NCBI GenBank assembly: GCA_005400705.1
Contig: GCA_005400705.1_4079.1
Length of the DNA stretch: 64,000 nt
Reading direction: 5' to 3' (one strand)
Origin: Escherichia coli
Lineage (GTDB): Bacteria > Pseudomonadota > Gammaproteobacteria > Enterobacterales > Enterobacteriaceae
In this document: positions 1 through 64,000 of the stretch, in pieces
How the letters are laid out: every line of letters starts with the position of its first letter
How positions within the stretch are numbered: the first letter of the stretch is position 1
Notes under the pieces: generated by a model
What the model was told of the DNA's origin: nothing
The model's database searches: none
The model's input: only the letters and a program-made list of their open reading frames with translations
Translations under genes and position numbers: made by a program

Positions 1-143
1 ATAAGAGCATCTCTATTGACCTGAAGCACGCAATGAAAGCTGAACTCTATGTAGGAGCACTATTGGGGACAAACTATCAACAAATGTATGTAGACCTATG
101 GATTGATGCATTAGTCAAGGAGGTCCAAAGTAAATGCAAATGA
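1..143 (+). CDS. family A small protein (5' truncated at window edge)
   Basis: ORF runs in from window start, stop TGA 141-143; C-terminal LLGTNYQQ motif shared with downstream array. Confidence 0.55.
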   Translation, partial: KSISIDLKHAMKAELYVGALLGTNYQQMYVDLWIDALVKEVQSKCK

Positions 144-352
144 TTAATTTAAGTAAAGATGAATTTTATGTTCTACTGGCGAAAACTTATTCATTACGCA
201 AGGCCGTTTATGATAGTCACATTATTGAACCAACAAAGAAGTTGATTTTAGTATCTGAGATAAAGATGCTTTCAGTCTTAGGAACAAACTACCAAGAGAA
301 TGCTGTACTGTTGTTAATTGATGCCCTCAAGAGAGAGATACAAAGTAAATGA
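134..352 (+). CDS. family A small protein
   Basis: Tiling ORF; motif VLGTNYQEN; ATG overlaps upstream stop (ATGCAAATGA). Confidence 0.65.
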   Translation: MQMINLSKDEFYVLLAKTYSLRKAVYDSHIIEPTKKLILVSEIKMLSVLGTNYQENAVLLLIDALKREIQSK

Positions 353-588
353 TTCATTTATCTTACCATGATTATCAAAAACGTTTAAATGCATCAAGGG
401 ATATAAGAATTCAAATCTTCAATAACAAAAAATTGAAACCTGACACCAGAAGAATCAAAATAATCGAAGCAGAGTTATGCAACTTCCTGGGGACGAACTA
501 TCAGGCAGGTAAGGTAAAAAACTATCTTAGAGAACTCATGAATTGTATCGAAAATAAATGCGATGCTTTGGAGGATAAAAATGATTAA
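349..588 (+). CDS. family A small protein
   Basis: Tiling ORF; motif FLGTNYQAG; ATGA overlap with upstream stop. Confidence 0.65.
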   Translation: MIHLSYHDYQKRLNASRDIRIQIFNNKKLKPDTRRIKIIEAELCNFLGTNYQAGKVKNYLRELMNCIENKCDALEDKND

Positions 589-838
589 TTTAAATTCTGA
601 TGAATATCATGAACGCATGGCTAAAATCTCAACTAAACGAAATGAAATCTATCACAACCCAGAAATTCAACACAGTAAGAAAATGATTATGATGCGTGAG
701 TTAAAGTTGGGTGTATTCTTAGGAACAAACTATCAAGAACCAGAGGTCCAACGCGTATTAAATGAATTACTAATGGAAATCAGAGGTAAGCTTTACTTTC
801 ATCAAATGACCCAACCACTGAGGTGTACTGTGAAATGA
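581..838 (+). CDS. family A small protein
   Basis: Start re-chosen at ATG 581 (GGAGG 570-574, N-terminus MINLNSDEY like other members); motif FLGTNYQEPE. Confidence 0.6.
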   Translation: MINLNSDEYHERMAKISTKRNEIYHNPEIQHSKKMIMMRELKLGVFLGTNYQEPEVQRVLNELLMEIRGKLYFHQMTQPLRCTVK

Positions 839-1050
839 TCAACATCACATTACAAGAAAGATTCATCCGAATCAACTATGCAATTTCCAAATTAGATGCT
901 ACAATAGGATTTCAAAGTCTACCGTTCAAAACCAGAATGATATTAGAGTGCGAAGCCAGGTTAGGTGTACTGTTAGGGACGCAACACCAACAACGATATG
1001 TGGAAATCTGGATTGATCTTTTAACCCAAAATGCACATGAGAGAATGTAA
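835..1050 (+). CDS. family A small protein
   Basis: Start at ATG 835 overlapping upstream TGA (ATGA); motif LLGTQHQQRY. Confidence 0.6.
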   Translation: MINITLQERFIRINYAISKLDATIGFQSLPFKTRMILECEARLGVLLGTQHQQRYVEIWIDLLTQNAHERM

Positions 1051-1281
1051 ATGCAAAATGAAATGATATACTTAACACATGATGAATTTCAAGAGAAGAT
1101 GTTAAAAGCCAATAACATTACTCTTAAGTTCGTTCCAAATCAATCAATATATGAAATGTCTGCGAATGTATTGTTTGAGAAGCTACCATACGTTCTTGGA
1201 ACTGATAAACAAGAATTTATGGTTCAAAATATGATTGAGCATCTTGCAATGAGTATTATGGAAAAAGTAAATGCAAAATGA
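1051..1281 (+). CDS. family A small protein
   Basis: Tiling ORF; motif VLGTDKQEF; N-terminus MQNEMIYLT repeated in next two genes. Confidence 0.65.
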   Translation: MQNEMIYLTHDEFQEKMLKANNITLKFVPNQSIYEMSANVLFEKLPYVLGTDKQEFMVQNMIEHLAMSIMEKVNAK

Positions 1282-1531
1282 AATGAAATACTTAACATAT
1301 AATGAATACGTCGAGAGATTAGTTAGTGCCAAGAGATATGCCAATCAACTTCCTAATGATCCAAACCAAACCCCAGAGGAAAAGAATGCGGAAGCTCTAT
1401 TCCAAGCACTACCATACCTTCTTGGAACTGATAGGCAGGAGTATCACGTTGAACGTATAATTAAATCTCTTAAAATCACTATTAAGGAAAAAGTAAATGC
1501 AAAAGGAAATGATATACTTAACAGACGATGA
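1271..1531 (+). CDS. family A small protein
   Basis: Motif LLGTDRQEYH; N-terminus MQNEMKYLT; start overlaps upstream stop. Confidence 0.65.
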   Translation: MQNEMKYLTYNEYVERLVSAKRYANQLPNDPNQTPEEKNAEALFQALPYLLGTDRQEYHVERIIKSLKITIKEKVNAKGNDILNRR

Positions 1532-1754
1532 GTTAAAAGAACGATTAATTAAATCCAGAAAACTTACAAATCAACTTCCAAACGACACAAACAAGTCACC
1601 TGCCGAAAGGAGTGCAGAAGTTTTATACATTCAACTCATGTACTTTCTTGGAACTGACAGACAAGAGTATTACATTGAAAGTATGCTTCGATATCTTAAA
1701 TTCTCTATAAAGGAAAAGATACATGCTCAAGAATTTAAAAATCCTAACAGCTAA
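1497..1754 (+). CDS. family A small protein
   Basis: Motif FLGTDRQEYY; N-terminus MQKEMIYLT; close paralog of 1271-1531. Confidence 0.65.
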   Translation: MQKEMIYLTDDELKERLIKSRKLTNQLPNDTNKSPAERSAEVLYIQLMYFLGTDRQEYYIESMLRYLKFSIKEKIHAQEFKNPNS

Positions 1755-1980
1755 TGAATATCATAAGATTGTAATGGAAACTAATAGTGCTTACGCTAAA
1801 AAATCAAACCCAAAGTATATACTGGAACACACATTTGAAGAACGTCAATTAGCTCTAGTTGAAGCAAAACTTCTTGCACTATTAGGAACAAACTATCAGG
1901 AAGAATACAATAGAAAACTAATATACCTTTTAACTAAACACATCAGGAAAAGAAAAAAGCATGAAACACTTGACAGATGA
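1723..1980 (+). CDS. family A small protein
   Basis: Motif LLGTNYQEEY; tiling ORF. Confidence 0.65.
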   Translation: MLKNLKILTANEYHKIVMETNSAYAKKSNPKYILEHTFEERQLALVEAKLLALLGTNYQEEYNRKLIYLLTKHIRKRKKHETLDR

Positions 1981-2191
1981 TGAACATGGGCTTATAGTAA
2001 TGGATGTAATCAACATCGAATTCAAAAAGTTGATACGCTACCGTTGTTATGAAGATAAGCAACTCGTTCTAGCAGAACAGAAGTTGTTTCGACTCTTAAA
2101 CACAAACTACCAAGCACAATACGAAGAATCGTATATGTACCTTTTGGCGAGGAAAGCAAAAAGAGATTATGAAAATTTTAAGCCACGATAA
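1961..2191 (+). CDS. family A small protein
   Basis: Motif LLNTNYQAQY; tiling ORF. Confidence 0.6.
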   Translation: MKHLTDDEHGLIVMDVINIEFKKLIRYRCYEDKQLVLAEQKLFRLLNTNYQAQYEESYMYLLARKAKRDYENFKPR

Positions 2192-2384
2192 ACAAACAGA
2201 ATTGTTAATCTTTAATACAAGTAAATTCTTAAACATAACATTGTCTGATATAGATGAGGATGAAAAAGAGTTACTTAGAGCAGATTTAAGAGTTCTTTTA
2301 TATATTGGAACTAACTTCCAAGAGCAATTCGTTGAGGACTACATCGATGAACTTAAAGAATCTGTACTGAGAACATGCAAATGA
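2169..2384 (+). CDS. family A small protein
   Basis: Motif YIGTNFQEQF; tiling ORF. Confidence 0.6.
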   Translation: MKILSHDKQTELLIFNTSKFLNITLSDIDEDEKELLRADLRVLLYIGTNFQEQFVEDYIDELKESVLRTCK

Positions 2385-2626
2385 AAATCCTTTCACCAAG
2401 TGAATACCACGAACTATTAAGTAGTTTAATTCTAAAATTGTATATAGCAAAGACCACAGATTTACCAGATGAAGAAAAAAATATTCTAATGAGTGAAATC
2501 TATGTTAATTCTACCCTAGGGACTAACTATCAAGAATGTAATATTAATGATTACATCAAAGAACTAAAAAGGTTTATCCAATGCAAATGCGAATCATTAC
2601 CGGAGAAGAATACCGAACAATCATAA
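2375..2626 (+). CDS. family A small protein
   Basis: Motif TLGTNYQECN; N-terminus MQMKILS. Confidence 0.65.
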   Translation: MQMKILSPSEYHELLSSLILKLYIAKTTDLPDEEKNILMSEIYVNSTLGTNYQECNINDYIKELKRFIQCKCESLPEKNTEQS

Positions 2627-2823
2627 ATGGACTGTTTTTGAAGTTATTTGCCATTAACACATCAAAACTACCAGATACGGATAAAATTATTAAGTTAAAT
2701 GAAATCTACGTTCAAGCAACTCTAGGAACTAACTATCAAGAAGCCAATGTTTATAATTACATTAATACACTTAAAAGGGTAATACAATTAAAATGCACAG
2801 ACAGCACATACACAAACCCCTAG
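2581..2823 (+). CDS. family A small protein
   Basis: Motif TLGTNYQEAN; close paralog of 2375-2626. Confidence 0.65.
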   Translation: MQMRIITGEEYRTIINGLFLKLFAINTSKLPDTDKIIKLNEIYVQATLGTNYQEANVYNYINTLKRVIQLKCTDSTYTNP

Positions 2824-3023
2824 GAACAGCAGAATACATTGAACTAATGGCAGCAAACTTCTCATCCTTTCAGAAACTGATGCAAGAATCAAATAATGAT
2901 TTAGAATATCATATCAAAAGTTCAGATTTAAGATTGTTACTCACTCTAGGAACAGACAGTCAGTACAAATTCGTACAGGAGCATATTAGAGCACTTTTAA
3001 ATGGCATCAGGAATAAACTATGA
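2793..3023 (+). CDS. family A small protein
   Basis: Motif TLGTDSQYKF; tiling ORF. Confidence 0.6.
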   Translation: MHRQHIHKPLGTAEYIELMAANFSSFQKLMQESNNDLEYHIKSSDLRLLLTLGTDSQYKFVQEHIRALLNGIRNKL

Positions 3024-3235
3024 AGGTAATATCAAACCAAGAGTACTTGGCACTATTCAGAAAAAATAGTCAAGAATTTCTGAATCTTGATACAAGAACT
3101 GATATAAGTGAACTTGAAAAAAATCTTTTGCGTTCAGAGATGATAGTACTGACACTCTTAGGAACACAGCACCAAGAGAGAACTGTTAATTCACACATAG
3201 GGATTCTTATACAGATAGTACAGGAAAAGATATGA
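3020..3235 (+). CDS. family A small protein
   Basis: Motif LLGTQHQERT; ATGA overlap. Confidence 0.65.
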   Translation: MKVISNQEYLALFRKNSQEFLNLDTRTDISELEKNLLRSEMIVLTLLGTQHQERTVNSHIGILIQIVQEKI

Positions 3236-3453
3236 GAATCATAACACAACAAGATATTCTTAAGTTCACAAGGGTTCATGCATCTGAATTTGATGCTATA
3301 TTATCAAAAAGTTACAACAACCCTTATACAGAAGATGTACACTACAGTGAATTATGGGTGTATATACTTTTAGGTACAGATCATCAAGAGCAAGCAGTAC
3401 AGAAGTATTTGTTAGCGTTAAGTACTGCTACTGCTAATGGAGTATGTGTTTAA
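3232..3453 (+). CDS. family A small protein
   Basis: Motif LLGTDHQEQA; ATGA overlap. Confidence 0.65.
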   Translation: MRIITQQDILKFTRVHASEFDAILSKSYNNPYTEDVHYSELWVYILLGTDHQEQAVQKYLLALSTATANGVCV

Positions 3454-3454
3454 T

Positions 3455-3697
3455 ATGAAAGTACTGACAGAATTAGAAATGTATCATAGATTTAATAAGT
3501 ACTATCATTTACTTAAACCTATACAGAGGATTAAGTGTCCCTTTGTAGTGAAACAGGTATTAATTTATGAGCATAAGTTATTTGTATCATTAGGTACGAA
3601 TGAACAAGAGTATTATTTGAAGTTGTACTTAATTACTTTAATTGAATTGATTAATTACAAAACTCAGAAAGCGAAGAAATCTAAAAATGAAAACTAA
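3455..3697 (+). CDS. family A small protein
   Basis: Start re-chosen at ATG 3455 (GGAG upstream, directly after upstream stop); motif SLGTNEQEYY. Confidence 0.6.
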   Translation: MKVLTELEMYHRFNKYYHLLKPIQRIKCPFVVKQVLIYEHKLFVSLGTNEQEYYLKLYLITLIELINYKTQKAKKSKNEN

Positions 3698-4028
3698 AAT
3701 TCAACTCAGGGTATACATATCGTATGAAAATATATACGTTAAAAGTAGTCTATGTAAAGATGTAATGGACTACAAAGGTAAACCATTCACAGTTACTTAC
3801 AGTTTAACAGGAGGTTTATATATCTCTTTTGCTAATTACGAAAATAATATGTACGAACACATTGACATTGAAGATTTAAGTACTTTATCACCAGAGGAAT
3901 ACTTCCAGGAATCATTAGTATGGGATTTAGAGTTCCCTATGCCATTAGTACATAAGATGATAGTACTAATGAAAGAATCTAAACAGGAGCCTAATAGTGC
4001 TTATGAAGAACACATTATTGAGTATTAA
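3687..4028 (+). CDS. family B protein
   Basis: Tiling ORF; core motif EEYFQESLVWD. Confidence 0.65.
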   Translation: MKTKIQLRVYISYENIYVKSSLCKDVMDYKGKPFTVTYSLTGGLYISFANYENNMYEHIDIEDLSTLSPEEYFQESLVWDLEFPMPLVHKMIVLMKESKQEPNSAYEEHIIEY

Positions 4029-4040
4029 GAGTACTGATAT

Positions 4041-4256
4041 ATGAAAAGATTATCATACAAAGATTACAGTAAACTTATCAGTACTTTACAACCAGAAATT
4101 AGAAGAATTAATTATCTTCCTATATCTAACGAAGAACGTGTAGTACTGAAAAATGAGTTAATCTTAAAACGCACAGTAGGTACTAACTATCAAGATAATA
4201 GTGTTCGCGATTTAATTAGAGGGTTAATGATCACAATAAAGGCCAAGTGCTATTGA
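4041..4256 (+). CDS. family A small protein
   Basis: Motif TVGTNYQDNS. Confidence 0.65.
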   Translation: MKRLSYKDYSKLISTLQPEIRRINYLPISNEERVVLKNELILKRTVGTNYQDNSVRDLIRGLMITIKAKCY

Positions 4257-4262
4257 CAGTAC

Positions 4263-4291
4263 TTGACGGAGCTTTTCATTACTGATATAGT
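4263..4291 (+). promoter_or_regulatory. sigma70-like promoter (TTGACG-17-TATAGT, TG-extended)
   Basis: -35 TTGACG 4263-4268, 17-nt spacer, -10 TATAGT 4286-4291 preceded by TG; about 30 nt upstream of ATG 4321. Confidence 0.5.
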
Positions 4292-4320
4292 GCATCAACG
4301 TTAATCATAGGGTACAGATT

Positions 4321-4566
4321 ATGTTAAAATTTTTAAATTTCCTTATCGTCTTGTGTATTGTTCTTGGAATTGCACCGTTTGTATTAGCGTATCTGGATTC
4401 AGATGAAATGCAGAAGATGAATTGCACAAAGACAGGACAGAGTAGAGAAGAGACGGTTATGATGCCTGTAACGGTTATTGTGAATAACATACCAATTACG
4501 AACATGATTCCTACCCTAACGACAACGTACCAGTACTCTTGTGCTGACGGAGAGAGGTGGAGATGA
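4321..4566 (+). CDS. small membrane protein
   Basis: Hydrophobic N-terminus LNFLIVLCIVLGIAPFVLAYL; follows promoter. Confidence 0.55.
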   Translation: MLKFLNFLIVLCIVLGIAPFVLAYLDSDEMQKMNCTKTGQSREETVMMPVTVIVNNIPITNMIPTLTTTYQYSCADGERWR

Positions 4567-4874
4567 AATTTAATATAGCAAAAACATCGAGTATATGTAT
4601 TTTTGGTTATTCCTATGAATTGGGTGATATTGACATTCTATTGTACAAAACGAATGGTGTTATGCATTTCAAGTACCAGGATGAAGAGGCAGACAATTAT
4701 CTTTTACCTAATTTAGTACAAATGCAGGAAGAGGAATTATTCCAGTACAGCTTAATATACGACATTGATATTTGCACGATGCCAGTATTAATTAGTATTC
4801 AAAAAGTGATGCTCGATATGTATGATAAGCTAATACAAGGTATGTCAGGGAGGATCATTGAAATCGATATATAA
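4563..4874 (+). CDS. family B protein
   Basis: ATG 4563 overlapping upstream TGA (ATGA), GGAG-rich upstream; motif EEELFQYSLIYD. Confidence 0.65.
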   Translation: MKFNIAKTSSICIFGYSYELGDIDILLYKTNGVMHFKYQDEEADNYLLPNLVQMQEEELFQYSLIYDIDICTMPVLISIQKVMLDMYDKLIQGMSGRIIEIDI

Positions 4875-5070
4875 GAATTTACCTAATGAATATTTGTTGA
4901 AGTACAAAGAGTTTATTAAAGATGTATATGTAGATCCTTTTAATATCAAATTTGCAGAGTTCGAAGTATCATTTTATCTAGGGACAATAGTACAGGACCA
5001 ATACGTTGATAATCTAATAAGGTGTTTGAAAAAGGAGATACAATGCAGACCCAAATGTACAAAAAAATAA
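4858..5070 (+). CDS. family A small protein
   Basis: Motif YLGTIVQDQY; no in-frame ATG, apparent TTG start so start uncertain. Confidence 0.45.
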   Translation: MKSIYKNLPNEYLLKYKEFIKDVYVDPFNIKFAEFEVSFYLGTIVQDQYVDNLIRCLKKEIQCRPKCTKK

Positions 5071-5306
5071 ACTGTTATTTGTATGCATCAAAGTACAGGG
5101 ATTTTTGTTTACGAGGGGGAGAGGAAGATTTTGCTCTGAGATTATCGGAATTTAATATGTTATTTTATCTTGGTACATCAGTACAAGAAGAAATGGTACA
5201 GAAATTTATCAATCACCTTGTACAAAAAATTAATATGCAAATTTTGATGCTTGAGTTACAGAATGAGATAAACAAATATGAACCCAACAATAGTACAGGA
5301 TCTTAA
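5043..5306 (+). CDS. family A small protein
   Basis: ATG 5043 with AAGGAG 5031-5036; motif YLGTSVQEEM. Confidence 0.6.
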   Translation: MQTQMYKKINCYLYASKYRDFCLRGGEEDFALRLSEFNMLFYLGTSVQEEMVQKFINHLVQKINMQILMLELQNEINKYEPNNSTGS

Positions 5307-5667
5307 ACAAGTAATATTCCTTTTGAATACAAGAAGTGAAATGTATACAGAGTTTAAAGAGATTAATGCATTTTATCAGAATTTTGTAATTCAAGAGTTC
5401 AGTGATTTAATTACAGATGCATTATTTGAATTATCGGAAAAATACAAAGGAACAGAGTTCAGTGTTAAAAATGTATTACGTTCTTTATCAACGCGTATAA
5501 TAAAATTAGATCATTTCAAATTTGAAAATAAAGATTTATTCAGTCACAATCCAAGTACAGCTTTATATTTTATTCCTGATTCAGACAAAAATCATCCTAT
5601 TCATTACGGATGGATTTTGTCGTACATAGTACAAGGAAAGGAGTATCCTATTAAATGGAACGATTAG
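5278..5667 (+). CDS. hypothetical protein
   Basis: Tiling 129-aa ORF; possible degenerate B-like core (NAFYQNFVIQ). Confidence 0.5.
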   Translation: MNPTIVQDLKQVIFLLNTRSEMYTEFKEINAFYQNFVIQEFSDLITDALFELSEKYKGTEFSVKNVLRSLSTRIIKLDHFKFENKDLFSHNPSTALYFIPDSDKNHPIHYGWILSYIVQGKEYPIKWND

Positions 5668-5815
5668 GGCGATTAGATTATTACACAATTAATACAAATT
5701 ATTTGTTGCGTAATATAAAATCCGATTACAAAATATGGATAAAGAACAGAGATAGTATGTGTTATGAATTTTATTTAGATTATGCCATCAAACGCTTTTT
5801 AAGAGAAGAACATTA

Positions 5816-6007
5816 ATGCACACACCGCACAAAGAGCACAAAAATACAAAAACGATAAATGTTTTAAATGATTCTTTATTGGTGAGTATAAATTTATATT
5901 ATAAAATTCATTTAAATGGTGGTATTGAAAATTTTAGTTATTATTTGAGTGCAATATCGCAAGAGCATTTAATATACCAAGATCATTTATTGCACCCGAA
6001 TCCATAA
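5816..6007 (+). CDS. hypothetical small protein
   Basis: 63-aa ORF in AT-rich gap between arrays; no motif, no clear RBS. Confidence 0.25.
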   Translation: MHTPHKEHKNTKTINVLNDSLLVSINLYYKIHLNGGIENFSYYLSAISQEHLIYQDHLLHPNP

Positions 6008-6015
6008 GGCGAATT

Positions 6016-6561
6016 ATGAATGAGATAGAATTATTAGCACACAAGATTAGTACAATAATGCTTATCCTAAATAACAACCATCCTATATCGCAGATAGATG
6101 GAATCCTGAGTCAGAGGACAGGTGGTAGTTTATATTTGACATTAACAGAGGTTATCGCAAGGAATTACATTGATATTGAAATCGAGAACAGTGATGCATC
6201 AGGAAAGGTTGATGTAGGTGCATTAATCAGTTCAAATCCAGTATCAGCATCCCCATTGACCAAAGGTGTTAGTACAGGATTCGAAGGGTATTTGTGGTAC
6301 AATACCAATGATGATTATTTTATATATCAGCATTCCAATACAAATTATGATGAAGACAAATTTCAGTTCATAGACCCTTATGATGAAGCTGAAGTATTTC
6401 AAAAATCATTAATCACAAAACCGCATGAGATGATGTATCTAATGTTATTCAGTACAATGCATTTGAATCCATTAATTAAAGGTTTAAAATTTTATATTCA
6501 ATTAAATTTAGTCCATGTAGTTTATGATTTATTAATGCAAGGATATAGTTATGAAGTATAA
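6016..6561 (+). CDS. family B protein
   Basis: Core motif EAEVFQKSLIT. Confidence 0.65.
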   Translation: MNEIELLAHKISTIMLILNNNHPISQIDGILSQRTGGSLYLTLTEVIARNYIDIEIENSDASGKVDVGALISSNPVSASPLTKGVSTGFEGYLWYNTNDDYFIYQHSNTNYDEDKFQFIDPYDEAEVFQKSLITKPHEMMYLMLFSTMHLNPLIKGLKFYIQLNLVHVVYDLLMQGYSYEV

Positions 6562-6862
6562 AATGATGTATACCCCAGATATGATTTATGTTGAATTAGA
6601 AGATGATGACGATGGGTGGAATTTGATTTATTCAAGAAGTTCAGGTTGGTACATGGCACATTTAAATGATTCGATAGTTACAGATTATTTTGTAGATTTC
6701 AATACATTATCCGATGAAGAATTGTTCCAACAGCAATTAGTGATTGACACGGGTGGTTATGATGTCTTATTATTAAAAAAGATACAAAAAGCTGTTATTG
6801 ATTTTAAGCCCATGATATGGCAAAGGAAATATTATGACCTCGAAGTACCATACCAGCAATGA
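6551..6862 (+). CDS. family B protein
   Basis: Core motif DEELFQQQLVID. Confidence 0.65.
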   Translation: MKYKMMYTPDMIYVELEDDDDGWNLIYSRSSGWYMAHLNDSIVTDYFVDFNTLSDEELFQQQLVIDTGGYDVLLLKKIQKAVIDFKPMIWQRKYYDLEVPYQQ

Positions 6863-7400
6863 AATTCAGTACACCTACGCTAATGCAATCCTTATGGGAC
6901 AAAAGTTAGCTTGTATTGTTGCAGCCTTATATAATGCCCAGAAATATCACAAGCGTCATTTCCACAAATGTATTGGTATTATTCCATCGAAGTACAATAC
7001 ATATATTGCGTGCACGAGTCATTTTGATAAACGATTCAATACACCTGATACCCCAAATGCCAGTAGTGTTATTGGTCTTTTGGATTTCGCACCTGGTGCT
7101 GTTATTGGAAAGAATGATTTAGAGTACACATGGTATAATAAAAATGCCCCGTTAGTAATGGGAAAATATGATACAGAAACGAATAAAACAATAGAGTACA
7201 ATACATATAAATCAGAGGAAGAATTTTTCCAAGGTTCATTGCTTGTACCAGTGCGTTTGTTGTTTTATAATGTCCTTATTAGTACAGTACACAATAGTCC
7301 ATTACACAAGAATCACAAAATTAATTTCAATTTTTGTGCTTATGCGATTGATGGTGTGTATGAGTGTTTAATGGAGGTATTGAGCTATGAAGCTGAATAA
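6834..7400 (+). CDS. family B protein
   Basis: Core motif EEEFFQGSLLV. Confidence 0.65.
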   Translation: MTSKYHTSNEIQYTYANAILMGQKLACIVAALYNAQKYHKRHFHKCIGIIPSKYNTYIACTSHFDKRFNTPDTPNASSVIGLLDFAPGAVIGKNDLEYTWYNKNAPLVMGKYDTETNKTIEYNTYKSEEEFFQGSLLVPVRLLFYNVLISTVHNSPLHKNHKINFNFCAYAIDGVYECLMEVLSYEAE

Positions 7401-7728
7401 TACATTTGATATTAATAAGTTAAGAGAATGGTTTTATAGTATTGAAATTGAAGCCATCCCGTATCATAGATATGAACAATATAATTTAACCAGTATTGAT
7501 ATCCGTGAGTTGTACGCGTATTATCAAAGTGCATTAGAGATGCATAAGTTATTTTTGAGTACAGATTTTGTTATAAATTACAATTTTGAGGAATTTAATA
7601 ATTATAATTTAGTACAGAAATATGTAGTAGCAAAGTACATGTACCTTCAAGGAATTACAAGTAATTTGGAATTCAATACAGTCCTGGCTTTAGTTGAGGT
7701 AATTTTATGCAGTACATGTATGATTTAG
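7387..7728 (+). CDS. hypothetical protein (degenerate family B-like)
   Basis: Tiling ORF; weak core EEFNNYNLVQ. Confidence 0.5.
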   Translation: MKLNNTFDINKLREWFYSIEIEAIPYHRYEQYNLTSIDIRELYAYYQSALEMHKLFLSTDFVINYNFEEFNNYNLVQKYVVAKYMYLQGITSNLEFNTVLALVEVILCSTCMI

Positions 7729-8213
7729 AGTTTAGTTTAGATGCTGCCTTTAAATTTGTTCACAAGATAGAAACAATATACAGTACATTATGTGCAATAC
7801 AATCAGTATCATCTGAGTTTGATGTTGGTGAAAAATATCAGGTATGGAATAATACATTTCTAAACAAAGAACGTTGCTCTACGGGGTTTAATATTTTAAC
7901 ATTTAACCCCAGCAATTGTTACCCAGAGAAGCATGAACGTTATCCGAATGACGACATGTGGTTTGATTACACAAAAGATGGTGATATGTCATCCCTTGTA
8001 GTTCCTGATGATTTTAATGCCGAAGATTTAACGAAAGAGTGGTGGTTTCAACAGAATTTAGTACACGATGATATTGATTTATTTTTTTATGTAGTATTTA
8101 AAATGCTTTACCACAACAATATATTAAAAGATAGTGTGTTTTTTTCATGTCTATATATTGATGATTTGTACAATGAAATCCAAATCAACATGCCCAGAAC
8201 GCCTGTATCGTAA
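7707..8213 (+). CDS. family B protein
   Basis: Core motif KEWWFQQNLVHD. Confidence 0.65.
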   Translation: MQYMYDLEFSLDAAFKFVHKIETIYSTLCAIQSVSSEFDVGEKYQVWNNTFLNKERCSTGFNILTFNPSNCYPEKHERYPNDDMWFDYTKDGDMSSLVVPDDFNAEDLTKEWWFQQNLVHDDIDLFFYVVFKMLYHNNILKDSVFFSCLYIDDLYNEIQINMPRTPVS

Positions 8214-8238
8214 GATATGGGCTTTTTTCGTTTTGGTA

Positions 8239-8267
8239 TTGACAAAGAAGTGCAAAGCTGTTATCAT
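8239..8267 (+). promoter_or_regulatory. sigma70-like promoter (TTGACA-17-TATCAT)
   Basis: -35 TTGACA 8239-8244, 17-nt spacer, -10 TATCAT 8262-8267; upstream of RBS AAGGAG 8282-8287. Confidence 0.5.
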
Positions 8268-8295
8268 GTGTAATCATTTTAAAGGAGAACATATA

Positions 8296-8817
8296 GTGAG
8301 TTTCATAATCCCAAGTACATACGAAGATGCATCAAGTGCAGTGTATAAGGTTCATTATATTTTTAATTTAATTATTAGTGCATCAAAAAATAAAATGTAT
8401 GCACCTCTTGTGAAATATGATAAAAATGAGGAAATTTTTGTTAGCACAGAACAAACGATTTTTCCATATTTCAAAGAAGATAGATTGTGGTTCATGCATT
8501 CAGTCGCATTACAAAGATATAATATAACAAGGTCCAATGAGCATGATTATTTGGATATACAATTAGATCAACCCGATATTGGAGAGGATGAATATTTTCA
8601 GTACAGCACAGTACACCACCATGAAGATATCTTTGCTGCTATGCTTATTGCTAAATTGAACACCGTTGATTTGGAGCAGCACAAATACAATAATAAATCA
8701 TGTAAGATCATAATCCCTGCATTCATTGCTCTTTATGATTACATTGTGCATAACAAAAAAGATGATACATATGCTTTCAATGAAGAGTATTTGAATTTTT
8801 TTAAGGAGAACATATGA
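8296..8817 (+). CDS. family B protein
   Basis: Start placed at in-frame GTG 8296, 8 nt after AAGGAG; core motif EDEYFQYSTVHH. Confidence 0.55.
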   Translation: MSFIIPSTYEDASSAVYKVHYIFNLIISASKNKMYAPLVKYDKNEEIFVSTEQTIFPYFKEDRLWFMHSVALQRYNITRSNEHDYLDIQLDQPDIGEDEYFQYSTVHHHEDIFAAMLIAKLNTVDLEQHKYNNKSCKIIIPAFIALYDYIVHNKKDDTYAFNEEYLNFFKENI

Positions 8818-9341
8818 GCAGTGAAGTGCTGAAATCAATGACATTCAATGAAATTGGTGCATTTAAAGATAAGATCATTGATTGCATTGAATACATGATT
8901 TGTAGTAATATCGAAAGTATTGAGATATTTAACAAGACAAATCGCTCTTACCATATGATGTACATTGCAAACAATAATGGTATCATTCCATTTATTTCGG
9001 ATAGTACAATATGGTACGCATGTGATACGAAAAAAACCACAATAGGTTTACATTCATTTGAGACACATTATGATCTAATTATTCCTGAACATTGTATGCA
9101 AGAAGAAGAATATTTTCAAATGCAATGTATACATTCACCATTAGTGTTGTTTAGTTTATATATTATACCTTATATCACCAAATGTGTTCATGAGAATAAA
9201 GCTCCGTGGAATCATGAATTTGTATCGTTGAAGTTATTGTATAATGTATTAGTAGAATATTATGATTACAGGCACAATGGTACAATCAGTGATGTATGGG
9301 ATTTTGAATCGCTAAGGGTGAAAACATACACAGGTGAATGA
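8814..9341 (+). CDS. family B protein
   Basis: Core motif EEEYFQMQCIH; ATGA overlap. Confidence 0.65.
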   Translation: MSSEVLKSMTFNEIGAFKDKIIDCIEYMICSNIESIEIFNKTNRSYHMMYIANNNGIIPFISDSTIWYACDTKKTTIGLHSFETHYDLIIPEHCMQEEEYFQMQCIHSPLVLFSLYIIPYITKCVHENKAPWNHEFVSLKLLYNVLVEYYDYRHNGTISDVWDFESLRVKTYTGE

Positions 9342-9342
9342 T

Positions 9343-9957
9343 ATGACCAGAATTAAAATGTATGATTTGATGCAGTACAGTAAAATTGCCATTCCAGTGC
9401 TTAATAAAGTGCTGGATGCATTCATTGCCAAATACCCTGAGAATTCAGTGTTATGTATTCCATTTAGTGTTCCAGATAAAGATGATATATTCCAAGTGAA
9501 TGTCAGTACACGTGGTATTACATTGCAGCAGAAATACATGGATACGGAATATTATGGAATAAAGTTGGATTCAGTACAGGGTTCAAAATCAGCCTATGAT
9601 TTTTTTGTTCCTAATAATATAGAGTCATGGGAAACAAACATTTCAAAGAAAGATGAAAATGATGTTCCTATTAGTGGTGTGTTCAACAATAAAGTTTTTT
9701 ATTATTACGAAACCGACAAATTCCCTGAAGAGTTATATTACAATTCAGAAATGAATGAAGATGTAGATGCATTCATGTTTCAATTATCGTTAGTACATGA
9801 TATCATTGATGTTCAAGAGTTAAGAGCAGAAATCAATTTAGCTAAAGAGTTATCGGACATGCTGCCACCGTTTAGTATGCTTTTTTGTGAAGGAGGTTAT
9901 TTTTCAAAAGAAGTGTTTGAACATTTCGTAGATGTTGTAAAAGGGTTGGATATATAG
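9343..9957 (+). CDS. family B protein
   Basis: ATG 9343 just after upstream stop; core motif DAFMFQLSLVHD. Confidence 0.6.
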   Translation: MTRIKMYDLMQYSKIAIPVLNKVLDAFIAKYPENSVLCIPFSVPDKDDIFQVNVSTRGITLQQKYMDTEYYGIKLDSVQGSKSAYDFFVPNNIESWETNISKKDENDVPISGVFNNKVFYYYETDKFPEELYYNSEMNEDVDAFMFQLSLVHDIIDVQELRAEINLAKELSDMLPPFSMLFCEGGYFSKEVFEHFVDVVKGLDI

Positions 9958-9958
9958 T

Positions 9959-10153
9959 ATGCTTACAGTTGATGTTAAACAAAAATACCGTAAGTTTGAT
10001 TGGTTCACCGACAGTTTCCAGCTTGAATTATTACATTTGAATATCTGTGAAACATTATGTGCAGAAACACAAGATGAATTTGATGATAGAGTGCTTCACA
10101 TCGTAGTTCTTTCTTGCTTTAAACATTTTGGTTATTTTTTCGGACAGAATTGA
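9959..10153 (+). CDS. hypothetical small protein
   Basis: 64-aa tiling ORF; contains DSFQLELL. Confidence 0.45.
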   Translation: MLTVDVKQKYRKFDWFTDSFQLELLHLNICETLCAETQDEFDDRVLHIVVLSCFKHFGYFFGQN

Positions 10154-10161
10154 GGTAAAAA

Positions 10162-10680
10162 ATGCATCAACACAAGCATCATTCATATGATTTTGCAATT
10201 AACATTATGAAGTTCATTCGAGCGTTGGAGGATGGGAAGCTTAGTCATAAGTACACCAAAGTGGGTGACAATTGGTTCAGAAATGATGATGATGAGTTCA
10301 GAAGTCATAAGATTGTTTACAGCAATAATTACAGTGCCAATTACCTACAAGATGTAGTGATGTGTTTTGAATACGTGTTACAGTTCAGGGGTTCCATCAG
10401 TCCTGAGCTAAGAGAACACATGTACATTCGATACCTACCAATGCTTAAGGATGAGAAATCAATATTCAATTCAGTACACCACAGAGTACGAGAGAGAACA
10501 TTCAGAGATATTTTGGAAGATGAAGCTGCCTATTTTCAGCAATCATTGATTGATGCTCCTGATGTGTTACAGATGCAGAATTTGTATAATGTATTAGATG
10601 CGAACATCGATACGGATATCTTTTTTTCCTTAAGTGATTATGAAACATTTTTGGAAGATTTAAAGGAAATAGGATTATGA
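10162..10680 (+). CDS. family B protein
   Basis: RBS GAGG upstream; core motif EAAYFQQSLID. Confidence 0.65.
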   Translation: MHQHKHHSYDFAINIMKFIRALEDGKLSHKYTKVGDNWFRNDDDEFRSHKIVYSNNYSANYLQDVVMCFEYVLQFRGSISPELREHMYIRYLPMLKDEKSIFNSVHHRVRERTFRDILEDEAAYFQQSLIDAPDVLQMQNLYNVLDANIDTDIFFSLSDYETFLEDLKEIGL

Positions 10681-11021
10681 GTAGATTTTCAGTTTATATA
10701 GTAAACGTCAGTAAAGATGGTAGTTTAATTGAATTTGATGTAGTTGATAACAATGATAATTCATATGGTATTAAGGTACAGGACAATGATGTACAGTTCA
10801 GTACAAGGACAAATTTTGAGAATCCAGTCCAAGTTCCGAATTTCATAGAAGATGAAGCTGCACGATTCCAATACGAAACGGCCTTTGATAATTTAGCGAT
10901 GCATATTATTATGCAAGAAAGTTTAGTTCAATTGCTTCAGGTATTCAGACAAAATATATATGTACATGAAGTGTCGATTAATGGCATTCAAAGTTCCGTT
11001 TTGTTCGGTACAAATATGTAA
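10677..11021 (+). CDS. family B protein
   Basis: ATGA overlap; core motif EAARFQYETAFD. Confidence 0.6.
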   Translation: MSRFSVYIVNVSKDGSLIEFDVVDNNDNSYGIKVQDNDVQFSTRTNFENPVQVPNFIEDEAARFQYETAFDNLAMHIIMQESLVQLLQVFRQNIYVHEVSINGIQSSVLFGTNM

Positions 11022-11031
11022 GGAAAGTACA

Positions 11032-11586
11032 ATGAGTTCAATGAGTTTATTAGATACATTAGAAAAAGACAGAAGTGCCATTAAGAGATTAAAAAATCTT
11101 GTCCAGAGCATTGCGAACAACGCTGAGAAGTTCAGTGACAATCTTAGTATAGGTGATATAACCAGTACAGGAATAAAATCCCTGAAGTCAGATTTATTAA
11201 TTCATAAGGAAGATAAATTATTATTTGTATTGAGTTCAGATTTAATGGTTGCAAGTAATGGTTTCAATTCGATATCAACACAAGATGGTAGCACAGGATT
11301 ATATCTATCACAGGGTGTCCAGACGAACGAACAGAAGTGTTTTAGTTCAGGAGTACAGAATCCCTTTAAGTTCAGTACAGAACAAGCTACAGAGCTTTTA
11401 GAGGCTTCAGAAGAGATGTTATTTCAGTACAAAACGGTTCATACAGATTTTGAATTACGATGCATGTACGCTGTTAAGCATTATGTTCAGGAGTTCGAGG
11501 ATTTAAGTTATCTTTTAGTTCGAACGAATACAAAGAACATTGGTGCATTAGAAGATTACATTTCAAAAGTTGTTAAAGGTTGTTAA
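11032..11586 (+). CDS. family B protein
   Basis: ATG 11032 with AAGGA upstream; core motif EEMLFQYKTVH. Confidence 0.6.
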   Translation: MSSMSLLDTLEKDRSAIKRLKNLVQSIANNAEKFSDNLSIGDITSTGIKSLKSDLLIHKEDKLLFVLSSDLMVASNGFNSISTQDGSTGLYLSQGVQTNEQKCFSSGVQNPFKFSTEQATELLEASEEMLFQYKTVHTDFELRCMYAVKHYVQEFEDLSYLLVRTNTKNIGALEDYISKVVKGC

Positions 11587-11595
11587 AGGGTGCTG

Positions 11596-11757
11596 ATGAA
11601 AGAGTTATTTGAAGAACAGTTCGATACATATGTGGATAATATTCTTTATTCTAGCCGTGCTAGTCAACGAGGAAATCGTGCTTACAACATAGATTACCTA
11701 TTAACGGTGCTGAGTTCACAGTACACCTACGCTGTACAGAGGACATATTATGAATAA
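11596..11757 (+). CDS. hypothetical small protein (53 aa, absent from ORF track)
   Basis: ATG 11596 to TAA 11755-11757 fills an otherwise empty gap; AAGGG upstream. Confidence 0.3.
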   Translation: MKELFEEQFDTYVDNILYSSRASQRGNRAYNIDYLLTVLSSQYTYAVQRTYYE

Positions 11758-11953
11758 TTTTAGAGATGTTGCAAAGGAGAAGTTCAAGTGCAGTTTAGAT
11801 TACGGTTTAAATGATTTTCTTACATGCACAATGTACAGGAATGATGATTATGAGCAATCCGTAATTTCGTTGCACAGATATTTCGAAATAATTTACGCAA
11901 GATATCTTAGAAGGTTAGATGGGATAGGGGATTGGAATTATGATTACGTTTGA
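11750..11953 (+). CDS. hypothetical small protein
   Basis: 67-aa tiling ORF. Confidence 0.5.
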   Translation: MNNFRDVAKEKFKCSLDYGLNDFLTCTMYRNDDYEQSVISLHRYFEIIYARYLRRLDGIGDWNYDYV

Positions 11954-12164
11954 AGAGCCGGAAGTGGTATATTGCTTTAGTGTGAAAGGTTTTGAATACA
12001 TGATGGATTCGATTTTGAAGGATACATATTTGGTTCAGATTGCAGTTACAGATAATACAGATAATGCATTACAGCGTGTAATGAATATGTACGAGAAGAC
12101 AAGTCGAAGGCTTTGTGCAATGAAAAGGATTGAAGAAATCAAGGTTTCTAGGCTGAATAAATAG
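11940..12164 (+). CDS. hypothetical small protein
   Basis: 74-aa tiling ORF overlapping upstream stop. Confidence 0.5.
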   Translation: MITFEEPEVVYCFSVKGFEYMMDSILKDTYLVQIAVTDNTDNALQRVMNMYEKTSRRLCAMKRIEEIKVSRLNK

Positions 12165-12364
12165 AGACGTTTCATTTTGACAGGCCGCAGGGGGGTCAAA
12201 AAAATTTCCGCTGAAAAACATGCTAAGGTATATGTTTAATATAAAGTTTTATATTGTGTTTTTCAGAGTACAGTTTATGTTTCCTGAAACAAAAAAAAAA
12301 TACCCCGCCACCGAACGTGCTCCTTATATTGGAGTTTACCTTATTAATTATAGTAGAGATTAAG

Positions 12365-12742
12365 ATGGAAATAAAATATAATGAATTTTGTGCAAGGACA
12401 TGGATGTACACTGGTGAGTTAGTTACGCACTCTAACTTATACAAGGGTGATTTAAACTACGCTAGGGACAAGATTTTAAAGTACTGGAATGCTGACTTTT
12501 ATTTGATGGATTTTAGTACTGGGTTTAGGGGTAAAGCAACCGAGATGTTGGACTATACAGTACTTGATGATGCTGCACTGTTTCAGGAGGCATTAGTATT
12601 TGATAAGAAGTACATCTGTACATTAGAAGAGATGATTGAATTACAGCGTAGAATTAAATGTATTCACAGGGAATGTATAGATATCTGGTGCAGTACTGGT
12701 GAAGTTGATTTTTGTAATCATTTCAATCTAGGGGAAGTGTGA
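12365..12742 (+). CDS. family B protein (subfamily B1)
   Basis: ATG 12365 preferred over track start 12254; core DDAALFQEALVFDKKYICTLEE. Confidence 0.65.
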   Translation: MEIKYNEFCARTWMYTGELVTHSNLYKGDLNYARDKILKYWNADFYLMDFSTGFRGKATEMLDYTVLDDAALFQEALVFDKKYICTLEEMIELQRRIKCIHRECIDIWCSTGEVDFCNHFNLGEV

Positions 12743-13098
12743 TGGAATTTGATTTTTTAATATCAGTACATTCTTTTAAGCACAGTTTTCAGTACTTTTG
12801 TAATTTAAACAAAGGTGATTTAATGCACAGTGCGAATGAGTATATTCATTTTACTGATGGTAAATTCTCATTTATTGATTACAGTTCATTAGATTTTCCA
12901 TACACTGATATGCCGGACTATACATTGATGGATGCTGGTGAACTATTTCAAGCTGCATTAGTATTTGACAAGAAGTACATCTGTACATTTGAAGAAGTAA
13001 TTACTATACAAAATGAAATGAAGGTGTATGCATCGTTGAATAAACCTAATGAATGTATTAATCAAGAATACAAATTCAATATAGGAATTCCAAAATGA
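12739..13098 (+). CDS. family B protein (subfamily B1)
   Basis: Core DAGELFQAALVFDKKYICTFEE; ATGA overlap. Confidence 0.7.
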   Translation: MMEFDFLISVHSFKHSFQYFCNLNKGDLMHSANEYIHFTDGKFSFIDYSSLDFPYTDMPDYTLMDAGELFQAALVFDKKYICTFEEVITIQNEMKVYASLNKPNECINQEYKFNIGIPK

Positions 13099-13454
13099 CA
13101 TATGATTATTCTATGTACTATTATAAGTTACCTAAAGGATGGGACTTGTGCTGTAATCTTATTAAGGGAGACTCGGAACATGAGTTGAGTTTATATATGC
13201 ACTACAAAGATTCTTGTTTTAAATTTATTCATGTATTACATGATGGCTATGACTATGAATCTGAGAGTCTTATAGATTATACAGTACTGGACGATGGTGA
13301 ACTATTTCAGGAAGCATTAGTGTTTGATAAGAATAAGTACTCCTGTACATTTGAAGAAATGGTTTCTTTGCAAAATGAAATGAAGAGATTTGAAAAAGAA
13401 AACGTATTTAATCCATCCCCATCAAGAACGAATAATTATTATTTCAATATATGA
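13095..13454 (+). CDS. family B protein (subfamily B1)
   Basis: Core DDGELFQEALVFDKNKYSCTFEE; ATGA overlap. Confidence 0.7.
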   Translation: MTYDYSMYYYKLPKGWDLCCNLIKGDSEHELSLYMHYKDSCFKFIHVLHDGYDYESESLIDYTVLDDGELFQEALVFDKNKYSCTFEEMVSLQNEMKRFEKENVFNPSPSRTNNYYFNI

Positions 13455-13463
13455 GATTATAAA

Positions 13464-13958
13464 ATGACATTACAGAGTTCATTGGAAAAAGCAAAGAAGA
13501 TTCATGAGTACATGAATATGGCAAAAGAAGGTTCAGTTTACGGTGTTTTCAAAGACACAAGTACTCAATATTATGTGCCGGATAACCTCCTTTATAATGA
13601 CTGCTCAGATACAGAAACGTGCGTACTGGATACAGAAACGTGCATACTAGATACCGACCCTAATGATTATGAATGTTTCATTGATATGCATAATGAGTAC
13701 ATGGTCTATATTAATGATGCAGATATTACCATATACAGTACTGACTGCGATTCCGATGACATTATAATTCCGAGTGAAGTACTAGAAGGTCAGTGGGATA
13801 GTGAAGAGTATTACTTCCAACAAAGTACTGTTTACGATGATGAAGTACTTGAAGTATTAGTTATTATGTGGTACTTTAAAAGTATTGGTTCTGGGAACTT
13901 CTATTTCGATTACAGATACGTAACGAAAACTGTAGATAACGGTATTAACAGGGGTTGA
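13464..13958 (+). CDS. family B protein (subfamily B2)
   Basis: N-terminus MTLQSSLEKAKKIHEYM; core WDSEEYYFQQSTVYDDEVLEVLVIMWYFKS. Confidence 0.7.
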   Translation: MTLQSSLEKAKKIHEYMNMAKEGSVYGVFKDTSTQYYVPDNLLYNDCSDTETCVLDTETCILDTDPNDYECFIDMHNEYMVYINDADITIYSTDCDSDDIIIPSEVLEGQWDSEEYYFQQSTVYDDEVLEVLVIMWYFKSIGSGNFYFDYRYVTKTVDNGINRG

Positions 13959-13959
13959 A

Positions 13960-14430
13960 ATGAGTTTAGAAAGAGCATTAGAGATTGCGAAGTTAATTGA
14001 TTTATGCAGCAAAGAAATTGTATCAAATTGTCTCAATGGATATCTATTCAAGGAAGGTAAATCATATTGTCGAATGATATACGATGACAGTAGTGAATAT
14101 ATCCATATGTATGAAGAAAACTTAGATGATTCTGACATAGTACTCACAGGATGTGATGTTAATTTGGAAGATAATTACATGTACTTCTGCCGTGATGCTG
14201 ATATTTTAATCCAAGATTCATTAATTCAAACAGGTGCACCAGAGGTATATCTTCCGTATTCAGTACTGGATAATAACTGGGGTAGTGAAGATTACTATTT
14301 CCAGCAGAGTACTATATATAATGAAGATATACTTGACAAACTTGTTATTTCTTGGTACTTTCATAACACGGATTATAGTAGCTTCTACATAGACTTGGAT
14401 CTACTAAGAGTACTTAAAGAGGATATATGA
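13960..14430 (+). CDS. family B protein (subfamily B2)
   Basis: N-terminus MSLERALEIAK; core EDYYFQQSTIYNED. Confidence 0.7.
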   Translation: MSLERALEIAKLIDLCSKEIVSNCLNGYLFKEGKSYCRMIYDDSSEYIHMYEENLDDSDIVLTGCDVNLEDNYMYFCRDADILIQDSLIQTGAPEVYLPYSVLDNNWGSEDYYFQQSTIYNEDILDKLVISWYFHNTDYSSFYIDLDLLRVLKEDI

Positions 14431-14867
14431 GTTTAGAAAAAGCACTAGAACTAGCCAACAAAATACATCAGTACCATGATAAAATAAAAAGTGGGTTCTA
14501 TGCTGATAAAGTACATGCATATGGGAATGAATATTACCTCACTGGAGTAAAGAGATACTCTAATGATATTTTACTTATGGGTCATGATAAAGACAATAAT
14601 ATACAGTACTCTTCATGTAGTCAATATACTAGTTTTATGGTATATATTCCTGGTACTAAGATTACTTTTGACACATCAAATACACCTGTTGACTTCGGAG
14701 TACTTGATGGCCCGTGGGGTACTGAAGAGTATTACTTCCAACAGAGTCTCATTTTTAACCAAGAAATGCTTGATTCCTTGGTTGTGTTGTGGTACTTTAA
14801 GGAATTGAATTTTGAACCATTCTTTCTTGACTGGGGATCATGTGAGTATTTAATTTCAGGGGAATAA
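14427..14867 (+). CDS. family B protein (subfamily B2)
   Basis: N-terminus MSLEKALELANK; core EEYYFQQSLIFNQE. Confidence 0.7.
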   Translation: MSLEKALELANKIHQYHDKIKSGFYADKVHAYGNEYYLTGVKRYSNDILLMGHDKDNNIQYSSCSQYTSFMVYIPGTKITFDTSNTPVDFGVLDGPWGTEEYYFQQSLIFNQEMLDSLVVLWYFKELNFEPFFLDWGSCEYLISGE

Positions 14868-14869
14868 TA

Positions 14870-15358
14870 ATGTCATTACAAAGTGCATTGAAAGAAGCAA
14901 AGAAAATTCATGAGTACATGATTATGGTACAGGAAGGTTCAGTACCAGGTGTATACAAAACATCAGATACGGAATTCTTCGTTAAGGATAGAGATGATTA
15001 TGACGAATCAGAGGTATGTGCAGAAACATTAGTACTGCACACTGATACTGGTGACAGTGATAACTGTGAATATCATATGTACAACCAGTACATTAGTTAT
15101 TGCCGTAATGAAGATATTACCATCTACAACACAGATAGTGATGCTGATGACACTATCATTCCTTATTCAGTACTGGAAGGTCAGTGGGATAGTGAAGAAT
15201 ATTACTTCCAGAATAGTACTATCTACAATGAAGAAGAACTGGATGTTATTGTGATTATGTGGTATTTCAAAAGTATTGACTCCAGTAGTTTCTATTTTGA
15301 TTATGAATATGTAGAGAATACAGTAGGAGAAGGTAATGTCATTACAAAGTGCTCTTGA
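14870..15358 (+). CDS. family B protein (subfamily B2)
   Basis: N-terminus MSLQSALKEAKKIHEYM; core EEYYFQNSTIYNEE. Confidence 0.7.
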   Translation: MSLQSALKEAKKIHEYMIMVQEGSVPGVYKTSDTEFFVKDRDDYDESEVCAETLVLHTDTGDSDNCEYHMYNQYISYCRNEDITIYNTDSDADDTIIPYSVLEGQWDSEEYYFQNSTIYNEEELDVIVIMWYFKSIDSSSFYFDYEYVENTVGEGNVITKCS

Positions 15359-15788
15359 AAAAGCAAAAGAACTACATGGATACTTTGAAGATATAAAGGC
15401 CGGAAAGTTCAAAGAAGTGTACAAAGCCGAGAACGGTAACTACTACAAAGATGAAATGTATAATAACTCCGTTAGTGTAAGGGTTATTCTTGGGTTGAAT
15501 TCCAATAGTCCTATATCGTTTTCTGAATACAATAGAGATGCAGAATTTATTAGTTATGTTGAAAATGGTAGCATTCGTTTTATTAATAGACAAAAACCAT
15601 TAATTTTGAATTATGAAGTACTGAATGGTCCGTGGAATAGTGAAGAGTATTACTTCCAAAACAGTACTGTATATGATGATGAAGTACTTGAAGCATTAGT
15701 TATTATGTGGTACTTCAAGAGTGTTAGCTGTCCTCGATTTTATTTGGATTTCGAAGATCTTCGTAAAGATCCAGAAGGTATAGAATGA
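15336..15788 (+). CDS. family B protein (subfamily B2)
   Basis: N-terminus MSLQSALEKAKELH; core EEYYFQNSTVYDDEVLEALVIMWYFKS. Confidence 0.7.
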   Translation: MSLQSALEKAKELHGYFEDIKAGKFKEVYKAENGNYYKDEMYNNSVSVRVILGLNSNSPISFSEYNRDAEFISYVENGSIRFINRQKPLILNYEVLNGPWNSEEYYFQNSTVYDDEVLEALVIMWYFKSVSCPRFYLDFEDLRKDPEGIE

Positions 15789-16099
15789 AAAACTTATTCA
15801 GTGTTCAGTACGTTCCTGGTGAAATTGGTTTATTGTATCTATTTGACCATGATAATTCATTATTACTAGTAGTGAAGAAATGCCAAGCTAGTTCGTTTGT
15901 TGAATACATTCACGATAGTGAATACATTCCTGATTTCCTAGAGTGTGATTATCACGATGAACATGAATCATTTATTTTTCAGGAATCACTCGTTTGGAAT
16001 AAGTCTATTAACTTCTTTACGTTAATTGAATTACAAAAGCAGGTGAAGTATCATTGGGATTACTTAATTACACAGGATTACATTGAGATAGAAATATAA
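15785..16099 (+). CDS. family B protein
   Basis: Core ESFIFQESLVWN; ATGA overlap. Confidence 0.65.
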   Translation: MKNLFSVQYVPGEIGLLYLFDHDNSLLLVVKKCQASSFVEYIHDSEYIPDFLECDYHDEHESFIFQESLVWNKSINFFTLIELQKQVKYHWDYLITQDYIEIEI

Positions 16100-16407
16100 T
16101 GACTAAAAATGAATTTGATTCACTTTGTACGGTTTATAATTCATTGACAGAAATACCTGACTTTATTAATTACATTTCAGCTTTAAATCAAATTATGCAT
16201 AGTTTTGAACAATCGTTTGAAGAGAAATATGCAGGTAGAAAAGTTCTATGTCATATGTCAATGTACTTGGGAGATGGTGAGCCTTACACTACCAGTACTA
16301 CATGTGAAATAAAAAAATATAATATATTATTGGGGACAATAGAATTCAAGGTATCCAATGGTGGTAGTTATATGTACTTTAGAGATGGAGTGGTTGAATT
16401 ATTATGA
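16099..16407 (+). CDS. family D-like small protein
   Basis: Motif EEKYAGRKVLCHMSMY; tiling ORF. Confidence 0.55.
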   Translation: MTKNEFDSLCTVYNSLTEIPDFINYISALNQIMHSFEQSFEEKYAGRKVLCHMSMYLGDGEPYTTSTTCEIKKYNILLGTIEFKVSNGGSYMYFRDGVVELL

Positions 16408-16853
16408 GTTACGAAAGTGCAATCAAGAAAGCAAATGATATTCTAAAAGTTGTTAAGTTCTTCAAAGAAAATCCTGAATACTTAGCTGATGAAAACCATG
16501 ATCACGATGAGAGATTGAGACGAAAAATTGTTTCTTTATTTGACACTAATGCAGATAATTATAGTCTAATTGAGTTAGCATACGATTATATTTCATTGAA
16601 CCGAAACGGAAATTTAGTTAATATAGAAAGACATGAGAGTGAAGAATCTTTTAAAATTTCAGACATTTTATCCCTGAGTACTGAAGAAGGGTACTTCCAG
16701 GGTAGTACTGTTTATGAACAAGGAACACTTGACAATCTATGCACATTCAGTGTAATATATCAGAAATCAGTACTGGATGTATTTTATCTTGACACTGCTG
16801 AACTGGATACACTAACCAATTTTGTTACTACTGAAGAGGCCACATTCGAGTGA
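16404..16853 (+). CDS. family B protein
   Basis: Core EEGYFQGSTVYE. Confidence 0.65.
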   Translation: MSYESAIKKANDILKVVKFFKENPEYLADENHDHDERLRRKIVSLFDTNADNYSLIELAYDYISLNRNGNLVNIERHESEESFKISDILSLSTEEGYFQGSTVYEQGTLDNLCTFSVIYQKSVLDVFYLDTAELDTLTNFVTTEEATFE

Positions 16854-17386
16854 TGAAAGTTAACATCAATGACTTTGATGCATTACAAGATTTATCAAAA
16901 AAGATTCGTATCATCGTACCAGTACTAAAAAAATGCAGTACTGGTTTAATTGATCCTAGTACTGTTGTTAATGAGAAGTACAATTTTCATCGTGTATTAC
17001 AGGGTACAGGTGCATTTCAGAAGTGTGATGTACGTGAGAAACACGTAATTGATACATCATTGTTTTCTATTGGTGCACCTGTGTCGAATAATTCTATTTT
17101 CTTGGATAACGCAGGAAATATTCAACAATTAACATTTAAGAAAAGGAAAAAGAACAATAACATTGGTGTGTACGCGATGAAGTGGGGGCAACCTGATTTG
17201 AAGCGTGAAATTCACATCCCTAAGTACAATTACAATGCATTTGACGAACAGTGTTTTCAACTATCGTGTACTGACCCTGACTATGCAATCATTCAGTTCT
17301 ATATGGAATTGCAGATAGCATTTAATAGTAATTTGTATATTAACTTATTGGCGATGAACATCGATGAAGTATTCAAAAACATTTAA
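16850..17386 (+). CDS. family B protein
   Basis: Core DEQCFQLSCTD. Confidence 0.6.
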   Translation: MMKVNINDFDALQDLSKKIRIIVPVLKKCSTGLIDPSTVVNEKYNFHRVLQGTGAFQKCDVREKHVIDTSLFSIGAPVSNNSIFLDNAGNIQQLTFKKRKKNNNIGVYAMKWGQPDLKREIHIPKYNYNAFDEQCFQLSCTDPDYAIIQFYMELQIAFNSNLYINLLAMNIDEVFKNI

Positions 17387-17582
17387 TCGAATTGAATACA
17401 TGAGAACTGTGAGTGCAGTGTGGGATATATGGTTCACTACTAAACCAAAAATGGATTACCATGACTTTAAGCTATTGTTCTTCATTGGCTCTAACAAACA
17501 GGATGTTGCAATGAAGGGTTATATTCAGCACTTACAGGAACTAATACAGAAGAGGGTTAATGAAAATAATAGACCAAGATGA
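17364..17582 (+). CDS. family A-like small protein
   Basis: Motif FIGSNKQDVA; start could instead be ATG 17400. Confidence 0.5.
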   Translation: MKYSKTFNRIEYMRTVSAVWDIWFTTKPKMDYHDFKLLFFIGSNKQDVAMKGYIQHLQELIQKRVNENNRPR

Positions 17583-17751
17583 TATTGCTAAACTATTCAA
17601 TATATATTCTACTAGAATGATGCAAACAGACTCATATAGTACTGAATTCAAAGAGTTGAAAGTACTGATGTACTTGGGAACCCAATATCAGGAACAAGTT
17701 ATTTTGGAATATATTAATTCGTTGAAGAAGGATATCCGTTATGTACGATGA
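17560..17751 (+). CDS. family A small protein
   Basis: Motif YLGTQYQEQV; isolated inside the B array. Confidence 0.6.
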   Translation: MKIIDQDDIAKLFNIYSTRMMQTDSYSTEFKELKVLMYLGTQYQEQVILEYINSLKKDIRYVR

Positions 17752-18301
17752 TTTAGATCTTGCGTTTGAACGTATGGTAATTTTAATGCAATGTGCAGAA
17801 ATGCATGAAACAATCCGTCGCACCAAAGGGATTGAATATACAAGTAAACTATTCTCATACGAAAGTCGTCGAGGGATGGATCATTTTTACTGCACTGATT
17901 GTTCAAAGTTTTCAGTACTGAAATATTATCATCCTACTGTTTCCAATAATAGTTTAATATCCACATATGATGGTGATCTGTTTAGTGTAATGTATGACAC
18001 ATTACATCCATCAATTTCAATCTATAAAGATTGCGATAGTAGTTTATCGTATATAATTGAAGATTACTTATCTCCTAATACTGAAGAGAATATTTTTCAG
18101 AACAGTGTGTTGCATGATGAATTAAGTATAAAATGCATCTATATGTTCAATAAGTTAAAAGAGTACGCCGATAATAATTACTTCATTGATGATTTAGCGG
18201 TATTGTCTGTTTCCGTTTTTAATACAAATGATATTGATATGAAATACTATAATGAGATTTGTAAAGTACATCATATGTATAAGGAACTATTATGTCAATA
18301 A
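17741..18301 (+). CDS. family B protein
   Basis: Core EENIFQNSVLHD. Confidence 0.65.
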   Translation: MYDDLDLAFERMVILMQCAEMHETIRRTKGIEYTSKLFSYESRRGMDHFYCTDCSKFSVLKYYHPTVSNNSLISTYDGDLFSVMYDTLHPSISIYKDCDSSLSYIIEDYLSPNTEENIFQNSVLHDELSIKCIYMFNKLKEYADNNYFIDDLAVLSVSVFNTNDIDMKYYNEICKVHHMYKELLCQ

Positions 18302-18894
18302 ATGCAAATAAATGTTGTAGTGCAAATGTGCATTTGTTTTTTAAGAAATTAGCAAATGATATTATATATATGCAGGAAATGATTTATCACAAACGAGCGG
18401 ATTTAGAAAAAGCATTAGTACAGTTCTCATTTATGCTTGATGGTGATATATTTCTAGAGAGTGATGCATTGCGAATAGTATTAGACAAAAATGCTAAAAG
18501 ATTTTTATTTCATATAGATAATAAATTATGTTCCTCCGTATGTCGTACTTTTTATAATCGTGATTCGGACTTATATCAATTCCTTTATTCCAAAGGTGCA
18601 GTAGAAGCATCATATGGTGATGGTTATGCCCTAGGAAAGAGTATTCCATTTATGAAATCATTTAAAATAGAACACATCAGTACTGATGAAGATGCAATGT
18701 TCACAAATGATATAACTATGGGACGTGAAGATGCAATGCGATATATTACAAATTCTATGCATACATTCTTTCAACGAACAGAATTTGATAATGTATATAT
18801 ATCAAATGTAAATATTTTCAATGACCTGTGTCAGTACTTGAGAAGTGTTTGTGACTTCGATGAAAGTTATTGTAAGCTATACACTGAGGTATAA
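18292..18894 (+). CDS. hypothetical protein (degenerate family B-like)
   Basis: 200-aa tiling ORF; weak core DAMFTNDIT. Confidence 0.5.
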   Translation: MSINANKCCSANVHLFFKKLANDIIYMQEMIYHKRADLEKALVQFSFMLDGDIFLESDALRIVLDKNAKRFLFHIDNKLCSSVCRTFYNRDSDLYQFLYSKGAVEASYGDGYALGKSIPFMKSFKIEHISTDEDAMFTNDITMGREDAMRYITNSMHTFFQRTEFDNVYISNVNIFNDLCQYLRSVCDFDESYCKLYTEV

Positions 18895-18899
18895 AACAA

Positions 18900-19262
18900 A
18901 TGAACACATTAAGTATTACATACTATACAACTAAAAAATTAGTTACTTGTTTAATATCTTTGAAGACAAACCATGATGATATGTTTGATATGGCTGCATA
19001 TGAATTAGAATTATCAGAAGATGGCTTCAAGAGCTATGAATTATATAGCTATGTCCGTGAAGATGTAATTGACACTACACTAATGCAAGAGGATGAGTTA
19101 TTCCAAGAAAGTTTAGTATGGGATAATAAGTACGATTGTAACTTTGATTTCTTATGTTTAATCCAGAAAGAAATGAAAAGAATCTTTGATAATTATCCAA
19201 TCAAACGTTTCAGTACTGCACCTGAGCAATATAAAAGGATTATATTCACCTATGAAGATTGA
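18900..19262 (+). CDS. family B protein
   Basis: Core EDELFQESLVWDNKY. Confidence 0.65.
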   Translation: MNTLSITYYTTKKLVTCLISLKTNHDDMFDMAAYELELSEDGFKSYELYSYVREDVIDTTLMQEDELFQESLVWDNKYDCNFDFLCLIQKEMKRIFDNYPIKRFSTAPEQYKRIIFTYED

Positions 19263-19629
19263 ATTTGAAGTTATTACATATAGTATAGGTGATGGTATCC
19301 GTTGCTATGTACAAGCAAGGCATATGGTTCCTGATGATAAACTGTCACCCAAAAGCTTCTGTATCACACAAGATCTCTTAGATATCAACGGAGAGTACAA
19401 GTACATATATTATCTTACTAAGGGTTATTGTAGTACACGTGGTTTTAATATTGTAGCTGTTTCTAGAGATGAAATTGATGATTTAACTGAGTACGGGGAA
19501 GAAGAGATGTTCCAGTACAGTACTGTTTTTAATGAACTGGATGTGTTTCTGTTACGAAAAATACAACACATTATGCAAAAATGTTTGCATCATAAGAGAG
19601 GTATTGTATGCGACGTGAATCTGAATTAG
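19252..19629 (+). CDS. family B protein
   Basis: ATG 19252 overlapping upstream end; core EEEMFQYSTVFN. Confidence 0.6.
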   Translation: MKIEFEVITYSIGDGIRCYVQARHMVPDDKLSPKSFCITQDLLDINGEYKYIYYLTKGYCSTRGFNIVAVSRDEIDDLTEYGEEEMFQYSTVFNELDVFLLRKIQHIMQKCLHHKRGIVCDVNLN

Positions 19630-19949
19630 TTAAAGTAATGTACGCTACTCATATTAAACTACTACTTGTTAAATTTGATTATAATAAAAAACATAATGAT
19701 TTCTATACTTTAATTCGTGATGAAAATACATTCTCCTTGCGATGCAACAATATACCCTTGAAGATAAATGATTTTACTTCACTTGACGAGGGGGAATTAT
19801 TTCAAGAATCATTAGTTTTTAATAGTAATATAAAAATTGATATAGAAGTTATTAAAAAATACCAGATTCTATTGAACAAAATTATGAATTGTTATCCATG
19901 TGAAATAGGTGGTCATATGCAGTTCAAATCAAAAATGTATGAATTATGA
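19608..19949 (+). CDS. family B protein
   Basis: Core EGELFQESLVFN. Confidence 0.65.
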   Translation: MRRESELVKVMYATHIKLLLVKFDYNKKHNDFYTLIRDENTFSLRCNNIPLKINDFTSLDEGELFQESLVFNSNIKIDIEVIKKYQILLNKIMNCYPCEIGGHMQFKSKMYEL

Positions 19950-19956
19950 GGTTTAT

Positions 19957-20493
19957 ATGTTAGATAAAAAAATGAACTCTGGAACCCAATATAATCATCT
20001 TAAGTTGGATACATTCGAATCAGCTATCAGTACAGCACAAGATATAATTGATATTATCAAGTTCATTAAAGAAGATAAGTTCAAATGTTTGAAAATACTA
20101 AATCGTTCAATGTACCGTGATAAAAATATTCATGTATCAGTACGTAGACCGAAAGATCAAGAAAGTGGGAGAGATTTCTATAACAACAGTGAGCAGTTCG
20201 AATGTGAATATGATCCAGAATTTAGAGGTGGTTTCATGTGTTACTGTATGAAGGATACCTCACACATTGAGATACGTTCATCGAAAGGTGGCATACGTAC
20301 ATTAGAGTTTATTGATATAGTTTTAAATCAGGAATACTACTTTCAACTATCATTATTGTTTCCTGCATACGATTTAGGAGTTCTATTCATGTATAAGTAC
20401 TTTTATGAGCACTGGAATGAAGACTTCTATCTGGACTTAGAAGATTACCAATTAGTTTGGAAAGAAATGGTAAAACTTCGCAACCCATCTTGA
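19957..20493 (+). CDS. family B protein
   Basis: ATG 19957 with GAGG upstream; core NQEYYFQLSLLF. Confidence 0.6.
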   Translation: MLDKKMNSGTQYNHLKLDTFESAISTAQDIIDIIKFIKEDKFKCLKILNRSMYRDKNIHVSVRRPKDQESGRDFYNNSEQFECEYDPEFRGGFMCYCMKDTSHIEIRSSKGGIRTLEFIDIVLNQEYYFQLSLLFPAYDLGVLFMYKYFYEHWNEDFYLDLEDYQLVWKEMVKLRNPS

Positions 20494-20519
20494 CACCCTC
20501 CGATTCTTTGTGATATAAT
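20490..20519 (+). promoter_or_regulatory. sigma70-like promoter with extended -10 (TTGACA-18-TGATATAAT)
   Basis: -35 TTGACA 20490-20495, -10 TATAAT 20514-20519 preceded by TGA; the box forms the 5' arm of a 9-bp inverted repeat GTGATATAA / TTATATCAC whose 3' arm abuts ATG 20553. Confidence 0.65.
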
Positions 20520-20552
20520 CTCTTTATATTAATTGTAAAGGGTTATATCACA

Positions 20553-21035
20553 ATGTCCAAAGACCTATCATTTAGCAATGCACAAAAAATCGCACAAAAT
20601 ATCATTAAACTTCATAAGTTCCTTTTAACAGTTAAAGAGAATATAATTCTCCCACGATGCACACTTTATGCGTACAAAAATTATTTGTCAATGAATAGCA
20701 ATTTGTTGCATACTACAGATGAGAATTTCTGTGGTATTCGTGTACTTGACGATGCACCAACAGGGGATTTTATCTCATATTGTTTCCATACATCTGATAG
20801 TTTTAAGTACTATCATCCTAGATTTAATGATGATGAATATGAATATGACACATTTAATGTTAGATCAGAAGAAGAATTCTTCCAGTACAGTACTTTGTAC
20901 AATGAGAGAATCGTGTTTAGTTCTACAATTTTTACAGTACTTAAAGATGAACTCAATGACGCAGATGATAGATTCTATATGGATTTAAACTTCGTAGATG
21001 AAATCATTGAGTACATGGAGAAAAATGGTCTATGA
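20553..21035 (+). CDS. family B protein
   Basis: Core EEEFFQYSTLYN; downstream of promoter. Confidence 0.65.
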   Translation: MSKDLSFSNAQKIAQNIIKLHKFLLTVKENIILPRCTLYAYKNYLSMNSNLLHTTDENFCGIRVLDDAPTGDFISYCFHTSDSFKYYHPRFNDDEYEYDTFNVRSEEEFFQYSTLYNERIVFSSTIFTVLKDELNDADDRFYMDLNFVDEIIEYMEKNGL

Positions 21036-21514
21036 TTACAACAGAATATGATTACGATGGTGTTTTAGAATTTGCATCTAACATTCATCGCATTGCAAAG
21101 GAGTTCAGAAGTCCCCAACCTTTCGGTGGAATGCCTTTTGGTGGAATGTTCCAATATGACCAATTCAGTTCAACCAAAGGAAGACTTGCCTTTAAAAATA
21201 ATAAGGGCAATCAAGTATATGCTGAGTTCTTTGACGATAATGACTTTCACTACAGAGCTGAATATATTTCATATTGTCAAGGGTCTGATTTGAAGATTAA
21301 CATTGATACATTTAGAGATTCAGTGTTTATCCCTTATAGTGAGTTAGTTTTCATGACAGAAGAAATGTACTTCCAAGGGTCTTGTATTCATGATGCAAAA
21401 GTACTTAATGCTATATTACTTTATGGTGCACTACTTCATCATTACAAATACAAACAACGATTCTTTATAGATTTAGTTGTATACCATCAATGCGTGGATT
21501 ATTTGAATGCATAA
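21032..21514 (+). CDS. family B protein
   Basis: Core EEMYFQGSCIHD; ATGA overlap. Confidence 0.65.
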   Translation: MITTEYDYDGVLEFASNIHRIAKEFRSPQPFGGMPFGGMFQYDQFSSTKGRLAFKNNKGNQVYAEFFDDNDFHYRAEYISYCQGSDLKINIDTFRDSVFIPYSELVFMTEEMYFQGSCIHDAKVLNAILLYGALLHHYKYKQRFFIDLVVYHQCVDYLNA

Positions 21515-21869
21515 TACAACAACAATTCAGTACATGACGGATGGCAATGATTGCTTTGCTTCAAGATATGAATTCATCAAGAACCATTTCGTAACCTATA
21601 TCCCTGAATATAATCAGTTTTATCTACAGATTTACCAAAATGATTCATATATGAATGAGATATATTCTGAAATAAAAATCCCTGATTATAGTACTTTATC
21701 AGAAGAGGAATTGTTTCAGGAGAGCACTGTCAATACTGAAGATGTGTACGAACTAATGGAATACCAGAAGGTACTTAAATATTTCCATGAAGTTCAGGAT
21801 ATACAAATGGATAGTGTTAAAACGTGGAATTATAACACATACGAGGTAAATTATGTTCGAAATGATTAA
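21507..21869 (+). CDS. family B protein
   Basis: Core EEELFQESTVN. Confidence 0.65.
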   Translation: MHNTTTIQYMTDGNDCFASRYEFIKNHFVTYIPEYNQFYLQIYQNDSYMNEIYSEIKIPDYSTLSEEELFQESTVNTEDVYELMEYQKVLKYFHEVQDIQMDSVKTWNYNTYEVNYVRND

Positions 21870-22266
21870 AATTATGCAACGATGCATTGTTGACCAACAT
21901 GGAATATATGGATATAGTTTAAGTGCAGCTATTGACAAAAACAAAACAACCTATGTAAGATATAATGCAGTACTTGGATTTGATATATTCATTGATGCTA
22001 ACAATAAAATCAAACAAGCTAAGGATGTGTCTATAATGACCCCTGACGAGTTATTTCAGTACAGCTTAGTTCTGCCCACCTGTATTGATTTACAACGCCT
22101 AGGAGCTATACAGAAGGTTTTACGCGAACATAAAGTACAACCAAATAAAATTACACACATCCCAGAAACATTCTACAAACCAATAGAAGTAGAAACACCT
22201 GATTATATGTTAAGTGATGATGAGTTCTACAAGAAACACTTCCCTGGTAAAGTTTGGAGAGAATAA
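21853..22266 (+). CDS. family B protein
   Basis: Core PDELFQYSLVL. Confidence 0.65.
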   Translation: MFEMIKIMQRCIVDQHGIYGYSLSAAIDKNKTTYVRYNAVLGFDIFIDANNKIKQAKDVSIMTPDELFQYSLVLPTCIDLQRLGAIQKVLREHKVQPNKITHIPETFYKPIEVETPDYMLSDDEFYKKHFPGKVWRE

Positions 22267-22748
22267 TGAACAGAAAGTACAGAGAAACTATGAAGTTCGC
22301 TAAGGAGTGTTTAGAGACAGTTGATTTCATTTTCGATAACAAAGACTCATTGGGTCGCCACTTCGTAATTACAAAGAAAGAAGATAAGAGATACAAATGT
22401 CAACGATTAGGATACAGTATTGAGTTCTCCTTAATGATTGACGGAATGATAAACTCCTTATATGAATGTGGTAAGACTGATTACATTTCATTTAGATCAT
22501 GGAGTGAAGGTATCATGTTCTTGAGAACAAATGGAGTTATATATCCTTTTATTGATGATTTATCAGAAGAAAGTTACTTTCAAAATACTTTAATTTACAC
22601 AGAAAAAGAACTCAAGATGCTATTCATTATGTCGTACTTTAAAAAGTACTGCAAATTTAAATCATTAGCTTTTGAGATTTCTGCAATGAAAGTATTCATT
22701 AAAAATGTAAAAGAATTAAAGAGGATTTACGATGTACATAGAAAATGA
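22266..22748 (+). CDS. family B protein
   Basis: ATG 22266 in TAATG overlap with upstream stop; core EESYFQNTLIY. Confidence 0.6.
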   Translation: MNRKYRETMKFAKECLETVDFIFDNKDSLGRHFVITKKEDKRYKCQRLGYSIEFSLMIDGMINSLYECGKTDYISFRSWSEGIMFLRTNGVIYPFIDDLSEESYFQNTLIYTEKELKMLFIMSYFKKYCKFKSLAFEISAMKVFIKNVKELKRIYDVHRK

Positions 22749-23274
22749 TAATGTAAAATGCATTACTGACATTTGTATAAAATTAATGAAAATTTTCATT
22801 AACCCAAAATACAAGACTCGTTCTTTACGTCATAACATTGATGATCATTGTGTAATTACTATTCTAGGTAGTATGCTTGATGTAAAATACGATGGTAAAT
22901 TGTTATTCGGTGTCCGAGAAGAGAAGATAGATGATGCATTCTTTTCCTGTAAAGATAAATTTGAACCTTCTGATTATAAAGTAATTATTCGTGATGATAG
23001 CATCTACATTAGTAGTGATTATTCAAATTACTTCGATAAAATATACACTGAAAACGTTGACTACCATTATGAAATGATAGATTTACCAGTAACAGACATT
23101 GATATGGAGAGAATCAAATTTTCATTATCAGATAATGAGTACTTAGGTATACAAACATATTATTCACTACAAGGAAAGATTCCACCTGCTATGTATATAA
23201 GGATTGAGATTGGTAATGTATTCAATGATAAGGTTATATCAATTGCTGATAAAATATTGAGGGTTGAATTATGA
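22732..23274 (+). CDS. hypothetical protein (degenerate family B-like)
   Basis: 180-aa tiling ORF; no clean FQ core. Confidence 0.5.
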   Translation: MYIENDNVKCITDICIKLMKIFINPKYKTRSLRHNIDDHCVITILGSMLDVKYDGKLLFGVREEKIDDAFFSCKDKFEPSDYKVIIRDDSIYISSDYSNYFDKIYTENVDYHYEMIDLPVTDIDMERIKFSLSDNEYLGIQTYYSLQGKIPPAMYIRIEIGNVFNDKVISIADKILRVEL

Positions 23275-23834
23275 ATATCAATGATTACCAATTTCATAGG
23301 CTTGAATTTCGTCATTGTGTTGCATTTGCAAAAACATTGATGTGCATCATTGACACTCTTTCATCCAAACAATTTCGTAAGGATAATGATTTATTTCTGA
23401 AAAAAGGTCGTGTAACATCAACTGATATCGGTATTGAACTATTTGTTGATATCAGTGTTGATACCGGAGACAGTACAAGGGTTGGTTGTATAGGTCATAT
23501 TGGTACACATTGCTTCACATGGAATCCAAATACAAGTCAAGTGCGAATTGATTATAGAAATTCACGTTGGGTTGATCTTAGTACTGAATCAGATTTAGAA
23601 TCAGCTATGTTCCAGCTAAGTTTAATTCATAATCCTAATGAACTTCTTTACATTATTACTTTCAGTTATCTGTTACAAAACTACGATAATCCATCAGGGT
23701 TTTTCATGGAATCGGATATAGAAGAAATTATGGCAGTGTTTCCTAGTTTAAAGGATATTCTGGAAGAAAAAGATTTCTATGAAGACTTCAGAGATTTATA
23801 CGACATGCACTTGGAGTTATTTAAGAATGGATAA
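23271..23834 (+). CDS. family B protein
   Basis: Core ESAMFQLSLIHN; ATGA overlap. Confidence 0.65.
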   Translation: MNINDYQFHRLEFRHCVAFAKTLMCIIDTLSSKQFRKDNDLFLKKGRVTSTDIGIELFVDISVDTGDSTRVGCIGHIGTHCFTWNPNTSQVRIDYRNSRWVDLSTESDLESAMFQLSLIHNPNELLYIITFSYLLQNYDNPSGFFMESDIEEIMAVFPSLKDILEEKDFYEDFRDLYDMHLELFKNG

Positions 23835-24345
23835 AGATGATATTCTAATTAGACTAATTAATAGTTTAATAAAGTTCTCAAATAATGATGTCGATACATA
23901 CAAAGTAGGGGATATTGAATTTAAATCATTTGGTATGTACGGTGAGGATAAAACATATTATGCGTCAATGAAATTTCAAGATTTTCACGAGATGTTAATA
24001 TCGTTATCATATGAAGATGTTGATCCAAGATGGAGTTCCAGTATTTCACTATCGAGAATGGTAATTCGTAGTAAGCATCGTTATATTTCGTCAAAGAATA
24101 CTCCTAACTTGATTAATATTGTGTTGAATGAAAATACAAATCCCCTATCTAAACATGATATCGTACCGTTAACCGATGAAGTTCTTTTTCAATTGAGTAC
24201 CATTTGTGATGAAGATGTGATATCATGTATGAAAATTTATGAGAAGGTTGGGAGTGATATTCCCATGAACTATTACCTAACTATAGATGGAACGTACCTT
24301 CGAGATGAGGTTCTAGCGTACATTGACAGTGTTTTACCAAAATAA
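23827..24345 (+). CDS. family B protein
   Basis: ATG 23827 overlapping upstream stop; core DEVLFQLSTICD. Confidence 0.6.
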   Translation: MDKDDILIRLINSLIKFSNNDVDTYKVGDIEFKSFGMYGEDKTYYASMKFQDFHEMLISLSYEDVDPRWSSSISLSRMVIRSKHRYISSKNTPNLINIVLNENTNPLSKHDIVPLTDEVLFQLSTICDEDVISCMKIYEKVGSDIPMNYYLTIDGTYLRDEVLAYIDSVLPK

Positions 24346-24367
24346 AGACCCGTATGGGTCTTTTTGT
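24345..24367 (+). terminator. rho-independent terminator
   Basis: Hairpin GACCC-GTAT-GGGTC followed by TTTTT. Confidence 0.75.
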
Positions 24368-24376
24368 GTTTATGGC

Positions 24377-24405
24377 TTTACAAGAGCATTCAGGTGTGTT
24401 ATACT
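24377..24405 (+). promoter_or_regulatory. sigma70-like promoter (TTTACA-17-TATACT, TG-extended)
   Basis: -35 TTTACA 24377-24382, -10 TATACT 24400-24405 with TG at 24397-24398; sits between terminator and RBS GGAGGA 24423-24428. Confidence 0.55.
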
Positions 24406-24432
24406 TGATTTTAAATAGAGTTGGAGGAATCT

Positions 24433-24999
24433 ATGAGTACTGAATTAATTAAAGAAGTCACATTACTTCTGAAGCATTGTTTTAAGTTCATTCCTGATAC
24501 TGGTTCCCGCCAGTACATTAAAGTCAATGAGAAATATAACATCAATATCCTTGCATCCGAAACTGCAAGCAGTTATGCTAACATTGAGTTGGATTCTGAA
24601 GAAAAATATACAGTATTACAAATCATATCAGATGTACAACGTAAACAAGATTATCGTTCTTCATTTTACAACGATCATCTGTGTGTTTGCTCAAACTTCA
24701 GTGAGAATAAAATTGTGTATACGAATTTATACACACATGAAGTGATTGATACATATAATTATAAAATTTCATCTGATGAATACAATGTTCTAATGTTCAA
24801 CGCAAACCTTTTGTATGATGCCAGTACTGTACGCTGTTTAGAGTTAGCATATAAAATTCCAAAGATCATGGAAAGAAAAGATTTGATTCACTTTAAAACT
24901 ATTTTAAAATACAGTACAAAAGAATTAGAGGATTTAGTACAGGCTCTTAAGAATTTCATTAATGAACATGTACCTGTTAAATTCGAGGATGCACAATGA
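24433..24999 (+). CDS. hypothetical protein (degenerate family B-like)
   Basis: ATG 24433 after GGAGGA; weak core VLMFNANLLYD. Confidence 0.55.
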   Translation: MSTELIKEVTLLLKHCFKFIPDTGSRQYIKVNEKYNINILASETASSYANIELDSEEKYTVLQIISDVQRKQDYRSSFYNDHLCVCSNFSENKIVYTNLYTHEVIDTYNYKISSDEYNVLMFNANLLYDASTVRCLELAYKIPKIMERKDLIHFKTILKYSTKELEDLVQALKNFINEHVPVKFEDAQ

Positions 25000-25580
25000 A
25001 CCATATCAGAACTAAAATTTTGAGACTCATGCATGACATTGCAGAACTTTCAGAGATTCATGACATTACGGAAATTGTTGAATTTGATAATTATCGACTG
25101 AAAATTGAAAACAAATCCAAACATCGTTTTGGTTCAGTTCAGTTGGATGTATATAAAACTTATGAATTTTCTAAAAAAATTAAAAGTTCATGGGATACGA
25201 TTACTATGTACATTCGCACATCCAGAAATCGTGAACGTATTGGTTCTATTTCTTATAATATGGTATTTGCGAATGCATTACATGAAAAAATGAATAAAAT
25301 TGTAGAATCTAATTTCAGTGAAGATGATGGTTTTATTGGTTTGGAAGTTCCACCAGAATTAGACCAAAGTGAAGATATTCGAGATGCATTCATTTTCCAG
25401 AAATCATTGTTGGACAATTACAAAGAATTCGAGTACTTAATGCTTTGTTACGATACTGCAAAAGTTCTTGATTGTGGTGAACTAGTTATGTACAATGATT
25501 TTATCAATTGCAAGACTGATGTTCTGAATACACTACTTCAAAATATAGAATCTGTTAAGGAAAAATATGAACGCTTATAG
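24996..25580 (+). CDS. family B protein
   Basis: Core RDAFIFQKSLLD; ATGA overlap. Confidence 0.65.
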   Translation: MNHIRTKILRLMHDIAELSEIHDITEIVEFDNYRLKIENKSKHRFGSVQLDVYKTYEFSKKIKSSWDTITMYIRTSRNRERIGSISYNMVFANALHEKMNKIVESNFSEDDGFIGLEVPPELDQSEDIRDAFIFQKSLLDNYKEFEYLMLCYDTAKVLDCGELVMYNDFINCKTDVLNTLLQNIESVKEKYERL

Positions 25581-26145
25581 TTATATGACAGAACGCCATC
25601 AGTTATTATATGATATCAGTAAAAAAATGCTATCAATTGTTGGTAGTGCGAAAGAAATTGAAAAACAATCTCTCATCCGTGATGTAGCAATTTCATCTAA
25701 ATGTTGGTCAAATGAATATTACGACCACGGTATTCTTACTATTTCTGGGGCCAGAAATATTTGTATTGTAAAAAATAAAAGTAAAAGTAATGAAGAGTGT
25801 GAGATTAGAACCGATATACAAATTAAGGATGATGGAAGTTTTTCACATCACCCATTCCATATTAGTACTGTTGGTGTTTTATATAATATTAAAGTTCTAT
25901 TCGGTGATGAAGAGTATGTGTTAAAAGCTATCAATCCAGATTCAAGTACAGTTGAAGAAGAACTGTTCCAGATGAGCACTGTTATACCTGAAGAGGTTCT
26001 TAGTACTGTTATTTTTTGTAGTTTAATTTATCATGAATACAAAAAGAACCAGTTCGATTTCCACATGTTAGGAACGTACATCTTCAATAATTTGAATGTA
26101 GATCGTTTAAAAGCATTAAATTCAGCAATGGATAAGGTGCTATAA
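25567..26145 (+). CDS. family B protein
   Basis: Core EEELFQMSTVI. Confidence 0.65.
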   Translation: MNAYSYMTERHQLLYDISKKMLSIVGSAKEIEKQSLIRDVAISSKCWSNEYYDHGILTISGARNICIVKNKSKSNEECEIRTDIQIKDDGSFSHHPFHISTVGVLYNIKVLFGDEEYVLKAINPDSSTVEEELFQMSTVIPEEVLSTVIFCSLIYHEYKKNQFDFHMLGTYIFNNLNVDRLKALNSAMDKVL

Positions 26146-26573
26146 TGACAAGAGATGATTGTTTGTACATATGGGATATAATTGAAACTACACTTTCAAA
26201 TCCAGAAAATTATAAAACACAAAAAAGACAACGACACAAAACATGGATAGATTTGTTCGTTGAGGACATACACGCAGTGACTATTTGGGATTCACCGAGG
26301 ACATCAGCATCTACTCTGTTGGACAATGAATGCATTGATTGTATTAATTCCACTTTTCATCTCCACGGTACTACAATTTTTGGTACATTTCTGGATATTG
26401 AAAGTAAAGATGATATTGATTCACTTGCGTTACAATACCAAGTACTGTATAATACTAAATTAATTTACGATTTAGTACTAGCTTCTTATGTGTATAAATT
26501 AATGATGAAATATAATCATATTTCTGTTTCAGTTTATACTAAGGATATTCTTTCATTAAGAGACAAAACATGA
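26145..26573 (+). CDS. hypothetical protein (degenerate family B-like)
   Basis: Tiling ORF; weak core LALQYQVLYN. Confidence 0.5.
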   Translation: MTRDDCLYIWDIIETTLSNPENYKTQKRQRHKTWIDLFVEDIHAVTIWDSPRTSASTLLDNECIDCINSTFHLHGTTIFGTFLDIESKDDIDSLALQYQVLYNTKLIYDLVLASYVYKLMMKYNHISVSVYTKDILSLRDKT

Positions 26574-27079
26574 GTTTATTAAATGCACGCGAATTGGTTG
26601 AGATGTATGAGATTTTGTCTTCATATAAAAATTCTCATGGAGATGTGATTCTCGACAAAAAGTTCCATGTCAGTGTTGAAAATATATCAAATATAGATAT
26701 GATTTCTTTGGTGGAAAGTAATAAGTCAGGTCTTGAACGCGATATCATGCGTTTGATTTATATTCCCAAACCATCATATACTAATGATAGTTCAATTAGT
26801 AATGAGACATTCATGTATAGTCCTGGTACGGATTCTACTATAGTATCGCTGTCCAATAAATCAATGGGTACTTTCCAATTCATCTATACCAGTACTGATA
26901 ACATTGAAGAAATTGAATTTCAAAACAATACATTAAGTCCATGTAGTAGTGTTATAACCTTTATGTCATATCTATGGTCAACTAAAACAAGTGCTGTTGT
27001 ATATAGTTCAAATTATACACAAGATAGTATTGTTGAATCATATAAAGTTCTAAAGGAATACTATGAAAATAACAAATGA
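26570..27079 (+). CDS. family B protein
   Basis: Core EEIEFQNNTLS; ATGA overlap. Confidence 0.6.
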   Translation: MSLLNARELVEMYEILSSYKNSHGDVILDKKFHVSVENISNIDMISLVESNKSGLERDIMRLIYIPKPSYTNDSSISNETFMYSPGTDSTIVSLSNKSMGTFQFIYTSTDNIEEIEFQNNTLSPCSSVITFMSYLWSTKTSAVVYSSNYTQDSIVESYKVLKEYYENNK

Positions 27080-27644
27080 TTTTATTAAAAGTGTAGTACA
27101 CCCTATGCTTAGTATTATGAAAAAAATACAGAATCTACCGGAAGATAACGATTACAAGTTTAATCGTTTTGATTCAGATGTGTTTTGTATTGAAATTGAA
27201 ATTAATAACAATCGCAATTTACATTTAAAATTCAAAGAATCGTCAAGTCCGTACTACAACTTTGATATGAATTTTAAAATAGATACTGACATTGAAGAAA
27301 ACGTAATATCAAATCATACTAGCAAAAATGGTTTTATGCATAGAACTACTATGTACAATAATAAAAATAGTATTATATCTAAATGGAATCATCAATTCAC
27401 TAAAATTTGTGAAATTGTATATAGTGATTTTGGTGAAGAGAATTACTTTCAGTTAAGTACAATTCATGAACTTCCACCGTATGATTATGTTAAAACATGG
27501 TTTGATATTCATAATATAATTGATGATGCAATCAAACTTCCATTTGGTGTGTCAATATCATATACTGCTCCTAAAACATTTGTTTTTACTGAAGATATGA
27601 TTATGAAAAAGATATGGGCAATTATCCCACTTATGATGGATTAA
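27063..27644 (+). CDS. family B protein
   Basis: Core EENYFQLSTIHE. Confidence 0.65.
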   Translation: MKITNDFIKSVVHPMLSIMKKIQNLPEDNDYKFNRFDSDVFCIEIEINNNRNLHLKFKESSSPYYNFDMNFKIDTDIEENVISNHTSKNGFMHRTTMYNNKNSIISKWNHQFTKICEIVYSDFGEENYFQLSTIHELPPYDYVKTWFDIHNIIDDAIKLPFGVSISYTAPKTFVFTEDMIMKKIWAIIPLMMD

Positions 27645-27658
27645 ATTCGTACCAGGGG

Positions 27659-27688
27659 TTGACTCTGGTATTTTTGTATGATACATTG
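27659..27688 (+). promoter_or_regulatory. possible promoter (TTGACT-18-TACATT)
   Basis: -35 TTGACT 27659-27664 and -10-like TACATT 27683-27688 in the 60-nt gap before RBS AAGGAG. Confidence 0.3.
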
Positions 27689-27705
27689 TCCTAAAGGAGA
27701 ATTTT

Positions 27706-28257
27706 ATGAACTACAATCATGATCTTTTTACATTATGTGCATCCAAATGTGTTGATGGATGGACAGATAAAATCAATACCATAATTCATCGATATCTGGT
27801 CTTTAGTTCTCGTGCACGAAGTGAGGGGGCTATGGATTTCAAATATACACTATCTATTGATGGTGTAACTATCCATGCAGACGAAGAACGTCTGAGCATT
27901 AATTTGTATGATTCCTGTGTATTTGCTATTCACCAAAAGATGGGGAAAGGATGGGGTTGTAATAACATTAACTCAAAAGCTATCTTTTGGGTTGGTCACC
28001 ACCAGACAGTACTTGATCCTTCAATCAAATCTAATCTTTTATCCGATAATATGGTTTATGATTTATTGTACTCCGAAGAACAACATTTTCAGTTAAGTAC
28101 ATTACATGATCTGGCACAGTACGAGGATTGTTACAAAACATTAGAACTATGCCATTCCCTTGAACTTAAAGATAAATTGATACAAGTTTACCCTTCATTC
28201 TTTCATGAAGAAGTACAAAGTACACTAGATCATATTTTATATGGATACGATAAATGA
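27706..28257 (+). CDS. family B protein
   Basis: RBS AAGGAG; core EEQHFQLSTLHD. Confidence 0.65.
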   Translation: MNYNHDLFTLCASKCVDGWTDKINTIIHRYLVFSSRARSEGAMDFKYTLSIDGVTIHADEERLSINLYDSCVFAIHQKMGKGWGCNNINSKAIFWVGHHQTVLDPSIKSNLLSDNMVYDLLYSEEQHFQLSTLHDLAQYEDCYKTLELCHSLELKDKLIQVYPSFFHEEVQSTLDHILYGYDK

Positions 28258-28856
28258 GAAAAAGTTATCAAGAAGCTATTGACTTAATTCGTGAAGTTAT
28301 CAAGGTGGCTCCTGCTGCTATTGAGTTCAAGAAGTCCATATACAAGAAGTATGGTTCAATGTCGAGTATGTGCTTTCAAAAGAAACGTAGAGCATTCACT
28401 ACCCAGTACTGGAATGATTCTATCATCCTGAGCAATGAGACTCAGCGTATTTTAACACTAGAATCTGAACCTAATGAGTACGGGGAAGGGAACATTTGTG
28501 TACCTGATTATGATGAAATTAACTTCAACTGCGGTGATTTTGAAACAACATTATTACTTCATGAGGGTTATCCAGAAGGTGATGTATTAGCTGAGTACAA
28601 TCCAAAAACTAAAATTCTCAAAAGAGGAATCCAGTTCACTATTAATAACAAAGATGATGTTCAAGCAGCACTGATGCAACTGAGTACAAGTGAACCTATC
28701 ACTATTAGTGTAGAAGAGTTATGGGGAATTATTTCAGTACTCAATGAGTGCTATAAAGTAAAATCATTGCGTAAACACAGCATTATATTACATACCAATA
28801 TGGCAAATATAAAATGTAAGCACATTCAAGAAATGGTGGTTCCAGATGGACTTTAA
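28254..28856 (+). CDS. family B protein (MQ variant)
   Basis: Core QAALMQLSTSE; ATGA overlap. Confidence 0.6.
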   Translation: MRKSYQEAIDLIREVIKVAPAAIEFKKSIYKKYGSMSSMCFQKKRRAFTTQYWNDSIILSNETQRILTLESEPNEYGEGNICVPDYDEINFNCGDFETTLLLHEGYPEGDVLAEYNPKTKILKRGIQFTINNKDDVQAALMQLSTSEPITISVEELWGIISVLNECYKVKSLRKHSIILHTNMANIKCKHIQEMVVPDGL

Positions 28857-29430
28857 AGAAATTGAAAGTAAATTAAAGTACTTCAAAGATATCAAACTTC
28901 TTTGGGAAAAGTATAAAGTTGATTACAATTTCAGTGATGATGACACTGTAAAAACAATTGAGATTAATATCAAAATCAAGTTCAAGAATAATAATTATGG
29001 TGAAGTAACCTTAAATCATACTGGTATATCACTCAAGGACTATGATGGTTCAACACTCGCATATTTTGACTTCACACCAGAACCAGGTGAAACACTACTT
29101 AGTGAGATAAATTCCTATGACATGGAAGTGTTCGGCGGGAATCCGTTACTGTTCCGACTTTCTGAAGATTGGAGTGAAGAATACTACACTTACAAAGATG
29201 GTGTAGTACTTGACATTAATGGTGAAGTTGTGAATGACTTGGAAGAACGCTTGTTCCAAGAATTGTGTGTTTCAAATACTTCATATGCATACAATCATAT
29301 CCTTGACATGTTTGATTTATATAGTAAAATAGATGCTGAAATGAATGCACATGGTATTCATTATCTTACAATCAACGACTATGCTCAACTTGAAACTGTA
29401 GTGAAAGCATTGACTAAAGTACTGAAATAG
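28846..29430 (+). CDS. family B protein
   Basis: Core EERLFQELCVS. Confidence 0.6.
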   Translation: MDFKEIESKLKYFKDIKLLWEKYKVDYNFSDDDTVKTIEINIKIKFKNNNYGEVTLNHTGISLKDYDGSTLAYFDFTPEPGETLLSEINSYDMEVFGGNPLLFRLSEDWSEEYYTYKDGVVLDINGEVVNDLEERLFQELCVSNTSYAYNHILDMFDLYSKIDAEMNAHGIHYLTINDYAQLETVVKALTKVLK

Positions 29431-29439
29431 GAATGAAAT

Positions 29440-29853
29440 ATGAAACTGTATCATGCGAGTACTGTAAAAATTGATAACTTTTATATCCCGTATGGTGGTC
29501 TTCATATGGGAGGTAAACACAGTGCTTTGGAAGCTGCATTACGCAAGCTCAGAAGTCCACTGAACGTAGTAGACGCATGTACAGTATACTTGCATACCTT
29601 AGAAGTTGATGTTGATAACGTGCTTCTGTGTGAAGATTTAGGCAGTGATGATGAGTGGCGTTCACTTATTGAGAATTGCACTGCTCAAGGTTATGATGCT
29701 GTTCAGTACAAAAATGATTACGAGCCAGACAATGTTCCTAGTTTTATGATTTGGGATGCATCTAAAGTTCGCATCATTGAAGTTGATGCTATGCATATGG
29801 ATGAAGCTGAAATGATTATCGAAGATTTTCTTGATGAATATGAAGGTGTATAA
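29440..29853 (+). CDS. hypothetical protein (non-family insert)
   Basis: 137-aa tiling ORF lacking the FQ core; acidic C-terminus. Confidence 0.55.
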   Translation: MKLYHASTVKIDNFYIPYGGLHMGGKHSALEAALRKLRSPLNVVDACTVYLHTLEVDVDNVLLCEDLGSDDEWRSLIENCTAQGYDAVQYKNDYEPDNVPSFMIWDASKVRIIEVDAMHMDEAEMIIEDFLDEYEGV

Positions 29854-30371
29854 TGATTGAACCTATGACAGTACTAGCACGTACTAAATTATTATTGAGG
29901 ATTGGTGAGATATTCACTGATATTTTGTACAGTGGGATTGATATACTTGAATTAGGCATTAAGCAACCGTGGGAATTAACCAAGTTCTCTGCGTTCCATC
30001 GTTTATCCTATAAAGGGGAAACGGTTCTTGACTTGAACCCCAAAGCCAGATTCATGGACTATGCAGCTTTATATGGAACATGTGGAGGAATAACAAATGA
30101 TTTCAAAGAAATTAAAGTTCAAACAGCGTCACATGAATTTAATGATTTATTATATCCAGAATTTAAGTTAACAGAAGAATCATTCTTCCAGTACTCATTG
30201 ATTTTAAAAGATCTTAATGATTTAGAGTACTACAAAGAGTTAGTAGATATTTTTATTAATACACGACTTTCAAAAGATATTGTGATATTCTGGTATACAG
30301 AGCATGTTACGGAGGAATTGCTTACTGAATTTCTTCTAAATATGACAGCTATAAAGGAGAAGTTATGTTAG
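29853..30371 (+). CDS. family B protein
   Basis: Core EESFFQYSLIL. Confidence 0.65.
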   Translation: MIEPMTVLARTKLLLRIGEIFTDILYSGIDILELGIKQPWELTKFSAFHRLSYKGETVLDLNPKARFMDYAALYGTCGGITNDFKEIKVQTASHEFNDLLYPEFKLTEESFFQYSLILKDLNDLEYYKELVDIFINTRLSKDIVIFWYTEHVTEELLTEFLLNMTAIKEKLC

Positions 30372-30838
30372 ATATTTTAGGAAACATCGACACTGCAAAT
30401 TATTTTATTCAAGATGCATTGTTTAATACAGTACAACAAGGTTTAGAAGTTCACCACAATGTTTATCAGGGTGATGGATATTTTGTTGATATTATCGAGA
30501 CACGTAAAAATACATTTAATGTTAACATTACGACGCTTGGAAGACAGAACATTGCACGAATTTTAGTAAGTAAAGATGAAATAGTACTGAGATACAGTGC
30601 TAAGTTTATGTTGACTTATAAGAAAAAAACTGATATGTTCAGTACTAATTTATTTGATGAGCCATTTGACCTTGAAGATATTGAAGCTACTTTCTTTACT
30701 CAAAGTACTATGGTAAAATACACTGATGTTCAATTTTCTGCTGATGTAATGTCAGAAACATTACAAATGATCAAGGTATTATTTTATGCATTTGAGCAAT
30801 TTAGAGAAGAAAGAAACAAGGTTAACAACCACAGATGA
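30365..30838 (+). CDS. family B protein
   Basis: Core EATFFTQSTMV. Confidence 0.6.
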   Translation: MLDILGNIDTANYFIQDALFNTVQQGLEVHHNVYQGDGYFVDIIETRKNTFNVNITTLGRQNIARILVSKDEIVLRYSAKFMLTYKKKTDMFSTNLFDEPFDLEDIEATFFTQSTMVKYTDVQFSADVMSETLQMIKVLFYAFEQFREERNKVNNHR

Positions 30839-31199
30839 ACTAATAGAGGCGATCACTAAGGAGTCAAAATACCATAAAGGTATTCGTCTATACTTTATAG
30901 ATACTGGTTCGATGGAAGGTACATACATTTATGGTTCACAATCGTTGTCTTATGATGCAATGCCAAATAAACATGTTAAAATCTTTTTAGGTTCAAGTAA
31001 TAAAACTTTCTTGACAATTAATGATAGCAGTGTTATTATGAATTCGTTGGGTCATGATAAGGTGGAAATTGATCTAAACACGCTGGAGGATATTGATTTT
31101 TTTCAATACGAGTGTTTAGGTGTTGACTTACATGGCATTAGTAGCGATATGATAAAATCATTAATCAAATATTTCGAAGGTGTTCATAAATGTATCTAA
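30786..31199 (+). CDS. family B protein
   Basis: Core DIDFFQYECLG; 53-nt overlap with upstream gene so start uncertain. Confidence 0.5.
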   Translation: MHLSNLEKKETRLTTTDELIEAITKESKYHKGIRLYFIDTGSMEGTYIYGSQSLSYDAMPNKHVKIFLGSSNKTFLTINDSSVIMNSLGHDKVEIDLNTLEDIDFFQYECLGVDLHGISSDMIKSLIKYFEGVHKCI

Positions 31200-31687
31200 C
31201 TAAATCAATGAAAAATTCATTTGATAAAATCAAGAGTTGTCTTGATGGAGAAAATATTACAAGTGTTACACAAACTGCTGACCAAATTCAAAGCAGTTCA
31301 AGTGATTGCACTGTTATTTTTGGTTTACATAGTCTGCGTTTATCAATAGTAAATAATATTGACAACACTGCTATTGTAATCACACCATGCAATATTCAAA
31401 ATGAGAATGGTGTATATCTTCATCACATGGGAACAGTATTTCACATTTTCAATTCAAACGAAAACATTGTTAAGGAATACAATACTCTTAATATTGATTC
31501 AGGTGAATTATTTCAAATGAGTACTTTGTACTCATGTAATTTTACAGATACTTCATGTATTTTGCCATTTTTCTTGGAAATTATTAAGAAAATGGAAAAT
31601 TTAAAACGTGAATACAATAAAGAAATGGTTCCTGAAGCTATATTAAATATTACTAATGCTATAGAGAAGTATAATGCAGTGACTTAA
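31190..31687 (+). CDS. family B protein
   Basis: Core SGELFQMSTLYS. Confidence 0.65.
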   Translation: MYLTKSMKNSFDKIKSCLDGENITSVTQTADQIQSSSSDCTVIFGLHSLRLSIVNNIDNTAIVITPCNIQNENGVYLHHMGTVFHIFNSNENIVKEYNTLNIDSGELFQMSTLYSCNFTDTSCILPFFLEIIKKMENLKREYNKEMVPEAILNITNAIEKYNAVT

Positions 31688-31729
31688 TAAAAACGCACAT
31701 GGAGTGCATTAGAAGATCAAGGATAGATC

Positions 31730-32203
31730 ATGGAGATTAAAACTGTTGAAAATGGGAAAATTGATGACATTTTAGAGTTGGACGCATTCAAAGTTCATGA
31801 TATAATGTTTAATGTGAAGGACATTATTCAATGTCTATTTTTGTGTAGCAAGACAATGCATGATTTTTTTCACAACCCAAATACTAACGTTTTTATACTA
31901 ACAATCAGTACTGAAAACTCGTTTATCATGGGTATGCCTATGAGTACAAATGAACAATATATTGATTGTGTTATTCGTAATAACGATAGTATTACGCCAC
32001 AATCTGAAGTACGTAAAAAGAAAAACACCTACACAATCAAAGATGATAAAATTATGATGTGCTGTAGTAAAGGGTTTATATTAGATAATTTTATCGTAAA
32101 AGACAGTTATCACGACTTTAAAGTATCTGAAAATCAATCCAATGTAGTTCTTTATGCGAGTGACATAGAAAGTCTAACAGTTAAAGATCCCAGTTTGGAG
32201 TAA
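31730..32203 (+). CDS. hypothetical protein
   Basis: 157-aa tiling ORF; no family motif. Confidence 0.55.
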   Translation: MEIKTVENGKIDDILELDAFKVHDIMFNVKDIIQCLFLCSKTMHDFFHNPNTNVFILTISTENSFIMGMPMSTNEQYIDCVIRNNDSITPQSEVRKKKNTYTIKDDKIMMCCSKGFILDNFIVKDSYHDFKVSENQSNVVLYASDIESLTVKDPSLE

Positions 32204-32205
32204 GT

Positions 32206-32337
32206 ATGGCTAAGAAAGTAAACAATTTCGTACAGAAACACATGAATGAGTTTAACAAGCCTCAGACACATGTGGATCGTAAAAAAGAAATGAAAAATGG
32301 TAAAGTAAAACACAAGTCGAGATTTATTCTCGACTAA
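32206..32337 (+). CDS. small basic protein (43 aa, absent from ORF track)
   Basis: ATG 32206 seven nt after GGAG; lysine-rich MAKKVNNFVQKHMNEFNKPQTHVDRKKEMKNGKVKHKSRFILD; followed by terminator. Confidence 0.45.
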   Translation: MAKKVNNFVQKHMNEFNKPQTHVDRKKEMKNGKVKHKSRFILD

Positions 32338-32343
32338 TTTTTT
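32316..32343 (+). terminator. rho-independent terminator
   Basis: Hairpin GTCGAG-atttatt-CTCGAC followed by T-run. Confidence 0.6.
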
Positions 32344-32366
32344 GTATAAATTTATGAGGATTGTAT

Positions 32367-33215
32367 ATGTTAGACATTTCAGATTTTCTTAATTTTAAAA
32401 AGTATTCAGTACTTGAACATATCAACGAATTTCTGAATTCTACTACACCATTTGGTATCAGTACATCAGATGTATACGATGGATATACAATCTTCCCATA
32501 CAATGACTTTCAAATTTCCGTCAAAAAAGGTTTTACAAAAGAAGTTGCAATTCGTGATGTAGTAATGTATAGCGATTCTTCTATTTCTTACTGTCATGAT
32601 GTGAACAAGTTTGAATCTCTTGCAACACCTAATTGTTCATACTACAAATCCCATGACACGATGATGTATAAAGAACAACATATCAATGGTGTTTCGTTCT
32701 ATAAAACTAGCAGTGATAAATCATATACATCTAGAGATGATTTTGGAAAATACACATGTACTATGCACACGGATAATGAAAAAACAAATTACACTCATTC
32801 ATTCGAGTCCAAATTCCAAGAGAGTGAAGTTTCAAATATCACTATACAAGAACAGGTTTCAGAAGGCATTGTATATCGTAGCACTGCATTCTTTCGCATG
32901 AAAGATATTGTCACAGGCAGACCAATGATGTACAATATTGACATATACATGAAAGGTGATATATCCGAAGTAGTGATTAGTACTGGTTATCGTGAAAAAT
33001 ATACAGTTACAATGGAATCACCAGATGCATCATTAGTTCACCTCTTTAACAATTTATATACATTCCAATTCGAACTTAGTTTCGATCCAAATGAATATCA
33101 AATATTTGATATATTAAAAAGTAATATTATTAATAAGTTAGAATATTACTACAAGTTAGGTGGTAAGATGTGCATAGTTAATACTATGTTACATAACATA
33201 AAAGAAACATTATAA
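32367..33215 (+). CDS. hypothetical protein (possible family B-like)
   Basis: ATG 32367 six nt after GAGGA; 283 aa; contains SKFQESEVS. Confidence 0.55.
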   Translation: MLDISDFLNFKKYSVLEHINEFLNSTTPFGISTSDVYDGYTIFPYNDFQISVKKGFTKEVAIRDVVMYSDSSISYCHDVNKFESLATPNCSYYKSHDTMMYKEQHINGVSFYKTSSDKSYTSRDDFGKYTCTMHTDNEKTNYTHSFESKFQESEVSNITIQEQVSEGIVYRSTAFFRMKDIVTGRPMMYNIDIYMKGDISEVVISTGYREKYTVTMESPDASLVHLFNNLYTFQFELSFDPNEYQIFDILKSNIINKLEYYYKLGGKMCIVNTMLHNIKETL

Positions 33216-33231
33216 ATCTGGAGGATTTGGT

Positions 33232-33525
33232 ATGGATACTAAATTCAAAATTATTTTTAAAACTAAGCCGTATATTCCACATACAGCAGAACGTTTTATA
33301 CCACATGGTGCTGAGGAAATTATTCACCAAGATGGTACTAAGTTATACCTTGTTCCTTGTTCTTATGAACGTGCAGTAGAAATGTTGCTAATGAATGCTA
33401 GACTATGCAAAAACAAGTACATTAGTTACCTATACAATGAACATATTTTAGATTTCAATGATGAAAATATGTTCATTCTAGCAATTGAGGATTTTGATAA
33501 CTGGTACAATATTATTAAAATCTAA
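33232..33525 (+). CDS. hypothetical protein
   Basis: 97-aa ORF with GGAGG RBS. Confidence 0.55.
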   Translation: MDTKFKIIFKTKPYIPHTAERFIPHGAEEIIHQDGTKLYLVPCSYERAVEMLLMNARLCKNKYISYLYNEHILDFNDENMFILAIEDFDNWYNIIKI

Positions 33526-33534
33526 TGAAAATAA

Positions 33535-33580
33535 TGTGAACATATTAGATTCTTGTGATATAATGTTCACATCTTTTTTT
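33535..33580 (+). promoter_or_regulatory. extended -10 promoter box inside a hairpin plus T-run element
   Basis: TGATATAAT 33556-33564 lies between 9-bp inverted repeat arms TGTGAACAT 33535-33543 and ATGTTCACA 33563-33571, followed by T-run 33572-33580. Confidence 0.5.
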
Positions 33581-33596
33581 GATAACGGAGATATAG

Positions 33597-33983
33597 ATGA
33601 ATACAAGTTCAGTCCTAAAAGCAATTGGTGGTGTTTTACTCATTGAAGTAAAAGGTGAGCCAAAGCTATGCTGTTTAGAAGATATGAAGAATACAAAACA
33701 CTTCAGTACTGGTCAGATTTTCAATGCCATTCGTATTCTAAATGACAAATCCATTGCTGATTATGGAAAAGTTTGGCCTGTATATCAAAATGCTGATGGT
33801 GATATCAGTACTGATTGGAAAACAATTGAGGCGGTACGACAAAGTTGTGAGAGTGATTGGGACTTCATTGTTGAAGTTTGTGATCAACTACAAGAAGATG
33901 TTCCAGAAATTGTTGAACGAAAAGAAGTTCTAGCACGACTTGAAAAATTCCGTCACGGAACACTACAGTATGACACAATCTAA
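33597..33983 (+). CDS. hypothetical protein
   Basis: 128-aa ORF after GGAG RBS. Confidence 0.55.
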   Translation: MNTSSVLKAIGGVLLIEVKGEPKLCCLEDMKNTKHFSTGQIFNAIRILNDKSIADYGKVWPVYQNADGDISTDWKTIEAVRQSCESDWDFIVEVCDQLQEDVPEIVERKEVLARLEKFRHGTLQYDTI

Positions 33984-34032
33984 TCTGCTTATTAAAAATA
34001 TCTAATTAACATTATATAAAAGGAATTTAAAA

Positions 34033-34338
34033 ATGGAAGACAATGGAATGAAATTTGATATGTTTGAAGGTGTACCAGAGTTCGATTTCAACAAACTTGA
34101 AGAAGGTGAGGAATCAGAACTAGTTAGTGTTACACTTAAAGCAGATTCTAAAAAGAAATATTCATCATCAGTACGTTCACGTTCACAAGAAGAATACGAA
34201 TCATTTATTGAAAGTATTCATTATGAAACATTCCATCACGCAGATGGAACTCCATATGAAGTACGTGTAACAGTACTGAAGCCTGAAGTAAATCCAATGG
34301 AAAATCTACGTCCTGTTTACTGCTGGGCAAGTCACTAA
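34033..34338 (+). CDS. hypothetical protein
   Basis: 101-aa ORF with AAGGAA RBS; followed by terminator. Confidence 0.55.
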   Translation: MEDNGMKFDMFEGVPEFDFNKLEEGEESELVSVTLKADSKKKYSSSVRSRSQEEYESFIESIHYETFHHADGTPYEVRVTVLKPEVNPMENLRPVYCWASH

Positions 34339-34347
34339 TAAACCAAA

Positions 34348-34378
34348 GGACGGGATTTGTTATCTCGTCCTTTTTTTT
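34348..34378 (+). terminator. rho-independent terminator
   Basis: Hairpin GGACGGGAT-ttgtt-ATCTCGTCC (one G-U pair) followed by T8. Confidence 0.75.
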
Positions 34379-34390
34379 GTCTGGAGATGT

Positions 34391-35245
34391 ATGAAACTTT
34401 ATCTAATCGTTGACTACAATAAGGATTATGCTGGTAACTTCACCGAAGATTCGGATGGATATTGCACATCGACTAATGTCAATGTACGTAGCAGTAGTGC
34501 TCATGAACATGAATCTTGTAAAAATCTAAAAGATTTTATCGCATACCGAGCATTTGAAAAGAACTTCTGCCGCAGTAGATATTCGAAGTTTGAGTACCCG
34601 TTAATTGATGTTCCTGATGATTTAATGTTCCAGTTAATGCTGACTGGAGTTCAAGATTATGATTACATAGCGTATAATCATATTACTAAGAAAATTTATA
34701 TTGGTACATCATCACATGACACTTCTATGTATGCATCATGCCCAGATGATCGAATGAATGATAGAAAATCATACTATAGTGGGTCAGTTGGTTTAAATGA
34801 TTCATTAAATAAAAATTCATTCTTTGAGTATGTTTATGATTACCATCATGAGAAAAAAGAACGTGAAGATTACTGTATAGCAATTGATAGTACTAATGGT
34901 TATGAAGACGTGAAAGAAGCACTTATGCCGTACATTATTGAAAAGTACTACAAAGATTTTCAGTACTGTAGTAATTTTCTAATCAGAAATTCTATTATAA
35001 TCGGTCGCCAATCTAGTGCATACTCTCAGTACTATAATGATTCACCAGTAGCATCGGCAAATGAAATGTGTGATATTTTACAAATTCCACGTGAAGATAT
35101 GGCATTCATTTTTACATCTTTTATTGAAGATGATGAGTTGTATATTAAAAATAAACACCGTTTCATGCCAAGCAAGATTGAGGTTATTCGAAGTTTTAGT
35201 GTTGATATACTAACAAATTTCACAGAAAAAACCGAATATAACTGA
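34391..35245 (+). CDS. family B protein (long member)
   Basis: 284 aa; core DDLMFQLMLTG. Confidence 0.6.
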   Translation: MKLYLIVDYNKDYAGNFTEDSDGYCTSTNVNVRSSSAHEHESCKNLKDFIAYRAFEKNFCRSRYSKFEYPLIDVPDDLMFQLMLTGVQDYDYIAYNHITKKIYIGTSSHDTSMYASCPDDRMNDRKSYYSGSVGLNDSLNKNSFFEYVYDYHHEKKEREDYCIAIDSTNGYEDVKEALMPYIIEKYYKDFQYCSNFLIRNSIIIGRQSSAYSQYYNDSPVASANEMCDILQIPREDMAFIFTSFIEDDELYIKNKHRFMPSKIEVIRSFSVDILTNFTEKTEYN

Positions 35246-35262
35246 GACAAATGATAAGTTAA

Positions 35263-35307
35263 TGATATAATATAAGGTGACAACATAATATGTTAGTCAC
35301 CTTTTTT
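35263..35307 (+). terminator. rho-independent terminator preceded by a TGATATAAT box
   Basis: TGATATAAT 35263-35271, then hairpin GGTGACAACAT-aat-ATGTTAGTCACC 35276-35301 and T6 35302-35307. Confidence 0.65.
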
Positions 35308-35830
35308 AATCCTGAAAGGTTCCCATAAGGAAATGATTAAAAGCCTAATCCACTCGAAAATGTAGAGGGTAGATGAGTAGTCCTTTCAGTACGAACAGCA
35401 GATGAAACCCGTTAGATGATGGCATAGTTTGAACCACTCACGGCAATGCGGCTGTATAAAGAACTCCAATAGGATAAAGAGAGTTCCTCGATAGACATAT
35501 AAGGATCGCACCTTACCAATTATCTAAGGGAGATTTCATAAGAAATATGCGGTCGGAATTATACAATATAGTTGCGTCCAAATTTTGTGAAATCAAATAC
35601 AAGTACTGGTCATATGGTATTTGTATTATGTGTCGGGATGTTTAAGACCGACGACCGTTGCTACAAGAACCGCGATAGAGAGAAACAGAGCAACCCGCTT
35701 TCGTCTCGTAAGAGAATTCGTGATATGAACTATGTGAAGGCCACCAGCGTCAAATTTTTTTGTTCTTTCCCCTGCGGGGGGATGAAATATGCTCAAGCAA
35801 ACCCCGTCAATATTAATTAAAAGAAAATAG
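35308..35830 (+). ncRNA. candidate structured non-coding RNA or regulatory island (GC-enriched, ORF-free)
   Basis: About 520 bp with no tiling ORF in a genome that is otherwise saturated with coding sequence; visibly higher GC; several local hairpins (GTCGG..CCGAC near 35632-35652, GTTGCT..AGCAAC 35658-35693, CCCCTGCGGGGGG 35770-35782); strand uncertain. Confidence 0.3.
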
Positions 35831-35847
35831 TACTTGTAGAATTAGAC

Positions 35848-36468
35848 ATGCGTAGCATGATAATTCTACTGATGTTGATGCAATCAACGTCACGTATATT
35901 CATTGATGTTTCCATAGGAATAATGATGGCATTTATTAGAAAAGAAAAAACTGTTACTTATAAAACTTTGAATTTTGATGATTGCATTAATCAATCACAA
36001 GACGAAGATATCTTTACTGGATATGTGGTTATTAAAGAAAAAGGATGCATTTCTTATATAAAGGAATTACAAAATGGAATTGAAGTGACTTCAGTTAAAT
36101 TACTTCCTACTCAAAAACCAACAATATCAAAAGCCCAGTATGGTAATTATTTTGAAGAAAGATATAGTAATAATTCAATAAGTGTTAAGGCTCATATTAT
36201 TAAAGGAGAACTAGAAGGAGAATATAGAAAATACAACCCACAAGGAAAATGTGTTTGGGTTAAATACTTCAATTCAGGATATGATGTAACATCTGAAATT
36301 ATAGAATTCTTGGGTTTAAAATGTACCCCTGAGACTATTCATGATTACAAGTTCAATACTGAAGAAGAGTTTAATCTGATGATGCGTTACGGTTCACATT
36401 TTAAATTTTTATATGAATATAACATTGACAGTAGTACTTTTGATAAGATAGTACACAACTGTCTCTAA
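35848..36468 (+). CDS. hypothetical protein
   Basis: 206-aa ORF; several in-frame ATGs so start uncertain. Confidence 0.5.
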   Translation: MRSMIILLMLMQSTSRIFIDVSIGIMMAFIRKEKTVTYKTLNFDDCINQSQDEDIFTGYVVIKEKGCISYIKELQNGIEVTSVKLLPTQKPTISKAQYGNYFEERYSNNSISVKAHIIKGELEGEYRKYNPQGKCVWVKYFNSGYDVTSEIIEFLGLKCTPETIHDYKFNTEEEFNLMMRYGSHFKFLYEYNIDSSTFDKIVHNCL

Positions 36469-36484
36469 CAAAAGGAATTATATA

Positions 36485-37006
36485 ATGTCGAAGAAGGATG
36501 CTTCGAAAAAACATTCAGTACATTTCAGTACTGGAAAAGATAACTGGACAACTCCCAAAGATTTCTTTGAAGATTTGGATGAGTTATGGGGATTTACACT
36601 TGATGCTGCTTGTGTTGATGAGACTGCATTGTGTGATAATTTTTTCACTCCAGAAGATGATTCACTATCACAGGATTGGGGAAATAATATAGTTTGGTTG
36701 AATCCACCATACAGTGACTTGAAAACTTGGTTATCTAAAGCAGTAGATGCATATAATAACGGGGCAACTGTAGTTATTCTTGTACCCTCAAGAACCGACA
36801 CAATTGCTTTTCAGGATTATGCTGCTAAAATATGTGATTGTATTTGTTTTATTAAGGGAAGATTACGATTTGGTATACCAGAAGAACCCGATAAGAAAAC
36901 AGATTCAGCACCATTTCCTTCGTGTCTGATAGTACTGGATAAGTACTTAACCACTGCTAAAATCAATTATCTTAAATCTCTTGGGTTGGTGATGAAGAAT
37001 TTATGA
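36485..37006 (+). CDS. dam: DNA N6-adenine methyltransferase (phage Dam-type)
   Basis: NPPY catalytic motif in VWLNPPYSDLKTWLSKA, with the upstream WTTPKDFFEDLDE context typical of small phage Dam enzymes. Confidence 0.7.
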   Translation: MSKKDASKKHSVHFSTGKDNWTTPKDFFEDLDELWGFTLDAACVDETALCDNFFTPEDDSLSQDWGNNIVWLNPPYSDLKTWLSKAVDAYNNGATVVILVPSRTDTIAFQDYAAKICDCICFIKGRLRFGIPEEPDKKTDSAPFPSCLIVLDKYLTTAKINYLKSLGLVMKNL

Positions 37007-37536
37007 AAGAAACATGTGTATTAACGTTTGGTCGTATTAATCCTGTACATCGTGGACATGGTTTAGTTTTTGAAAAGGCCAAAACATTACAAGAACAGTA
37101 CAATGCTGATTTAAAAATATATCTAAGCACCAGTACTGACAATATAAAAAACCCACTCCCACCTGAACTAAAAATGTATTATACAGAGGGATTCTATCCT
37201 TCAGTGCAAGAGAACATCTACACAGAAGACAATCTGTTTGATATAATGAGAGAACTGGATGGAAAGTACTTAGATGTTCTTTTCATATGTGGTTCTGACC
37301 GTATTGATTCTTTTCAAAAAACTCTTGACATGTACAATGGTAAGTTGTATAATTTTTGTAGTATAAAAGCAATTCAGGCAGGTATTGACCGTAATGTAAG
37401 TCAATATAGCTCAACACAAATGCGTAACTTCGCAAAAAATGAAGATTTTGATAGTTTTCGTGAGTTTTTACCTGGAAATGACGAGGACTTAAAAATACAA
37501 TTATTTGAAGACGTTATAAAATACATGAGGAAATAA
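37003..37536 (+). CDS. HxGH-family nucleotidyltransferase (NadM-like NMN adenylyltransferase candidate)
   Basis: N-terminal FGRINPVHRGH matches the (H/T)xGH motif of archaeal-type NMNAT and cytidylyltransferases; ATGA overlap with dam. Confidence 0.5.
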   Translation: MKETCVLTFGRINPVHRGHGLVFEKAKTLQEQYNADLKIYLSTSTDNIKNPLPPELKMYYTEGFYPSVQENIYTEDNLFDIMRELDGKYLDVLFICGSDRIDSFQKTLDMYNGKLYNFCSIKAIQAGIDRNVSQYSSTQMRNFAKNEDFDSFREFLPGNDEDLKIQLFEDVIKYMRK

Positions 37537-37538
37537 TT

Positions 37539-37832
37539 ATGTCAGTACTGTTCAAAACCAATCCAGTACTTTGGGATCAAAATGAGCAATCAGGATTTCG
37601 TTCCATCCATGTTGAATACAAAGGTAATACTGTAGTTGCAATTATTGCTAACAAAACTCTAGGAAACTGGACTGCACAGGTTGTTCCTATGGGATATTCT
37701 TACACATCTGATGAGGTTCAATTCCTGGCTGAACTATATCGTCAAGTGCCGTTTATCATTAATGTACTAGAAGGTAATGATACATTATCACATGAAGATG
37801 TGATTAATTTTCTTGGAAACTTACATGTGTGA
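37539..37832 (+). CDS. hypothetical protein
   Basis: 97-aa tiling ORF. Confidence 0.55.
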   Translation: MSVLFKTNPVLWDQNEQSGFRSIHVEYKGNTVVAIIANKTLGNWTAQVVPMGYSYTSDEVQFLAELYRQVPFIINVLEGNDTLSHEDVINFLGNLHV

Positions 37833-38112
37833 TGAAATAAATCTTACAGGATATTTTTTACAAGAATCAATGATTAAATTTAGTGATAAATTTTCAGTAC
37901 TGGATGGTATCGAAATGTGGCATGTCAAACCACTGTTCCACACTTTCAGTAAAGAGCACAAAATGTTATTGACTGAAGCCAGTAAATCAAATAACATATG
38001 TGAAATCAAAATTGGTGTAAATGTCTATAAAGGGATGGTTATCTTTTTTGACAATAACAGCAACTACTTTTATATTGTTAAGGAGCATTACGTTGACAAA
38101 TACAAATACTAA
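37825..38112 (+). CDS. hypothetical protein
   Basis: ATG 37825 overlapping upstream TGA (ATGTGTGA). Confidence 0.5.
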   Translation: MCDEINLTGYFLQESMIKFSDKFSVLDGIEMWHVKPLFHTFSKEHKMLLTEASKSNNICEIKIGVNVYKGMVIFFDNNSNYFYIVKEHYVDKYKY

Positions 38113-38707
38113 TACATATTTCCGTTATCTTCGCTTAGGTCTTTCCCTACGTCCGATCCGTGGAAAGTGCGATTCACTCGCTGACCTTGACTATGCATAT
38201 GCATTACATCATGAAGGTGTACAGTATGTATTGGGTGATTATGGTGAATTTGAAGAAACAAATGACAGTACTGGAATTAATGCTGGTGTAGAAAATCTTA
38301 ACAACATTGCTAACAGTTCTCGCCATGACATTGTGTTACAGATTCAAAACTTTATTGAGCAGCACACAGGTAAACGTGTTTGGTGCTATGTCGGTACGGA
38401 TGCACAAATGTCAATTTCATTCGGTAACGATGAAGGATATGTTGCACAGCTTATTATGGATTTTGAATCTGAAGAGAAGTTTTTAGAATTCAAAGAAAAG
38501 ATTATTCAGTCACTTGTTGATATGGGTATCCCCGAAGATAAAATGCCAGAAGTCCAAAACATTGATGAATTTGTTTTGATTCCATCTGATGAGAAATATG
38601 ATGCAATGTTTACTGCTCTTAATATTCCAGGAGTTATTGTGGAGTACTTTGATGATGGTGATGATAGTATCTATATCGATCTAGATGACGATGACGACGA
38701 TGAATAA
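38093..38707 (+). CDS. hypothetical protein with poly-acidic C-terminal tail
   Basis: No ATG after upstream stop; start placed at in-frame TTG 38093, 7 nt after AAGGAG 38080-38085; C-terminus YFDDGDDSIYIDLDDDDDDE. Confidence 0.45.
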   Translation: MTNTNTNTYFRYLRLGLSLRPIRGKCDSLADLDYAYALHHEGVQYVLGDYGEFEETNDSTGINAGVENLNNIANSSRHDIVLQIQNFIEQHTGKRVWCYVGTDAQMSISFGNDEGYVAQLIMDFESEEKFLEFKEKIIQSLVDMGIPEDKMPEVQNIDEFVLIPSDEKYDAMFTALNIPGVIVEYFDDGDDSIYIDLDDDDDDE

Positions 38708-38713
38708 TGTACA

Positions 38714-38741
38714 TAGCCCGACATAAGTTCGGGCTATTTTT
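38714..38741 (+). terminator. rho-independent terminator
   Basis: Hairpin ATAGCCCGA-cataagt-TCGGGCTAT followed by TTTTT. Confidence 0.75.
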
Positions 38742-38753
38742 GTAAGGGGATAT

Positions 38754-39029
38754 ATGAATTATAAAGTTCTACAATATACATACAGTGTTTTGTTTGATTT
38801 ACATCACAATGGAAGATATCTCAATACAATACGAGAAAACACATTCACTCATACTATCTGGATTAATCACTTAATAATGATACGTGAATATTTTGTTAAT
38901 AGTGAGATAATCATTCGTGGTAAAAAACAGAAGATAGAACAAGTTAATAGTTTTGGTGGTAAATTAGTACTATCATTTATAGATAGTAATACTAATGAAA
39001 GATATAGTATAGATTTGGTGGACATATGA
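38754..39029 (+). CDS. family C small protein
   Basis: N-terminus MNYKVLQYTYSVLFDL. Confidence 0.6.
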   Translation: MNYKVLQYTYSVLFDLHHNGRYLNTIRENTFTHTIWINHLIMIREYFVNSEIIIRGKKQKIEQVNSFGGKLVLSFIDSNTNERYSIDLVDI

Positions 39030-39292
39030 ATTATAAAGATTTCCTACTAACATACAAGATTATTCGAGATTTAGCACACGACAATGATAGCCCTAGTCTA
39101 GAAGACACATGCACTGAAATGATTCATACAATTCGTGGTAAGATTAAAAAAAAATTCAGTACTGTTATTATTGGTGATGACCATGCAGAATTTTCTGATA
39201 TAATCATTAGACGTGATGGTAAAGTTGAGGTTCAGTACTACACTGATTTTGGATTTACCAGTATTCCGTTGGAGATATTCCCTTGGGATTAA
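39026..39292 (+). CDS. family C small protein
   Basis: N-terminus MNYKDFLLTYKIIRDL; ATGA overlap. Confidence 0.6.
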   Translation: MNYKDFLLTYKIIRDLAHDNDSPSLEDTCTEMIHTIRGKIKKKFSTVIIGDDHAEFSDIIIRRDGKVEVQYYTDFGFTSIPLEIFPWD

Positions 39293-39594
39293 ATTTAAAT
39301 GATATACAATTCACTTATAAGATCCTATATGATTTGTATGATTTATACCTTGTTAGTAACAAAATAGGTTCACATAACTCATCCAAAGAACAACCATTTA
39401 TTGATTTATATATTGAGTACTTAGATTCAGTAGGTGAATATATAAAAAAGAATTACAGTACTTTTAACGATGGAAATGATATATTCGAGTTCTCTGGAGT
39501 TAAATCATACAATGGGATTATCCATGTTGAATTTCTTGAAATAACCGATAGGGGATTTATCGAGATTAAAGTTGTGAAGTTGGTGAATTTATAA
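39283..39594 (+). CDS. family C small protein
   Basis: LNDIQFTYKILYDLYD; apparent TTG start after GGAG. Confidence 0.5.
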   Translation: MGLNLNDIQFTYKILYDLYDLYLVSNKIGSHNSSKEQPFIDLYIEYLDSVGEYIKKNYSTFNDGNDIFEFSGVKSYNGIIHVEFLEITDRGFIEIKVVKLVNL

Positions 39595-39604
39595 GAGGTT
39601 ACAT

Positions 39605-39916
39605 ATGTTATTAAATGATATACAATTCACATACAAATTTTTGTATATCCAATACGCTACGGTTGATGCTGGAGAATATCTCTACGGTGAAATCTATCGT
39701 TCGGTATGGATAAAGTTTTTGGATGAATTACATGAATATTACCATGATTTGTGTATAGTTCGTGATAATAAAATATACAAATTCCGCGATATTGTTAGTC
39801 ATAGCGGTAAGCTACGATTGGAATTAAGTACTGATAGTGATGTTGATTGGATTGGTGTAAATTTACTGGAGTTGGAGAATGAAAAACAACTTAAAGGAAA
39901 TACAAGTATTTTATAA
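39605..39916 (+). CDS. family C small protein
   Basis: N-terminus MLLNDIQFTYKFLYIQY; RBS GAGG. Confidence 0.6.
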   Translation: MLLNDIQFTYKFLYIQYATVDAGEYLYGEIYRSVWIKFLDELHEYYHDLCIVRDNKIYKFRDIVSHSGKLRLELSTDSDVDWIGVNLLELENEKQLKGNTSIL

Positions 39917-40163
39917 ATTCTTATACTTGTCATATGTAAAAGATGAGTACTATGAAAGTGTGTATTATTTTTTATGGCAACATTACCGTACTATAGTAAG
40001 AGATTTATATATAGGAAAATCTATCATATCCAATGGTGAAAAATGTATATGTACTGATGTTGTTAGTTTTAATGGTTCTTTAACACTGTGTTTCAGATGC
40101 GATAATAATAGTGGGTCATTTTCATTAAACGTATATCAGTTAGAAGGAATAAATTTTGAATAA
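39879..40163 (+). CDS. family C small protein
   Basis: EIQVFYKFLYLSY. Confidence 0.55.
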   Translation: MKNNLKEIQVFYKFLYLSYVKDEYYESVYYFLWQHYRTIVRDLYIGKSIISNGEKCICTDVVSFNGSLTLCFRCDNNSGSFSLNVYQLEGINFE

Positions 40164-40356
40164 ATGTCCATATTGTAACAGTACTCAATTAGCTCGTTTC
40201 CGTTTAGATTCAGACTGGGCGACTGGTGCTGGTGATTTCTTCCCTATTAATGATGATGCGGAATACACCGAAGAACAGCACAAAGATTTTGATAAATCAT
40301 GGCGACCTGACATTGAGTGCATTTATTGCCTTAATTGTGAGCGTGTTCATGACTAA
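40156..40356 (+). CDS. small zinc-ribbon protein
   Basis: Two CxxC pairs: CPYCNS and CIYCLNCERV. Confidence 0.55.
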   Translation: MNKCPYCNSTQLARFRLDSDWATGAGDFFPINDDAEYTEEQHKDFDKSWRPDIECIYCLNCERVHD

Positions 40357-40612
40357 AGCTGAACTAATAGTTCATACATATAAAATGATATCAAGTACTA
40401 AGTTATCATATAGTGAAGATAATCCAGTACTGGATTATTTTGTTGAATTATTGAAAGAGCATTATATTGGTAAATCACTGATTCTTAATAATATTAATTT
40501 CACGGTAAAGGATGTAGCACCTGGAAAAAACGTACTAATAGTATGTGTTACTTCATCTGATAACCCAGTATACCCAATATCAATAATTTTTGAGATATTA
40601 GGAGATTTATGA
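40349..40612 (+). CDS. family C-like small protein
   Basis: ATG 40349 overlapping upstream stop; MTKAELIVHTYKMI ... EHYIGKSLI. Confidence 0.5.
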   Translation: MTKAELIVHTYKMISSTKLSYSEDNPVLDYFVELLKEHYIGKSLILNNINFTVKDVAPGKNVLIVCVTSSDNPVYPISIIFEILGDL

Positions 40613-40899
40613 ATATCATTTTAATGCAGAAAACATATGCTATATTGGTGAAAGATTATTCCATTACTTTCGATTCACAAGAAAGTGCTCTACATAACCT
40701 ATACAAAAACGTAACACAAGAATACAGAAATATGTTTTCTGACTTAGTAGTAGGAAGGTATTTCAGTACTAGAAAATACCCAAAACTTCAAATAGTTGAT
40801 GTTTCTTTTTATTTCAATGGTCATATTACTATTCATAGTTTAGACCAAGATTCAACAACGTACTTAAACTTTTCATTTGATGAGGTAACATTTTTATGA
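40609..40899 (+). CDS. family C small protein
   Basis: MNIILMQKTYAILVKDY; ATGA overlap. Confidence 0.6.
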   Translation: MNIILMQKTYAILVKDYSITFDSQESALHNLYKNVTQEYRNMFSDLVVGRYFSTRKYPKLQIVDVSFYFNGHITIHSLDQDSTTYLNFSFDEVTFL

Positions 40900-41072
40900 G
40901 AACAGTATTTTTTATCTGGAGTCTTTTTTCATTGGCAGTACTGACAGTATGTGGGATTTGTTTCCTTTCATCAATTAATACTTGGTATATCAATTTACTA
41001 TTTCCATTTGTCTGTGTTGGTTTAGGGTTTACTTTGCATAGTGTATGTAAGGATTACAATGAGAACAAATGA
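40896..41072 (+). CDS. small membrane protein (58 aa, absent from ORF track)
   Basis: ATG 40896 in ATGA overlap with upstream stop; two hydrophobic segments (FFIWSLFSLAVLTVCGICFL, LLFPFVCVGLGF). Confidence 0.45.
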   Translation: MRTVFFIWSLFSLAVLTVCGICFLSSINTWYINLLFPFVCVGLGFTLHSVCKDYNENK

Positions 41073-41337
41073 AGTACTTATTGCTGAAACAATGAAGATG
41101 ATTTACAATATCACGTCAGCACAGAATATGCCCTATCCAACTAAGTCTTTATTGAGGACTGTGTATCTGGGGATAGTACAGGAGTACTACAAATCCAAGC
41201 ACCGAAGCATTATTAGTGTTTATCGTGATTATGAAAGGATTCGTATTTTATTCTGGAACAAGAATCGAGTACGTTCTGAATGTGACCTAGTGGACTTTAA
41301 ATTAGAGAATCTTTATTGCTATAAACAGGGACAATAG
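41059..41337 (+). CDS. family A-like small protein
   Basis: ATG 41059 after AAGGA; motif YLGIVQEYY. Confidence 0.5.
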   Translation: MRTNEVLIAETMKMIYNITSAQNMPYPTKSLLRTVYLGIVQEYYKSKHRSIISVYRDYERIRILFWNKNRVRSECDLVDFKLENLYCYKQGQ

Positions 41338-41345
41338 TTTAATTC

Positions 41346-41354
41346 ATGATATAA
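41346..41354 (+). promoter_or_regulatory. extended -10 box TGATATAAT
   Basis: Exact TGATATAAT about 40 nt upstream of ATG 41396; no good -35. Confidence 0.4.
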
Positions 41355-41395
41355 TAATGGGTAAGGAACAATAATTAACACAAGGAGTGTGTGAA

Positions 41396-42124
41396 ATGCT
41401 TGACCGTATCCGTTTCGCTACAGAGATGGCGAATGAATTAAACATGGCAAATTTCCAAATGTTAACATCAGTAATGGCTGAACATGCATGTGCTTATTCT
41501 GTAAGTGGTGTGCAGTGTGGTCAGGAGAATATGTTAGCAGATGTTTATAGTGAAGTGCAAAGTAAGCAATATAGTGTAAAGACATATAAGGATAAGTTTG
41601 TTAGTCTTTATATGAACGAAGATATTGCCGAAGACCGTAAATTCACTGATTTTATTATTGAACGACGAGTATCAGGTGTATCTAATCCTAATGCATCAAG
41701 CGAGGAAGTTTTTGCAGAAGTACTGAAAGATATATACGAAAATGAATTAAAAAGTAAGAATCATTACAATGTACGTGAAACTAACACAGTGCTCTTGGGA
41801 TATGATGAAGACGAAGAATACTATTATTTTCGTATGACTGAAGTTCCTTTTGAATACAAATCTCCATATACAACTACAGTGAAAGAATTTACTGAAAAAA
41901 GTAAAAACTTCATGAAGCATGAAGGAAATCGTTGTAGTATAAATGGTTACGACGAAAATGGCATTCACATTTATGAATGGGTTCACCCAAATTGTCAGAC
42001 ATACACTCGTTGCTTGAAAAAACGTTATAATTTAGAAGAGCATGAATCATTCTATTTTAAAGTTAAGAAGCAAGGTTACACTCGCCCCGCCGATTCTGAA
42101 TTGATGGGTATGATATATTTCTAA
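41396..42124 (+). CDS. hypothetical protein
   Basis: ATG 41396 nine nt after AAGGAG 41382-41387; 242 aa. Confidence 0.6.
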   Translation: MLDRIRFATEMANELNMANFQMLTSVMAEHACAYSVSGVQCGQENMLADVYSEVQSKQYSVKTYKDKFVSLYMNEDIAEDRKFTDFIIERRVSGVSNPNASSEEVFAEVLKDIYENELKSKNHYNVRETNTVLLGYDEDEEYYYFRMTEVPFEYKSPYTTTVKEFTEKSKNFMKHEGNRCSINGYDENGIHIYEWVHPNCQTYTRCLKKRYNLEEHESFYFKVKKQGYTRPADSELMGMIYF

Positions 42125-42134
42125 GGAAACTTCT

Positions 42135-42416
42135 ATGGATTTTTATCTACACACATGGACATACGAACAATATATTACATTATATCTTGAAATTATTAAC
42201 ACAGAACCTAGGTGTGGTTGTTGGTTCGCAGATATCATAAAAGAGTATGCTGACGAGTTCGAGTTTGTGTATCTTGGGTCTGATATATTTGTAAAAAGTG
42301 TAGGTAAAACCGGACGAATCACTGATATAGATTACGACACTGTTAGTGTGAATTTCTATGTTGATTTTCCTGATGCTGGCGTTGATGGTGTATATTGTCT
42401 TTATGAAATAATTTAA
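42135..42416 (+). CDS. hypothetical protein
   Basis: 93-aa ORF followed by terminator. Confidence 0.55.
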   Translation: MDFYLHTWTYEQYITLYLEIINTEPRCGCWFADIIKEYADEFEFVYLGSDIFVKSVGKTGRITDIDYDTVSVNFYVDFPDAGVDGVYCLYEII

Positions 42417-42423
42417 ATTCTTA

Positions 42424-42447
42424 GGCCAGCGTTTGCTGGTCTTTTTT
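42424..42447 (+). terminator. rho-independent terminator
   Basis: Hairpin GGCCAGC-gttt-GCTGGTC followed by T6. Confidence 0.75.
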
Positions 42448-42460
42448 CGCAGGTACAAAG

Positions 42461-42763
42461 ATGTTCAGTATAGATTTAATTAACAGTACTATCAAAATGT
42501 TGGCTGATTTGGTGAGACAATCAAATGGAACTTTATATTCTGCAATGTATAAAATGTTTGACCGATATATCAAGGATTGTAACATATCATTATATGGACT
42601 TGCTGTTGATATAGACGATTACTATGGAATTAATACTTCATATAAAACAGGAATTTTAATTGGTATTAATATAAAGATGGGGTATTTCCCTTATTACTGT
42701 ATAGGATTACCAGATAATACTTTGGTAGAATATCCAGCCAGTACTATTAAATTAAGAGGATAA
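42461..42763 (+). CDS. hypothetical protein
   Basis: 100-aa tiling ORF. Confidence 0.55.
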   Translation: MFSIDLINSTIKMLADLVRQSNGTLYSAMYKMFDRYIKDCNISLYGLAVDIDDYYGINTSYKTGILIGINIKMGYFPYYCIGLPDNTLVEYPASTIKLRG

Positions 42764-42770
42764 AACTAAA

Positions 42771-43349
42771 ATGAATGTATTAGAATTAAGTACTAAGCTG
42801 ATTAGTATGCGTAATGAGTGGTACGATTGGTTTTATAATGGTACTGATATGGATTTTTCAAAATATCCATTTATGGAATCAGGATGTGATGCAAGATACC
42901 GCTGGTTGAGCAAAGATTGTTCTGGTTTACATATTCTAGTTGACGATAGTGGTCAGGGAATTATAAAAGATTTACTTCAAGTTGAACAACTCGTCCATGA
43001 TAATTGGTGTGATAACGATCCATACCTTGGAAATATGATTTATGTAAGTGAAGATGATTGCATATTCGTTATCCAGCGTCATGGTAATTCTATGTTTTAT
43101 GTAGCAGACAGCAGTACTCCAGAAGGTGCAGCAGCCGATGGTCTTATGCCTAAGATTGATATATTGGAATTTGGATTACCTGAGCACTTCCAGATTAGTA
43201 CTTTATACGATATTCCACCACTTGAGTTCTTTGAAGAATTTAAATTGTACTACAATGATCTTCAAAAATTGAGTACTGATCGACGCATTGAAATAACTGT
43301 TAAGTACATGGACGGAACGAAATTAACTGATACGGGGATAGAATTTTGA
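42771..43349 (+). CDS. family B protein
   Basis: Core PEHFQISTLYD; isolated from the main array. Confidence 0.6.
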   Translation: MNVLELSTKLISMRNEWYDWFYNGTDMDFSKYPFMESGCDARYRWLSKDCSGLHILVDDSGQGIIKDLLQVEQLVHDNWCDNDPYLGNMIYVSEDDCIFVIQRHGNSMFYVADSSTPEGAAADGLMPKIDILEFGLPEHFQISTLYDIPPLEFFEEFKLYYNDLQKLSTDRRIEITVKYMDGTKLTDTGIEF

Positions 43350-44035
43350 TTAAAGATTTAGATAGAATTTTATATGTACTAAGGGGTGTAATTACATTAC
43401 ATCCACAAATCAATCGAATTGAAAGTACATTTCAGTTGGAGTCAAGAGAAACTCCATATTCACATATATCAAATGTAGTTGGTTCACTCAGTACTGAAGA
43501 CTCGCCTTACGATATTTGTGTATGTGAAGTACAACCAAGTTCGGATCTTGGATTTGCTATTTTTGATAAAAATCAAAATCTCATTAGTATGTTTCAGTGC
43601 AATAATCCTTTTTGGAAAACATGCCTGTATCCAGAGTGGGCGATGCTTGATCCAACCAAGAGTACCATTAAAGTTTATGACTCTAAAAATGATGAAGTCG
43701 TTATTGATTTGGATGAGTCAATGTCAGAGGAAGAACACTTTCAGCTAATGATGATGCGTGCTATGCCTGAGTACAATGCAATGATTAACACTGTGCAATA
43801 CATTAAGGATACTATGCCATCATTGCGTACACATGAGTTTTGTCATCCTGTATTGTATGAACATTTGGATTTAGATTTCAGTACTATTAAATTTAAAGAT
43901 AGTGTTATTAGATATATCCAAGAGGTTACTAAATTTGATTTTATTAGTACTATGAACAATAATCCAAAAACTAATTTTAGGCATCAGTACAATGAATCTT
44001 TGTCCGGTGGACGCGATACAAGTTGGTGGAAATAA
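43346..44035 (+). CDS. family B protein
   Basis: Core EEEHFQLMMMR; ATGA overlap. Confidence 0.6.
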   Translation: MIKDLDRILYVLRGVITLHPQINRIESTFQLESRETPYSHISNVVGSLSTEDSPYDICVCEVQPSSDLGFAIFDKNQNLISMFQCNNPFWKTCLYPEWAMLDPTKSTIKVYDSKNDEVVIDLDESMSEEEHFQLMMMRAMPEYNAMINTVQYIKDTMPSLRTHEFCHPVLYEHLDLDFSTIKFKDSVIRYIQEVTKFDFISTMNNNPKTNFRHQYNESLSGGRDTSWWK

Positions 44036-44036
44036 T

Positions 44037-44300
44037 ATGAATATTAAAGATAGATTACAATTACTATACACTATTGAACAGGCTGCTTTTGAACTTGTTA
44101 ATAAAATCTCCGAAGAACTTCCCAAAGGAACTATAGTTCGTGTAATTGAGAGGGATTATGAATCTGGAGAAATTGAAGAACTAGTACTAACCGTGAATAA
44201 AGTAACATACTATGAATCTGAGTTGGCTATCCAATGTATATCGGAAGATGGTAAAATATACTATTATGACACTGGTGTAGATATAGAGGTAATAAAATGA
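44037..44300 (+). CDS. hypothetical protein
   Basis: ATG 44037 after GGTGGA. Confidence 0.5.
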   Translation: MNIKDRLQLLYTIEQAAFELVNKISEELPKGTIVRVIERDYESGEIEELVLTVNKVTYYESELAIQCISEDGKIYYYDTGVDIEVIK

Positions 44301-45439
44301 CCCTTTTACAAATATATGAAGATTTAATGCACTTATGTAATACAAACGATGCGTTTTTTTATGTGGATCATAAAAGTCCTGCTGGTGGTACGTATCGTGT
44401 ATTCAGTTATCGTCTAGCATCATACACTGATTTCATGCAACCAAATGCGTTGGAAACCCGTGGCTCTATGTGGGAAATTGATGAAGAAGGTGACATGATA
44501 CGTTGTGCAGCACGTACAATGAAAAAGTTCTTCAATGCTTACGAGAATCCTGCTACAATGTTCCCTGCTAACACCACATGCGATGACATTGCGGTAGTGA
44601 TGCCTAAGTTGGATGGTTCGATTATCAGTACTTATCGTGATAATGATGGTGAGATTCGTTGTAAATCACATACTGCATTGTATTCTGACCATGCGATTAA
44701 CAGTACTCGACTTATTAACGAGAACCAGAATTTGTACCAGTACATCGACGAAGCGGAACGTTTAGGTTACACAGTTAATATGGAGTATACAAGCCCAGAG
44801 TACCGAATTGTATTACCATATCAGGTAGAACAACTGTTTGTACTGAACGTTCGACATCGTGTGAGTGGTGAGTTGCTATGTGGTAAAGCACTACGTGATA
44901 AGTTTCCATGTCTTGCACAGTACAGTACTAATATGACTGGAAAAGATATTCATCACACTTTTCCGGTACGAAATACCTTCCGTGAAAGCGTGGAGGAAGT
45001 TCATAAAATGCTTGATATTGAGGGTTTTGTGTGCATCCTAAATAATGGGACAATGTGTAAAATAAAGACTGACTGGTACAGTTCATTACATCTTACAAAA
45101 GATAGTATTATTATTGATTCTCATTTATATGAAGCCGTATTAAATGGTTCAAGTGATGATTTAAAACAATTGTTCAGTACTGATGAATATGCTATGCAAA
45201 AGATATTAAGAATGGAACAATTGGTATTTTCGTGCTATAATGCATTACAAGATGAAGTAGAAAGCTTCGTCAAGGAACACAAGCACTTGGAGCGAAAGGA
45301 ATTCGCAATGAAGGTTCAGGAGTGTTTAACTAATGAACTGAATCGTCAGGGCTTGGCCTTTGCAATGTATAACAATAAGAAAGTTGATTACAAAGAGACT
45401 CTTATAAAATACATGAAAATTGTACTAAAGGATTTTTAG
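44297..45439 (+). CDS. rnlA: RNA ligase 1 (T4 RnlA-like)
   Basis: Remembered similarity to T4 Rnl1: N-terminal TYRVFSYRLASYTDF, RGSMWE and lysine-adenylation motif PKLDGSIIS; length 380 aa. Confidence 0.8.
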   Translation: MTLLQIYEDLMHLCNTNDAFFYVDHKSPAGGTYRVFSYRLASYTDFMQPNALETRGSMWEIDEEGDMIRCAARTMKKFFNAYENPATMFPANTTCDDIAVVMPKLDGSIISTYRDNDGEIRCKSHTALYSDHAINSTRLINENQNLYQYIDEAERLGYTVNMEYTSPEYRIVLPYQVEQLFVLNVRHRVSGELLCGKALRDKFPCLAQYSTNMTGKDIHHTFPVRNTFRESVEEVHKMLDIEGFVCILNNGTMCKIKTDWYSSLHLTKDSIIIDSHLYEAVLNGSSDDLKQLFSTDEYAMQKILRMEQLVFSCYNALQDEVESFVKEHKHLERKEFAMKVQECLTNELNRQGLAFAMYNNKKVDYKETLIKYMKIVLKDF

Positions 45440-45469
45440 TACTATCTAGCCTAAGCACAAGGAGAAGTG

Positions 45470-45724
45470 ATGGCTAAACCTAAGTATAAAAATGACGGTT
45501 CCCTTTCTCCGACTGAGTTCAGGAAAATACAAGAAGAAATCGATGAATTACAGCACAAACGCTCAATGAAAGGTGTGAAGATAAGTAAGAAACGAATCGA
45601 GAATACCTTCGGATGTAGTAGTACTGAATACAAGAAGAAAAGGAAACCAAAAGGTGTTAAGCCGAGAATACATGATGTAACTCGCTATACATCGAAACGT
45701 GAAAATAAATTTGATCCACTATAA
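45470..45724 (+). CDS. small basic protein
   Basis: ATG 45470 five nt after AAGGAG; lysine/arginine-rich. Confidence 0.55.
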   Translation: MAKPKYKNDGSLSPTEFRKIQEEIDELQHKRSMKGVKISKKRIENTFGCSSTEYKKKRKPKGVKPRIHDVTRYTSKRENKFDPL

Positions 45725-45733
45725 GGAGTTCAT

Positions 45734-45964
45734 ATGAAAGTTGAAGTTCAGCATAGTATTGTTCAGGATATGTCAGTAGTTAAATTTCTTTCTCTGAAAG
45801 ATTACTTCAGATGTATCAAGTTCCTAGAAGAATCTCAATTACAGTGGACCCCATTAAAGTACAGTTCATCCAATGATACAGCTAGTATTCGTTGTGATGA
45901 ATCTGTACTTGTGAAAATCTCCAAACGATTTGGAGTAGGAAAAGTTAATGAGCACAGTAAGTGA
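45734..45964 (+). CDS. hypothetical small protein
   Basis: 76-aa ORF after AAGGAG. Confidence 0.55.
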   Translation: MKVEVQHSIVQDMSVVKFLSLKDYFRCIKFLEESQLQWTPLKYSSSNDTASIRCDESVLVKISKRFGVGKVNEHSK

Positions 45965-46202
45965 CCTAAAATACTACAACAAAACTGCGGATACGTTTAT
46001 TACTCATTTATATGAAGAATTTAGTCGTATCCGTAAGGAATATACAGGTAAATGTATTTTATATAGTTCTTATCATAGTGGTGGAATTGAAAGTGCTTAC
46101 ATTACTAAAGTGAAGTTTTCTGATGACTATCAATTACTCTTTGAATTAGATGATTGTTTCGTTATTGAAGCTTGTTTGATAGTGGATGTTCTAGATAATT
46201 GA
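45948..46202 (+). CDS. family D-like small protein
   Basis: Motif KEYTGKCILYSSY. Confidence 0.5.
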   Translation: MSTVSDLKYYNKTADTFITHLYEEFSRIRKEYTGKCILYSSYHSGGIESAYITKVKFSDDYQLLFELDDCFVIEACLIVDVLDN

Positions 46203-46208
46203 GGACAT

Positions 46209-46523
46209 ATGAATAAAGAACTTGCATTTGAGAGGATCGAAAAGTTAAAGTACATTGAAAAGGAACTAATAAAATCTGTCGAATCAATGGTCGAAGATTA
46301 CGTTTTCGATTTTAAGAAAACATTGATTGGATGTAAAGTTAAATGCTGGGATCATACAATCAGAGAATGGTTCAGTACTATAATTCTTGATGTTAAAGTA
46401 TCGCGTACTGCTATTGGTAATTTAGTAAATGGTGAATGCTTTGTATACACTGAATACAATAACGGAACAAGAAACCTTTCAAGAGGATGGCACAAACTCG
46501 AAGATGTAGAATTCATTGAGTAA
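46209..46523 (+). CDS. family D small protein
   Basis: Motif KTLIGCKVKCWDH; RBS GAGGA. Confidence 0.55.
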   Translation: MNKELAFERIEKLKYIEKELIKSVESMVEDYVFDFKKTLIGCKVKCWDHTIREWFSTIILDVKVSRTAIGNLVNGECFVYTEYNNGTRNLSRGWHKLEDVEFIE

Positions 46524-46535
46524 CAAGGAGTAATA

Positions 46536-47468
46536 ATGCCAACTATTACACTAACAGTTGGATTACCTGGGTGTGGTAAAACCACATGGGCAGTTCAAGA
46601 AATTAAAAATGCCAAATCCAAGACTATCAACATCAACCGTGATGATATTCGTGAATCTATGGCTGGGTCACATGATGCTTACAAATTCAACGATGCTAAT
46701 GAGCAGTACGTAACTAATTTACAGTTCAGTGCAGCAAATTCAGCAGCAGAGAATGGTTGGAACATCATCATATCCGATACAAACCTTAAACAACATTTCC
46801 GTAATCTCTGGAAAGTATGGGCTAAAGATAATGGTTATGATTACAAAGAAAAGAACTTCTATGATGATTTTGTACCTAATGAAGACCGTGGTGCAGATGT
46901 TCATGAATTCTTTAAGATTAAAGAGTTCGTAAAACTTTGTAAGAAATATAACCTTCAGCGTGAGCGTTCAGTACAAGATAATATCATTGACACAATGGCA
47001 GATACGTACTATTATAGTAAGGCATTGCACATTGGTTACTATGGTAATTCACGAGAAGCTGCTGTTATCGTTGATATTGACGGTACTCTTGCTCATAAAT
47101 GGGGTCGTAATCCTTACGATGAAAGTACTGTTCTTCAGGATACACCTGATGAAGAAGTTATTTTGTCTATTATCGCTGAAGCAGTTTTTCATAAACGCAA
47201 GATTATCGTCATGAGTGGGCGTACTGAAGGGTGTCGTACTGACACCGAACAGTGGCTTAAGAATTGGGGTGTTCCTTACGATGCATTGTTTATGCGAGGC
47301 ATCGATGATAAACGTCCTGATGATGTTGTTAAATTCGACCTGTACATGAAAAATGTGGTTAATCAATACGATGTTAAAAAGGTATATGATGACCGCGAAG
47401 CCGTGACGTTCATGTGGCGTAAGCTACTTGGTTTGAAGGTATTTCAAGTAGATTTTGGACGTTTTTGA
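46536..47468 (+). CDS. pseT: polynucleotide 5'-kinase / 3'-phosphatase (T4 Pnk-like)
   Basis: N-terminal P-loop LTVGLPGCGKTTWA and HAD phosphatase motif VIVDIDGTLA; 310 aa. Confidence 0.8.
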   Translation: MPTITLTVGLPGCGKTTWAVQEIKNAKSKTININRDDIRESMAGSHDAYKFNDANEQYVTNLQFSAANSAAENGWNIIISDTNLKQHFRNLWKVWAKDNGYDYKEKNFYDDFVPNEDRGADVHEFFKIKEFVKLCKKYNLQRERSVQDNIIDTMADTYYYSKALHIGYYGNSREAAVIVDIDGTLAHKWGRNPYDESTVLQDTPDEEVILSIIAEAVFHKRKIIVMSGRTEGCRTDTEQWLKNWGVPYDALFMRGIDDKRPDDVVKFDLYMKNVVNQYDVKKVYDDREAVTFMWRKLLGLKVFQVDFGRF

Positions 47469-47508
47469 TAAAATAAATAGTGCATATATGACAAAAAGGA
47501 CTTTCTAT

Positions 47509-48195
47509 ATGCACTATTATATTATATATAAAATAACCAATTTAATTAATAATAAAATTTATATTGGTGCTCATATGACTGATGACATAAATGATGAATA
47601 TATGGGTTCAGGTGTTCTGATAAAGAAATCCATTAAGAAATATGGAATTGAAAAATTCAATAAAGAAATACTTTATATTTTTGATAATAAAGAAGAAATG
47701 TATAACAAAGAAAGAGAAATTGTTAATGAACAATTTATACAAAGAAGCGACACATATAACATCAAACGTGGTGGAGAAGGTGGCTACGGCGTAATTGATA
47801 AAGAAAATTGGAAAAAACAAATATCAACGGCACAAAAGAAGCGATATTCTTCAGGTGTTGTGGCTTGGAATAAAGGTAAATCTGTATCAGAAGAAACACG
47901 TATTCAAATGAGTCAGAGGATGAAAGGTCGTTTCCCTGGAGATAAAAATCCTATGCATGGTAAACCCTGTACATATAAAATGACAGATGAAGAAAAAACA
48001 TCATGGTCCAACAATATAAAGAAATCAAACACTGGTAAAAAGAGAACTGATGTTCAAAAACAAAAATATTCTTCGGTCGCGTCAAAACGAATTTGGTTAG
48101 TTCATAAAAGTGGTAAAGTTACTAATACACAAAATGAAAATGACCCACGTTTGAATGATCCAGATTGGCAACGTGGTCAAAAGTGGAGAGAATGA
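47509..48195 (+). CDS. GIY-YIG homing endonuclease
   Basis: YIIYKITNLINNKIYIGAH ... NIKRGGEGG motifs and NUMOD-like WNKGKS repeats; very AT-rich; start could be ATG 47488. Confidence 0.7.
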   Translation: MHYYIIYKITNLINNKIYIGAHMTDDINDEYMGSGVLIKKSIKKYGIEKFNKEILYIFDNKEEMYNKEREIVNEQFIQRSDTYNIKRGGEGGYGVIDKENWKKQISTAQKKRYSSGVVAWNKGKSVSEETRIQMSQRMKGRFPGDKNPMHGKPCTYKMTDEEKTSWSNNIKKSNTGKKRTDVQKQKYSSVASKRIWLVHKSGKVTNTQNENDPRLNDPDWQRGQKWRE

Positions 48196-48220
48196 ATATT
48201 TTTATGGATTATAATTTTTG

Positions 48221-48246
48221 AGGGATCATAATTTGGTCCCTTTTTC
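48221..48246 (+). terminator. rho-independent terminator
   Basis: Hairpin GGGATCA-taatt-TGGTCCC followed by TTTTT. Confidence 0.6.
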
Positions 48247-48439
48247 TTTTAAGGTACATTATAGTGAATGTAACAACACAGATGTTATTGCGAAAAGACT
48301 ACTTAGAAAATATAGAAAGATTCTATAGAATGTCTTTGTATGAAAATAAACATAAAAATTATAATTTTGATAAACTACTAAATTCCAGTACTGATGATTA
48401 TCTATTTTCATCAATGTTTTATGTGAGAGGTTTATTATA

Positions 48440-48700
48440 ATGGATAAATTTCACACAGATATAACACAGATAGGTAATCTTATCAATAGTCTAATTACTG
48501 ATTTAGAAGAAAAGTATTTAGGTCGAAATGTATACGTAGAAATGTATGAAACATATGGTGTTATTGATATGATTTATTACAGTGCATTGAAGTGTGAAAT
48601 ACGTTTAACAGTATGTTTGTTTGAAAAAAATACATTCAACAGAAGTACTGCAATTCGCCAAGTTGGAGTTGATGATATAGAATTATACGAGGAACAATGA
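48440..48700 (+). CDS. family D small protein
   Basis: Motif DLEEKYLGRNVYVEMY. Confidence 0.55.
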   Translation: MDKFHTDITQIGNLINSLITDLEEKYLGRNVYVEMYETYGVIDMIYYSALKCEIRLTVCLFEKNTFNRSTAIRQVGVDDIELYEEQ

Positions 48701-48951
48701 TGTTTGAGCAGGACTTAGAGATATTCAAAAGTCATATTGATTACTTGACTATATTAGAAAATGATTTAACTACAAAGTACAAAGGTATTCGTGTTCTGTG
48801 CTGGTATGATGATTGGGATTATAAACGTGAACTCACTATTGATCGAATTTATTTCAGTGACGGTGTACTAAATGTACATGGTGTAAATGATTTTGGTCAT
48901 TCATATACATATTCTAATAATGCTAAATTTAAAAGGATCTGCAATGAATGA
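48697..48951 (+). CDS. family D small protein
   Basis: Motif DLTTKYKGIRVLCWYD; ATGA overlap. Confidence 0.55.
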   Translation: MMFEQDLEIFKSHIDYLTILENDLTTKYKGIRVLCWYDDWDYKRELTIDRIYFSDGVLNVHGVNDFGHSYTYSNNAKFKRICNE

Positions 48952-49246
48952 ATATTATCATAATTTATTCGATTACATAAAACTAATAGATGATCTTTCT
49001 TTTGAATTTCTCAGTACTGAAAAAGTTCTTGAACCTCTCTATTATGATTGTATTAGTTCACTATCTTTAGATGAAAAAGAGATATTATCAAATAATTTAC
49101 CGTCAACCGTCTGTGTAATCAATGGTTCCAAGGCTGTGGTGTCTGAGGTTAATTTTCATAAATCACTTAATACAATTGTTTACAAGTTCGATAACACTTG
49201 GATCAATCATGTAACCAGTAATATTAAATCTGTGAGATTTTTATGA
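48944..49246 (+). CDS. hypothetical protein
   Basis: ATG 48944 overlapping upstream stop; AAAGGA upstream. Confidence 0.5.
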   Translation: MNEYYHNLFDYIKLIDDLSFEFLSTEKVLEPLYYDCISSLSLDEKEILSNNLPSTVCVINGSKAVVSEVNFHKSLNTIVYKFDNTWINHVTSNIKSVRFL

Positions 49247-49539
49247 ATATAAAAAAATTATTTGAACAAGTAAATTTATTGTACTGGTGTTCAGACGGTT
49301 CAGATAAGGAATATAGTGAAGTTTATTTAGAACTGTTTAGAACTGAAATTCATTATATTCGAAGATACTTAATTGATAACAAAACTAAAGTACAAGTAAG
49401 ATACCATAACGGTACTTTAAAGGATGGTATAATTATTGGATTGATAGTTGCACGATGGTCTAGTAATATTAAAGTTGCAGTAAGATTAATGACTGATGAT
49501 GGTGTCTACACAATAGAAGCTAGTGAGATTATATATTAA
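49243..49539 (+). CDS. hypothetical protein
   Basis: 98-aa tiling ORF; ATGA overlap. Confidence 0.55.
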   Translation: MNIKKLFEQVNLLYWCSDGSDKEYSEVYLELFRTEIHYIRRYLIDNKTKVQVRYHNGTLKDGIIIGLIVARWSSNIKVAVRLMTDDGVYTIEASEIIY

Positions 49540-49845
49540 ATGGATATACAAACATTCAATAAGCTAAAGTACTATGATAATGGTTTTGCATTAATAATTA
49601 ACGAACTTGATGGGATACCATACGAATATCATAATCAATTAATGAAGATAGTAAAATGTATATGTGAAGAATTAAAAAGTATGTTTAAAAATGAATATGT
49701 TTATGATTTAGGTAATAGTAGCAAAAAACTATACATAAAGAAATTCTGGGGAACGCATTGTGGTTTAATGGTCGATTTAGGTTTAAGTTTAGACGATAAT
49801 TCTGAATCATGTTCATTATATATAGATGAAATGCGAATATCATGA
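49540..49845 (+). CDS. hypothetical protein
   Basis: 101-aa tiling ORF. Confidence 0.55.
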   Translation: MDIQTFNKLKYYDNGFALIINELDGIPYEYHNQLMKIVKCICEELKSMFKNEYVYDLGNSSKKLYIKKFWGTHCGLMVDLGLSLDDNSESCSLYIDEMRIS

Positions 49846-49860
49846 GACGTATCAGAATTC

Positions 49861-49885
49861 GGTGATATAATTTGATTACATCACC
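49861..49885 (+). promoter_or_regulatory. TGATATAAT box embedded in a hairpin
   Basis: TGATATAAT 49863-49871 inside inverted repeat GGTGAT 49861-49866 / ATCACC 49880-49885; just upstream of RBS GGAGAAG. Confidence 0.45.
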
Positions 49886-49902
49886 AATGTGGAGAAGTTG
49901 AA

Positions 49903-50229
49903 GTGAATGGTTCGTTTTTAACAATTTTAGAAAAGACATCCGAGATGCTTTCTAGTTCGTTAATGCACATTTTCAGTACTAATAATTTATACAATACCCA
50001 GGTGTTAGATTCAATTAGTAATAACTATGTGGTAAGTATATCTGATGAAATATGTCCATTTAATGCGTATACGAATTATAGTGTAGAAGAGTTTCATATA
50101 TCCGAAATTCGATGTGGTTTTGGTGCTTGGTTAGTTCTAAATGAACGTTCAGGGACGTCTTTATACATCGAAGAAATTGATAAATTTATATACAAAGGAG
50201 TAGAATATGTTAACCCCAATCATTCTTAG
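49903..50229 (+). CDS. hypothetical protein
   Basis: 108-aa ORF; apparent GTG start after GGAGAAG. Confidence 0.45.
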   Translation: MNGSFLTILEKTSEMLSSSLMHIFSTNNLYNTQVLDSISNNYVVSISDEICPFNAYTNYSVEEFHISEIRCGFGAWLVLNERSGTSLYIEEIDKFIYKGVEYVNPNHS

Positions 50230-50836
50230 CAGTGCATATGTAATCGGTATTATTATTTCTGGTATGCTTGCATATAACTATAACAGAAGTGTTCTAGGTT
50301 ATGTAGTACTTGGTACAGTACTAAGTCCAGTGATTGCTATTGGTCTTCTTGTTATGCTAGGTGAGAAAAATACAAACTTCTTTATTACTAAAGAACTTGA
50401 TAAAATCACCCCAGCACCAGAAACAGTTATTCCAGAAGTTAAAGAAGAAGTTAAAGAAGTTGAAGTGCAAATGCAAGTTAAAGTGTATAATACACTTGAA
50501 GAAACTGACCCTAAAGTTGTAGTGAATGTAGTTCCAGTCGTTGAAGATGTGAAACCAAAAGCTCCTAAAGCACAGAAAAATACTAAAACTGCAAAGAAAG
50601 CTCGTTACACTAAAGGTAAGAACAAAGGTAAATCTAAGGATGAACCACAACTAGGTGTTCATGACCATACTGCACAAATTGCAACGGCAGCGACCGCAGC
50701 AGCAATCGTAACATCACCAATCTACAACAATGATGATTACAGTGATTATAGCCGTCACAGCAGTTCTTCCTCTGATTCTTGTTCCTATGATAGCTCTAGT
50801 TCTGATTCAAGTTCATCTTCTGGAAGTTGTGATTAA
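50207..50836 (+). CDS. membrane protein with low-complexity C-terminal region
   Basis: Two N-terminal hydrophobic helices; lysine-rich middle; Ser/Asp-rich tail SSSSSDSCSYDSSSSDSSSSSGSCD. Confidence 0.6.
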   Translation: MLTPIILSSAYVIGIIISGMLAYNYNRSVLGYVVLGTVLSPVIAIGLLVMLGEKNTNFFITKELDKITPAPETVIPEVKEEVKEVEVQMQVKVYNTLEETDPKVVVNVVPVVEDVKPKAPKAQKNTKTAKKARYTKGKNKGKSKDEPQLGVHDHTAQIATAATAAAIVTSPIYNNDDYSDYSRHSSSSSDSCSYDSSSSDSSSSSGSCD

Positions 50837-51165
50837 TGTCAATGAAACCACTAATTCAACATAATATTTTTTATAGGTCATTATTCAAAATTCAAGATGA
50901 TTTTTATCAGACGTTGAGTAATGATCTTATAGGTAAAACTGTACGATATTCGGAACAATACATCAAACGTATGACAAGTCAGTATATTGACCCTGAATAC
51001 GAATACGACATTGAACACATTAATCCCAATACTAGAATGAAAATCATTGAGATATTTAAGAATGGGAGAACTATAGGTGCTGAAATTGAGTACTTGAATT
51101 GTGATTGTTACATAGATACAGAGTTGAGTTTGGATTATCTTGTTTTAGTGGATGATGAGGAATAA
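50836..51165 (+). CDS. family D small protein
   Basis: Motif NDLIGKTVRYSEQY; TAATG overlap. Confidence 0.55.
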   Translation: MSMKPLIQHNIFYRSLFKIQDDFYQTLSNDLIGKTVRYSEQYIKRMTSQYIDPEYEYDIEHINPNTRMKIIEIFKNGRTIGAEIEYLNCDCYIDTELSLDYLVLVDDEE

Positions 51166-51167
51166 TT

Positions 51168-51383
51168 ATGATAACATTTTTCGCAATATATGGATTTGTA
51201 GCATTTGTTACATTTATAACCAACTTTCTAGTACTTAATTGGGGTTGTTTTAAAGATGAAATCATGATTATCATGAATCTCCAAACAGCAGCACTGATGG
51301 CTATTATTTGGCCTGTAACGTTAGTATATATTTTTATTTCACTTACCCAAGATATTATTAACAAATATAAGAGAAAGAAATAA
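51168..51383 (+). CDS. small membrane protein
   Basis: Two hydrophobic segments; RBS GAGGA. Confidence 0.55.
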   Translation: MITFFAIYGFVAFVTFITNFLVLNWGCFKDEIMIIMNLQTAALMAIIWPVTLVYIFISLTQDIINKYKRKK

Positions 51384-51634
51384 TGTTCAACAACGACTTA
51401 TCACATTTGCGATATCTTATGTCTTTGGCTGATGATTTTATAAATGATCTGAAGCCAAAATATATTGGTCAAGAAGTACGATTAATAAACTCCAGAGGGT
51501 ATGGAAAATATATTATTACTGATATGTATATTAGTGGTGGTGAATGGCGTTTTAAAATTAATACTTATCTTAAAGATGGTTCTTTTGCTGGAACACAAGT
51601 TACTAAACACACTAATATTATATGGTTGGAGTAA
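51383..51634 (+). CDS. family D small protein
   Basis: Motif DLKPKYIGQEVRLINS; TAATG overlap. Confidence 0.55.
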   Translation: MFNNDLSHLRYLMSLADDFINDLKPKYIGQEVRLINSRGYGKYIITDMYISGGEWRFKINTYLKDGSFAGTQVTKHTNIIWLE

Positions 51635-51636
51635 TA

Positions 51637-52380
51637 ATGAAACATTTCTTAGAAGTAACCGTACCTGATGATAAAGATTTATACATTGTAGGTGATTTGC
51701 ATGGTAATGGTAAACTATGGGATGCTACAGTGAAAGAATTTGGTATTACACACAATGATTATGTTTTCAGTGTAGGTGATATTATCGACCGTGGAGAACA
51801 AAATTCAAAGCTCCTTTTTGAATTTTTGTTCGGAGAAAATCGTTACATGATTGCAGGTAATCATGAGATGATGTGCGTTGATTCGGAAACACTTCGAGAT
51901 TGGTATCATTGTTGGATAAGTAATGGTGGTGATAAATTCCTTGATGAAGTTGGAGGAACAGGCATTCAATTCTTTCGTCAGTACTTAAAAGATCTCCCTA
52001 TGATTATCCAAATCAATCACCGAGGCTTGAAGATTGGGTTAGTTCATGCTGGAGTTCCGTTGGAATATACAACATGGGAACGATTTGTTAATGGGACAAA
52101 ATCACTTAGTGCTGATATAATTGATAAGTGCTTGTGGGATAGGAAAACATTCGATTATTGTAGAACGAATAATACCTATTATGCACCTAAGTTAGATGGA
52201 GTGCATTGTGTCTTTAGTGGACATACAGCAGTTACTGATCCACTCATTTATGGTAATCGCATTTGGATTGATAGTCAGTTCTTGACGGGTGACTTAACTC
52301 TCGCTACTCCACAAAGTGGTGGGATGAGATACTTACGTAAAGAAAAAGATGAATACTCATTCAATCGTTTCAAAAGGTAA
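51637..52380 (+). CDS. Ser/Thr protein phosphatase (lambda-PPase-like metallophosphoesterase)
   Basis: Motifs GDLHGN, GDIIDRG and GNHE in canonical order; ATG 51637 after GGAG (track start 51622 is in frame but overlaps the upstream gene). Confidence 0.8.
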   Translation: MKHFLEVTVPDDKDLYIVGDLHGNGKLWDATVKEFGITHNDYVFSVGDIIDRGEQNSKLLFEFLFGENRYMIAGNHEMMCVDSETLRDWYHCWISNGGDKFLDEVGGTGIQFFRQYLKDLPMIIQINHRGLKIGLVHAGVPLEYTTWERFVNGTKSLSADIIDKCLWDRKTFDYCRTNNTYYAPKLDGVHCVFSGHTAVTDPLIYGNRIWIDSQFLTGDLTLATPQSGGMRYLRKEKDEYSFNRFKR

Positions 52381-52385
52381 TAATT

Positions 52386-52655
52386 ATGCATGATGTAGTT
52401 AAAAAATATTTGAATGATAGATATATTATGAAAAAATCTATTAATTCTATCCTAAAAGATCATGCTAATCAAATACGTGAGATTCTATCAAATAAACTTA
52501 TTGGTTGTTCAGTTGAGTTCAATTACAAAAAGAATGTAGTGAAGATTGGAGTTATTAAACGTGTAGTTGCTGTTTATGACCAAAATGTATATGTTGAAAT
52601 TGAATATGATGGTAAATTATCACAATTAAGTACTGAAGATTTAACATTTTTATAA
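52386..52655 (+). CDS. family D small protein
   Basis: Motif NKLIGCSVEFNYK. Confidence 0.55.
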   Translation: MHDVVKKYLNDRYIMKKSINSILKDHANQIREILSNKLIGCSVEFNYKKNVVKIGVIKRVVAVYDQNVYVEIEYDGKLSQLSTEDLTFL

Positions 52656-52665
52656 GGAAATAGAA

Positions 52666-52893
52666 ATGAAAGTAATTCAAGTTATGGTAGAAAAATACCA
52701 AACTGAAGATGGTCGTATTTTTGATTCAGCTAAACAAGCTGAACACCATGAACGTATTATTTCGGGTGCACGTAAAGTGTGTCCTACATGTAATGGAACA
52801 CAACAAGTACCGTCAGAAGATTACCGCAGCTTTTATGCTTGTCCACACTGTGATGGGAAAGGCTATGTAGAAAAACAAGAGGTATGGAAATGA
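52666..52893 (+). CDS. small zinc-ribbon protein
   Basis: CPTCNG ... CPHCDGKG. Confidence 0.55.
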   Translation: MKVIQVMVEKYQTEDGRIFDSAKQAEHHERIISGARKVCPTCNGTQQVPSEDYRSFYACPHCDGKGYVEKQEVWK

Positions 52894-53303
52894 AATTGTA
52901 TTGCTTAACTAATATGTACTGTCAAGGTGTCCAAGCTGGTATTCAAGCATTCCATGCTGGTGTTAAACTAATTAAAGAATATGAAGGTACTGCTTTCAGT
53001 ACTATTATTGATGAATGGTACTATGAACACGAAACTATTGTAGTACTAAATGCTGGTGGACATGATAAATTAAATTCTTATTATAACAACCTTAGCAAAC
53101 AGGGGAAAGTTCCGTTTGCCAAGTTCAATGAAGCTGGATTGAATGATGCTATTACCTGTGTAGCAGTACTGTGTACGTCTGAAATGATTGAAGACATGGC
53201 TGTTATGCGTATGAATCTTCCTGCTGGTGATCAACTAATGCAAGTAAAATATGGTGCATTGTTTGACACACTAAAAGCAATCAGTACAATGAGGACTATT
53301 TGA
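52890..53303 (+). CDS. hypothetical protein
   Basis: ATG 52890 in ATGA overlap, nine nt after GAGG. Confidence 0.55.
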   Translation: MKLYCLTNMYCQGVQAGIQAFHAGVKLIKEYEGTAFSTIIDEWYYEHETIVVLNAGGHDKLNSYYNNLSKQGKVPFAKFNEAGLNDAITCVAVLCTSEMIEDMAVMRMNLPAGDQLMQVKYGALFDTLKAISTMRTI

Positions 53304-54502
53304 TGGATTTTCCAGAGAAGTTATTTGTTGCACGTTCCTATGTAAACCACAACCAAGTTGATGGTTTTATTATCGATGCAACAAAATCACATACAAAAGC
53401 GTTTGAAACAAAGAAAGAGAGAGCAGAGTACTGGGCAAAGAAGAACAATCTTCCATCGTTATATATTGACAACGTTCCAACTACTGGATTTTGTGTAGTT
53501 GATAAATTAACAATTCATGCACGAGAAACATATTTCACAATCCGTCACCCAGAAGGATTTGAATTTATGATTAGTGCCAAAAACATGAATGATTTAATTA
53601 TCAATAACGATATAATCAAAGGTGTTTTTGTAGACCCAATGTTTTTCAACAATAACTTAGAATTAATTAATGGTAAAACAAAAACATTTGCTAAGTTAGT
53701 TGAAAAAGAAAATAAAAAAGAACAACAAAAAGAAACTGTAGCAGGTCTTAAAGTTGGTGATGGTTTCACGTATCTCAAAGAAGATTACTATTACTGCGGT
53801 AAAGTACATGCAATTTGTATAAAGAAAACTAAAGAATTTGCATACCCCGACAAAAGTTCTGTTTATCATTTACTTTTTAACAGTACTCGTGGAACTTATG
53901 CATTGAATCAACGTTTGGATAATTACAATCTTGAACCTCGTGCACTCTTGAATAAGAAGACTACGGCAGATGAAGAAATTAAACTTGCTAATGAATTTTG
54001 GCAAAGCTATAGAACAAACAGACATAACCCATTAGGTGAATCTAACATTCCAGTACTGGTACACAATAAATCATTTAAAGCAAAAGACCTAAAAATTAAA
54101 TATGAAGAAATAAATGTTGATGATCTTATGAATAATGGACGTTTCAACGAGAACGTACCATTTATGACTAAAGATAATGAACAATCTTATCGCGTATTTT
54201 TTGGTGTAAGTAATAATACAACACGTAGTTATTATGGACGTAGCGGGGATTATAATATTCATTATAATGATAAATTTGAACGCTTTAGTGCATACCCAGT
54301 TCAAATTGATGATAATGGAATTATGTCAATGGATGTTGATATTAATGAGCACACATCATTTAGTACATGGAACGGTTATCGTTCACCATTCTTTCCACCA
54401 AATGAACGTAAAACATCAAGTAGTCGTTACTACCAAGATAAGCCGTGCCACGTCCAGCTATCAATTAATAATCCACTTTATATTGGAAAGTATTATCTAT
54501 AA
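53303..54502 (+). CDS. hypothetical protein
   Basis: 399-aa ORF; TGATG overlap; no motif recognised. Confidence 0.6.
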   Translation: MDFPEKLFVARSYVNHNQVDGFIIDATKSHTKAFETKKERAEYWAKKNNLPSLYIDNVPTTGFCVVDKLTIHARETYFTIRHPEGFEFMISAKNMNDLIINNDIIKGVFVDPMFFNNNLELINGKTKTFAKLVEKENKKEQQKETVAGLKVGDGFTYLKEDYYYCGKVHAICIKKTKEFAYPDKSSVYHLLFNSTRGTYALNQRLDNYNLEPRALLNKKTTADEEIKLANEFWQSYRTNRHNPLGESNIPVLVHNKSFKAKDLKIKYEEINVDDLMNNGRFNENVPFMTKDNEQSYRVFFGVSNNTTRSYYGRSGDYNIHYNDKFERFSAYPVQIDDNGIMSMDVDINEHTSFSTWNGYRSPFFPPNERKTSSSRYYQDKPCHVQLSINNPLYIGKYYL

Positions 54503-54513
54503 AGGAATATACA

Positions 54514-55932
54514 ATGAGCATTTTAGCAATTCTTGAAAGCATTAAAAATACTAGCAGTACTCTAGGAAAAAAAGCTATTCTTGAACAAAATAAAGATAAT
54601 GTAACTTTACAAAAAGTACTGAAATATACACTCGATCCTAGTATTGTAAGTGGGTATAAAAAGCTACCAGACGCTGATAACGTGTATCAACATATGACAT
54701 TGGATGAAGCTATTGATAAACTAGAATGCATCTATAAGCGTGCATTGACGGGACATACAGGGCGTGATTTCATTGCTTCAGTACTAGGTAGTGTGAGTCC
54801 AGATGATGCTGAAGTTCTTCGTAAGATGCTTACAAAGAACTTAGATTGTGGTATTCAAGAAAAGAACTGCAATGATGTATTTGGTAAAGGATTTATTAAA
54901 GATGAACCATATATGCGTTGTTCTTTGCTTGATAAAAAGACTGTTAAGAACATCAACTTCAAAGGTCATGGTTATGCTGTCTCCGAGGTCAAGATGGATG
55001 GTCAGTACTTAAACCATGTAGTCATTAATGGTGCTCTTACCTCTTCCTCCCGTAATGGTAAACTATATGACTTCTTAGGTTGTCGTGATGGTGAGATGGC
55101 AGGTCTTGCACATCAAATTCAAATGAATGATGAACGTTTTAGTAGTGGTGTCGTCTTTATGGGTGAAGGTCTAGTACTTGATAATGACGGTGAAACTATT
55201 CTTCCACGAACAACTGGTAATGGTATCATTCAGAAGGCTGGTAAAGATAGTATTAGTCAGAATGAAGCAATGCGTACTGTATTTGTACTATGGGATGTTG
55301 TTCCGTATGATGCATTCTGTGAAGGTACATGGAATGTAAAACGTAAAGAACGTCGCGAACTTCTTGAATCTGCCATCAATGTATTGGGTAGTGATTTTGT
55401 ACGTATGGTGAAATACCGTAAGGTTCAAAACATTAAAGAAGCATTTGAGTACAATAACGAACTCATGGATCAGGGTGAAGAAGGATCAGTACTGAAATGT
55501 GAAGATGGTATCTGGAAATCACATACATCTCCTAAGCAGTTGAAAGTAAAACTAAAAATGCAATTGGATTTGCGTATTGTTGGTTTCAACGAAGGTGAAG
55601 GTAAGCGTAAAGGTTCACTTGGTTCGTTACAACTTGAAAGTGCATGTGGCACACTGAAGGTAAATGTAGGAACAGGTATCCGTGAAAAAGATGCAGAGTG
55701 GACATTCAAAACCATTTGGGAACGAATGCAAGAACTAATTGGTAAAGTCGTTACCGTTGAGTGCAATGAGATTGTAATCGACAAGCGTACAGGTGAACCA
55801 TCACTATTTTTACCAGTGTTTATTGAATTTAGATTTGACAAAAACACTTGTGACGATTATACTCGTATCTTAGAAATTCGTGATAGTGCTGTTGAGGTGT
55901 TCTCTAACAGTATTATTGAAGCACTTAGCTAA
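54514..55932 (+). CDS. ATP-dependent DNA ligase (T4 gp30-like)
   Basis: N-terminal ILESIKNTSSTLGKKAILEQNKDN resembles the T4 ligase N-terminus as remembered; adenylation lysine motif EVKMDGQYL; 472 aa. Confidence 0.8.
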   Translation: MSILAILESIKNTSSTLGKKAILEQNKDNVTLQKVLKYTLDPSIVSGYKKLPDADNVYQHMTLDEAIDKLECIYKRALTGHTGRDFIASVLGSVSPDDAEVLRKMLTKNLDCGIQEKNCNDVFGKGFIKDEPYMRCSLLDKKTVKNINFKGHGYAVSEVKMDGQYLNHVVINGALTSSSRNGKLYDFLGCRDGEMAGLAHQIQMNDERFSSGVVFMGEGLVLDNDGETILPRTTGNGIIQKAGKDSISQNEAMRTVFVLWDVVPYDAFCEGTWNVKRKERRELLESAINVLGSDFVRMVKYRKVQNIKEAFEYNNELMDQGEEGSVLKCEDGIWKSHTSPKQLKVKLKMQLDLRIVGFNEGEGKRKGSLGSLQLESACGTLKVNVGTGIREKDAEWTFKTIWERMQELIGKVVTVECNEIVIDKRTGEPSLFLPVFIEFRFDKNTCDDYTRILEIRDSAVEVFSNSIIEALS

Positions 55933-55951
55933 TCATTTATTGGAGGTAATT

Positions 55952-56743
55952 ATGAAATTTGTTGTAACATCTGACGTACACGGTGGAACTGATTACCTCC
56001 ATAGCGGTGATTACAGTGATGTAGTACTGATCATTGCTGGTGACTTTGATGAAGTGAAGCGTAGTCGTTATCGTACTGGTATCGAATCACTGTGTAAGCA
56101 GTTCAAAAATGTAGTACTGGTTCCAGGTAATCACGAATATTATGGTTCCAATATCATCAAAACGCATAAAGTACTGTCCGATATGCAAGATGAGATTCCA
56201 AATTTCATCTTTTTGCAAAACAAATTTGTATGGCTGGATGGAGTACTGCTTGTTGGTAGTACTCTGTGGACAGACTTCGATAAAGGTAATTCTTTGACGA
56301 AGTTTGATGCTCGTCAGAAGATGAACGATTACAAACATATCCGTCATGGAACAACATCAGAGCCTTGGCGTAAGAAACTGACACCTGATGATACTGAGTT
56401 TATGCATCACAAAGATAAACAATTTATCAAAAATTCTATTGACACAGTTCGCTTTATGCATGATAATGATTTCAAGGTCATCGTGATTACTCATCACGCA
56501 CCAAGTTATCAAAGTGTTTCACCAAAATATAAAAATGATTCACTAAATGGTTGTTACTGTTCCGATATGGATCAGTACATTGAAGATTTGGGTGCTGATG
56601 TTTGGATTCATGGTCATGTTCATAGTAGCTTTGACTACCACATTGGTAAGACACGTATCATTTGTAATCCACGAGGCTATGAATCGTATAGTGGAGCTTG
56701 TGAGAATTTTTATTACAATCCTAAATTTGTATTTGAAATTTAA
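55952..56743 (+). CDS. calcineurin-like metallophosphoesterase
   Basis: ATG 55952 after GGAGG; motifs TSDVHGG, AGDFD, PGNHEYY, ITHHAP, HGHVH. Confidence 0.7.
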   Translation: MKFVVTSDVHGGTDYLHSGDYSDVVLIIAGDFDEVKRSRYRTGIESLCKQFKNVVLVPGNHEYYGSNIIKTHKVLSDMQDEIPNFIFLQNKFVWLDGVLLVGSTLWTDFDKGNSLTKFDARQKMNDYKHIRHGTTSEPWRKKLTPDDTEFMHHKDKQFIKNSIDTVRFMHDNDFKVIVITHHAPSYQSVSPKYKNDSLNGCYCSDMDQYIEDLGADVWIHGHVHSSFDYHIGKTRIICNPRGYESYSGACENFYYNPKFVFEI

Positions 56744-56761
56744 TGTGAGGATACAGTGTCA

Positions 56762-57139
56762 TTGATTTATTTTGAACTACCAGAATATACCAATTATCCA
56801 AGCCGAGTTATTTGCTCAGTTTATAGTAATGCATATCATCACTTGTTAGTGAATAGTAATAAAGCTGTGCATTATTATCGAAATAAAGAACCACGTACAT
56901 TAAAGAATCGTTATGGTTTTGACCCAACTAACACTGAAGTTGAACTCTGTGATCTGTTTGGGGAAGTAATGGTGGTGTTGAAACGAGATATTCATCTTTT
57001 CCATACATACAAACTTAATCAGTACTTTATGGAAACACTGTCTATACGTTCCCATGCTCCGATGATTAAAGTTGATTTGAATTATGTTGATGATAAATTG
57101 AAATATGATTTCATAAATTCACTTGTTTATTTGGAGTAA
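56762..57139 (+). CDS. hypothetical protein
   Basis: No ATG available; TTG 56762 eight nt after GAGGA (GTG 56756 also possible). Confidence 0.45.
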   Translation: MIYFELPEYTNYPSRVICSVYSNAYHHLLVNSNKAVHYYRNKEPRTLKNRYGFDPTNTEVELCDLFGEVMVVLKRDIHLFHTYKLNQYFMETLSIRSHAPMIKVDLNYVDDKLKYDFINSLVYLE

Positions 57140-57140
57140 T

Positions 57141-57545
57141 ATGAATATACGTTCAGTACGAATATTTTCATTTGTTGATATGAATGAAAAACACTCTTAT
57201 GTGTTTGAAACTGTCAATAAGTTAAATCCTCATACGGCAAAAATGATTGAAACCATGAAGATCTTGAGTTTGCATATAGAAGTTTACTATCTTCATGACG
57301 ATTCTGTTTTTGTATATGATGATGGATGGTATGACGGTGTGTTTTATGATGACATTAGCACTACTGCTGATTACTACTTTCTAGTGAGTAACCCACTATT
57401 CAGTACTAAAACTTTGTTTGACATTACCGATACAAGCGTGTATGATACAACTCATGTTGAGTTACTTAAGTTTGATCCAGTATTATTCAACAAAGAGACG
57501 GCGTATTGGATGACTGATTTCTTTTCAAATATTCCAGTAAAATAG
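57141..57545 (+). CDS. hypothetical protein
   Basis: ATG 57141 five nt after TGGAG. Confidence 0.55.
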   Translation: MNIRSVRIFSFVDMNEKHSYVFETVNKLNPHTAKMIETMKILSLHIEVYYLHDDSVFVYDDGWYDGVFYDDISTTADYYFLVSNPLFSTKTLFDITDTSVYDTTHVELLKFDPVLFNKETAYWMTDFFSNIPVK

Positions 57546-57546
57546 T

Positions 57547-57575
57547 TTGGACATTTTAAATCTTAGTGATATAAT
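57547..57575 (+). promoter_or_regulatory. sigma70-like promoter with extended -10 (TTGGAC-17-TGATATAAT)
   Basis: -35-like TTGGAC 57547-57552, -10 TATAAT 57570-57575 preceded by TGA; upstream of clpP RBS AGAGGAAA. Confidence 0.6.
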
Positions 57576-57609
57576 ACTCACAACAACGAAATAATAGAGG
57601 AAATTAATA

Positions 57610-58305
57610 ATGGTTGAACAATTCATGTTTGGTGGTTATGCTAATGGCGAAGTACGTAACATTTCTATTCCTTACGTAGTTGAGAAAGTTAATGGTTCAG
57701 AACGTACATATGATCTAGCATCTCGTATGATGCAAGACCGTATCATTTTCCTTGATACTGATTTCAATGATCAAATGGCACATATCATCAAACAACAATT
57801 GGTATGGTTAGACTCACAAGGTGATTCCCCTATTACATTCTACATTAGTTCACCGGGTGGTTCAGTACACGCAGGTTTGGGTATTGCAGATGTTGCTAAG
57901 TCTTGTATTTCGCCAATTCGCACTGTAGTAATGGGCTATGCAGCATCAATGGGTTGCTATACACAATCTGTTATTGGGACTAAAGGTTTCCGTTTAGGTG
58001 GTAAACGCTCATACTTCATGTGTCACCAAGTAAGTTCTGGTACACAAGGTCTAATTACAGACCAGAAGATTTCCCTACAACATTCTGATGCACTGAATAC
58101 ATTGTTGACCAAAGAAATTGCAGAAGCTGTAGGTGTATCACATGAACAATTACTAAAAGATGCTGACCGCGATTTGTGGTTAAATGCAGAAGAAGCACTT
58201 GAATATGGTGAACATGGTTTCATTGATGGTATTATTCTTGGTCCACGTAACGAAGAAGGCAAGTACTTAGTTAAGCGTCGCGGTGGTGTAGAAGAGTGGG
58301 TGTAA
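57610..58305 (+). CDS. clpP: ATP-dependent Clp protease proteolytic subunit (ClpP-like)
   Basis: ERIIFLD, ISSPGGSVHAG, GYAASMG (catalytic Ser) and downstream His (MCHQ) in ClpP order. Confidence 0.75.
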   Translation: MVEQFMFGGYANGEVRNISIPYVVEKVNGSERTYDLASRMMQDRIIFLDTDFNDQMAHIIKQQLVWLDSQGDSPITFYISSPGGSVHAGLGIADVAKSCISPIRTVVMGYAASMGCYTQSVIGTKGFRLGGKRSYFMCHQVSSGTQGLITDQKISLQHSDALNTLLTKEIAEAVGVSHEQLLKDADRDLWLNAEEALEYGEHGFIDGIILGPRNEEGKYLVKRRGGVEEWV

Positions 58306-58353
58306 GATAGATTTTGATGCCTCAATATGGGGCATCATCTTTGTGGAGATTAT

Positions 58354-58644
58354 ATGAAAGTACTAGTACGTAATAATACGGAAGTAGCAAATGTATTAGA
58401 AGATTCCGATTTTATTAATGTTGCGTTCGATCAAATTAGTGCAGTAGCACTTGAATTAAAAAATGTAGATGAATCTGAGCGTGTGCTGAATGGTTTTGCA
58501 ATTGTACTTGAATTAATGAATGAAGTACTAATTAAAAAGAACATTAATCCAGTTGATGCGGTTCAACATGCAGAAGCTGTGCGTAAAGAACACGGTACAT
58601 TCTCTGACAAAAAATACATTCAAACTGATGAGGTAAAAGAATAA
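58354..58644 (+). CDS. hypothetical small protein
   Basis: ATG 58354 after GGAG. Confidence 0.5.
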   Translation: MKVLVRNNTEVANVLEDSDFINVAFDQISAVALELKNVDESERVLNGFAIVLELMNEVLIKKNINPVDAVQHAEAVRKEHGTFSDKKYIQTDEVKE

Positions 58645-58645
58645 T

Positions 58646-59092
58646 ATGTCCAATGCACAATATAAAGATGGTTATGACGCATACAAAGCAAAAGTAGTTC
58701 TAAGTGCTGAACAGCTAAAAATGCAGCATCCATTCTATCGTCAGGGCTATCGTGCAGCACAAGCAGAAGCAATGAAGAAAAATAATGTAACTTTCCCTAC
58801 TACACTATATGATATTCCAAAACGTCCACACATTTTTAAAGCTGAATGGACTGATATTATGGCAGCGACAAAGCGTCCACGCTTTGCTAAATTACACACC
58901 GATGAAGGTCGCTGGTTGCTAATGGGGATTATGAAAGCAGTTGAGAATCAATCTCATAAGATTGTTCGTTATAAAGATGTTGTTGCTATGGTTGATAAAG
59001 CATTTGACCTTGTACTTCAATATGGTTATGATGAAGGTGTTCTAACTGTTTCTGATTGTGAAAAATATCAGTACACCCCATATCAAAAATAA
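58646..59092 (+). CDS. hypothetical protein
   Basis: 148-aa ORF followed by terminator. Confidence 0.55.
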   Translation: MSNAQYKDGYDAYKAKVVLSAEQLKMQHPFYRQGYRAAQAEAMKKNNVTFPTTLYDIPKRPHIFKAEWTDIMAATKRPRFAKLHTDEGRWLLMGIMKAVENQSHKIVRYKDVVAMVDKAFDLVLQYGYDEGVLTVSDCEKYQYTPYQK

Positions 59093-59102
59093 TATTGTGA
59101 AA

Positions 59103-59131
59103 AGGAATCCTATCATGGGATTCCTATTTTT
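59103..59131 (+). terminator. rho-independent terminator
   Basis: Hairpin AGGAATCC-tatcatg-GGATTCCT followed by T-run. Confidence 0.75.
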
Positions 59132-59218
59132 ATTGCTGTATATCAATTTTCCATTGATCATATTTTGATCTATATGAGCTAAATACCCAAGGAATCATTG
59201 TTACTAGGGTAGGTGAAT

Positions 59219-59767
59219 ATGCAGCAATATAATTTAACTGAAGAACAAAGTGATATTTTTTACCATCATATGTTTTTAATTGATGAATTTGCTTTAAAAA
59301 TTAATTCTGAAGCAATTGATATATTGAAGAAATGGTATAGTTGTTATAATAAAAACAAAAAGTGGTATTGGTTTAATAGAAATATAAAATCATTTCTAAA
59401 AACAATCACATACACTGATAGTATTGAGTTAATACATAGTTCTATTGGATATAGTTACTTAACTAAACACAACAGTACTATGATGTTATCAGGGTTTAAA
59501 GTTGAAAGAATTTCCAAGTTAACAGGTTTGTCATTAGAAACAATTCTATATGATATTGAGAAAATTTGGAAAACTATAGAATTAATGCATAAAAATATGT
59601 CATTCATATATAGAAATTATGATATATTCACTGATGTACGACAATATCATAATAAACCGTATGTATTGGATGAAAAGTACTATAATCATATGGAAGTTTG
59701 TTCTAAACTCGTTGATGATTGGAATCTAGAGGGACATAATGAAATACACACACCTAAGTATAGATGA
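59219..59767 (+). CDS. hypothetical protein
   Basis: ATG 59219; very AT-rich. Confidence 0.5.
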   Translation: MQQYNLTEEQSDIFYHHMFLIDEFALKINSEAIDILKKWYSCYNKNKKWYWFNRNIKSFLKTITYTDSIELIHSSIGYSYLTKHNSTMMLSGFKVERISKLTGLSLETILYDIEKIWKTIELMHKNMSFIYRNYDIFTDVRQYHNKPYVLDEKYYNHMEVCSKLVDDWNLEGHNEIHTPKYR

Positions 59768-60263
59768 TACTAATATCTGGTTAGATAACATAATCAAGAC
59801 ATTAGAATTAATTAAACTTACATTACAAAAAACTACAGATATTGAAATTAATATTAAAAAAGAAATATTAAACTATTATCATAGAAACAAATATAGCACG
59901 TTTATCTCTAAATTAATTTATGGATTATATGATATTGAAGATATTTGCATCGGTTACAGTACTGGTATTTGCTTCACTGTTAATGGTTTAAAAAATGATT
60001 TAAATTTCAGACTTTCCGATGAAGAGCAAAAGTTTCGTAGATTTTGTGATAATATTATGGATACAGATAAAATTACATTTGTTATTGAATTAAATCAAAC
60101 GTGGTCTACATATGCAGATAAACCATTTGAAATTAATGAAACAGATGTGTTAAACTATATTCGAGTTATGAAAATTCATGATTTGTGTAAAAACGCATTG
60201 TTAAGTATTGGAGCTTATAATGAAACATACGACTTGGTTGAAGATAGCAGAAGTAGTTGCTGA
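59739..60263 (+). CDS. hypothetical protein
   Basis: 174-aa ORF; overlaps both neighbours. Confidence 0.5.
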   Translation: MKYTHLSIDDTNIWLDNIIKTLELIKLTLQKTTDIEINIKKEILNYYHRNKYSTFISKLIYGLYDIEDICIGYSTGICFTVNGLKNDLNFRLSDEEQKFRRFCDNIMDTDKITFVIELNQTWSTYADKPFEINETDVLNYIRVMKIHDLCKNALLSIGAYNETYDLVEDSRSSC

Positions 60264-60699
60264 GGAAAGTAAATGTATTTCACAAAAAGTTGGTTGTGTT
60301 ATTGTTAAAAATAACCGAGTATTGAGTACTGGTTACAATGGTACTCCATCAAAACAACCAAATTGCTGTGATGTGAATCAACACTTAGTCAATGATGGGC
60401 GTTTTCAAGACTGGGTTAGTGATGAAGCAAAGCATGAACATCATGAGTGGAGTAATATTCATGAAATCCATGCTGAAATGAACGCTTTACTCTATAGTTC
60501 TCCTACTGAACGTCAAGGTGCTACTCTTTACACAACACTACAACCATGTTATACTTGTTCTAAGTTGATCGCAGGTAGTGGGATTTCACGTGTAATTTAT
60601 CTCAAAAATTATCCTCGTACACCACCAGAAGCTATTAAAGTACTGGAAGATGCTGGAATTATTGTTAATTGCATTTATGATAAGGGTCTTGATAAATGA
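60220..60699 (+). CDS. cd: dCMP deaminase
   Basis: Zinc-binding HAEMNAL and PCYTCSKLI motifs of cytidine/deoxycytidylate deaminases; ATG 60220 after GGAG. Confidence 0.8.
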   Translation: MKHTTWLKIAEVVAEESKCISQKVGCVIVKNNRVLSTGYNGTPSKQPNCCDVNQHLVNDGRFQDWVSDEAKHEHHEWSNIHEIHAEMNALLYSSPTERQGATLYTTLQPCYTCSKLIAGSGISRVIYLKNYPRTPPEAIKVLEDAGIIVNCIYDKGLDK

Positions 60700-60953
60700 C
60701 AGTAATAATTATTATTGCTTTTCTAATAACAGTGTTTTTCATTTTTATGTTATATATAGTTGCTATGGATGAACCTAATACTTCTTTTCGAAATTATGAA
60801 GTTCGTTTTTCTGCACAAAATAATAAGTACTATATTGTAAACTGTATACACCGTAGTGAGAAAAGGGTAACAAGTAGATTTGGATTTACCATTTATTATA
60901 AAGACCGAGTAGAAGCTGATATGATTTGTCAGAAGCTTAATACTGTAGAATAA
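60696..60953 (+). CDS. small membrane protein
   Basis: Hydrophobic N-terminus MTVIIIIAFLITVFFIFMLYIVAM; ATGA overlap. Confidence 0.55.
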   Translation: MTVIIIIAFLITVFFIFMLYIVAMDEPNTSFRNYEVRFSAQNNKYYIVNCIHRSEKRVTSRFGFTIYYKDRVEADMICQKLNTVE

Positions 60954-60981
60954 AAAAAGGAGCCGTATGGCTCCTTTTTTG
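60952..60981. terminator. bidirectional rho-independent terminator
   Basis: A-run, hairpin GGAGCC-gtat-GGCTCC, T-run; lies between convergent gene ends 60953 (+) and 60982 (-). Confidence 0.75.
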
Positions 60982-61359
60982 TTAACCAGGGAGGTTACAA
61001 TAATACAAATCCCAAGGGTGATATTTCATCGCACCAGTACTCAATTTAATTTTATGAAACTGGAATGATTCGGCAAATGCACTATCGTCAATCTTAATAC
61101 AAAAAGTGTTTTTGGCTAGAGTTGGTGCAATTTCCAATGCTGTTTTAGATGCATCTAATCTGATTTTATCTTTATCAAAACTTGTTATAGTTACAAAACG
61201 ATAAACATTAAAATCAGTGTCGATAAGATCGTAAACACAACTAGAACGTTGATTAAAGATGTTCAAGTTATATTTCAATTCACCGTTTATATTAGCTGCG
61301 GTTACACAAAACCCGCCGATATTGAATGGTAGTTTACCTTGTGCTGCGATAGCTTTCAT
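60982..61359 (-). CDS. hypothetical protein (only minus-strand gene in the window)
   Basis: 125-aa ORF with AAGGA upstream of its ATG on the minus strand; not antisense to any plus-strand gene. Confidence 0.6.
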   Translation of the reverse strand: MKAIAAQGKLPFNIGGFCVTAANINGELKYNLNIFNQRSSCVYDLIDTDFNVYRFVTITSFDKDKIRLDASKTALEIAPTLAKNTFCIKIDDSAFAESFQFHKIKLSTGAMKYHPWDLYYCNLPG

Positions 61360-61429
61360 ATTTTATTTCCTTTTTTAAATATAAGTATGAAATATATTTG
61401 TTTTTTACATCAGATGCACCATGAACTAG

Positions 61430-61458
61430 TTGACAAAACATCAGTGGTATGATATGAT
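61430..61458 (+). promoter_or_regulatory. sigma70-like promoter (TTGACA-17-TATGAT, TG-extended)
   Basis: -35 TTGACA 61430-61435, 17-nt spacer, -10 TATGAT 61453-61458 in context TGATATGAT. Confidence 0.55.
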
Positions 61459-61585
61459 CTGTTATAAACTGTACACCTTAAGTTTTATTTTTTAAAAATT
61501 TGAGTTAAGTACAGAAAAAGTTTGACTTAAGTGTTTAAGTACTATATTATTTATATCTTCCTAAACAAAATTGAGGACTTGTTAT

Positions 61586-62194
61586 ATGAAAAGACTATGG
61601 CTTGAAGTGATACAAGCAGCAATGTTTCTATTGTTAATAAATTTTCCAGCCAGTGCTGGTATTGAAAGTAAAAATGTGATAAAGTATAATCCTGAAACCC
61701 GAAATGTATATTTCATATCAGATATTACAGATGGGTCACTCAAGAGAATGATAGAGTTGTATGATAAAGAACACTATGATACCATCACAATTACATCTCC
61801 TGGTGGTGATTTTGATGCAGGTATTCGAATGGCAAACTTTGTTAGAGACAATGGGATAAATTTAATTGTTTCTAGGTATTGCAATTCAGCATGTACTGTG
61901 GTATTCTTTAGTGTATCTCCCGAAAAGCGATATATGACAAATCGCTCAGTACTGGGTCTTCATAACATTTCGATTAAAAGTAATGTTACTGATGGTGATA
62001 ATTCATTTGTATCTGTAAGACAGCTATCAACTTTTACCGAAGAAATGGCAACAAAGGTAGGTTTCCTTTTTTCACTATATGCAGCAAATGGAATCCCACC
62101 AGAAGTACTATTTAGAGTTAGTCGTTCTCGTGGTGAAGATGTTGTAATATTAACAAAACCAGAACTGGTTTTTTACGGTTCAGTCAAACAATAA
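61586..62194 (+). CDS. secreted ClpP-fold (S49/NfeD-like) serine peptidase candidate
   Basis: ATG 61586 after GAGGA; signal-peptide-like N-terminus with ASAG; ITSPGGDFDAGIRMANF ... CNSACTVVF resembles the ClpP/NfeD SPGG...AG...SA pattern. Confidence 0.4.
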   Translation: MKRLWLEVIQAAMFLLLINFPASAGIESKNVIKYNPETRNVYFISDITDGSLKRMIELYDKEHYDTITITSPGGDFDAGIRMANFVRDNGINLIVSRYCNSACTVVFFSVSPEKRYMTNRSVLGLHNISIKSNVTDGDNSFVSVRQLSTFTEEMATKVGFLFSLYAANGIPPEVLFRVSRSRGEDVVILTKPELVFYGSVKQ

Positions 62195-62264
62195 AAATAA
62201 TTAAAATAACAGGATGATTATGATGTACTTCCTTTGTTATTAATTATATTGAGATTATATAACT

Positions 62265-62525
62265 ATGACAAACATCCAAAACTTGACATCTATTATTTTT
62301 TATGCTACTGTAGTAATGTATGCTACAGTTATTTTTCTAACAGTTTTCATTTACAAAGATTATCGCAATGGCTTTATTGATCCAACTACAATGAAGTTCA
62401 ATTCAAAATTCGAAGCAATAATTTATTATGTACTATCAACTTCATACTTGGTGTGCCTAATGTTGTTAGGAGCACTAATTTATATCTTATACACAACATT
62501 ATTTGCAATTGGAGCTATTTTATGA
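62265..62525 (+). CDS. small membrane protein
   Basis: Three hydrophobic segments. Confidence 0.5.
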   Translation: MTNIQNLTSIIFYATVVMYATVIFLTVFIYKDYRNGFIDPTTMKFNSKFEAIIYYVLSTSYLVCLMLLGALIYILYTTLFAIGAIL

Positions 62526-63115
62526 CCTGTATTATTGCACACACTAACGGAGTAAGTTCTTTTATTGCTGGGGATAAGTTAGGAAGCAATGGATTTACAA
62601 AAACTGTTCAAACTGAACCAAAGGTATTCGAGAAAGAATTTATCAAGTTACATGATGATGGACTAACAAGAACTAAAGAAGTAATGGCATTGGGTTATAC
62701 TACATCATTTCGTATGGGTCAGTTGTTAAATTATAACCTTAATTTACCTGAACAAGATGCTAGTCAAACATTTTCACAATATTTGGTTCTTAAAGTTATT
62801 CCAATTATTCGTCAAATGTTTAAAGAAGAATGGGGTGCACGAGATGCATCACAAGATGTAGGTGGTGGACAATTTATCATTCTCCACAATCATACAATCT
62901 ATGAAGTTCAAGAAGACTTTTCAGTACTACAACCTAAAACAAGAATTACCGCAGTAGGTAGTGGGACATATCATGCAATTGCAGCAATGCAAGCATATAT
63001 TGAAGTTGAGAACGAATCTAAAAAACCACTACACGAACGTATCAAATCAATTTTTAAAATTGTTAGTGATAATGTAACAAGCGTAAGCGAAGAGTTTGAT
63101 GTTTTAAAATATTAA
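62522..63115 (+). CDS. HslV-like Ntn-hydrolase peptidase
   Basis: ATG 62522 in ATGA overlap; Thr at position 2 (MTCIIAHTNG...IAGD) and C-terminal ITAVGSGTYHAIAAMQAY resembling HslV GSGG...A...A. Confidence 0.5.
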   Translation: MTCIIAHTNGVSSFIAGDKLGSNGFTKTVQTEPKVFEKEFIKLHDDGLTRTKEVMALGYTTSFRMGQLLNYNLNLPEQDASQTFSQYLVLKVIPIIRQMFKEEWGARDASQDVGGGQFIILHNHTIYEVQEDFSVLQPKTRITAVGSGTYHAIAAMQAYIEVENESKKPLHERIKSIFKIVSDNVTSVSEEFDVLKY

Positions 63116-63142
63116 AAGTACTAATATTATAAGAGAGAATAG

Positions 63143-63337
63143 ATGATGGCATACACAATTTATGAATGGGTTTTGAGTTTTTTTATAGTTTTTTCTATTG
63201 TTGTAATTTATAACCATGCTAAATGCTTATATAGGGACTTGAAATCCAATGGTTATCACAAAGATAATAATTTTATGTATGCCTATCATATTGGAATCAT
63301 TCTGTTATTATCAATATATTTAATTGTTTTTTTATAA
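63143..63337 (+). CDS. small membrane protein
   Basis: Two hydrophobic segments. Confidence 0.5.
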   Translation: MMAYTIYEWVLSFFIVFSIVVIYNHAKCLYRDLKSNGYHKDNNFMYAYHIGIILLLSIYLIVFL

Positions 63338-63346
63338 GGATTGAAT

Positions 63347-64000
63347 ATGATATCAGAAAAATTTATAAGCAATGAAGGTAAAAAGCGATTACTGATTATA
63401 TCAGGTGCAGGACTTTCTGTTGAAAGTGGTATGGAACCTTTTCGATTTGATGATGGTTTGTGGGATACATTTAAAATTAATGATGTATGTAACATTGCGA
63501 GTTTAACTACAAAATATCATGTTGTTCATTCTTTCTATAATACATTACGTGTAAAATTGGGACAATGCGAACCGAATGCAATGCATTATTTTATAAAATC
63601 GTTAGAAGATCAATATGGTGATTGCTTCCTTCATATGACTTCTAACATGGACGATCTTTATACTCGTATTGGTGGTCATGAGCTTAAACTTCATGGAAAC
63701 TTGTGTGAAGTTATTGAAAATTATAGTATCAATTCCGATGATTATAATGTTATTAACTGCGGATACGAACCATACATACCAAAACATGATGTTTTTGCTA
63801 AACCAAATGTAGTAATGATTGGAGAATATCATCGTTATGTTGATGGTATTCGCTTACCAATTTACGAAGAACGAAATAATGTGTTGAAATCTCTTAATGA
63901 AAATGATACAGTTATTGTAATTGGTAGTAGCGATACAGTACTGGTATGGTCGAGATTAGCAGCAGCATTGCCATGTTATAGTGTTAATGTTAACATTCGT
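63347..64000 (+). CDS. Sir2-family NAD-dependent deacylase / ADP-ribosyltransferase (3' truncated)
   Basis: ATG 63347; open to window end; N-terminal GAGLSVESGMEPFRFDDGLWD matches the Sir2 GAGIS..SGIP.FR...GLW motif, then HMTSNMDDLY and HGNL. Confidence 0.7.
   Translation, partial: MISEKFISNEGKKRLLIISGAGLSVESGMEPFRFDDGLWDTFKINDVCNIASLTTKYHVVHSFYNTLRVKLGQCEPNAMHYFIKSLEDQYGDCFLHMTSNMDDLYTRIGGHELKLHGNLCEVIENYSINSDDYNVINCGYEPYIPKHDVFAKPNVVMIGEYHRYVDGIRLPIYEERNNVLKSLNENDTVIVIGSSDTVLVWSRLAAALPCYSVNVNIR

Follow-up and report, generated by a model that had tools for sequence, protein, structure and literature searches.

Several described systems come close to the elements analysed here. The first belongs to the same phage clade. 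'Promoter 1', a divergent promoter of RpoD-like type, was predicted for Cronobacter phage GAP32 and Pectobacterium phage CBB (PMC5259590); 18 sites of the form TGAAAC(G/A)-N13-TGnTATAAT are tabulated in the CBB supplement, which states that GAP32 has the motif too (PMC5259590, Table S6). The second is phage T4, in which middle promoters combine a MotA box at -30 with a sigma70 -10 element, about half of them with a TGn, and are activated through sigma appropriation by AsiA/MotA (PMC2988021). The third is also from T4: in genes e, soc, 49 and I-TevI, hairpins sequester the translation initiation region (PMC3014915; McPheeters et al. 1986). A literature search for Asteriusvirus promoters or non-coding RNAs found no paper describing them and no transcriptome of an Asteriusvirus, and the genome paper of RaK2 contains no text on promoters.

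The window, a 64,000-nt stretch of DNA from an Escherichia coli assembly, is an early/middle gene region of an Asteriusvirus (121Q/PBECO4-like, a Rak2-like jumbo coliphage). The recurrent TGATATAAT boxes belong to phage promoters, in which they form the extended -10 element (TGn + TATAAT). The explanation as a whole, in which phage extended -10 promoters occur in two architectures and some of them coincide with nested hairpins acting on upstream transcripts, is considered likely with good confidence. It would be host core RNA polymerase that transcribes from promoters of the TGATATAAT type. The enrichment of the motif, its strand and position bias, the conservation pattern, the two architectures, and the stability and conservation of the hairpins are established here; from these we infer start sites, timing, sigma factor identity, and the translational and terminating effects of the hairpins.

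Distribution of the nonamer

The exact nonamer TGATATAAT occurs 11 times in the window, 10 times on the plus strand and once on the minus strand. Dinucleotide shuffles of the window give 3.85 +/- 1.9 copies for both strands together, and none of 100 shuffles reaches 11. Six of the 10 plus-strand copies (20511, 33556, 35263, 41347, 49863 and 57567) are intergenic in a window where intergenic DNA makes up about 5% of the sequence, and each of the six has a start codon 30-45 nt downstream. For each site, intergenic status was checked against the way 121Q, UE-S1 and ph0011 are annotated. The earlier note had already placed these six copies between genes, and the enrichment it proposed to check is present in both count and position. 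Five of its coordinates stand as given, the sixth should read 41347 instead of 41346, and four plus-strand copies and one minus-strand copy had been missed.

The missed plus-strand copies (31798, 37239, 39196 and 52113) all lie in coding sequence, and the minus-strand copy is at 63395. Relatives do not retain the nonamers at 39196 and 52113. The nonamer at 31798 is located 68 nt into a real gene. An intergenic position with a mis-called start codon was considered for this copy and rejected, since relatives differ from the window by synonymous, third-position substitutions both before and after the motif, and the ATG at 31730 has a ribosome-binding site in front of it.

An origin of the nonamer by chance, from AT-rich composition or from codon usage, would agree with two observations. 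The four copies within genes are about the number that composition predicts, and scans for generic sigma70 hexamer pairs show no enrichment in the window (103-119 sites per 20 kb vs 113-123 in shuffles); only plus-strand sites with a TGn stand out from such scans. Against chance are the shuffled counts, the 10:1 strand bias, the six copies confined to about 5% of the sequence and the conservation of the boxes while the spacer drifts. Within genes, the plus-strand motif fits only one reading frame and its reverse complement fits all three; thus, the strand bias is not a codon effect. The bias extends to the whole genome of the relative EC22.5-2, with 40 copies on the plus strand and 7 on the minus strand. 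Together, the shuffles, the strand counts in EC22.5-2 and the conservation footprint refute an origin by chance or codon usage, which has next to no probability of being correct.

Two promoter architectures

The promoters of the window outside the hairpin at 33534 are as follows, all on the plus strand.

4263-4291, plus strand: promoter TTGACG-N17-TATAGT with TGA (class A)
8201-8267, plus strand: intrinsic terminator at 8201-8222 with a T-run, then promoter TTGACA-N17-TATCAT with TGT
20490-20495, plus strand: -35 box TTGACA of the 20511 promoter, 18-nt spacer, kept in 12 Asteriusvirus genomes
20511-20519, plus strand: extended -10 element TGATATAAT, predicted start at A20526, 7 nt past the hexamer
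24344-24405, plus strand: terminator at 24344-24363, then promoter TTTACA-N17-TATACT with TGT
27649-27687, plus strand: terminator hairpin at 27649-27671 overlapping a promoter, with TGATACATT at 27679-27687
35242-35271, plus strand: promoter CTGAGACA-N13-TGATATAAT, boxes conserved and spacer diverged in four relatives
41328-41355, plus strand: promoter GGGACA-N13-TGATATAAT, 5' of a gene starting at about 41396, kept in ph0011
49844-49871, plus strand: promoter GAGACG-N13-TGATATAAT, 5' of a gene starting at about 49903-49909
57548-57575, plus strand: promoter TGGACA-N13-TGATATAAT, 5' of the ClpP-like gene 57610-58305, kept in ph0011
61430-61458, plus strand: promoter TTGACA-N17-TATGAT with TGA, in a divergent intergenic region

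Each of the listed sites carries TG, one base and then a TAnnnT hexamer, as expected of an extended -10 element. The two variants of the nonamer that had been reported, TGATATAGT at 4283 and TGATATGAT at 61450, are present, each with a TTGAC(G/A) -35 box at a distance of 17 nt. In two cases the upstream box runs into the preceding gene: the -35 box at 20490-20495 overlaps the TGA stop codon of the upstream gene (20491-20493), and the upstream box of the 35242 promoter overlaps the stop codon of gene 34391-35245.

The sites fall into two classes. Class A is a canonical sigma70-type promoter, TTGAC(A/T)-N17(+/-1)-TGnTAnnnT, probably serving early transcription, and comprises the sites at 20490-20519, 4263, 8239, 24377, 27659 and 61430. 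Class B, a clade-specific (T/G)G(G/A)GAC(A/G)-N13-TG(A/c)TATAAT, is most likely of a middle type. The exact nonamers mostly belong to this class (33556, 35263, 41347, 49863 and 57567), and some sites in the window present a partial match to the box (TGAACA, GAGACA, GAGACG). Both architectures are strand-specific in EC22.5-2, where TTGAC-N15-TGnTAnnnT occurs 26 times on the plus strand and GGACA-N13-TGnTAnnnT 13 times, each with no occurrence on the minus strand; a spacing of N14 is found for five further sites of the second type. Most intergenic exact nonamers of that genome are accompanied by a class B box.

When the 11 promoters of the window were compared with four relatives, differences were found at 0.8% of positions in the TGn/-10 element and 3.7% in the -35 box, as opposed to 13.1% in the spacer and 10.5% in the upstream sequence. 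Since the box and the -35-like box are conserved and the spacer drifts, the sites are read as promoters. The genome of ph0011 retains the boxes at 41347, where the upstream gene has been replaced, and at 57567, where the upstream sequence is unrelated. The promoter reading first proposed by the earlier note is therefore well supported by the strand bias, the intergenic enrichment, the fixed distance to the start codon and a phylogenetic footprint in which the boxes are conserved and the spacer between them drifts. Pfam and PHROGs searches of the genes 3' of the promoters assigned no function except for the ClpP-like protease.

Class A resembles the early promoters of T4 (the 'uber' arrangement of UP/-35/TGn/-10) as well as CBB's RpoD-like promoters (Table S5) in its TTGACA-like -35 box, its spacer of 17+/-1, its TGn and TAnnnT, and its location in a region of small, early-type ORFs. 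Its -10 hexamers are more variable than those of T4 early promoters.

As judged from the predicted sites of both, class B is the Asteriusvirus version of CBB/GAP32 'Promoter 1'. The two share a box of 6-7 nt, 13 intervening nucleotides and a nearly invariant TGnTATAAT; both lie outside the small-ORF early region; and both precede orthologous copies of an RNA of about 500 nt, in Yersinia, Serratia and Cronobacter phages on the one hand and in Asteriusvirus on the other. They differ in the box, which is (T/G)G(G/A)GACA vs TG(A/G)AAC(G/A), and in the third base of the TGn, which is A in Asteriusvirus vs mostly G. Since the box differs mainly at position 4, the Asteriusvirus form is taken to be a genus-specific variant. 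Class B is also similar to T4 middle promoters, in that a host-type (extended) -10 is combined with a phage-specific box replacing the -35 and in that it stands before genes of nucleic-acid metabolism. However, the box is GGGACA-like and not the MotA box (a/t)(a/t)(a/t)TGCTTtA at -30.

The sigma factor for class B

Class B would be read either by a phage-encoded RpoD-like sigma or by sigma70 relying on its contact with the TGn/-10 element. A rival reading is that all of the sites are ordinary early promoters of host sigma70 and form one class, with (T/G)GGACA as a degenerate -35 box that the perfect extended -10 makes tolerable, and with no phage factor. Several observations agree with this. 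The GACA of the box corresponds to positions 3-6 of TTGACA, and the -35 element is dispensable for TGn/-10 promoters (PMC2988021). Since TGnTATAAT in its perfect form is by itself an excellent site for sigma70, class B could consist of sigma70 promoters with a weak -35. The strongest -10 boxes are paired with the weakest -35 boxes and vice versa, a classic case of compensation. Lastly, the relative PA5oct, which relies on host RNA polymerase, has TTGAC/TATAATA motifs around starts identified by RNA-seq.

Other features of class B fit ordinary sigma70 promoters less well. In a genome of 66% A+T, the two positions at which sigma70 has its greatest preference for T strongly favour G. The spacing is fixed at N13, as seen in the EC22.5-2 counts, and the 'n' of the TGn hardly varies, although it is a base that sigma70 does not read. 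The upstream box and this base both change with the phage genus while the host family is constant: 5' of the orthologous RNA genes, phages of Yersinia, Serratia and Cronobacter have TGGAAC(A/G) or TGAAACG with TGG, and Asteriusvirus has (T/G)GGACA with TGA. An RpoD-like sigma gene is also conserved in the clade. On balance, the single sigma70 class is a serious candidate with somewhat less than an even chance of being right.

Class B may instead be read by the phage's own RpoD-like sigma. A tblastn search with regions 2-4 of E. coli RpoD gave no phage sigma, which was a false negative; the CBB_513 protein as query finds a clear homologue in EC22.5-2 (332205-333170; 35% identity, E 1e-64). The gene for this homologue sits downstream of canonical TTGACA-N17-TATAAT promoters. 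No convincing homologue of T4 AsiA was identified by tblastn against EC22.5-2 (best E 0.86). Since the clade has an RpoD-like sigma instead, the mechanism may be one of sigma replacement and not of sigma appropriation. The description of the motif as a phage-specific class in the earlier note is plausible for most of the exact nonamers, given the non-sigma70 (T/G)GGACA box at N13 and the invariant A in the TGn. In its full form, the proposal is that the exact nonamer marks the regulon of a CBB_513-homologous phage sigma reading a genus-co-evolving TGGRACA-N13-TGnTATAAT, with the Rak2-like-specific RNA of about 500 nt as its most conserved cargo; this is advanced tentatively, as a possibility that falls short of even.

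A hairpin over the start of gene 20553-21035

The promoter at 20511 lies in DNA that encodes a hairpin.

20508-20553, plus strand: hairpin in read-through RNA, about 20 bp, MFE -22.1 kcal/mol, z -7.4, 0/200 shuffles

The 5' arm (20508-20528, with a bulge at T20521) is separated by a loop (20529-20533) from the 3' arm (20534-20553), in which AAAGGG (20537-20542), the Shine-Dalgarno sequence, and the first base (A) of the start codon at 20553 are paired. At the base of the hairpin is a perfect 11-bp repeat (20508-20518 / 20543-20553; P about 0.003 vs flank shuffles). The earlier note had described a 9-bp inverted repeat at 20510-20552, which exists and was understated. The -10 hexamer of the internal promoter is at 20514-20519 and its predicted +1 (20526) is at the apex of the hairpin, and an RNA beginning at that nucleotide folds at only -2.8. 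Between the upstream gene and the hairpin, a terminator scan (20001-20553) identified no terminator-like site.

In RNA that reads through from upstream, the hairpin would bury the Shine-Dalgarno sequence and AUG of gene 20553-21035, which encodes a protein of 160 aa (phrog_12674). Only transcripts from the internal promoter would be translatable. Thus, by the predicted pairing and start site, the hairpin probably lets this gene be translated only from its own promoter. The hairpin is retained in 12 genomes with energies of -16 to -21 kcal/mol. There is almost no sequence variation among them and no clean compensatory change, and four have an A.A mismatch; part of the conservation arises because the hairpin contains the -10 box and the ribosome-binding site.

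A similar arrangement is known from the T4 genes e, soc, 49 and I-TevI. Transcripts initiated upstream have their Shine-Dalgarno sequence and start codon paired, and the 5' strand is encoded by the DNA in which the promoter lies. Transcripts from the internal promoter therefore lack this strand and are open, in the case of the 20511 promoter as judged from its predicted start. Unlike the T4 cases, the internal promoter at 20511 is of a sigma70 type, TTGACA/TGATATAAT, and not the late TATAAATA.

Hairpins and terminators at other promoters

Two further hairpins coincide with promoters that carry the exact nonamer.

33534-33580, plus strand: terminator-like hairpin bracketing a promoter, arms 33534-33543 / 33563-33572 (10 bp), T-run 33574-33580 (T7)
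35274-35307, plus strand: hairpin AAGGTGAC...GTCACCTT with a T-run, beginning 3 nt past the -10 box

At 33534, the -35-like TGAACA (33537-33542) is within the 5' arm, the nonamer (33556-33564) runs from the loop into the first bases of the 3' arm, which also holds the predicted transcription start (about 33569-33571). A hairpin followed by a T-run had been noted at 33535-33571 and is present, with arms of 10 bp and a T7. It is kept in relatives, where changes in the stem are compatible with G.U pairing and the T-run is conserved; in ph0011 the loop-closing pair is absent. The loop of 19 nt and the AU-rich stem are atypical of intrinsic terminators, which is why the site failed a simple terminator scan. 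The hairpin and U-run would end upstream transcripts, with the internal promoter starting RNA past the hairpin. A related design is found at 27649, where the loop and 3' arm of the hairpin hold the -35 box TTGACT (27659-27664), and the same design occurs six times in EC22.5-2.

At 35274-35307, the upper stem covaries (AACAT/ATGTT, AGTA/TACT, AGCA/TGTT). The predicted start of the 35263 promoter is inside the 5' arm, and the hairpin probably ends transcripts of the upstream gene.

The suggestion of the earlier note that the motif is a combined promoter-terminator punctuation element applies to some sites and not to others. Terminator and promoter overlap at 33534-33580 and 27649-27687, they stand in tandem at 8201-8267 and 24344-24405, and the promoter comes first at 35242-35307. 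The sites at 41347, 49863 and 57567 are all without a terminator. A hairpin and U-run placed before or over a promoter, as at 8201, 24344, 27649 and 33534, is like the intrinsic terminators found beside promoters where the intergenic regions of phages are compact. The departures from the usual terminator-promoter pair are the promoter elements within the hairpin (27649, 33534) and the reversed order at 35242-35307.

Sequestration and operator readings of the repeats

The earlier note had also suggested that the -10 element could be sequestered in DNA or RNA secondary structure. If so, masking of the box by a DNA cruciform or hairpin, or by RNA structure, would switch promoter activity, and the box is indeed within or between the arms of inverted repeats at 20511 and 33556. 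As a property of the class, sequestration did not hold. When the complete genome of a relative was scanned by folding, 28 promoter-like sites with a start codon shortly downstream were compared, and only one of them, the orthologue of 20511, had significant structure from the -10 box to the start codon; the hairpin there would occlude the ribosome-binding site and not the promoter. In a flank-shuffle test, four of the six intergenic nonamers of the window were without a repeat better than chance. This includes GGTGAT/ATCACC at 49861/49880, which had been proposed as a hairpin; it is present but at chance level (P 0.44), and its 3' arm is not conserved. Moreover, a DNA promoter cannot be hidden by RNA structure. 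Of the two real repeats, one has a partner arm that coincides with a ribosome-binding site and the other with a U-run, which points to effects at the level of RNA, on translation and termination. Masking of the -10 box is highly improbable.

An alternative for the same repeats (20508/20543 and 33534/33563) is that they are operators of a dimeric phage DNA-binding regulator that shuts the promoters off. The arms are perfect over 10-11 bp, conserved, and overlap a -35 or -10 box, as an operator might. However, the two repeats have no common sequence beyond the promoter box, and their centre-to-centre distance of 29-35 bp is an unusual spacing. Both of the changed pairs in ph0011 become G.U, so RNA pairing is kept and DNA symmetry is lost, and the 20511 repeat continues into a second helix pairing the Shine-Dalgarno sequence, as expected of an RNA structure. 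Operators are a very unlikely explanation. The inverted repeats are thus not a property of the promoter class; in the real cases, the promoter lies within hairpin-encoding DNA, and the hairpin would act only on upstream transcripts.

A structured RNA downstream of the 35263 promoter

The 35263 promoter is followed by a region with the features of a non-coding RNA.

35308-35812, plus strand: predicted structured non-coding RNA of about 500 nt, 3' of the 35263 promoter

Throughout the Rak2-like clade, genomes carry 4-5 paralogous copies of this RNA; the four in EC22.5-2 lie at about 90, 143, 223 and 333 kb. Within Asteriusvirus its identity is 97-100%, compared to about 86% for coding DNA, and in other genera it is 66-75%. 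RNAalifold predicts 85 base pairs, 46 of which have compensatory changes. Searches of the window against Rfam and for tRNAs gave no match, the RNA included. The 35263 promoter would drive this RNA, which is apparently undescribed. It might serve as a structured primer RNA for several origins of replication, or as an RNP or scaffold RNA.

Implications for Rak2-like phages

For 121Q-like phages, which are therapeutic candidates, the sites described here amount to a curated map of promoters and terminators in an early/middle region that lacked annotation, and a host-type promoter class can now be separated from a clade-specific class. The hairpin at 20508-20553 offers a clean and testable case of translational gating by a promoter within a hairpin outside of T4. 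If a phage sigma does read class B, this class would define the early-to-middle switch of Rak2-like jumbo phages. The multi-copy structured RNA confined to these phages may matter more than the promoters, and invites comparison with ROOL, GOLLD and OLE.

Phage identity and gene content

Megablast assigned the window to the genus Asteriusvirus (Escherichia phages 121Q, PBECO4, phAPEC6 and relatives), with ~92% identity to relatives across 19000-23000; the related records total only 33. Asteriusvirus phages are Rak2-like jumbo myoviruses of ~350 kb. The window matches 121Q at ~157.5-221.5 kb, has a G+C content of 32%, and carries nearly all of its genes on the + strand. Very small hypothetical ORFs are followed by arrays of 160-190-aa paralogues and then by nucleic-acid-metabolism genes (methyltransferase, RNA ligase, polynucleotide kinase, DNA ligase, ClpP-like proteases and dCMP deaminase). 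From ~13000 to 31700 there is a long run of paralogous 150-200-aa genes of unassigned function (phrog_12674, phrog_9317, phrog_28549).

Recurrence and conservation of the nonamer

The extended -10 box TGATATAAT occurs 11 times in the window (10 on the + strand, one on the - strand) against 3.85 +/- 1.9 in shuffled sequences, none of which reached 11 copies. The six copies listed in the earlier note are real and intergenic as it had claimed; five of its positions are exact and the one placed at 41346 begins at 41347. Four intragenic + strand copies and the - strand copy had been overlooked. Six of the 10 + strand copies fall within ~5% of the sequence, 30-45 nt 5' of start codons with a Shine-Dalgarno. 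Genes on the + strand admit TGATATAAT in one reading frame only, the two others giving TGA or TAA; since its reverse complement is tolerated in all three frames yet occurs once, the strand bias is not explicable by codon usage. The copy at 31798 was considered as possibly intergenic and rejected, as it lies 68 nt into a gene and is flanked on both sides by synonymous third-position changes in relatives. The intragenic copies at 39196 and 52113 have each lost the motif in one relative.

Eleven window sites were aligned with 121Q, EC22.5-2, UE-S1 and ph0011. Divergence was 0.8% for the TGn/-10 element and 3.7% for the -35-like hexamer, against 13.1% for the spacer; the flanking 20 nt differed by 10.5% on the upstream side and 7.4% on the downstream side. 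At 41347 and 57567 the upstream sequence of ph0011 is unrelated to the window, and ph0011 retains GGACA/AGACA, separated from TGATATAAT by 13 bases that have diverged, the pattern that a bipartite promoter should leave. With conserved boxes around a drifting spacer and an intergenic position ahead of start codons, the comparison bears out the proposal that the TGATATAAT boxes are promoters.

Two promoter architectures

A genome-wide view was taken from a complete relative, EC22.5-2 (351,992 bp), in which TGATATAAT occurs 40 times on the + strand and seven on the - strand. Upstream of TGnTAnnnT, TTGAC peaks at N15 (26 on +, 0 on -), equivalent to the canonical 17-nt spacer, and GGACA peaks at N13 (13 on +, 0 on -). 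Class A is the canonical TTGAC(A/T)-N17(+/-1)-TGnTAnnnT; in EC22.5-2 its -10 hexamers are variable (TATTAT, TATAGT, TATCAT and others) and its sites cluster in small-ORF regions. Class B, (T/G)G(G/A)GAC(A/G)-N13-TG(A/c)TATAAT, nearly always has TG(A/c)TATAAT as its -10 there and is scattered across 96-343 kb. Most exact nonamers are class B, which accounts for the recurrence of the full nonamer and not merely TGnTATAAT.

Promoter sites in the window, by start of the extended -10 box
4283, class A
8259, class A
20511, class A, TTGACA with an 18-nt spacer
24397, class A
27679, class A
61450, class A
41347, clear class B, GGGACA
57567, clear class B, TGGACA
33556, class-B-like, TGAACA
35263, class-B-like, GAGACA
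49863, class-B-like, GAGACG

Two intragenic copies, at 31779-31806 (class-B-like TGGACG at N13) and 52093-52121 (class-B-like GGGACA at N14, nearly the right spacing), could be internal promoters; the latter copy, at 52113, is not conserved in UE-S1.

Predicted terminators at promoters

The earlier note had also proposed a promoter-terminator punctuation element. This is partly right, since terminators or terminator-like hairpins accompany promoters at five places.

33534-33580, 10-bp stem and T7 run bracketing a promoter whose -35 lies in the 5' arm; the 3' arm contains the predicted +1
27649-27687, -35 box TTGACT inside a terminator hairpin (aaaaagggaTTGACTCCGGTCAGTCCCTTTGCTATTAT)
8201, terminator and promoter in tandem
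24344, terminator and promoter in tandem
35242-35307, terminator-like hairpin and U-run beginning 3 nt past the -10 box

In ph0011 the 33534-33580 stem has G.U in place of two of its pairs and lacks the one that closes the loop; the G.U changes favour reading it as an RNA terminator for upstream transcripts that the internal promoter would escape. The design at 27649-27687 is repeated six times in EC22.5-2 (40058, 43532, 46799, 49551, 340684 and 346766), and in its poorly coding 30-50 kb region this fused unit recurs every ~3.3 kb. At 35242-35307 the upper stem covaries and the predicted start lies inside the 5' arm; such a hairpin, with a similar unit at 322366-322430 of EC22.5-2, could shield its unit from transcription arriving from upstream and also attenuate the unit's own transcripts.

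The hairpin at 20511

The predicted fold of the 20500-20560 RNA has an energy of -22.1 kcal/mol (z -7.4, not equalled in any of 200 shuffles).

20508-20520 with 20541-20553, lower stem
20522-20528 with 20534-20540, upper stem, with T20521 bulged and loop 20529-20533

The 5' arm holds the -10 box and the 3' arm the entire Shine-Dalgarno AAAGGG and the A of the ATG. Since the -35 box shares bases with the stop codon of the upstream gene and a terminator scan found no terminator between that gene and the hairpin, transcripts from upstream should bear the full structure. The predicted +1, A20526, lies at the apex, and RNA from this point folds at only -2.8. The structure is kept in twelve genomes (-16 to -21 kcal/mol), among which it varies little; no pair shows a clean compensatory change. 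An equivalent hairpin with an internal promoter is documented for the T4 genes e, soc, 49 and I-TevI (PMC3014915); the design is shared, whereas the internal promoter is late in T4 and sigma70-type here. By its predicted effect on the RNA, 20511 is a good new example of this known mechanism. The putatively gated gene, 20553-21035, belongs to the ~13000-31700 paralogue array.

The earlier note had seen several of these boxes embedded in inverted repeats; as a trait of the class this did not hold. When each box was held fixed and its flanks shuffled, only 20511 had a repeat better than expected by chance (a perfect 11-bp match, P ~0.003); 49863 gave P 0.44 and the other window sites were weaker still. 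Among 28 promoter-like sites in EC22.5-2 with a nearby downstream start codon, strong structure from -10 box to start codon was found only at the 20511 orthologue (z -6); the second-ranked site, at z -3.2, is a promoter with a terminator after it.

A probable large structured RNA

The stretch at 35308-35812 (+), which follows the 35263 promoter, contains no credible ORF. Its sequence identity within Asteriusvirus is 97-100%, and ph0011, with coding DNA at ~86% identity, falls in this range. Blastn identified copies at 66-75% identity across the Rak2-like clade, at 4-5 places per genome, in jumbo phages of Salmonella, Klebsiella, Erwinia, Serratia, Yersinia, Xanthomonas, Cronobacter and Pectobacterium.

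89968-90496, EC22.5-2 copy (~90 kb)
143396-143925, EC22.5-2 copy (~143 kb)
223202-223675, EC22.5-2 copy (~223 kb)
333270-333721, EC22.5-2 copy (~333 kb)

Further copies are at loci L022-L059. Three of the four EC22.5-2 copies are directly preceded by TGATATAAT promoters. RNAalifold on 19 aligned copies predicted 85 pairs, 46 with compensatory changes, long-range helices included. The core pattern was not found in any of 185,579 bacterial and archaeal genomes; most of its occurrences were on large contigs of jumbo-phage size in IMG/VR and metagenomes, and some on short fragments. Rfam 15 contains nothing resembling it and a literature search found no published description. This ~500-nt element is probably an undescribed family of large structured RNA. 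In UE-S1 (L006 ~2480-2540; window ~35399-35453) one module (CAGAAGAAACCCGT...GCGGCT) is duplicated in tandem over 55 nt, and a TGG/CCA to GGG/CCC change relative to the window preserves a helix.

Known counterparts and a candidate sigma factor

For the Pectobacterium phage CBB, 18 RpoD-like promoters with UP-like elements were predicted in a small-ORF early region, together with a second, divergent promoter (-35 region TGAAACG), mostly 5' of DNA-synthesis genes and also present in the Cronobacter phage GAP32 (PMC5259590). Its Table S6 motif, TGAAAC(G/A)-N13-TG(G/c/a)TATAAT (PMC5259590), is identical in architecture to class B. Orthologous RNA copies are preceded by TGGAAC(A/G) or TGAAACG with TGGTATAAT in Yersinia, Serratia and Cronobacter phages and some metagenomic relatives, and by (T/G)G(G/A)GACA with TGATATAAT in Asteriusvirus-like genomes. 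Thus, the upstream box and the unread middle base of TGn vary with phage genus, the hosts all being Enterobacterales.

The RpoD-like sigma factor CBB_513 has a homologue in EC22.5-2 (35% identity, E 1e-64) at 332205-333170, outside the window and also related to the GAP32 sigma factor; a tblastn search with the E. coli RpoD as query did not detect it. Its gene sits downstream of canonical TTGACA-N17-TATAAT promoters, and directly upstream of the fourth RNA copy and its TGATATAAT promoter. A genus-linked box and a clade RpoD-like sigma factor behind canonical promoters favour a cascade in which host sigma70 would read class A promoters, the phage sigma factor would then be made, and class B promoters would be read afterwards. 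A serious rival is that sigma70 alone reads class B too, as TGn/-10 promoters dispense with a -35 element (PMC2988021).

The timing of the TGATATAAT promoters, their sigma usage and start sites, and the effects on RNA are all inferred from sequence. The motif itself is genuine and functional, and its kind is a known one: these promoters are the Asteriusvirus version of a type already predicted in related genera, beside ordinary sigma70-type promoters.

Follow-up and report, generated by a model that had tools for sequence, protein, structure and literature searches.

A conserved non-coding element of Rak2-like jumbo phages, probably a structured RNA gene of a new family

The non-coding stretch and its promoter

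The DNA analyzed here (the window) is a stretch of 64,000 nucleotides, and it belongs to an Asteriusvirus jumbo phage with about 99% identity to Escherichia phage 121Q. In the window, a gene for a protein of 284 amino acids ends with a stop codon at 35245, and it is followed at a distance by genes for a hypothetical protein of 180 amino acids, a dam methylase and a cytidylyltransferase. Between the 284-aa gene and the 180-aa gene no open reading frame (ORF) exceeds 82 amino acids. The stop-to-stop gap without ORFs of at least 90 codons extends over 35243-35820 and ranks fifth by length within the window. In the close relative G17 no CDS is annotated at this place, and the next gene begins at the equivalent of window position 35926.

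A reading of the sequence alone had proposed that 35308-35830 is an ORF-free, GC-enriched island of about 520 bp. The absence of a credible gene was confirmed, but the length was not, and the non-coding stretch is in fact 35246-35925, that is, about 680 nt. The segment 35308-35830 is GC-enriched, as the reading had supposed; its GC content was 0.402, whereas the mean for the window was 0.324 (sd 0.029), and it ranked seventh among 1270 segments of the same size. The same reading placed a terminator after a sequence box, and this arrangement was also found; the box is TGATATAAT at 35263-35271, and a bulged hairpin with a run of six T follows it. The features of the locus are listed in Table 1.

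The promoter in front of the element consists of a -35-like GAGACA (35244-35249), a spacer of 16 nt and TATAAT within the extended -10 box, and transcription is predicted to start at about 35277-35280. An equivalent of the form TG(A/G)(A/G)AC ... TGTGnTATA(A/C)T was present in all 51 copies of the element that were aligned with their upstream flank, and promoters of this class also occur at other sites in the same phage. The class was reported as divergent RpoD-like in CBB and GAP32 (PMC5259590). We considered that the TGAAAC-type -35 may mark a phage-specific promoter, so that island copies of the RNA (described below) would be induced by infection. The motif also fits a weak sigma-70 -35 combined with an extended -10.

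The hairpin at 35274-35307 was passed over by a simple terminator scan because its stem is bulged, and the annotation of G17 gives a terminator at the equivalent hairpin (ARNold). The hairpin terminates the 284-aa gene upstream. Because it is situated 3' of the element's own -10 box, it probably doubles as the 5'-terminal hairpin of the RNA. The order of promoter, hairpin and T-tract is kept in the type-A copies (the paralog type of the window copy) of GAP32, BF, 7t3 and Kaldavass, and among the remaining copies some have the 5' hairpin without the T-tract.

Table 1. Features of the element and its borders (window positions; paired segments are separated by a slash)
Feature	Position	Strand	Remarks
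Promoter of the putative RNA gene	35244..35271	+	sigma-70-like, 10/12 match, TG present
Bulged hairpin and T6	35274..35307	+	AAGGTGAC/GTCACCTT plus AACAT/ATGTT arms
5' domain	35312..35389	+	helices 1-2; 14/16 pairs changed on both sides
P1	35312-19 / 35382-89	+	P2 and a variable hairpin lie within it
P2	35345-47 / 35370-72 and 35350-55 / 35365-69	+	conserved loop GAAAAUGUA
P3, P4	35395..35455 (P3 35395-99 / 35451-55; P4 35409-12 / 35440-43)	+	helices 3-4
P5 hairpin	35461..35486 (35461-66 / 35481-86)	+	helix 5; 6/6 pairs changed on both sides
P6	35490..35532 (35500-04 / 35511-15)	+	helices 6-7
P7	35532..35594 (35532-35 / 35591-94)	+	helix 8; 4/4 pairs changed on both sides
P8 hairpin	35596..35627 (35596-600 / 35623-27 and 35603-08 / 35615-20)	+	helix 9; 10/11 pairs changed on both sides
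PK1	35609..35729 (P8 loop 35609-14 with 35724-29)	+	helix 10
3' core	35631..35722	+	helices 11-15; 96.6-100% paired, 17/22 pairs changed on both sides
P9	35631-34 / 35650-53	+	in the 3' core, with invariant GACCGUUG
PK2	35657-61 / 35690-94	+	crosses P11 and P12
P11, P12, P13	35671-75 / 35718-22; 35678-82 / 35698-702; 35705-07 / 35712-14	+	in the 3' core
Conserved CAGCGUCAAA, then U7	35745..35761 (U7 35755-61)	+	from comparison of copies
3' box	35763..35816	+	present in 52/52 aligned copies
C-rich/G6 hairpin of the 3' box	35768-72 / 35777-81	+	helix 16; G6 = 35776-81
Gene for 180-aa hypothetical protein	35926..36468	+	bounds the non-coding stretch; outside the element

Folding of the element and its covariation

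Local hairpins had been noted in the segment, and they are indeed in the sequence. Taken alone they are weak evidence, since the folding of the single sequence was only weakly better than that of shuffled sequences (z = -1.73), and it is the comparative data that carry the case. For the comparison, 52 sequences with no more than 94% identity were aligned by MAFFT. In this alignment a structure of 16 helices and 84 pairs with two pseudoknots was paired in 95.0% of cells, compared with 36-45% when the structure was slid along the alignment and 75.9% in shuffles; the slid control is somewhat favourable, as the structure was drawn from a subset of the same family, while the alignment itself was not fitted to the structure. 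In 66 of the 84 pairs both sides had changed in a compensatory manner. Cells with double changes numbered 810 against about 100 in the controls, and none of 500 shuffles reached the observed values. Both pseudoknots were 99.7-100% paired. RNAalifold with 10 sequences likewise gave compensatory changes in 39 of 69 pairs. These compensatory changes indicate that selection acts on the pairing of the RNA. Thus, the proposal of a structured RNA was strongly supported by the comparison with homologous phages that had been suggested as its check.

The 5' domain, composed of P1 and P2, is followed by the invariant strand AGAUGAGUAG. The P3-P4 helices are 100% paired with five pairs changed on both sides, the internal loop between them (AGAUGAAAC / CAAUGCG) is invariant, and their apical insert occurs among the copies in two forms, short and long. 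P6 is flanked by invariant sequences, GAUAGACAUAU before it and ACC...UAAGGGAG after it. P7 surrounds an optional hairpin module whose loop, UACAAUAUAG(A/U)U(C/G)CGUCC, is conserved. In the T14 copies (type consensus) P7 lacks the module, and extra sequence lies within P13 instead. A few copies, namely the Asteriusvirus paralog at 208 kb and the E. coli island copy, have the module at both sites.

PK1 joins the loop of P8 to a downstream strand and was 99.7% paired, with all six of its pairs changed on both sides. Its sequence differs in each of the four Asteriusvirus paralogs (UCAUAU, UUGUAU, UUGCAU and UCGAAU). As far as the sequence goes, this pairing may be intramolecular or intermolecular. 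The 3' core, which contains PK2, also holds the invariant strings AUAGAGAGAAAC and AACCCGCUU.

At the point of CAGCGUCAAA and U7, a terminator made of a hairpin and a T-run is inserted in 18 of 57 other copies. Behind this point lies the 3' box with its G6 tract, which had been placed at 35770-35782; the tract is present, but CCCCTGCGGGGGG stands one base earlier, at 35769-35781. The 3' box also holds the conserved GAUGAAAUAUG and CAAACCCCGUCAAUAUUA. Variation in its hairpin is almost wholly from G-C to G-U. The columns of a candidate ACGA/UCGU helix that would close the 3' domain, and those of candidate pairings in which the G-run would join 35698-703 or 35802-06, are either invariant or changed from G-C to G-U only. 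The 3' box may be a piece of the mature RNA or a site that acts at the DNA level. A small ORF in it (GGGGGGAUGAAA...) was tried as a gene and rejected: its ATG is missing in one paralog and a stop follows immediately in another, and the conservation of the box spans all three codon positions. A terminator scan found no canonical terminator 3' of the window copy, and transcription of this copy could therefore read through into the downstream operon.

The RNA did not correspond to any known class. Rfam gave no match at gathering score in the window, none at E <=10 on the region or on the E. coli island copy, and none at E <=1 on the loci that hold eight diverse members. The sequence-only reading had seen neither a tRNA nor a group I intron by eye; in agreement with this, ARAGORN found no tRNA or tmRNA in the window, and the Rfam models Intron_gpI and Intron_gpII and the intron domain models gave no match even at E <=10. 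The element is intergenic and has its own promoter, unlike an intron inside a gene. With Rfam models and ARAGORN no match was obtained to RNase P RNA, 6S RNA, tmRNA or tRNA. The string AGAUGAGU...ACGAACAG...AACCCG may locally resemble the 3' part of M1 RNA from E. coli, but no model supports this.

Copies in phages and chromosomal islands

A conserved non-coding element has one of its copies at 35244-35816 of the window. A blastn search placed it at four sites per Asteriusvirus record and at five per Mimasvirus, Eneladusvirus or 7t3-like record, with 65-75% identity, and RaK2 has a diverged copy at the syntenic position. Most of these sites are unannotated, and in several GenBank records small 'hypothetical proteins' are drawn across the element; these annotations are spurious. 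A profile built without Asteriusvirus sequences matched window positions 35243-35816 with E = 6.7e-116. No second copy was found in the window by blastn or by nhmmer --max, where promoter-like fragments were the only other matches. The window sequence holds every helix of the family from P1 to P14, the promoter, PK1, PK2 and the 3' box. A gapped motif search yielded 41 IMG/VR stretches and 65 metagenome stretches. Nearly all of the IMG/VR contigs are about 345-380 kb long, and thus complete genomes of jumbo phages; the others are shorter.

Within one genome of 352 kb the four paralogs lie on a single strand, at about 18, 128, 208 and 262 kb. The window copy is of 'type A', the paralog upstream of dam. 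Copies cluster by genomic position across genera and not by genome. The types are ancient, with orthologs in different genera, and the paralogs are not interchangeable. Among the Rak2-like genera sampled, the element is a core feature that is syntenic and has several paralogs. The phage paralogs have no conserved protein neighbour, and the genes downstream of them are unrelated to each other. A literature search with phage names, the topic and the invariant strings found no description of the element, and the RNA family is previously undescribed.

Full-length copies also occur in small integrase-bearing islands in the chromosomes of Serratia, Enterobacter, Buttiauxella, Silvania and E. coli. 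These islands have a lysogeny-type switch and defence cargo, which is KwaA/KwaB in Enterobacter and DUF4326 / DUF488 / dual-OB in E. coli. Their RNA is placed in the immunity region, adjoining a CI-like repressor, and the next gene after it is the convergent repressor. The island-type RNAs group together with the copies from a single lineage of jumbo phages, and the island proteins have no significant homology to phage proteins except for one partial DUF4326 match. A protein of 286 amino acids recurs in five of nine islands; Pfam, PHROG, PADLOC and NCBIfam gave no domain for it, and public sources give it no informative name. No recognisable replication gene was found in the islands.

Interpretation and comparison with known RNAs

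We think that the segment is an independent structured non-coding RNA gene of a new family, with a probability of roughly 85%. The length of the RNA would be about 480-540 nt, its ends being deduced from the sequence. In the proposed course of events, host sigma-70 RNA polymerase would initiate at the extended -10 promoter, and the transcript would open with the hairpin that also serves as the terminator of the upstream gene. The RNA would then fold into two domains with at least 16 helices and two pseudoknots, joined by long strands that are invariant in all members. Four to five such genes are kept at conserved positions in each Rak2-like jumbo phage. The RNA would be a folded particle that acts in trans and would not serve a neighbouring gene as its leader. 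The RNA is kept in islands that share no protein with the phages, so its partner would be a host component or the RNA itself. Alternatively, the island copies could act on proteins of a jumbo phage that infects the cell, or these proteins could act on the island copies.

The sequence-only reading had named a regulatory element as a further possibility. In that case the RNA would be a leader acting in cis (a riboswitch, an attenuator or a processive antiterminator like the put RNA of HK022) on the 180-aa, dam and cytidylyltransferase genes. It is true that the genes downstream of the window copy are co-oriented with it and that it lacks a canonical terminator, and the terminators that come right after the RNA in other copies echo a promoter-put-terminator layout. 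However, 17 of 54 copies precede a gene on the opposite strand, some copies, for example in CBB, being flanked by such genes on both sides, and the downstream genes are unrelated among paralogs and are convergent repressors in the islands. That is, opposite-strand genes behind about one third of the copies and internal terminators in about one third indicate a stand-alone RNA gene and not a leader, and we regard a cis-acting role as very improbable. The other alternative, a decayed protein gene or a remnant of a mobile element (an intron, a MITE or an IS end) without function of its own, is close to refuted. Such a remnant would account for a dispersed repeat with a mini-module at alternative positions, across which small 'hypothetical proteins' have been called in several records. 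However, the paralogs have no ORF in common, the small ORFs of the element matched no family in Pfam or PHROGs, and group I and group II introns were not matched. Copies that are orthologously placed across genera and about 70% diverged have not moved recently, and the compensatory changes reflect selection on RNA pairing.

The RNA might instead be the pre-primer of a replication origin, a structured, promoter-driven transcript that primes DNA synthesis through a persistent RNA-DNA hybrid made by its G-rich 3' end. The four to five copies would then be phage origins, one of which the islands would have pirated in order to be amplified by an infecting phage. ColE1 RNA II is about 550 nt long, and T4 has promoter-plus-R-loop origins in a number similar to four or five. 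The RNA of the present family is near RNA II in size, its copies are dispersed over the genome, an invariant G6 run preceded by a C-run comes directly after the folded core, and the islands have the RNA without a replication gene. The phages also have T4-like replisomes (PMC5259590). Against this, two pseudoknots and invariant unpaired strands kept from phages to islands exceed what known origin transcripts need, 18 of 57 copies have a terminator between core and G-run, and neither GC skew nor gene orientation changes across the window copy. We therefore consider an origin quite improbable. It is also unlikely, in our opinion, that the RNA belongs to defence and counter-defence, where the island RNA would be part of immunity (an RNA antitoxin or a decoy) and the phage copies neutralising mimics, or where the island would hold a dominant-negative copy of an RNA that the phage needs. 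The RNA is essentially the sole item common to phages and islands, and the defence cargo, the position beside the repressor and the grouping of island RNAs with one phage lineage fit such a role. Phage mimicry of RNA antitoxins is a known strategy, as exemplified by pseudo-ToxI. In contrast, counter-defence genes are usually patchy, whereas this RNA is core and syntenic; the 286-aa protein is not in all islands and has no recognisable domain; and the known RNA antitoxins are far simpler than a doubly pseudoknotted RNA of 450 nt.

Large, intricately folded bacterial or phage RNAs without known function are rare, and OLE, ROOL, GOLLD and raiA each started structural and functional work. The present family has strong comparative support, with 84 pairs, two pseudoknots and long invariant junctions, and its hosts include cultivable, sequenced E. 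coli phages (121Q, PBECO4, phAPEC6 and G17), so that genetics is feasible at once. To our knowledge, there is no precedent among large phage RNAs for four to five ancient differentiated paralogs per genome. This number suggests separate specificities or hetero-assembly, and the sharing with islands points to an interaction at the RNA level between jumbo phages and resident mobile elements. A wider reading, which we hold to be doubtful, is that the family is a new class of large-RNA machine of Enterobacterales mobile elements. Each jumbo-phage genome would have five ancient paralogs, each with its own PK1 'code', forming RNA-only or RNA-host complexes or structured origin primers that are essential to the phage, and islands would have captured one paralog to exploit or sabotage the jumbo phages that infect their hosts. 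If this is true, the interaction would be of the helper/parasite or defence type and would take place at the RNA level.

Among known systems, the pRNA of phi29 is a phage RNA in which two covarying loops pair between molecules to form a ring. It is 174 nt long, single-copy and found in protein-primed phages. The paralog-specific PK1 'codes' would permit the same ring logic; the present phages differ in having T4-type terminases (PMC5259590), and their RNA has no sequence relation to pRNA. ColE1 RNA II and the T4 origin transcripts resemble our RNA as promoter-driven RNAs of about 0.5 kb with a G-run near the end, those of T4 also in having multiple copies per genome, but in our family many copies have a terminator ahead of the G-run and the conservation of tertiary structure is far above what those RNAs need.

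PA5oct, described as related to the RaK2, 121Q and GAP32 phages, has four non-coding RNAs, ncRNA001-004, of 236-619 nt that were defined by RNA-seq, and two of them each make up about 5% of phage reads (PMC7318152). These are ORF-free and abundant transcripts, and they indicate that such phages make large non-coding RNAs via the host polymerase. No structure is described for the PA5oct RNAs, and ncRNA001 and ncRNA002 had no homology to our family by nhmmer --max.

The closest likeness in kind is to ROOL (RF03087) and GOLLD (RF01998). These RNAs are of the 500-800 nt class with many helices and pseudoknots, are encoded by phages or mobile elements, have no associated protein and no assigned function, and contain loop-junction kissing pairs supported by covariation, as is PK1 here. 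Our family did not match them in sequence or structure at E <=10. ROOL and GOLLD frequently lie adjacent to tRNA genes, whereas the nearest copy here is 12 kb from a tRNA cluster (the seven tRNAs of the ECO103 genome are at 31-35 kb, and none is in the window). Our family further differs in its four to five ancient differentiated paralogs per genome and in its occurrence in Enterobacterales jumbo phages and islands. In ROOL and GOLLD the kissing pairs are the intermolecular bridges of RNA-only cages, and covariation has been the means by which such intermolecular pairs were revealed (PMC12286853). PK1, a loop-to-junction pairing of the same kind, is by this analogy a candidate bridge of an RNA-only homo-oligomer. 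Because pairing of this type is an intermolecular bridge in ROOL and GOLLD, homo-oligomeric assembly is the concrete mechanism that we tentatively prefer, although we would expect it to be wrong somewhat more often than right. Our best guess is an RNA that acts in trans, folds by itself and possibly assembles with itself. It would resemble ROOL and GOLLD in kind without being related to either.

Coding capacity and copies of the element

The window comes from an Asteriusvirus jumbo phage; its identity to Escherichia phage 121Q is 99.9% over the 700 bp around the element and 98.7% over the 12 kb that surround them. From the stop of the 284-aa gene (35245) to the next annotated gene, whose start in phage G17 is equivalent to window 35926, the largest ORF on either strand is at most 82 aa, and the stop-to-stop gap at 35243-35820 ranks fifth by length in the window. 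At 0.402, the GC content of 35308-35830 ranked 7th among 1270 segments of the same size; the mean of the window is 0.324 (sd 0.029). Thus the sequence-only reading, which had described an ORF-free, GC-enriched segment containing a G6 tract and preceded by a box and a terminator, was correct on these points, the tract lying one base from where it had been placed (CCCCTGCGGGGGG at 35769-35781). Single-sequence folding was unremarkable (z = -1.73), and the structural case was built on comparison between copies rather than on a single-sequence fold.

Coordinates of the features of the element and of two islands with homologous copies (L212-L215 are stretches of bacterial genomes)
Feature	Position	Strand	Remarks
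Promoter	35244-35271	+	sigma-70-type, 10/12 match
TGATATAAT box	35263-35271	+	within the promoter match
Bulged hairpin and T6	35274-35307	+	from the sequence; terminator according to the G17 annotators
Mini-module (P7)	35548-35590		conserved loop UACAAUAUAG(A/U)U(C/G)CGUCC
Mini-module, second site	equivalent to 35703-35716		e.g. 208-kb copy of ECO103, L212 20378-20412
PK1	35609-14 with 35724-29		hairpin loop with distant strand; 99.7% paired, 6/6 pairs change on both sides
PK2	35657-61 with 35690-94		crosses P11 and P12; 100% paired
3' box	35763-35816	+	50-nt block after the core in all copies: YUCCCCUGCGGGGGGAUGAAAWUG..UCAACAAAUCYCGUCAR
G6 tract	35776-35781	+	from the sequence
E. coli island (NZ_AP027515.1)	about L212 15.9-26.6 kb
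E. coli island RNA	L212 19884-20549		E = 4e-130; within a 1.4-kb unannotated gap
Enterobacter island (L213-L215)	about L213 3.5-14.5 kb
Enterobacter island RNA	L213 7853-8525

A 'distant' blastn search with window 35320-35800 placed the element at four positions in every Asteriusvirus record and at five in GAP32, CBB, BF, Yen9-04, 7t3/Munch, XbC2 and their relatives (65-75% identity), mostly with no annotation underneath. The window holds a single copy. In the unannotated relative OR844650.1, four copies on the same strand (about 18.5, 128.5, 208.3 and 261.8 kb) are 70-74% identical to window 35336-35816. The best match is syntenic in GAP32, BF, XbC2, Kaldavass, 7t3 and RaK2, that is, a hypothetical gene precedes it, and dam and the cytidylyltransferase lie two genes downstream; the RaK2 copy has diverged in the middle but its homology is clear (nhmmer 3.8e-32 and 1.8e-14). 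A gapped motif taken from the 3' core detected 65 stretches in metagenomes, 8 in bacterial genomes and 41 in IMG/VR; of the last, all but a few are on contigs of about 345-380 kb and the remainder on shorter ones.

The paralogs have no common ORF, one of them has none longer than 48 codons across the element, and Pfam and PHROG gave no family for the small ORFs of the window copy. In several recent GenBank records (PP886230, PQ390715, PQ330092, OR699282, PV654397 and others), 3-6 small 'hypothetical proteins' are called over the element, almost certainly wrongly, since the gene is one for a non-coding RNA.

Other intervals of the window also lack long ORFs. The longest ORF-free stretch, 836-2099 (1264 nt, GC 0.333), has direct repeats within it and matches itself at 68-74% over 320-470 nt, with an offset of a few hundred bases; Rfam gave nothing there, and it could be another non-coding feature. 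Three intervals of 600-770 nt (45437-46202, 11584-12244 and 2821-3421) have no ORF of at least 90 codons, and each is single-copy in a related genome.

Conserved RNA structure

The first MAFFT alignment showed long invariant blocks, and between them hairpins in which compensatory changes were plain to see. Of the 69 pairs that RNAalifold predicted from 10 sequences, 39 had double changes, and a column-pair scan of 43 unique phage copies yielded helices, two of them crossing. The main alignment contained 51 representatives at no more than 94% identity (phage, metagenome and island copies) and the window, 52 sequences in all, and was made with MAFFT independently of any structure; the structure scored has 16 helices and 84 pairs.

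Standard pairs were formed in 95.0% of the cells, compared with a mean of 75.9% in 500 shuffles and with 36-45% when partners were slid by 1-3 columns, a comparison that is biased in favour of the structure by its derivation from members of the same family, as the double-change count is not. Both sides had changed in 66 of the 84 pairs (slid 28-35, shuffle mean 48.3) and in 810 cells (slid about 100-130, shuffle mean 230), and none of the 500 shuffles reached the observed value on any measure. These results support the structured RNA that had been proposed here from the sequence. The best-supported parts of the structure are the two pseudoknots, PK1 and PK2. Between the helices, the long strands AGAUGAG, GAAACCCG, GGCAAUGCGGC, GAUAGACAUAU, AAGGGAG, GACCGUUG, GAGAAAC, AACCCGCUU and CGUCA are invariant or nearly so in 52/52 sequences, as would be typical of RNAs whose tertiary fold is defined or whose core is catalytic or binds specifically.

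Rfam gave no family at any threshold for the window, an island copy or loci with eight diverse members, and ARAGORN found no tRNA or tmRNA in the window; the tRNA cluster of the phage lies 12 kb from the nearest copy. A literature search by name, topic and invariant strings found no description of the element. We estimate at roughly 0.85 the probability that it is a stand-alone structured ncRNA gene of a new family.

Transcription unit and paralog types

All 51 flank-aligned copies are preceded by TG(A/G)(A/G)AC, about 13-17 nt and TGTGnTATAAT; the window copy has the equivalent, and island copies have TATACT as the -10 in place of TATAAT. This promoter is of the same class as the divergent RpoD-like promoter of CBB and GAP32, with TGAAACG at -35 (Buttimer et al., PMC5259590). 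The class also fronts other genes of the phage, since weak nhmmer matches at window 45209-45245, 49834-49875, 33537-33569, 57540-57638, 31777-31811, 39179-39209 and 20488-20542 cover the promoter part of the profile only. In the relative ECO103, one such promoter (34114-34142) lies directly upstream of the tRNA cluster.

In type-A copies, which lie upstream of dam and include the window copy, the -10 box is followed by a hairpin and T-tract, a layout conserved across genera. Because the box lies ahead of it, the hairpin probably terminates the preceding gene and is at the same time the RNA's own 5' hairpin, and in the window (35263-35307) the start is predicted within its 5' arm. RaK2 has the usual order, terminator then promoter, and other copies have a 5' hairpin without a T-tract. 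This hairpin may stabilise the RNA.

At the other end, a hairpin-plus-T-run terminator is inserted between ...CGUCAGA and the conserved 3' box in 18 of 57 copies, so that in this third of the copies the box may fall outside the mature RNA. At this position the window copy has a U7 run alone (35755-61), and no canonical terminator follows; the 3' end of this copy is therefore uncertain, and transcription could continue into the dam operon. The 3' box may be either an RNA or a DNA element, and the variation in its hairpin is nearly all G-C to G-U. A small ORF was rejected for it: the ATG is missing in one paralog and immediately followed by a stop in another, and conservation extends to all codon positions.

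The downstream gene is on the opposite strand in 17 of 54 representative copies, and some copies (CBB) have opposite-strand genes on both flanks. The neighbour genes of the four paralogs bear no relation to one another.

When 76 distinct full-length copies were clustered, the groups followed position in the genome across genera rather than the genome of origin: they are type A and, in Mimasvirus and Eneladusvirus, four others. Each type is consistent in the presence or absence of the inserted terminator, the site of the mini-module and the length (short or long) of the P4 insert. Depending on the type, the mini-module, a hairpin with the loop UACAAUAUAGAUCCGUCC, is found in P7, in P13, at both sites or at neither, and on this comparison behaves as a peripheral element that can be swapped. 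In a divergent metagenomic phage of 349 kb, one copy is syntenic with the 128-kb copy of Asteriusvirus, and the PK1 sequence differs in each of the four Asteriusvirus paralogs. Judged from their sequences, the paralogs are ancient and differentiated; gene conversion has evidently left them unhomogenised, and for this reason they would be more than extra doses of one RNA.

Chromosomal islands and possible mode of action

The genome scan gave full-length homologues (nhmmer 1e-92 to 1e-101) in Serratia fonticola GTA-SR07 (complete chromosome), Serratia sp. 2723, Silvania hatchlandensis, Enterobacter chinensis, two Enterobacteriaceae assemblies, a Buttiauxella MAG and a 2.8-kb contig labelled Clostridium. 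All of them are located about 1-2 kb into a low-GC block (0.32-0.36) that adjoins host-GC DNA, and the upstream neighbour is a large serine recombinase or a tyrosine integrase. The last contig (L145; DPOH01000171.1, 2808 bp, Clostridium sp. MAG) carries an RNA copy of the enterobacterial-island type and a tyrosine integrase fragment, and is probably mis-binned. In several islands the RNA is followed by a convergent CI-like S24 repressor, an HTH_35 Ner/Cro-like protein and a 286-aa protein, which recurs in 5/9 islands and occurs widely in Enterobacter and Klebsiella. One Enterobacter island, complete at about 11 kb, occupies the rlmI-yccX interval, in the order serine integrase, three further genes, RNA, CI-like gene, HTH_35 gene, 286-aa gene, LprI-like gene, invertase and KwaA/KwaB (Kiwa). 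In E. coli, 2 of 5426 complete genomes have an island of about 10.7 kb adjoining ffs, its RNA unannotated by the RefSeq pipeline too. No plasmid had the element.

These islands of Enterobacterales are low-GC, integrative and about 10-11 kb long, with a serine or tyrosine integrase, a full-length RNA copy, often a CI-like S24 repressor and HTH_35 switch, the 286-aa protein and an invertase, and defence cargo that varies (KwaAB, or DUF4326 / DUF488 / dual-OB). Among their insertion sites are the rlmI-yccX interval, a position in or adjacent to rof and one beside ffs. At the Serratia fonticola island junction rof occurs twice (L144, a stretch of that genome, 4775-5038 and 5227-5490; 87 aa each, two residues apart), the mark left when an island that carries a replacement copy integrates into rof. 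The RNA-bearing islands may be an undescribed island or satellite family. Their proteins have no homologues in the jumbo phage save a partial DUF4326 match. Because the island RNAs form one clade with copies from the divergent phage lineage, the family would be mainly phage-borne, with one lineage exchanged with islands.

The element is thus independent, promoter-bearing, non-coding and structurally constrained, has ancient paralogs, and is common to phages and islands. A cis leader of the downstream genes would be hard to reconcile with the opposite-strand neighbours and with the terminators inserted before the 3' box, and we consider it very unlikely. It is unlikely that the RNA takes part in a defence and counter-defence conflict between islands and jumbo phages, and rather improbable that it is an origin pre-primer of the ColE1 RNA II or T4 type; that it is a relic is scarcely credible. 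We infer that the folded RNA acts in trans and that, since islands and phages have no proteins in common, its partner would be either a host component found throughout Enterobacterales or another molecule of the RNA.

We know of no precedent for four or five differentiated paralogs per genome, or for sharing with chromosomal islands. In the related phage PA5oct, RNA-seq defined ncRNA001 and ncRNA002, each about 5% of phage reads (PMC7318152), and these have no detectable homology to the present family. In ROOL and GOLLD, covariation-supported loop-junction pairs turned out to link separate molecules in RNA-only cages (PMC12286853). PK1 likewise joins a hairpin loop and a distant junction, and for this reason self-assembly through PK1 is the concrete mechanism we favour, tentatively and at less than even odds. 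In its general kind the element matches ROOL and GOLLD, but it is related to neither; it is directly testable in cultivable E. coli phages.

Follow-up and report, generated by a model that had tools for sequence, protein, structure and literature searches.

A conserved acidic protein of 121Q/RaK2-like jumbo phages, translated from a TTG codon and ending in a disordered poly-acidic tail: a possible polyanionic decoy

The locus considered here poses two linked questions: where the translation of a small, strongly acidic phage protein begins, and what such a protein might do for the phage that encodes it. It lies in a stretch of 64,000 nucleotides from an Escherichia coli assembly (hereafter the window), which is the sequence of an Asteriusvirus (121Q/phAPEC6-like) jumbo phage. 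Over the 3 kb around the gene, identity is 99.5% to Escherichia phage vB_EcoM_phAPEC6 and 99.4% to phage 121Q, Asteriusvirus (121Q, phAPEC6) being a group of jumbo myoviruses of about 350 kb. A first-pass annotation of the window had singled out this gene for the poly-acidic end of its product and for its non-canonical start, and had raised the possibilities of a DNA mimic comparable to Ocr or ArdA and of an SSB-like partner-binding tail. The features that define the gene model are as follows:

38093-38707, + strand: CDS of the acidic protein, ortholog of 121Q gp421, 204 aa plus a TAA stop codon at 38705-38707, assigned to phrog_15575
38080-38085, + strand: Shine-Dalgarno sequence AAGGAG
38093-38095, + strand: TTG start codon, 20 nt within the preceding ORF
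38021-38023, + strand: in-frame upstream ATG inside ORF 37813-38112, opening a 228-aa ORF and rejected as start

Exactly the same coordinates are annotated as 121Q gp421 and as G17_00504, each a "hypothetical protein" with an identical CDS. The product matches phrog_15575, a family of unknown function, over its full length (E 2.6e-93, residues 1-200 against profile positions 1-193 of 193), and the same family is matched by distant relatives as well. By tblastn the protein is present in 70 phage records from nine host genera; each genome has a single copy, and every one of these phages is a RaK2-like jumbo phage. The direct orthologs, namely 121Q gp421 (YP_009102008.1), RaK2 ORF451 (YP_007007606.1), GAP32_071, CBB gp075, and Serratia BF_0066, share the length, start position, and operon slot of the window protein, at 28-100% identity; their annotation is everywhere only that of a hypothetical protein, and the annotated start codon varies between records. 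A literature search by the protein's accession numbers returned no mention, and the RaK2 paper does not mention gp451. By sequence comparison, the gene is a genuine, conserved, and uncharacterised member of the 121Q/RaK2-like jumbo phage gene set.

The first question can be answered from the relatives. Translation from a TTG preceded by a strong AAGGAG, as originally proposed, holds up: the frame 38093-38707 is open, the Shine-Dalgarno sequence lies 7 nt 5' of the TTG and recurs there, identically or as a near variant, in A4, Turkey5, vB_Ec-M-J, RaK2, and Munch, and the TTG itself is retained in four diverged Asteriusviruses. The accompanying statement that no in-frame ATG follows the upstream stop is mistaken, as the ATG at 38021-38023 is the first start codon in the open frame; the statement is true only if the stop is taken to be that of the preceding gene, at 38112. 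This ATG was nevertheless ruled out as the start, being absent from vB_Ec-M-J, A4, and Turkey5 and adding a 24-codon extension that is unconserved. Comparison of the relatives settles the TTG as the correct start, because some of them lack the ATG or carry an upstream stop (in Turkey5, in frame and 4 codons 5' of the same TTG), because other genera have a conventional codon at the homologous position (ATG in RaK2, GAP32, CBB, and BF, GTG in Munch), and because amino-acid conservation begins exactly at the TTG codon position. Public records hold three different gene models for this gene. The upstream ATG is used by some automatic calls (e.g., P0001), some metagenome gene calls give 226 aa, and the phAPEC6 record gives a 158-aa model from an internal TTG (L47), which was discarded since the conserved residues 9-46 precede L47; the present analysis fixes the right start codon amid these conflicting models. 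TTG starts are not rare in the window (15 of 142 ORFs under the longest-ORF rule), and the 20-nt overlap makes translational coupling to the preceding ORF plausible. Sigma-70-like promoter matches occur in the window at chance level (47 found versus 43.7 expected), and one candidate promoter at 38048-38076, with 11 of 12 positions matched, was dropped as unconserved in A4.

The genomic setting of the gene is that of a conserved operon, the other members of which are listed below:

35848-36468, + strand: hypothetical gene, first in the conserved order
36485-37006, + strand: Dam-type N6-adenine methyltransferase, same operon (PF05869, E 7.4e-32)
37003-37536, + strand: HxGH (HIGH-superfamily) nucleotidyltransferase, annotated as cytidylyltransferase (phrog_3041, E 8.5e-58)
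37539-38112, + strand: two small ORFs, 37539-37832 and 37813-38112 (phrog_14956 and phrog_38105, function unknown; 121Q gp419 and gp420)
38713-38742, + strand: intrinsic terminator with a 9-bp stem, 5 GC pairs, and a T run, found by a terminator scan and also annotated in phage G17

Every gene in the region is on the + strand, and the order hypothetical gene, Dam, nucleotidyltransferase, small ORF(s), and acidic-protein gene is invariable, the synteny being kept in RaK2, Munch, GAP32, CBB, Serratia BF, Yersinia fHe-Yen9-04, Xanthomonas XbC2, and Erwinia Kaldavass. The acidic-protein gene is the last cistron of this operon, with the terminator next to it. It had been placed just after the Dam/nucleotidyltransferase pair, which is only approximate, given that the two small ORFs lie between. 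The nucleotidyltransferase has only weak matches to other profiles (CTP_transf_like, NMN-adenylyltransferase) and no sequence match in the PDB. The purified-virion proteome of phAPEC6 lists 62 proteins, and the ortholog gp390c is not among them (PMC7247149, Table 1), which argues for a non-structural role.

Upstream of the operon, a 600-nt ORF-poor gap holds a separate element at 35335-35818, a candidate structured RNA of 484 nt that occurs in several copies. Its nucleotide identity is 70-76% to phages whose acidic-protein homologs are only 28-45% identical. RNAalifold folds the element into 74 pairs and 16 helices, including a long-range closing helix, and compensatory double changes affect 25 pairs, compared with 9.2 ± 2.2 in shuffles (0 of 500 reach 25) and 4-9 in slid controls; the G-U pairs place the RNA on the + strand. 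Rfam 15 gave no match to the element even at E<=10, and ARAGORN found no tRNA or tmRNA in it. An exact conserved motif was matched in IMG/VR at 1-4 copies per RaK2-like contig, with three copies in 121Q, and the paralogous copies, about 70% identical, sit in different, syntenically conserved gaps. The element would seem to represent a family of large structured RNAs not described before, and this candidate may matter more than the acidic protein itself.

To return to the protein, its sequence divides into the following parts:

38096-38116, + strand: (ACAAAT)x3.5 hexanucleotide repeat encoding the N-terminal TNTNTNT (Tandem Repeats Finder), a segment that is variable among relatives
38117-38167, + strand: Arg-rich N-terminal motif YFRYLRLGLSLRPIRGK, residues 9-25, net charge +5, modelled within the fold (pLDDT 89-92 in the deeper model)
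38117-38644, + strand: conserved alpha/beta core, residues 9-184, net charge -18 (alignments; AlphaFold2 model)
38645-38704, + strand: predicted disordered poly-acidic tail YFDDGDDSIYIDLDDDDDDE, residues 185-204, net charge -12 (pLDDT 38-57 in both models)

That the product ends in this tail and is acidic overall, as first noted, was borne out, the whole protein having a pI of 4.06, 43 D/E against 13 K/R, and a net charge of -30, or about -0.15 per residue. It ranks second in acidity among the 142 non-overlapping ORFs of the window, for which the median pI is 5.42; several other proteins of the same window are, however, just as acidic, so that a low pI is nothing unusual for this phage and in itself counts against reading much into it. 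The tail is the more distinctive part. Residues 185-204 comprise 12 D/E in 20 positions (60%) with no K, R, or H, and they form the most D/E-dense 20-mer of the window, the next best having 9. When the protein's own residues were shuffled, a 20-mer with at least 12 D/E arose anywhere in 0.47% of cases and at the C-terminus in 0.006% (6 of 100,000). Between genera the sequence of the tail is unconserved and its acidic composition recurs: nearly all RaK2-like members have a tail, 6-25 residues long and containing as many as 17 D/E (in some only 6-8 residues, e.g., FADDDE), and 29 of 30 of them have a C-terminal net charge of -3 or below, the sole non-acidic end being that of CBB, which has no acidic tail and closes with the six residues NIGDSK. 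Parts of the tail are semi-conserved, namely an initial F-D-D-D that directly follows the last strand and, within the tail, a hydrophobic patch (IYIDL, EWLDL, FIEIDM), and the length of the poly-D run varies even among near-identical Asteriusviruses (DDDDE, DDDDDDE, DDDDDDDE).

The fold was predicted twice, first with AlphaFold from an 18-sequence alignment (pLDDT 79) and then with AlphaFold2 from a deeper, 45-sequence alignment that included distant relatives (pLDDT 88.7, pTM 0.82). Both models give a single compact alpha/beta domain over residues of about 7-184, with predicted helices at 7-14, 60-73, 77-92, 127-143, and 167-173 and six or seven strands, and in both the residues from 185 onward are of low confidence and hence predicted to be disordered. 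Foldseek against the PDB found no significant match for either model (best E 0.56 for the pLDDT 79 model and 0.69 for the 88.7 model, TM about 0.2); among the best 50 matches listed per search there was no Ocr, ArdA, SSB, or OB-fold chain and none with E<0.5, and against BFVD the first model retrieved only orthologs. A Pfam scan at E<=1, which included the SSB, Ocr, and ArdA models, matched no family, and an NCBIfam scan gave no match. PDB sequence searches with three family profiles found nothing in the core; their sole match at E<0.1, 2fiu_A with the A3 profile, aligns to the N-terminal extension of distant relatives and was set aside, as was a lone and spurious Cas8c match (E 0.006) in a PADLOC scan. 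A profile or fold match to Ocr or ArdA, sought with Pfam and Foldseek, was accordingly not found, nor was homology to any non-mimic enzyme. The suspicion of a frameshifted fusion can be dismissed as well, for the ORF is single and collinear in every genus, all relatives have one collinear domain, and the model of the window protein is one compact domain (pTM 0.82). Judged by these models, the fold is one without a solved relative, and the protein is unrelated in sequence or fold to Ocr, ArdA, and the OB-fold SSBs. This lack of homology says little about DNA mimicry, because DNA mimics share no fold.

An exhaustive profile search retrieved 43 relatives and a second iteration 36 more, their sources being huge-phage-like contigs with lengths between 100 kb and over 1 Mb, along with a few bacterial assemblies; a RanBP1-domain protein, P0063, which would have been a eukaryotic match, proved to be a false positive. 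The core residues common to the family are G16, G24, V43, Y45, H78, W97, Q105, F110, G111, G115, L120, and F173, of which Y45, H78, W97, and Q105 are nearly invariant over about 86 members, and many distant relatives have an extra N-terminal extension of 60-150 residues. The electrostatic character of the domain differs sharply across the family. Cores of distant relatives (n=56) are near neutral, with a pI of 5-9, and almost all of these proteins are tail-less, whereas RaK2-like cores (n=30) have a net charge of -11 to -22 and a pI of 4.2-4.8, their D+E content being 18.5% versus 12.3% in the distant relatives. In the RaK2-like clade, D/E account for at least 80% of the residues at ten positions, nine of which are mostly non-acidic elsewhere, and the mean net charge of the N-terminal motif is +4.2 in the clade versus +0.8 in distant relatives. 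Six His-rich columns of the distant relatives (window positions 40, 50, 64, 68, 77, and 78) are reduced in the RaK2-like clade to H78 alone, the other five having been lost. Acidic tails were also acquired independently in three distant relatives. As read from these alignments, the acidic core, the Arg-rich N-terminus, and the tail arose within the RaK2-like lineage, and the position-by-position pattern indicates that the acidity is selected there.

What the protein does is best approached through the known systems that it resembles. SPO1 Gp44, of a Bacillus phage, inhibits RNA polymerase with a disordered acidic DNA-mimic segment (PMC8208478). Like it, the window protein combines a small folded domain with a disordered stretch of about 57-60% Asp/Glu without basic residues, in a host-takeover-type phage gene with relatives only among related phages, and residues 185-204 constitute a disordered stretch of more than 50% Asp/Glu lacking basic residues, as in Gp44. 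The two differ in that the acidic stretch of Gp44 is 67 residues long and central and is accompanied by an N-terminal DNA-binding domain, whereas that of the window protein is 20 residues long and C-terminal and adjoins a folded part that is itself strongly acidic, so that the likeness is one of analogy and not of homology. With T7 Ocr and ArdA the protein has in common that they are small, very acidic phage or plasmid proteins, and its gene also stands in a DNA-modification operon; it differs from them in the Pfam and Foldseek results given above. Moreover, the Ocr and ArdA folds are helical, whereas an alpha/beta fold is predicted here.

On these grounds a role as a polyanionic decoy is plausible and is ranked first, if only tentatively, because the acidity is lineage-gained and position-conserved, because the tail is SPO1 Gp44-like, and because this is a non-virion gene in a DNA-modification operon. 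The decoy would be a soluble, non-virion accessory protein, made from the conserved TTG as the final cistron of the Dam/nucleotidyltransferase operon. An older, roughly neutral His-rich domain would have been remodelled in the RaK2-like lineage, losing all but one of its conserved His residues and gaining about ten conserved acidic positions, the Arg-rich N-terminal segment, and the tail. The resulting negative surface and flexible tail may then cover the basic surface with which a host (or phage) protein binds nucleic acids, possible kinds of target being nucleases, nucleoid proteins, and RNA polymerase, and specificity could come from the folded core together with the small hydrophobic patch in the tail. 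The lineage-wide acidity, the ten conserved acidic positions, and the disordered tail with its 60% D/E all speak for such a decoy. Against the tail being essential stand the tail-less CBB, the range in tail length, and the neutrality of the distant relatives. Against the decoy more generally, slippage in a GAY tract would account for the variation in poly-D length no less well than selection, and a ligand or catalytic site is an alternative explanation for the family-wide conservation of Y45, H78, and Q105. The more specific scenario, in which an ancestral His-rich, metal- or ligand-binding domain widespread in huge phages became a new-fold polyanionic decoy directed against a host nucleic-acid-binding defence or nucleoid protein, is in our estimation distinctly unlikely when taken as a whole; if true, it would make the protein a new structural class of DNA/RNA mimic.

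The main rival, a possibility that we regard as doubtful and still worth serious consideration, holds that the core is an enzyme or a small-molecule- or nucleotide-binding domain working with nucleotide, NAD+, or tRNA-repair genes, the tail being only a regulatory or solubility appendage. The near-invariant Y45, H78, W97, and Q105 and the six His-rich columns of the distant relatives, which look like a metal or active site, fit this reading, with the reservation that five of these six columns are gone in the RaK2-like clade and that no enzyme family or fold was matched by Pfam, NCBIfam, PDB profile search, or Foldseek. The gene neighbourhoods, of which at least 12 were inspected around distant relatives, are similarly divided. 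In all RaK2-like phages the HxGH nucleotidyltransferase is a neighbour; an HD_4 hydrolase lies downstream in RaK2, Munch, GAP32, and CBB and reappears alongside a CCA-adding enzyme in L028/L029, contigs that are unrelated; the order Prs, NAMPT, homolog, NADAR is found in L031, NADAR also in L025, NUDIX in L007, and cREC_REC in L032 and L037. Iyer et al. attribute such gene types to jumbo-phage counter-defence systems that centre on NAD+ or on RNA repair (PMC7824862). These neighbours are, however, heterogeneous, none of them being present in most contexts, and other contexts show Kup, MksBEF, PTH2, or nothing recognisable; the window itself has no HD_4 gene, and auxiliary genes are common enough in jumbo phages that the co-occurrence may be chance. 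It is also conceivable, if rather unlikely, that the tail has no role of its own and is a low-complexity extension, produced by replication slippage in an AT-rich genome and tolerated, with the function residing wholly in the core. The absence of a tail in CBB, the spread of tail lengths from 6 to 25 residues, the differing poly-D runs of near-identical Asteriusviruses, the hexanucleotide repeat at the N-terminus too, and the three independent acidic tails of distant relatives all count in favour of this reading; yet an acidic C-terminus is kept by nearly all RaK2-like members down to 28% identity, the F-D-D-D segment and the hydrophobic patch are semi-conserved, and the tail arose together with the acidification of the core.

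The remaining two readings carry less weight. Scaffolds and some internal peptides are very acidic, and a morphogenetic protein, be it an acidic scaffold, an assembly chaperone, or an internal head protein, would suit phages of this group, which have a proteinaceous inner body (PMC7247149); this is nonetheless improbable, given that the ortholog is missing from the 62 phAPEC6 virion proteins and gp451 from the RaK2 paper, that the gene shares its operon with DNA-modification and nucleotide genes, in a setting of small early-type ORFs distant from the structural modules, and that the compact globular model is unlike elongated scaffolds. Least probable of all, to the point of being very hard to credit, is an SSB-like hub whose tail would bring in proteins of replication or recombination, or would vie for them with the SSB tail of the host. 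An acidic tail with embedded hydrophobic residues after a folded domain is similar in outline to the disordered C-tails of E. coli SSB, T7 gp2.5, and T4 gp32. The window protein differs from these SSBs in having no OB fold and no SSB profile match, its alpha/beta model being without a PDB or Pfam counterpart at the thresholds above, and in a core that is acidic rather than DNA-binding and so strongly negative that it would repel DNA. A hydrophobic or aromatic tip of the DDDIPF kind is likewise missing, the window tail ending in DDDDDDE and those of the orthologs in D/E. The phage group, furthermore, has a separate gp32-like SSB, phAPEC6 Gp204 (PMC7247149). The SSB-like part of the first-pass proposal is thus unsupported.

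The analysis leaves a domain family that is now defined and that reaches well beyond the RaK2-like phages. Should the decoy reading prove wrong, the protein would be one more conserved hypothetical protein. Should it be right, the protein would add a new fold to the anti-host mimics of phages, one whose emergence from a neutral ancestor could be traced, and would offer a way into the study of how the RaK2/121Q jumbo phages, which are poorly studied and are being proposed for therapy, take over their hosts.

The 600-nt, ORF-poor gap (35246-35847) that lies upstream of the operon encoding Dam, the nucleotidyltransferase, and gp421 holds a candidate structured RNA element:

35335-35818, + strand, candidate structured RNA element, 484 nt

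Between genera of RaK2-like jumbo phages this element retains 70-76% nucleotide identity, and the gp421 homologs of the phages that share it are just 28-45% identical. The fold predicted by RNAalifold comprises 16 helices and 74 pairs, including a long-range closing helix, with compensatory changes in 25 pairs as compared with 9.2 ± 2.2 in shuffled alignments (0/500) and 4-9 in slid controls. A search of Rfam 15 with the element returned no match, even at E<=10, and its identification as a tRNA or tmRNA was ruled out. The element is multi-copy, with 1-4 motif matches per contig (three in 121Q), its paralogs being ~70% identical and each occupying its own syntenic gap; a short form, which lacks core positions about 199-308, also occurs. 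We consider it a candidate for a new family of large structured noncoding RNAs.

On the opposite side of the operon, directly 3' of the gp421 terminator, we find a run of small genes:

38754-41337, + strand, tandem array of ~8 small ORFs of 85-103 aa

Paralogy among these ORFs is weak but detectable (pairwise identity 24-30%, E down to 1e-7), and a motif like LNDIQFTYKxLY recurs in them. In other genera this position is taken by different small ORFs and a gene for an HD_4 (RelA/SpoT-type HD) hydrolase, which lies 3' of the gp421 ortholog in RaK2, Munch, GAP32, and CBB, and whose start overlaps the gp421-ortholog stop in Munch. No HD_4 gene was found in the 64-kb window. The hydrolase genes that follow gp421 orthologs in three of the retrieved loci are:

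L003 5052-5669, HD_4 hydrolase
L004 3621-4232, HD_4 hydrolase
L005 3839-4483, HD_4 hydrolase

Within and around gp421 itself, two promoter-like matches and one repeat were noted:

37325-37353, + strand, perfect 12/12 sigma-70 consensus match (TTGACA-17-TATAAT) within the nucleotidyltransferase gene
38048-38076, + strand, 11/12 sigma-70-like match ending 4 nt 5' of the gp421 Shine-Dalgarno
38096-38116, + strand, hexanucleotide tandem repeat (ACAAAT)x3.5 encoding the gp421 N-terminal TNTNTNT

Promoter-like matches overall occur at chance level, and the 11/12 site is not conserved in comparison with phage A4. The repeat-encoded N-terminus differs among relatives, which carry TNTNSNT, NINTNT, or ITSNT. 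Other proteins of this phage are as extreme in their acidity as gp421: three paralogs of ~160 aa (40-57% identity) equal or exceed it, with a net charge of -0.13 to -0.16 per residue, and all three lack an acidic tail:

13464-13958, + strand, acidic paralog
13960-14430, + strand, acidic paralog
14870-15358, + strand, acidic paralog

Public records of gp421 orthologs and the nucleotidyltransferase contain several annotation problems: the phAPEC6 ortholog (MK817115 gp390c, L008 2032-2508) is shortened to 158 aa by the use of an internal TTG start, some metagenome gene calls lengthen the ortholog to 226 aa from an upstream ATG, and the nearby nucleotidyltransferase, gene 418 of 121Q (KM507819), is labeled "ribonucleotide reductase A" in GenBank.

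Distant gp421 homologs are also carried by megabase-scale metagenomic contigs:

L035/L036, Ga0495643_0000001 (1,136,430 bp) and Ga0495660_0000003 (1,136,521 bp)
L012 and L018, Ga0308158 contigs (1.86 and 1.46 Mb)

The ~1.136-Mb contig, of which two samples gave assemblies of nearly equal length, is the sole megabase contig inspected through gene calls, and it displays dense small ORFs, mostly on the same strand and without Pfam matches. On an unrelated, GC-rich metagenomic contig of 159 kb, an HD_4 relative and a CCA-adding enzyme (L028 1358-1948, L029 3854-4588 and 4619-5872) are encoded upstream of a distant homolog. A further locus comes from a bacterial assembly:

L031 2833-7364, Novimethylophilus kurashikiensis NZ_BDOQ01000010, genes for Prs, NAMPT, a distant gp421 homolog, and a NADAR-domain protein

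Here the homolog lies between NAMPT, itself preceded by Prs, and the NADAR-domain gene, and the nearest phage NAMPT is 52% identical; at a second distant-homolog locus (L025, 1134-1610) NADAR likewise occurs within about 2.5 kb. The L031 locus is a phage-like NAD+ salvage and ADP-ribose module within a bacterial assembly.
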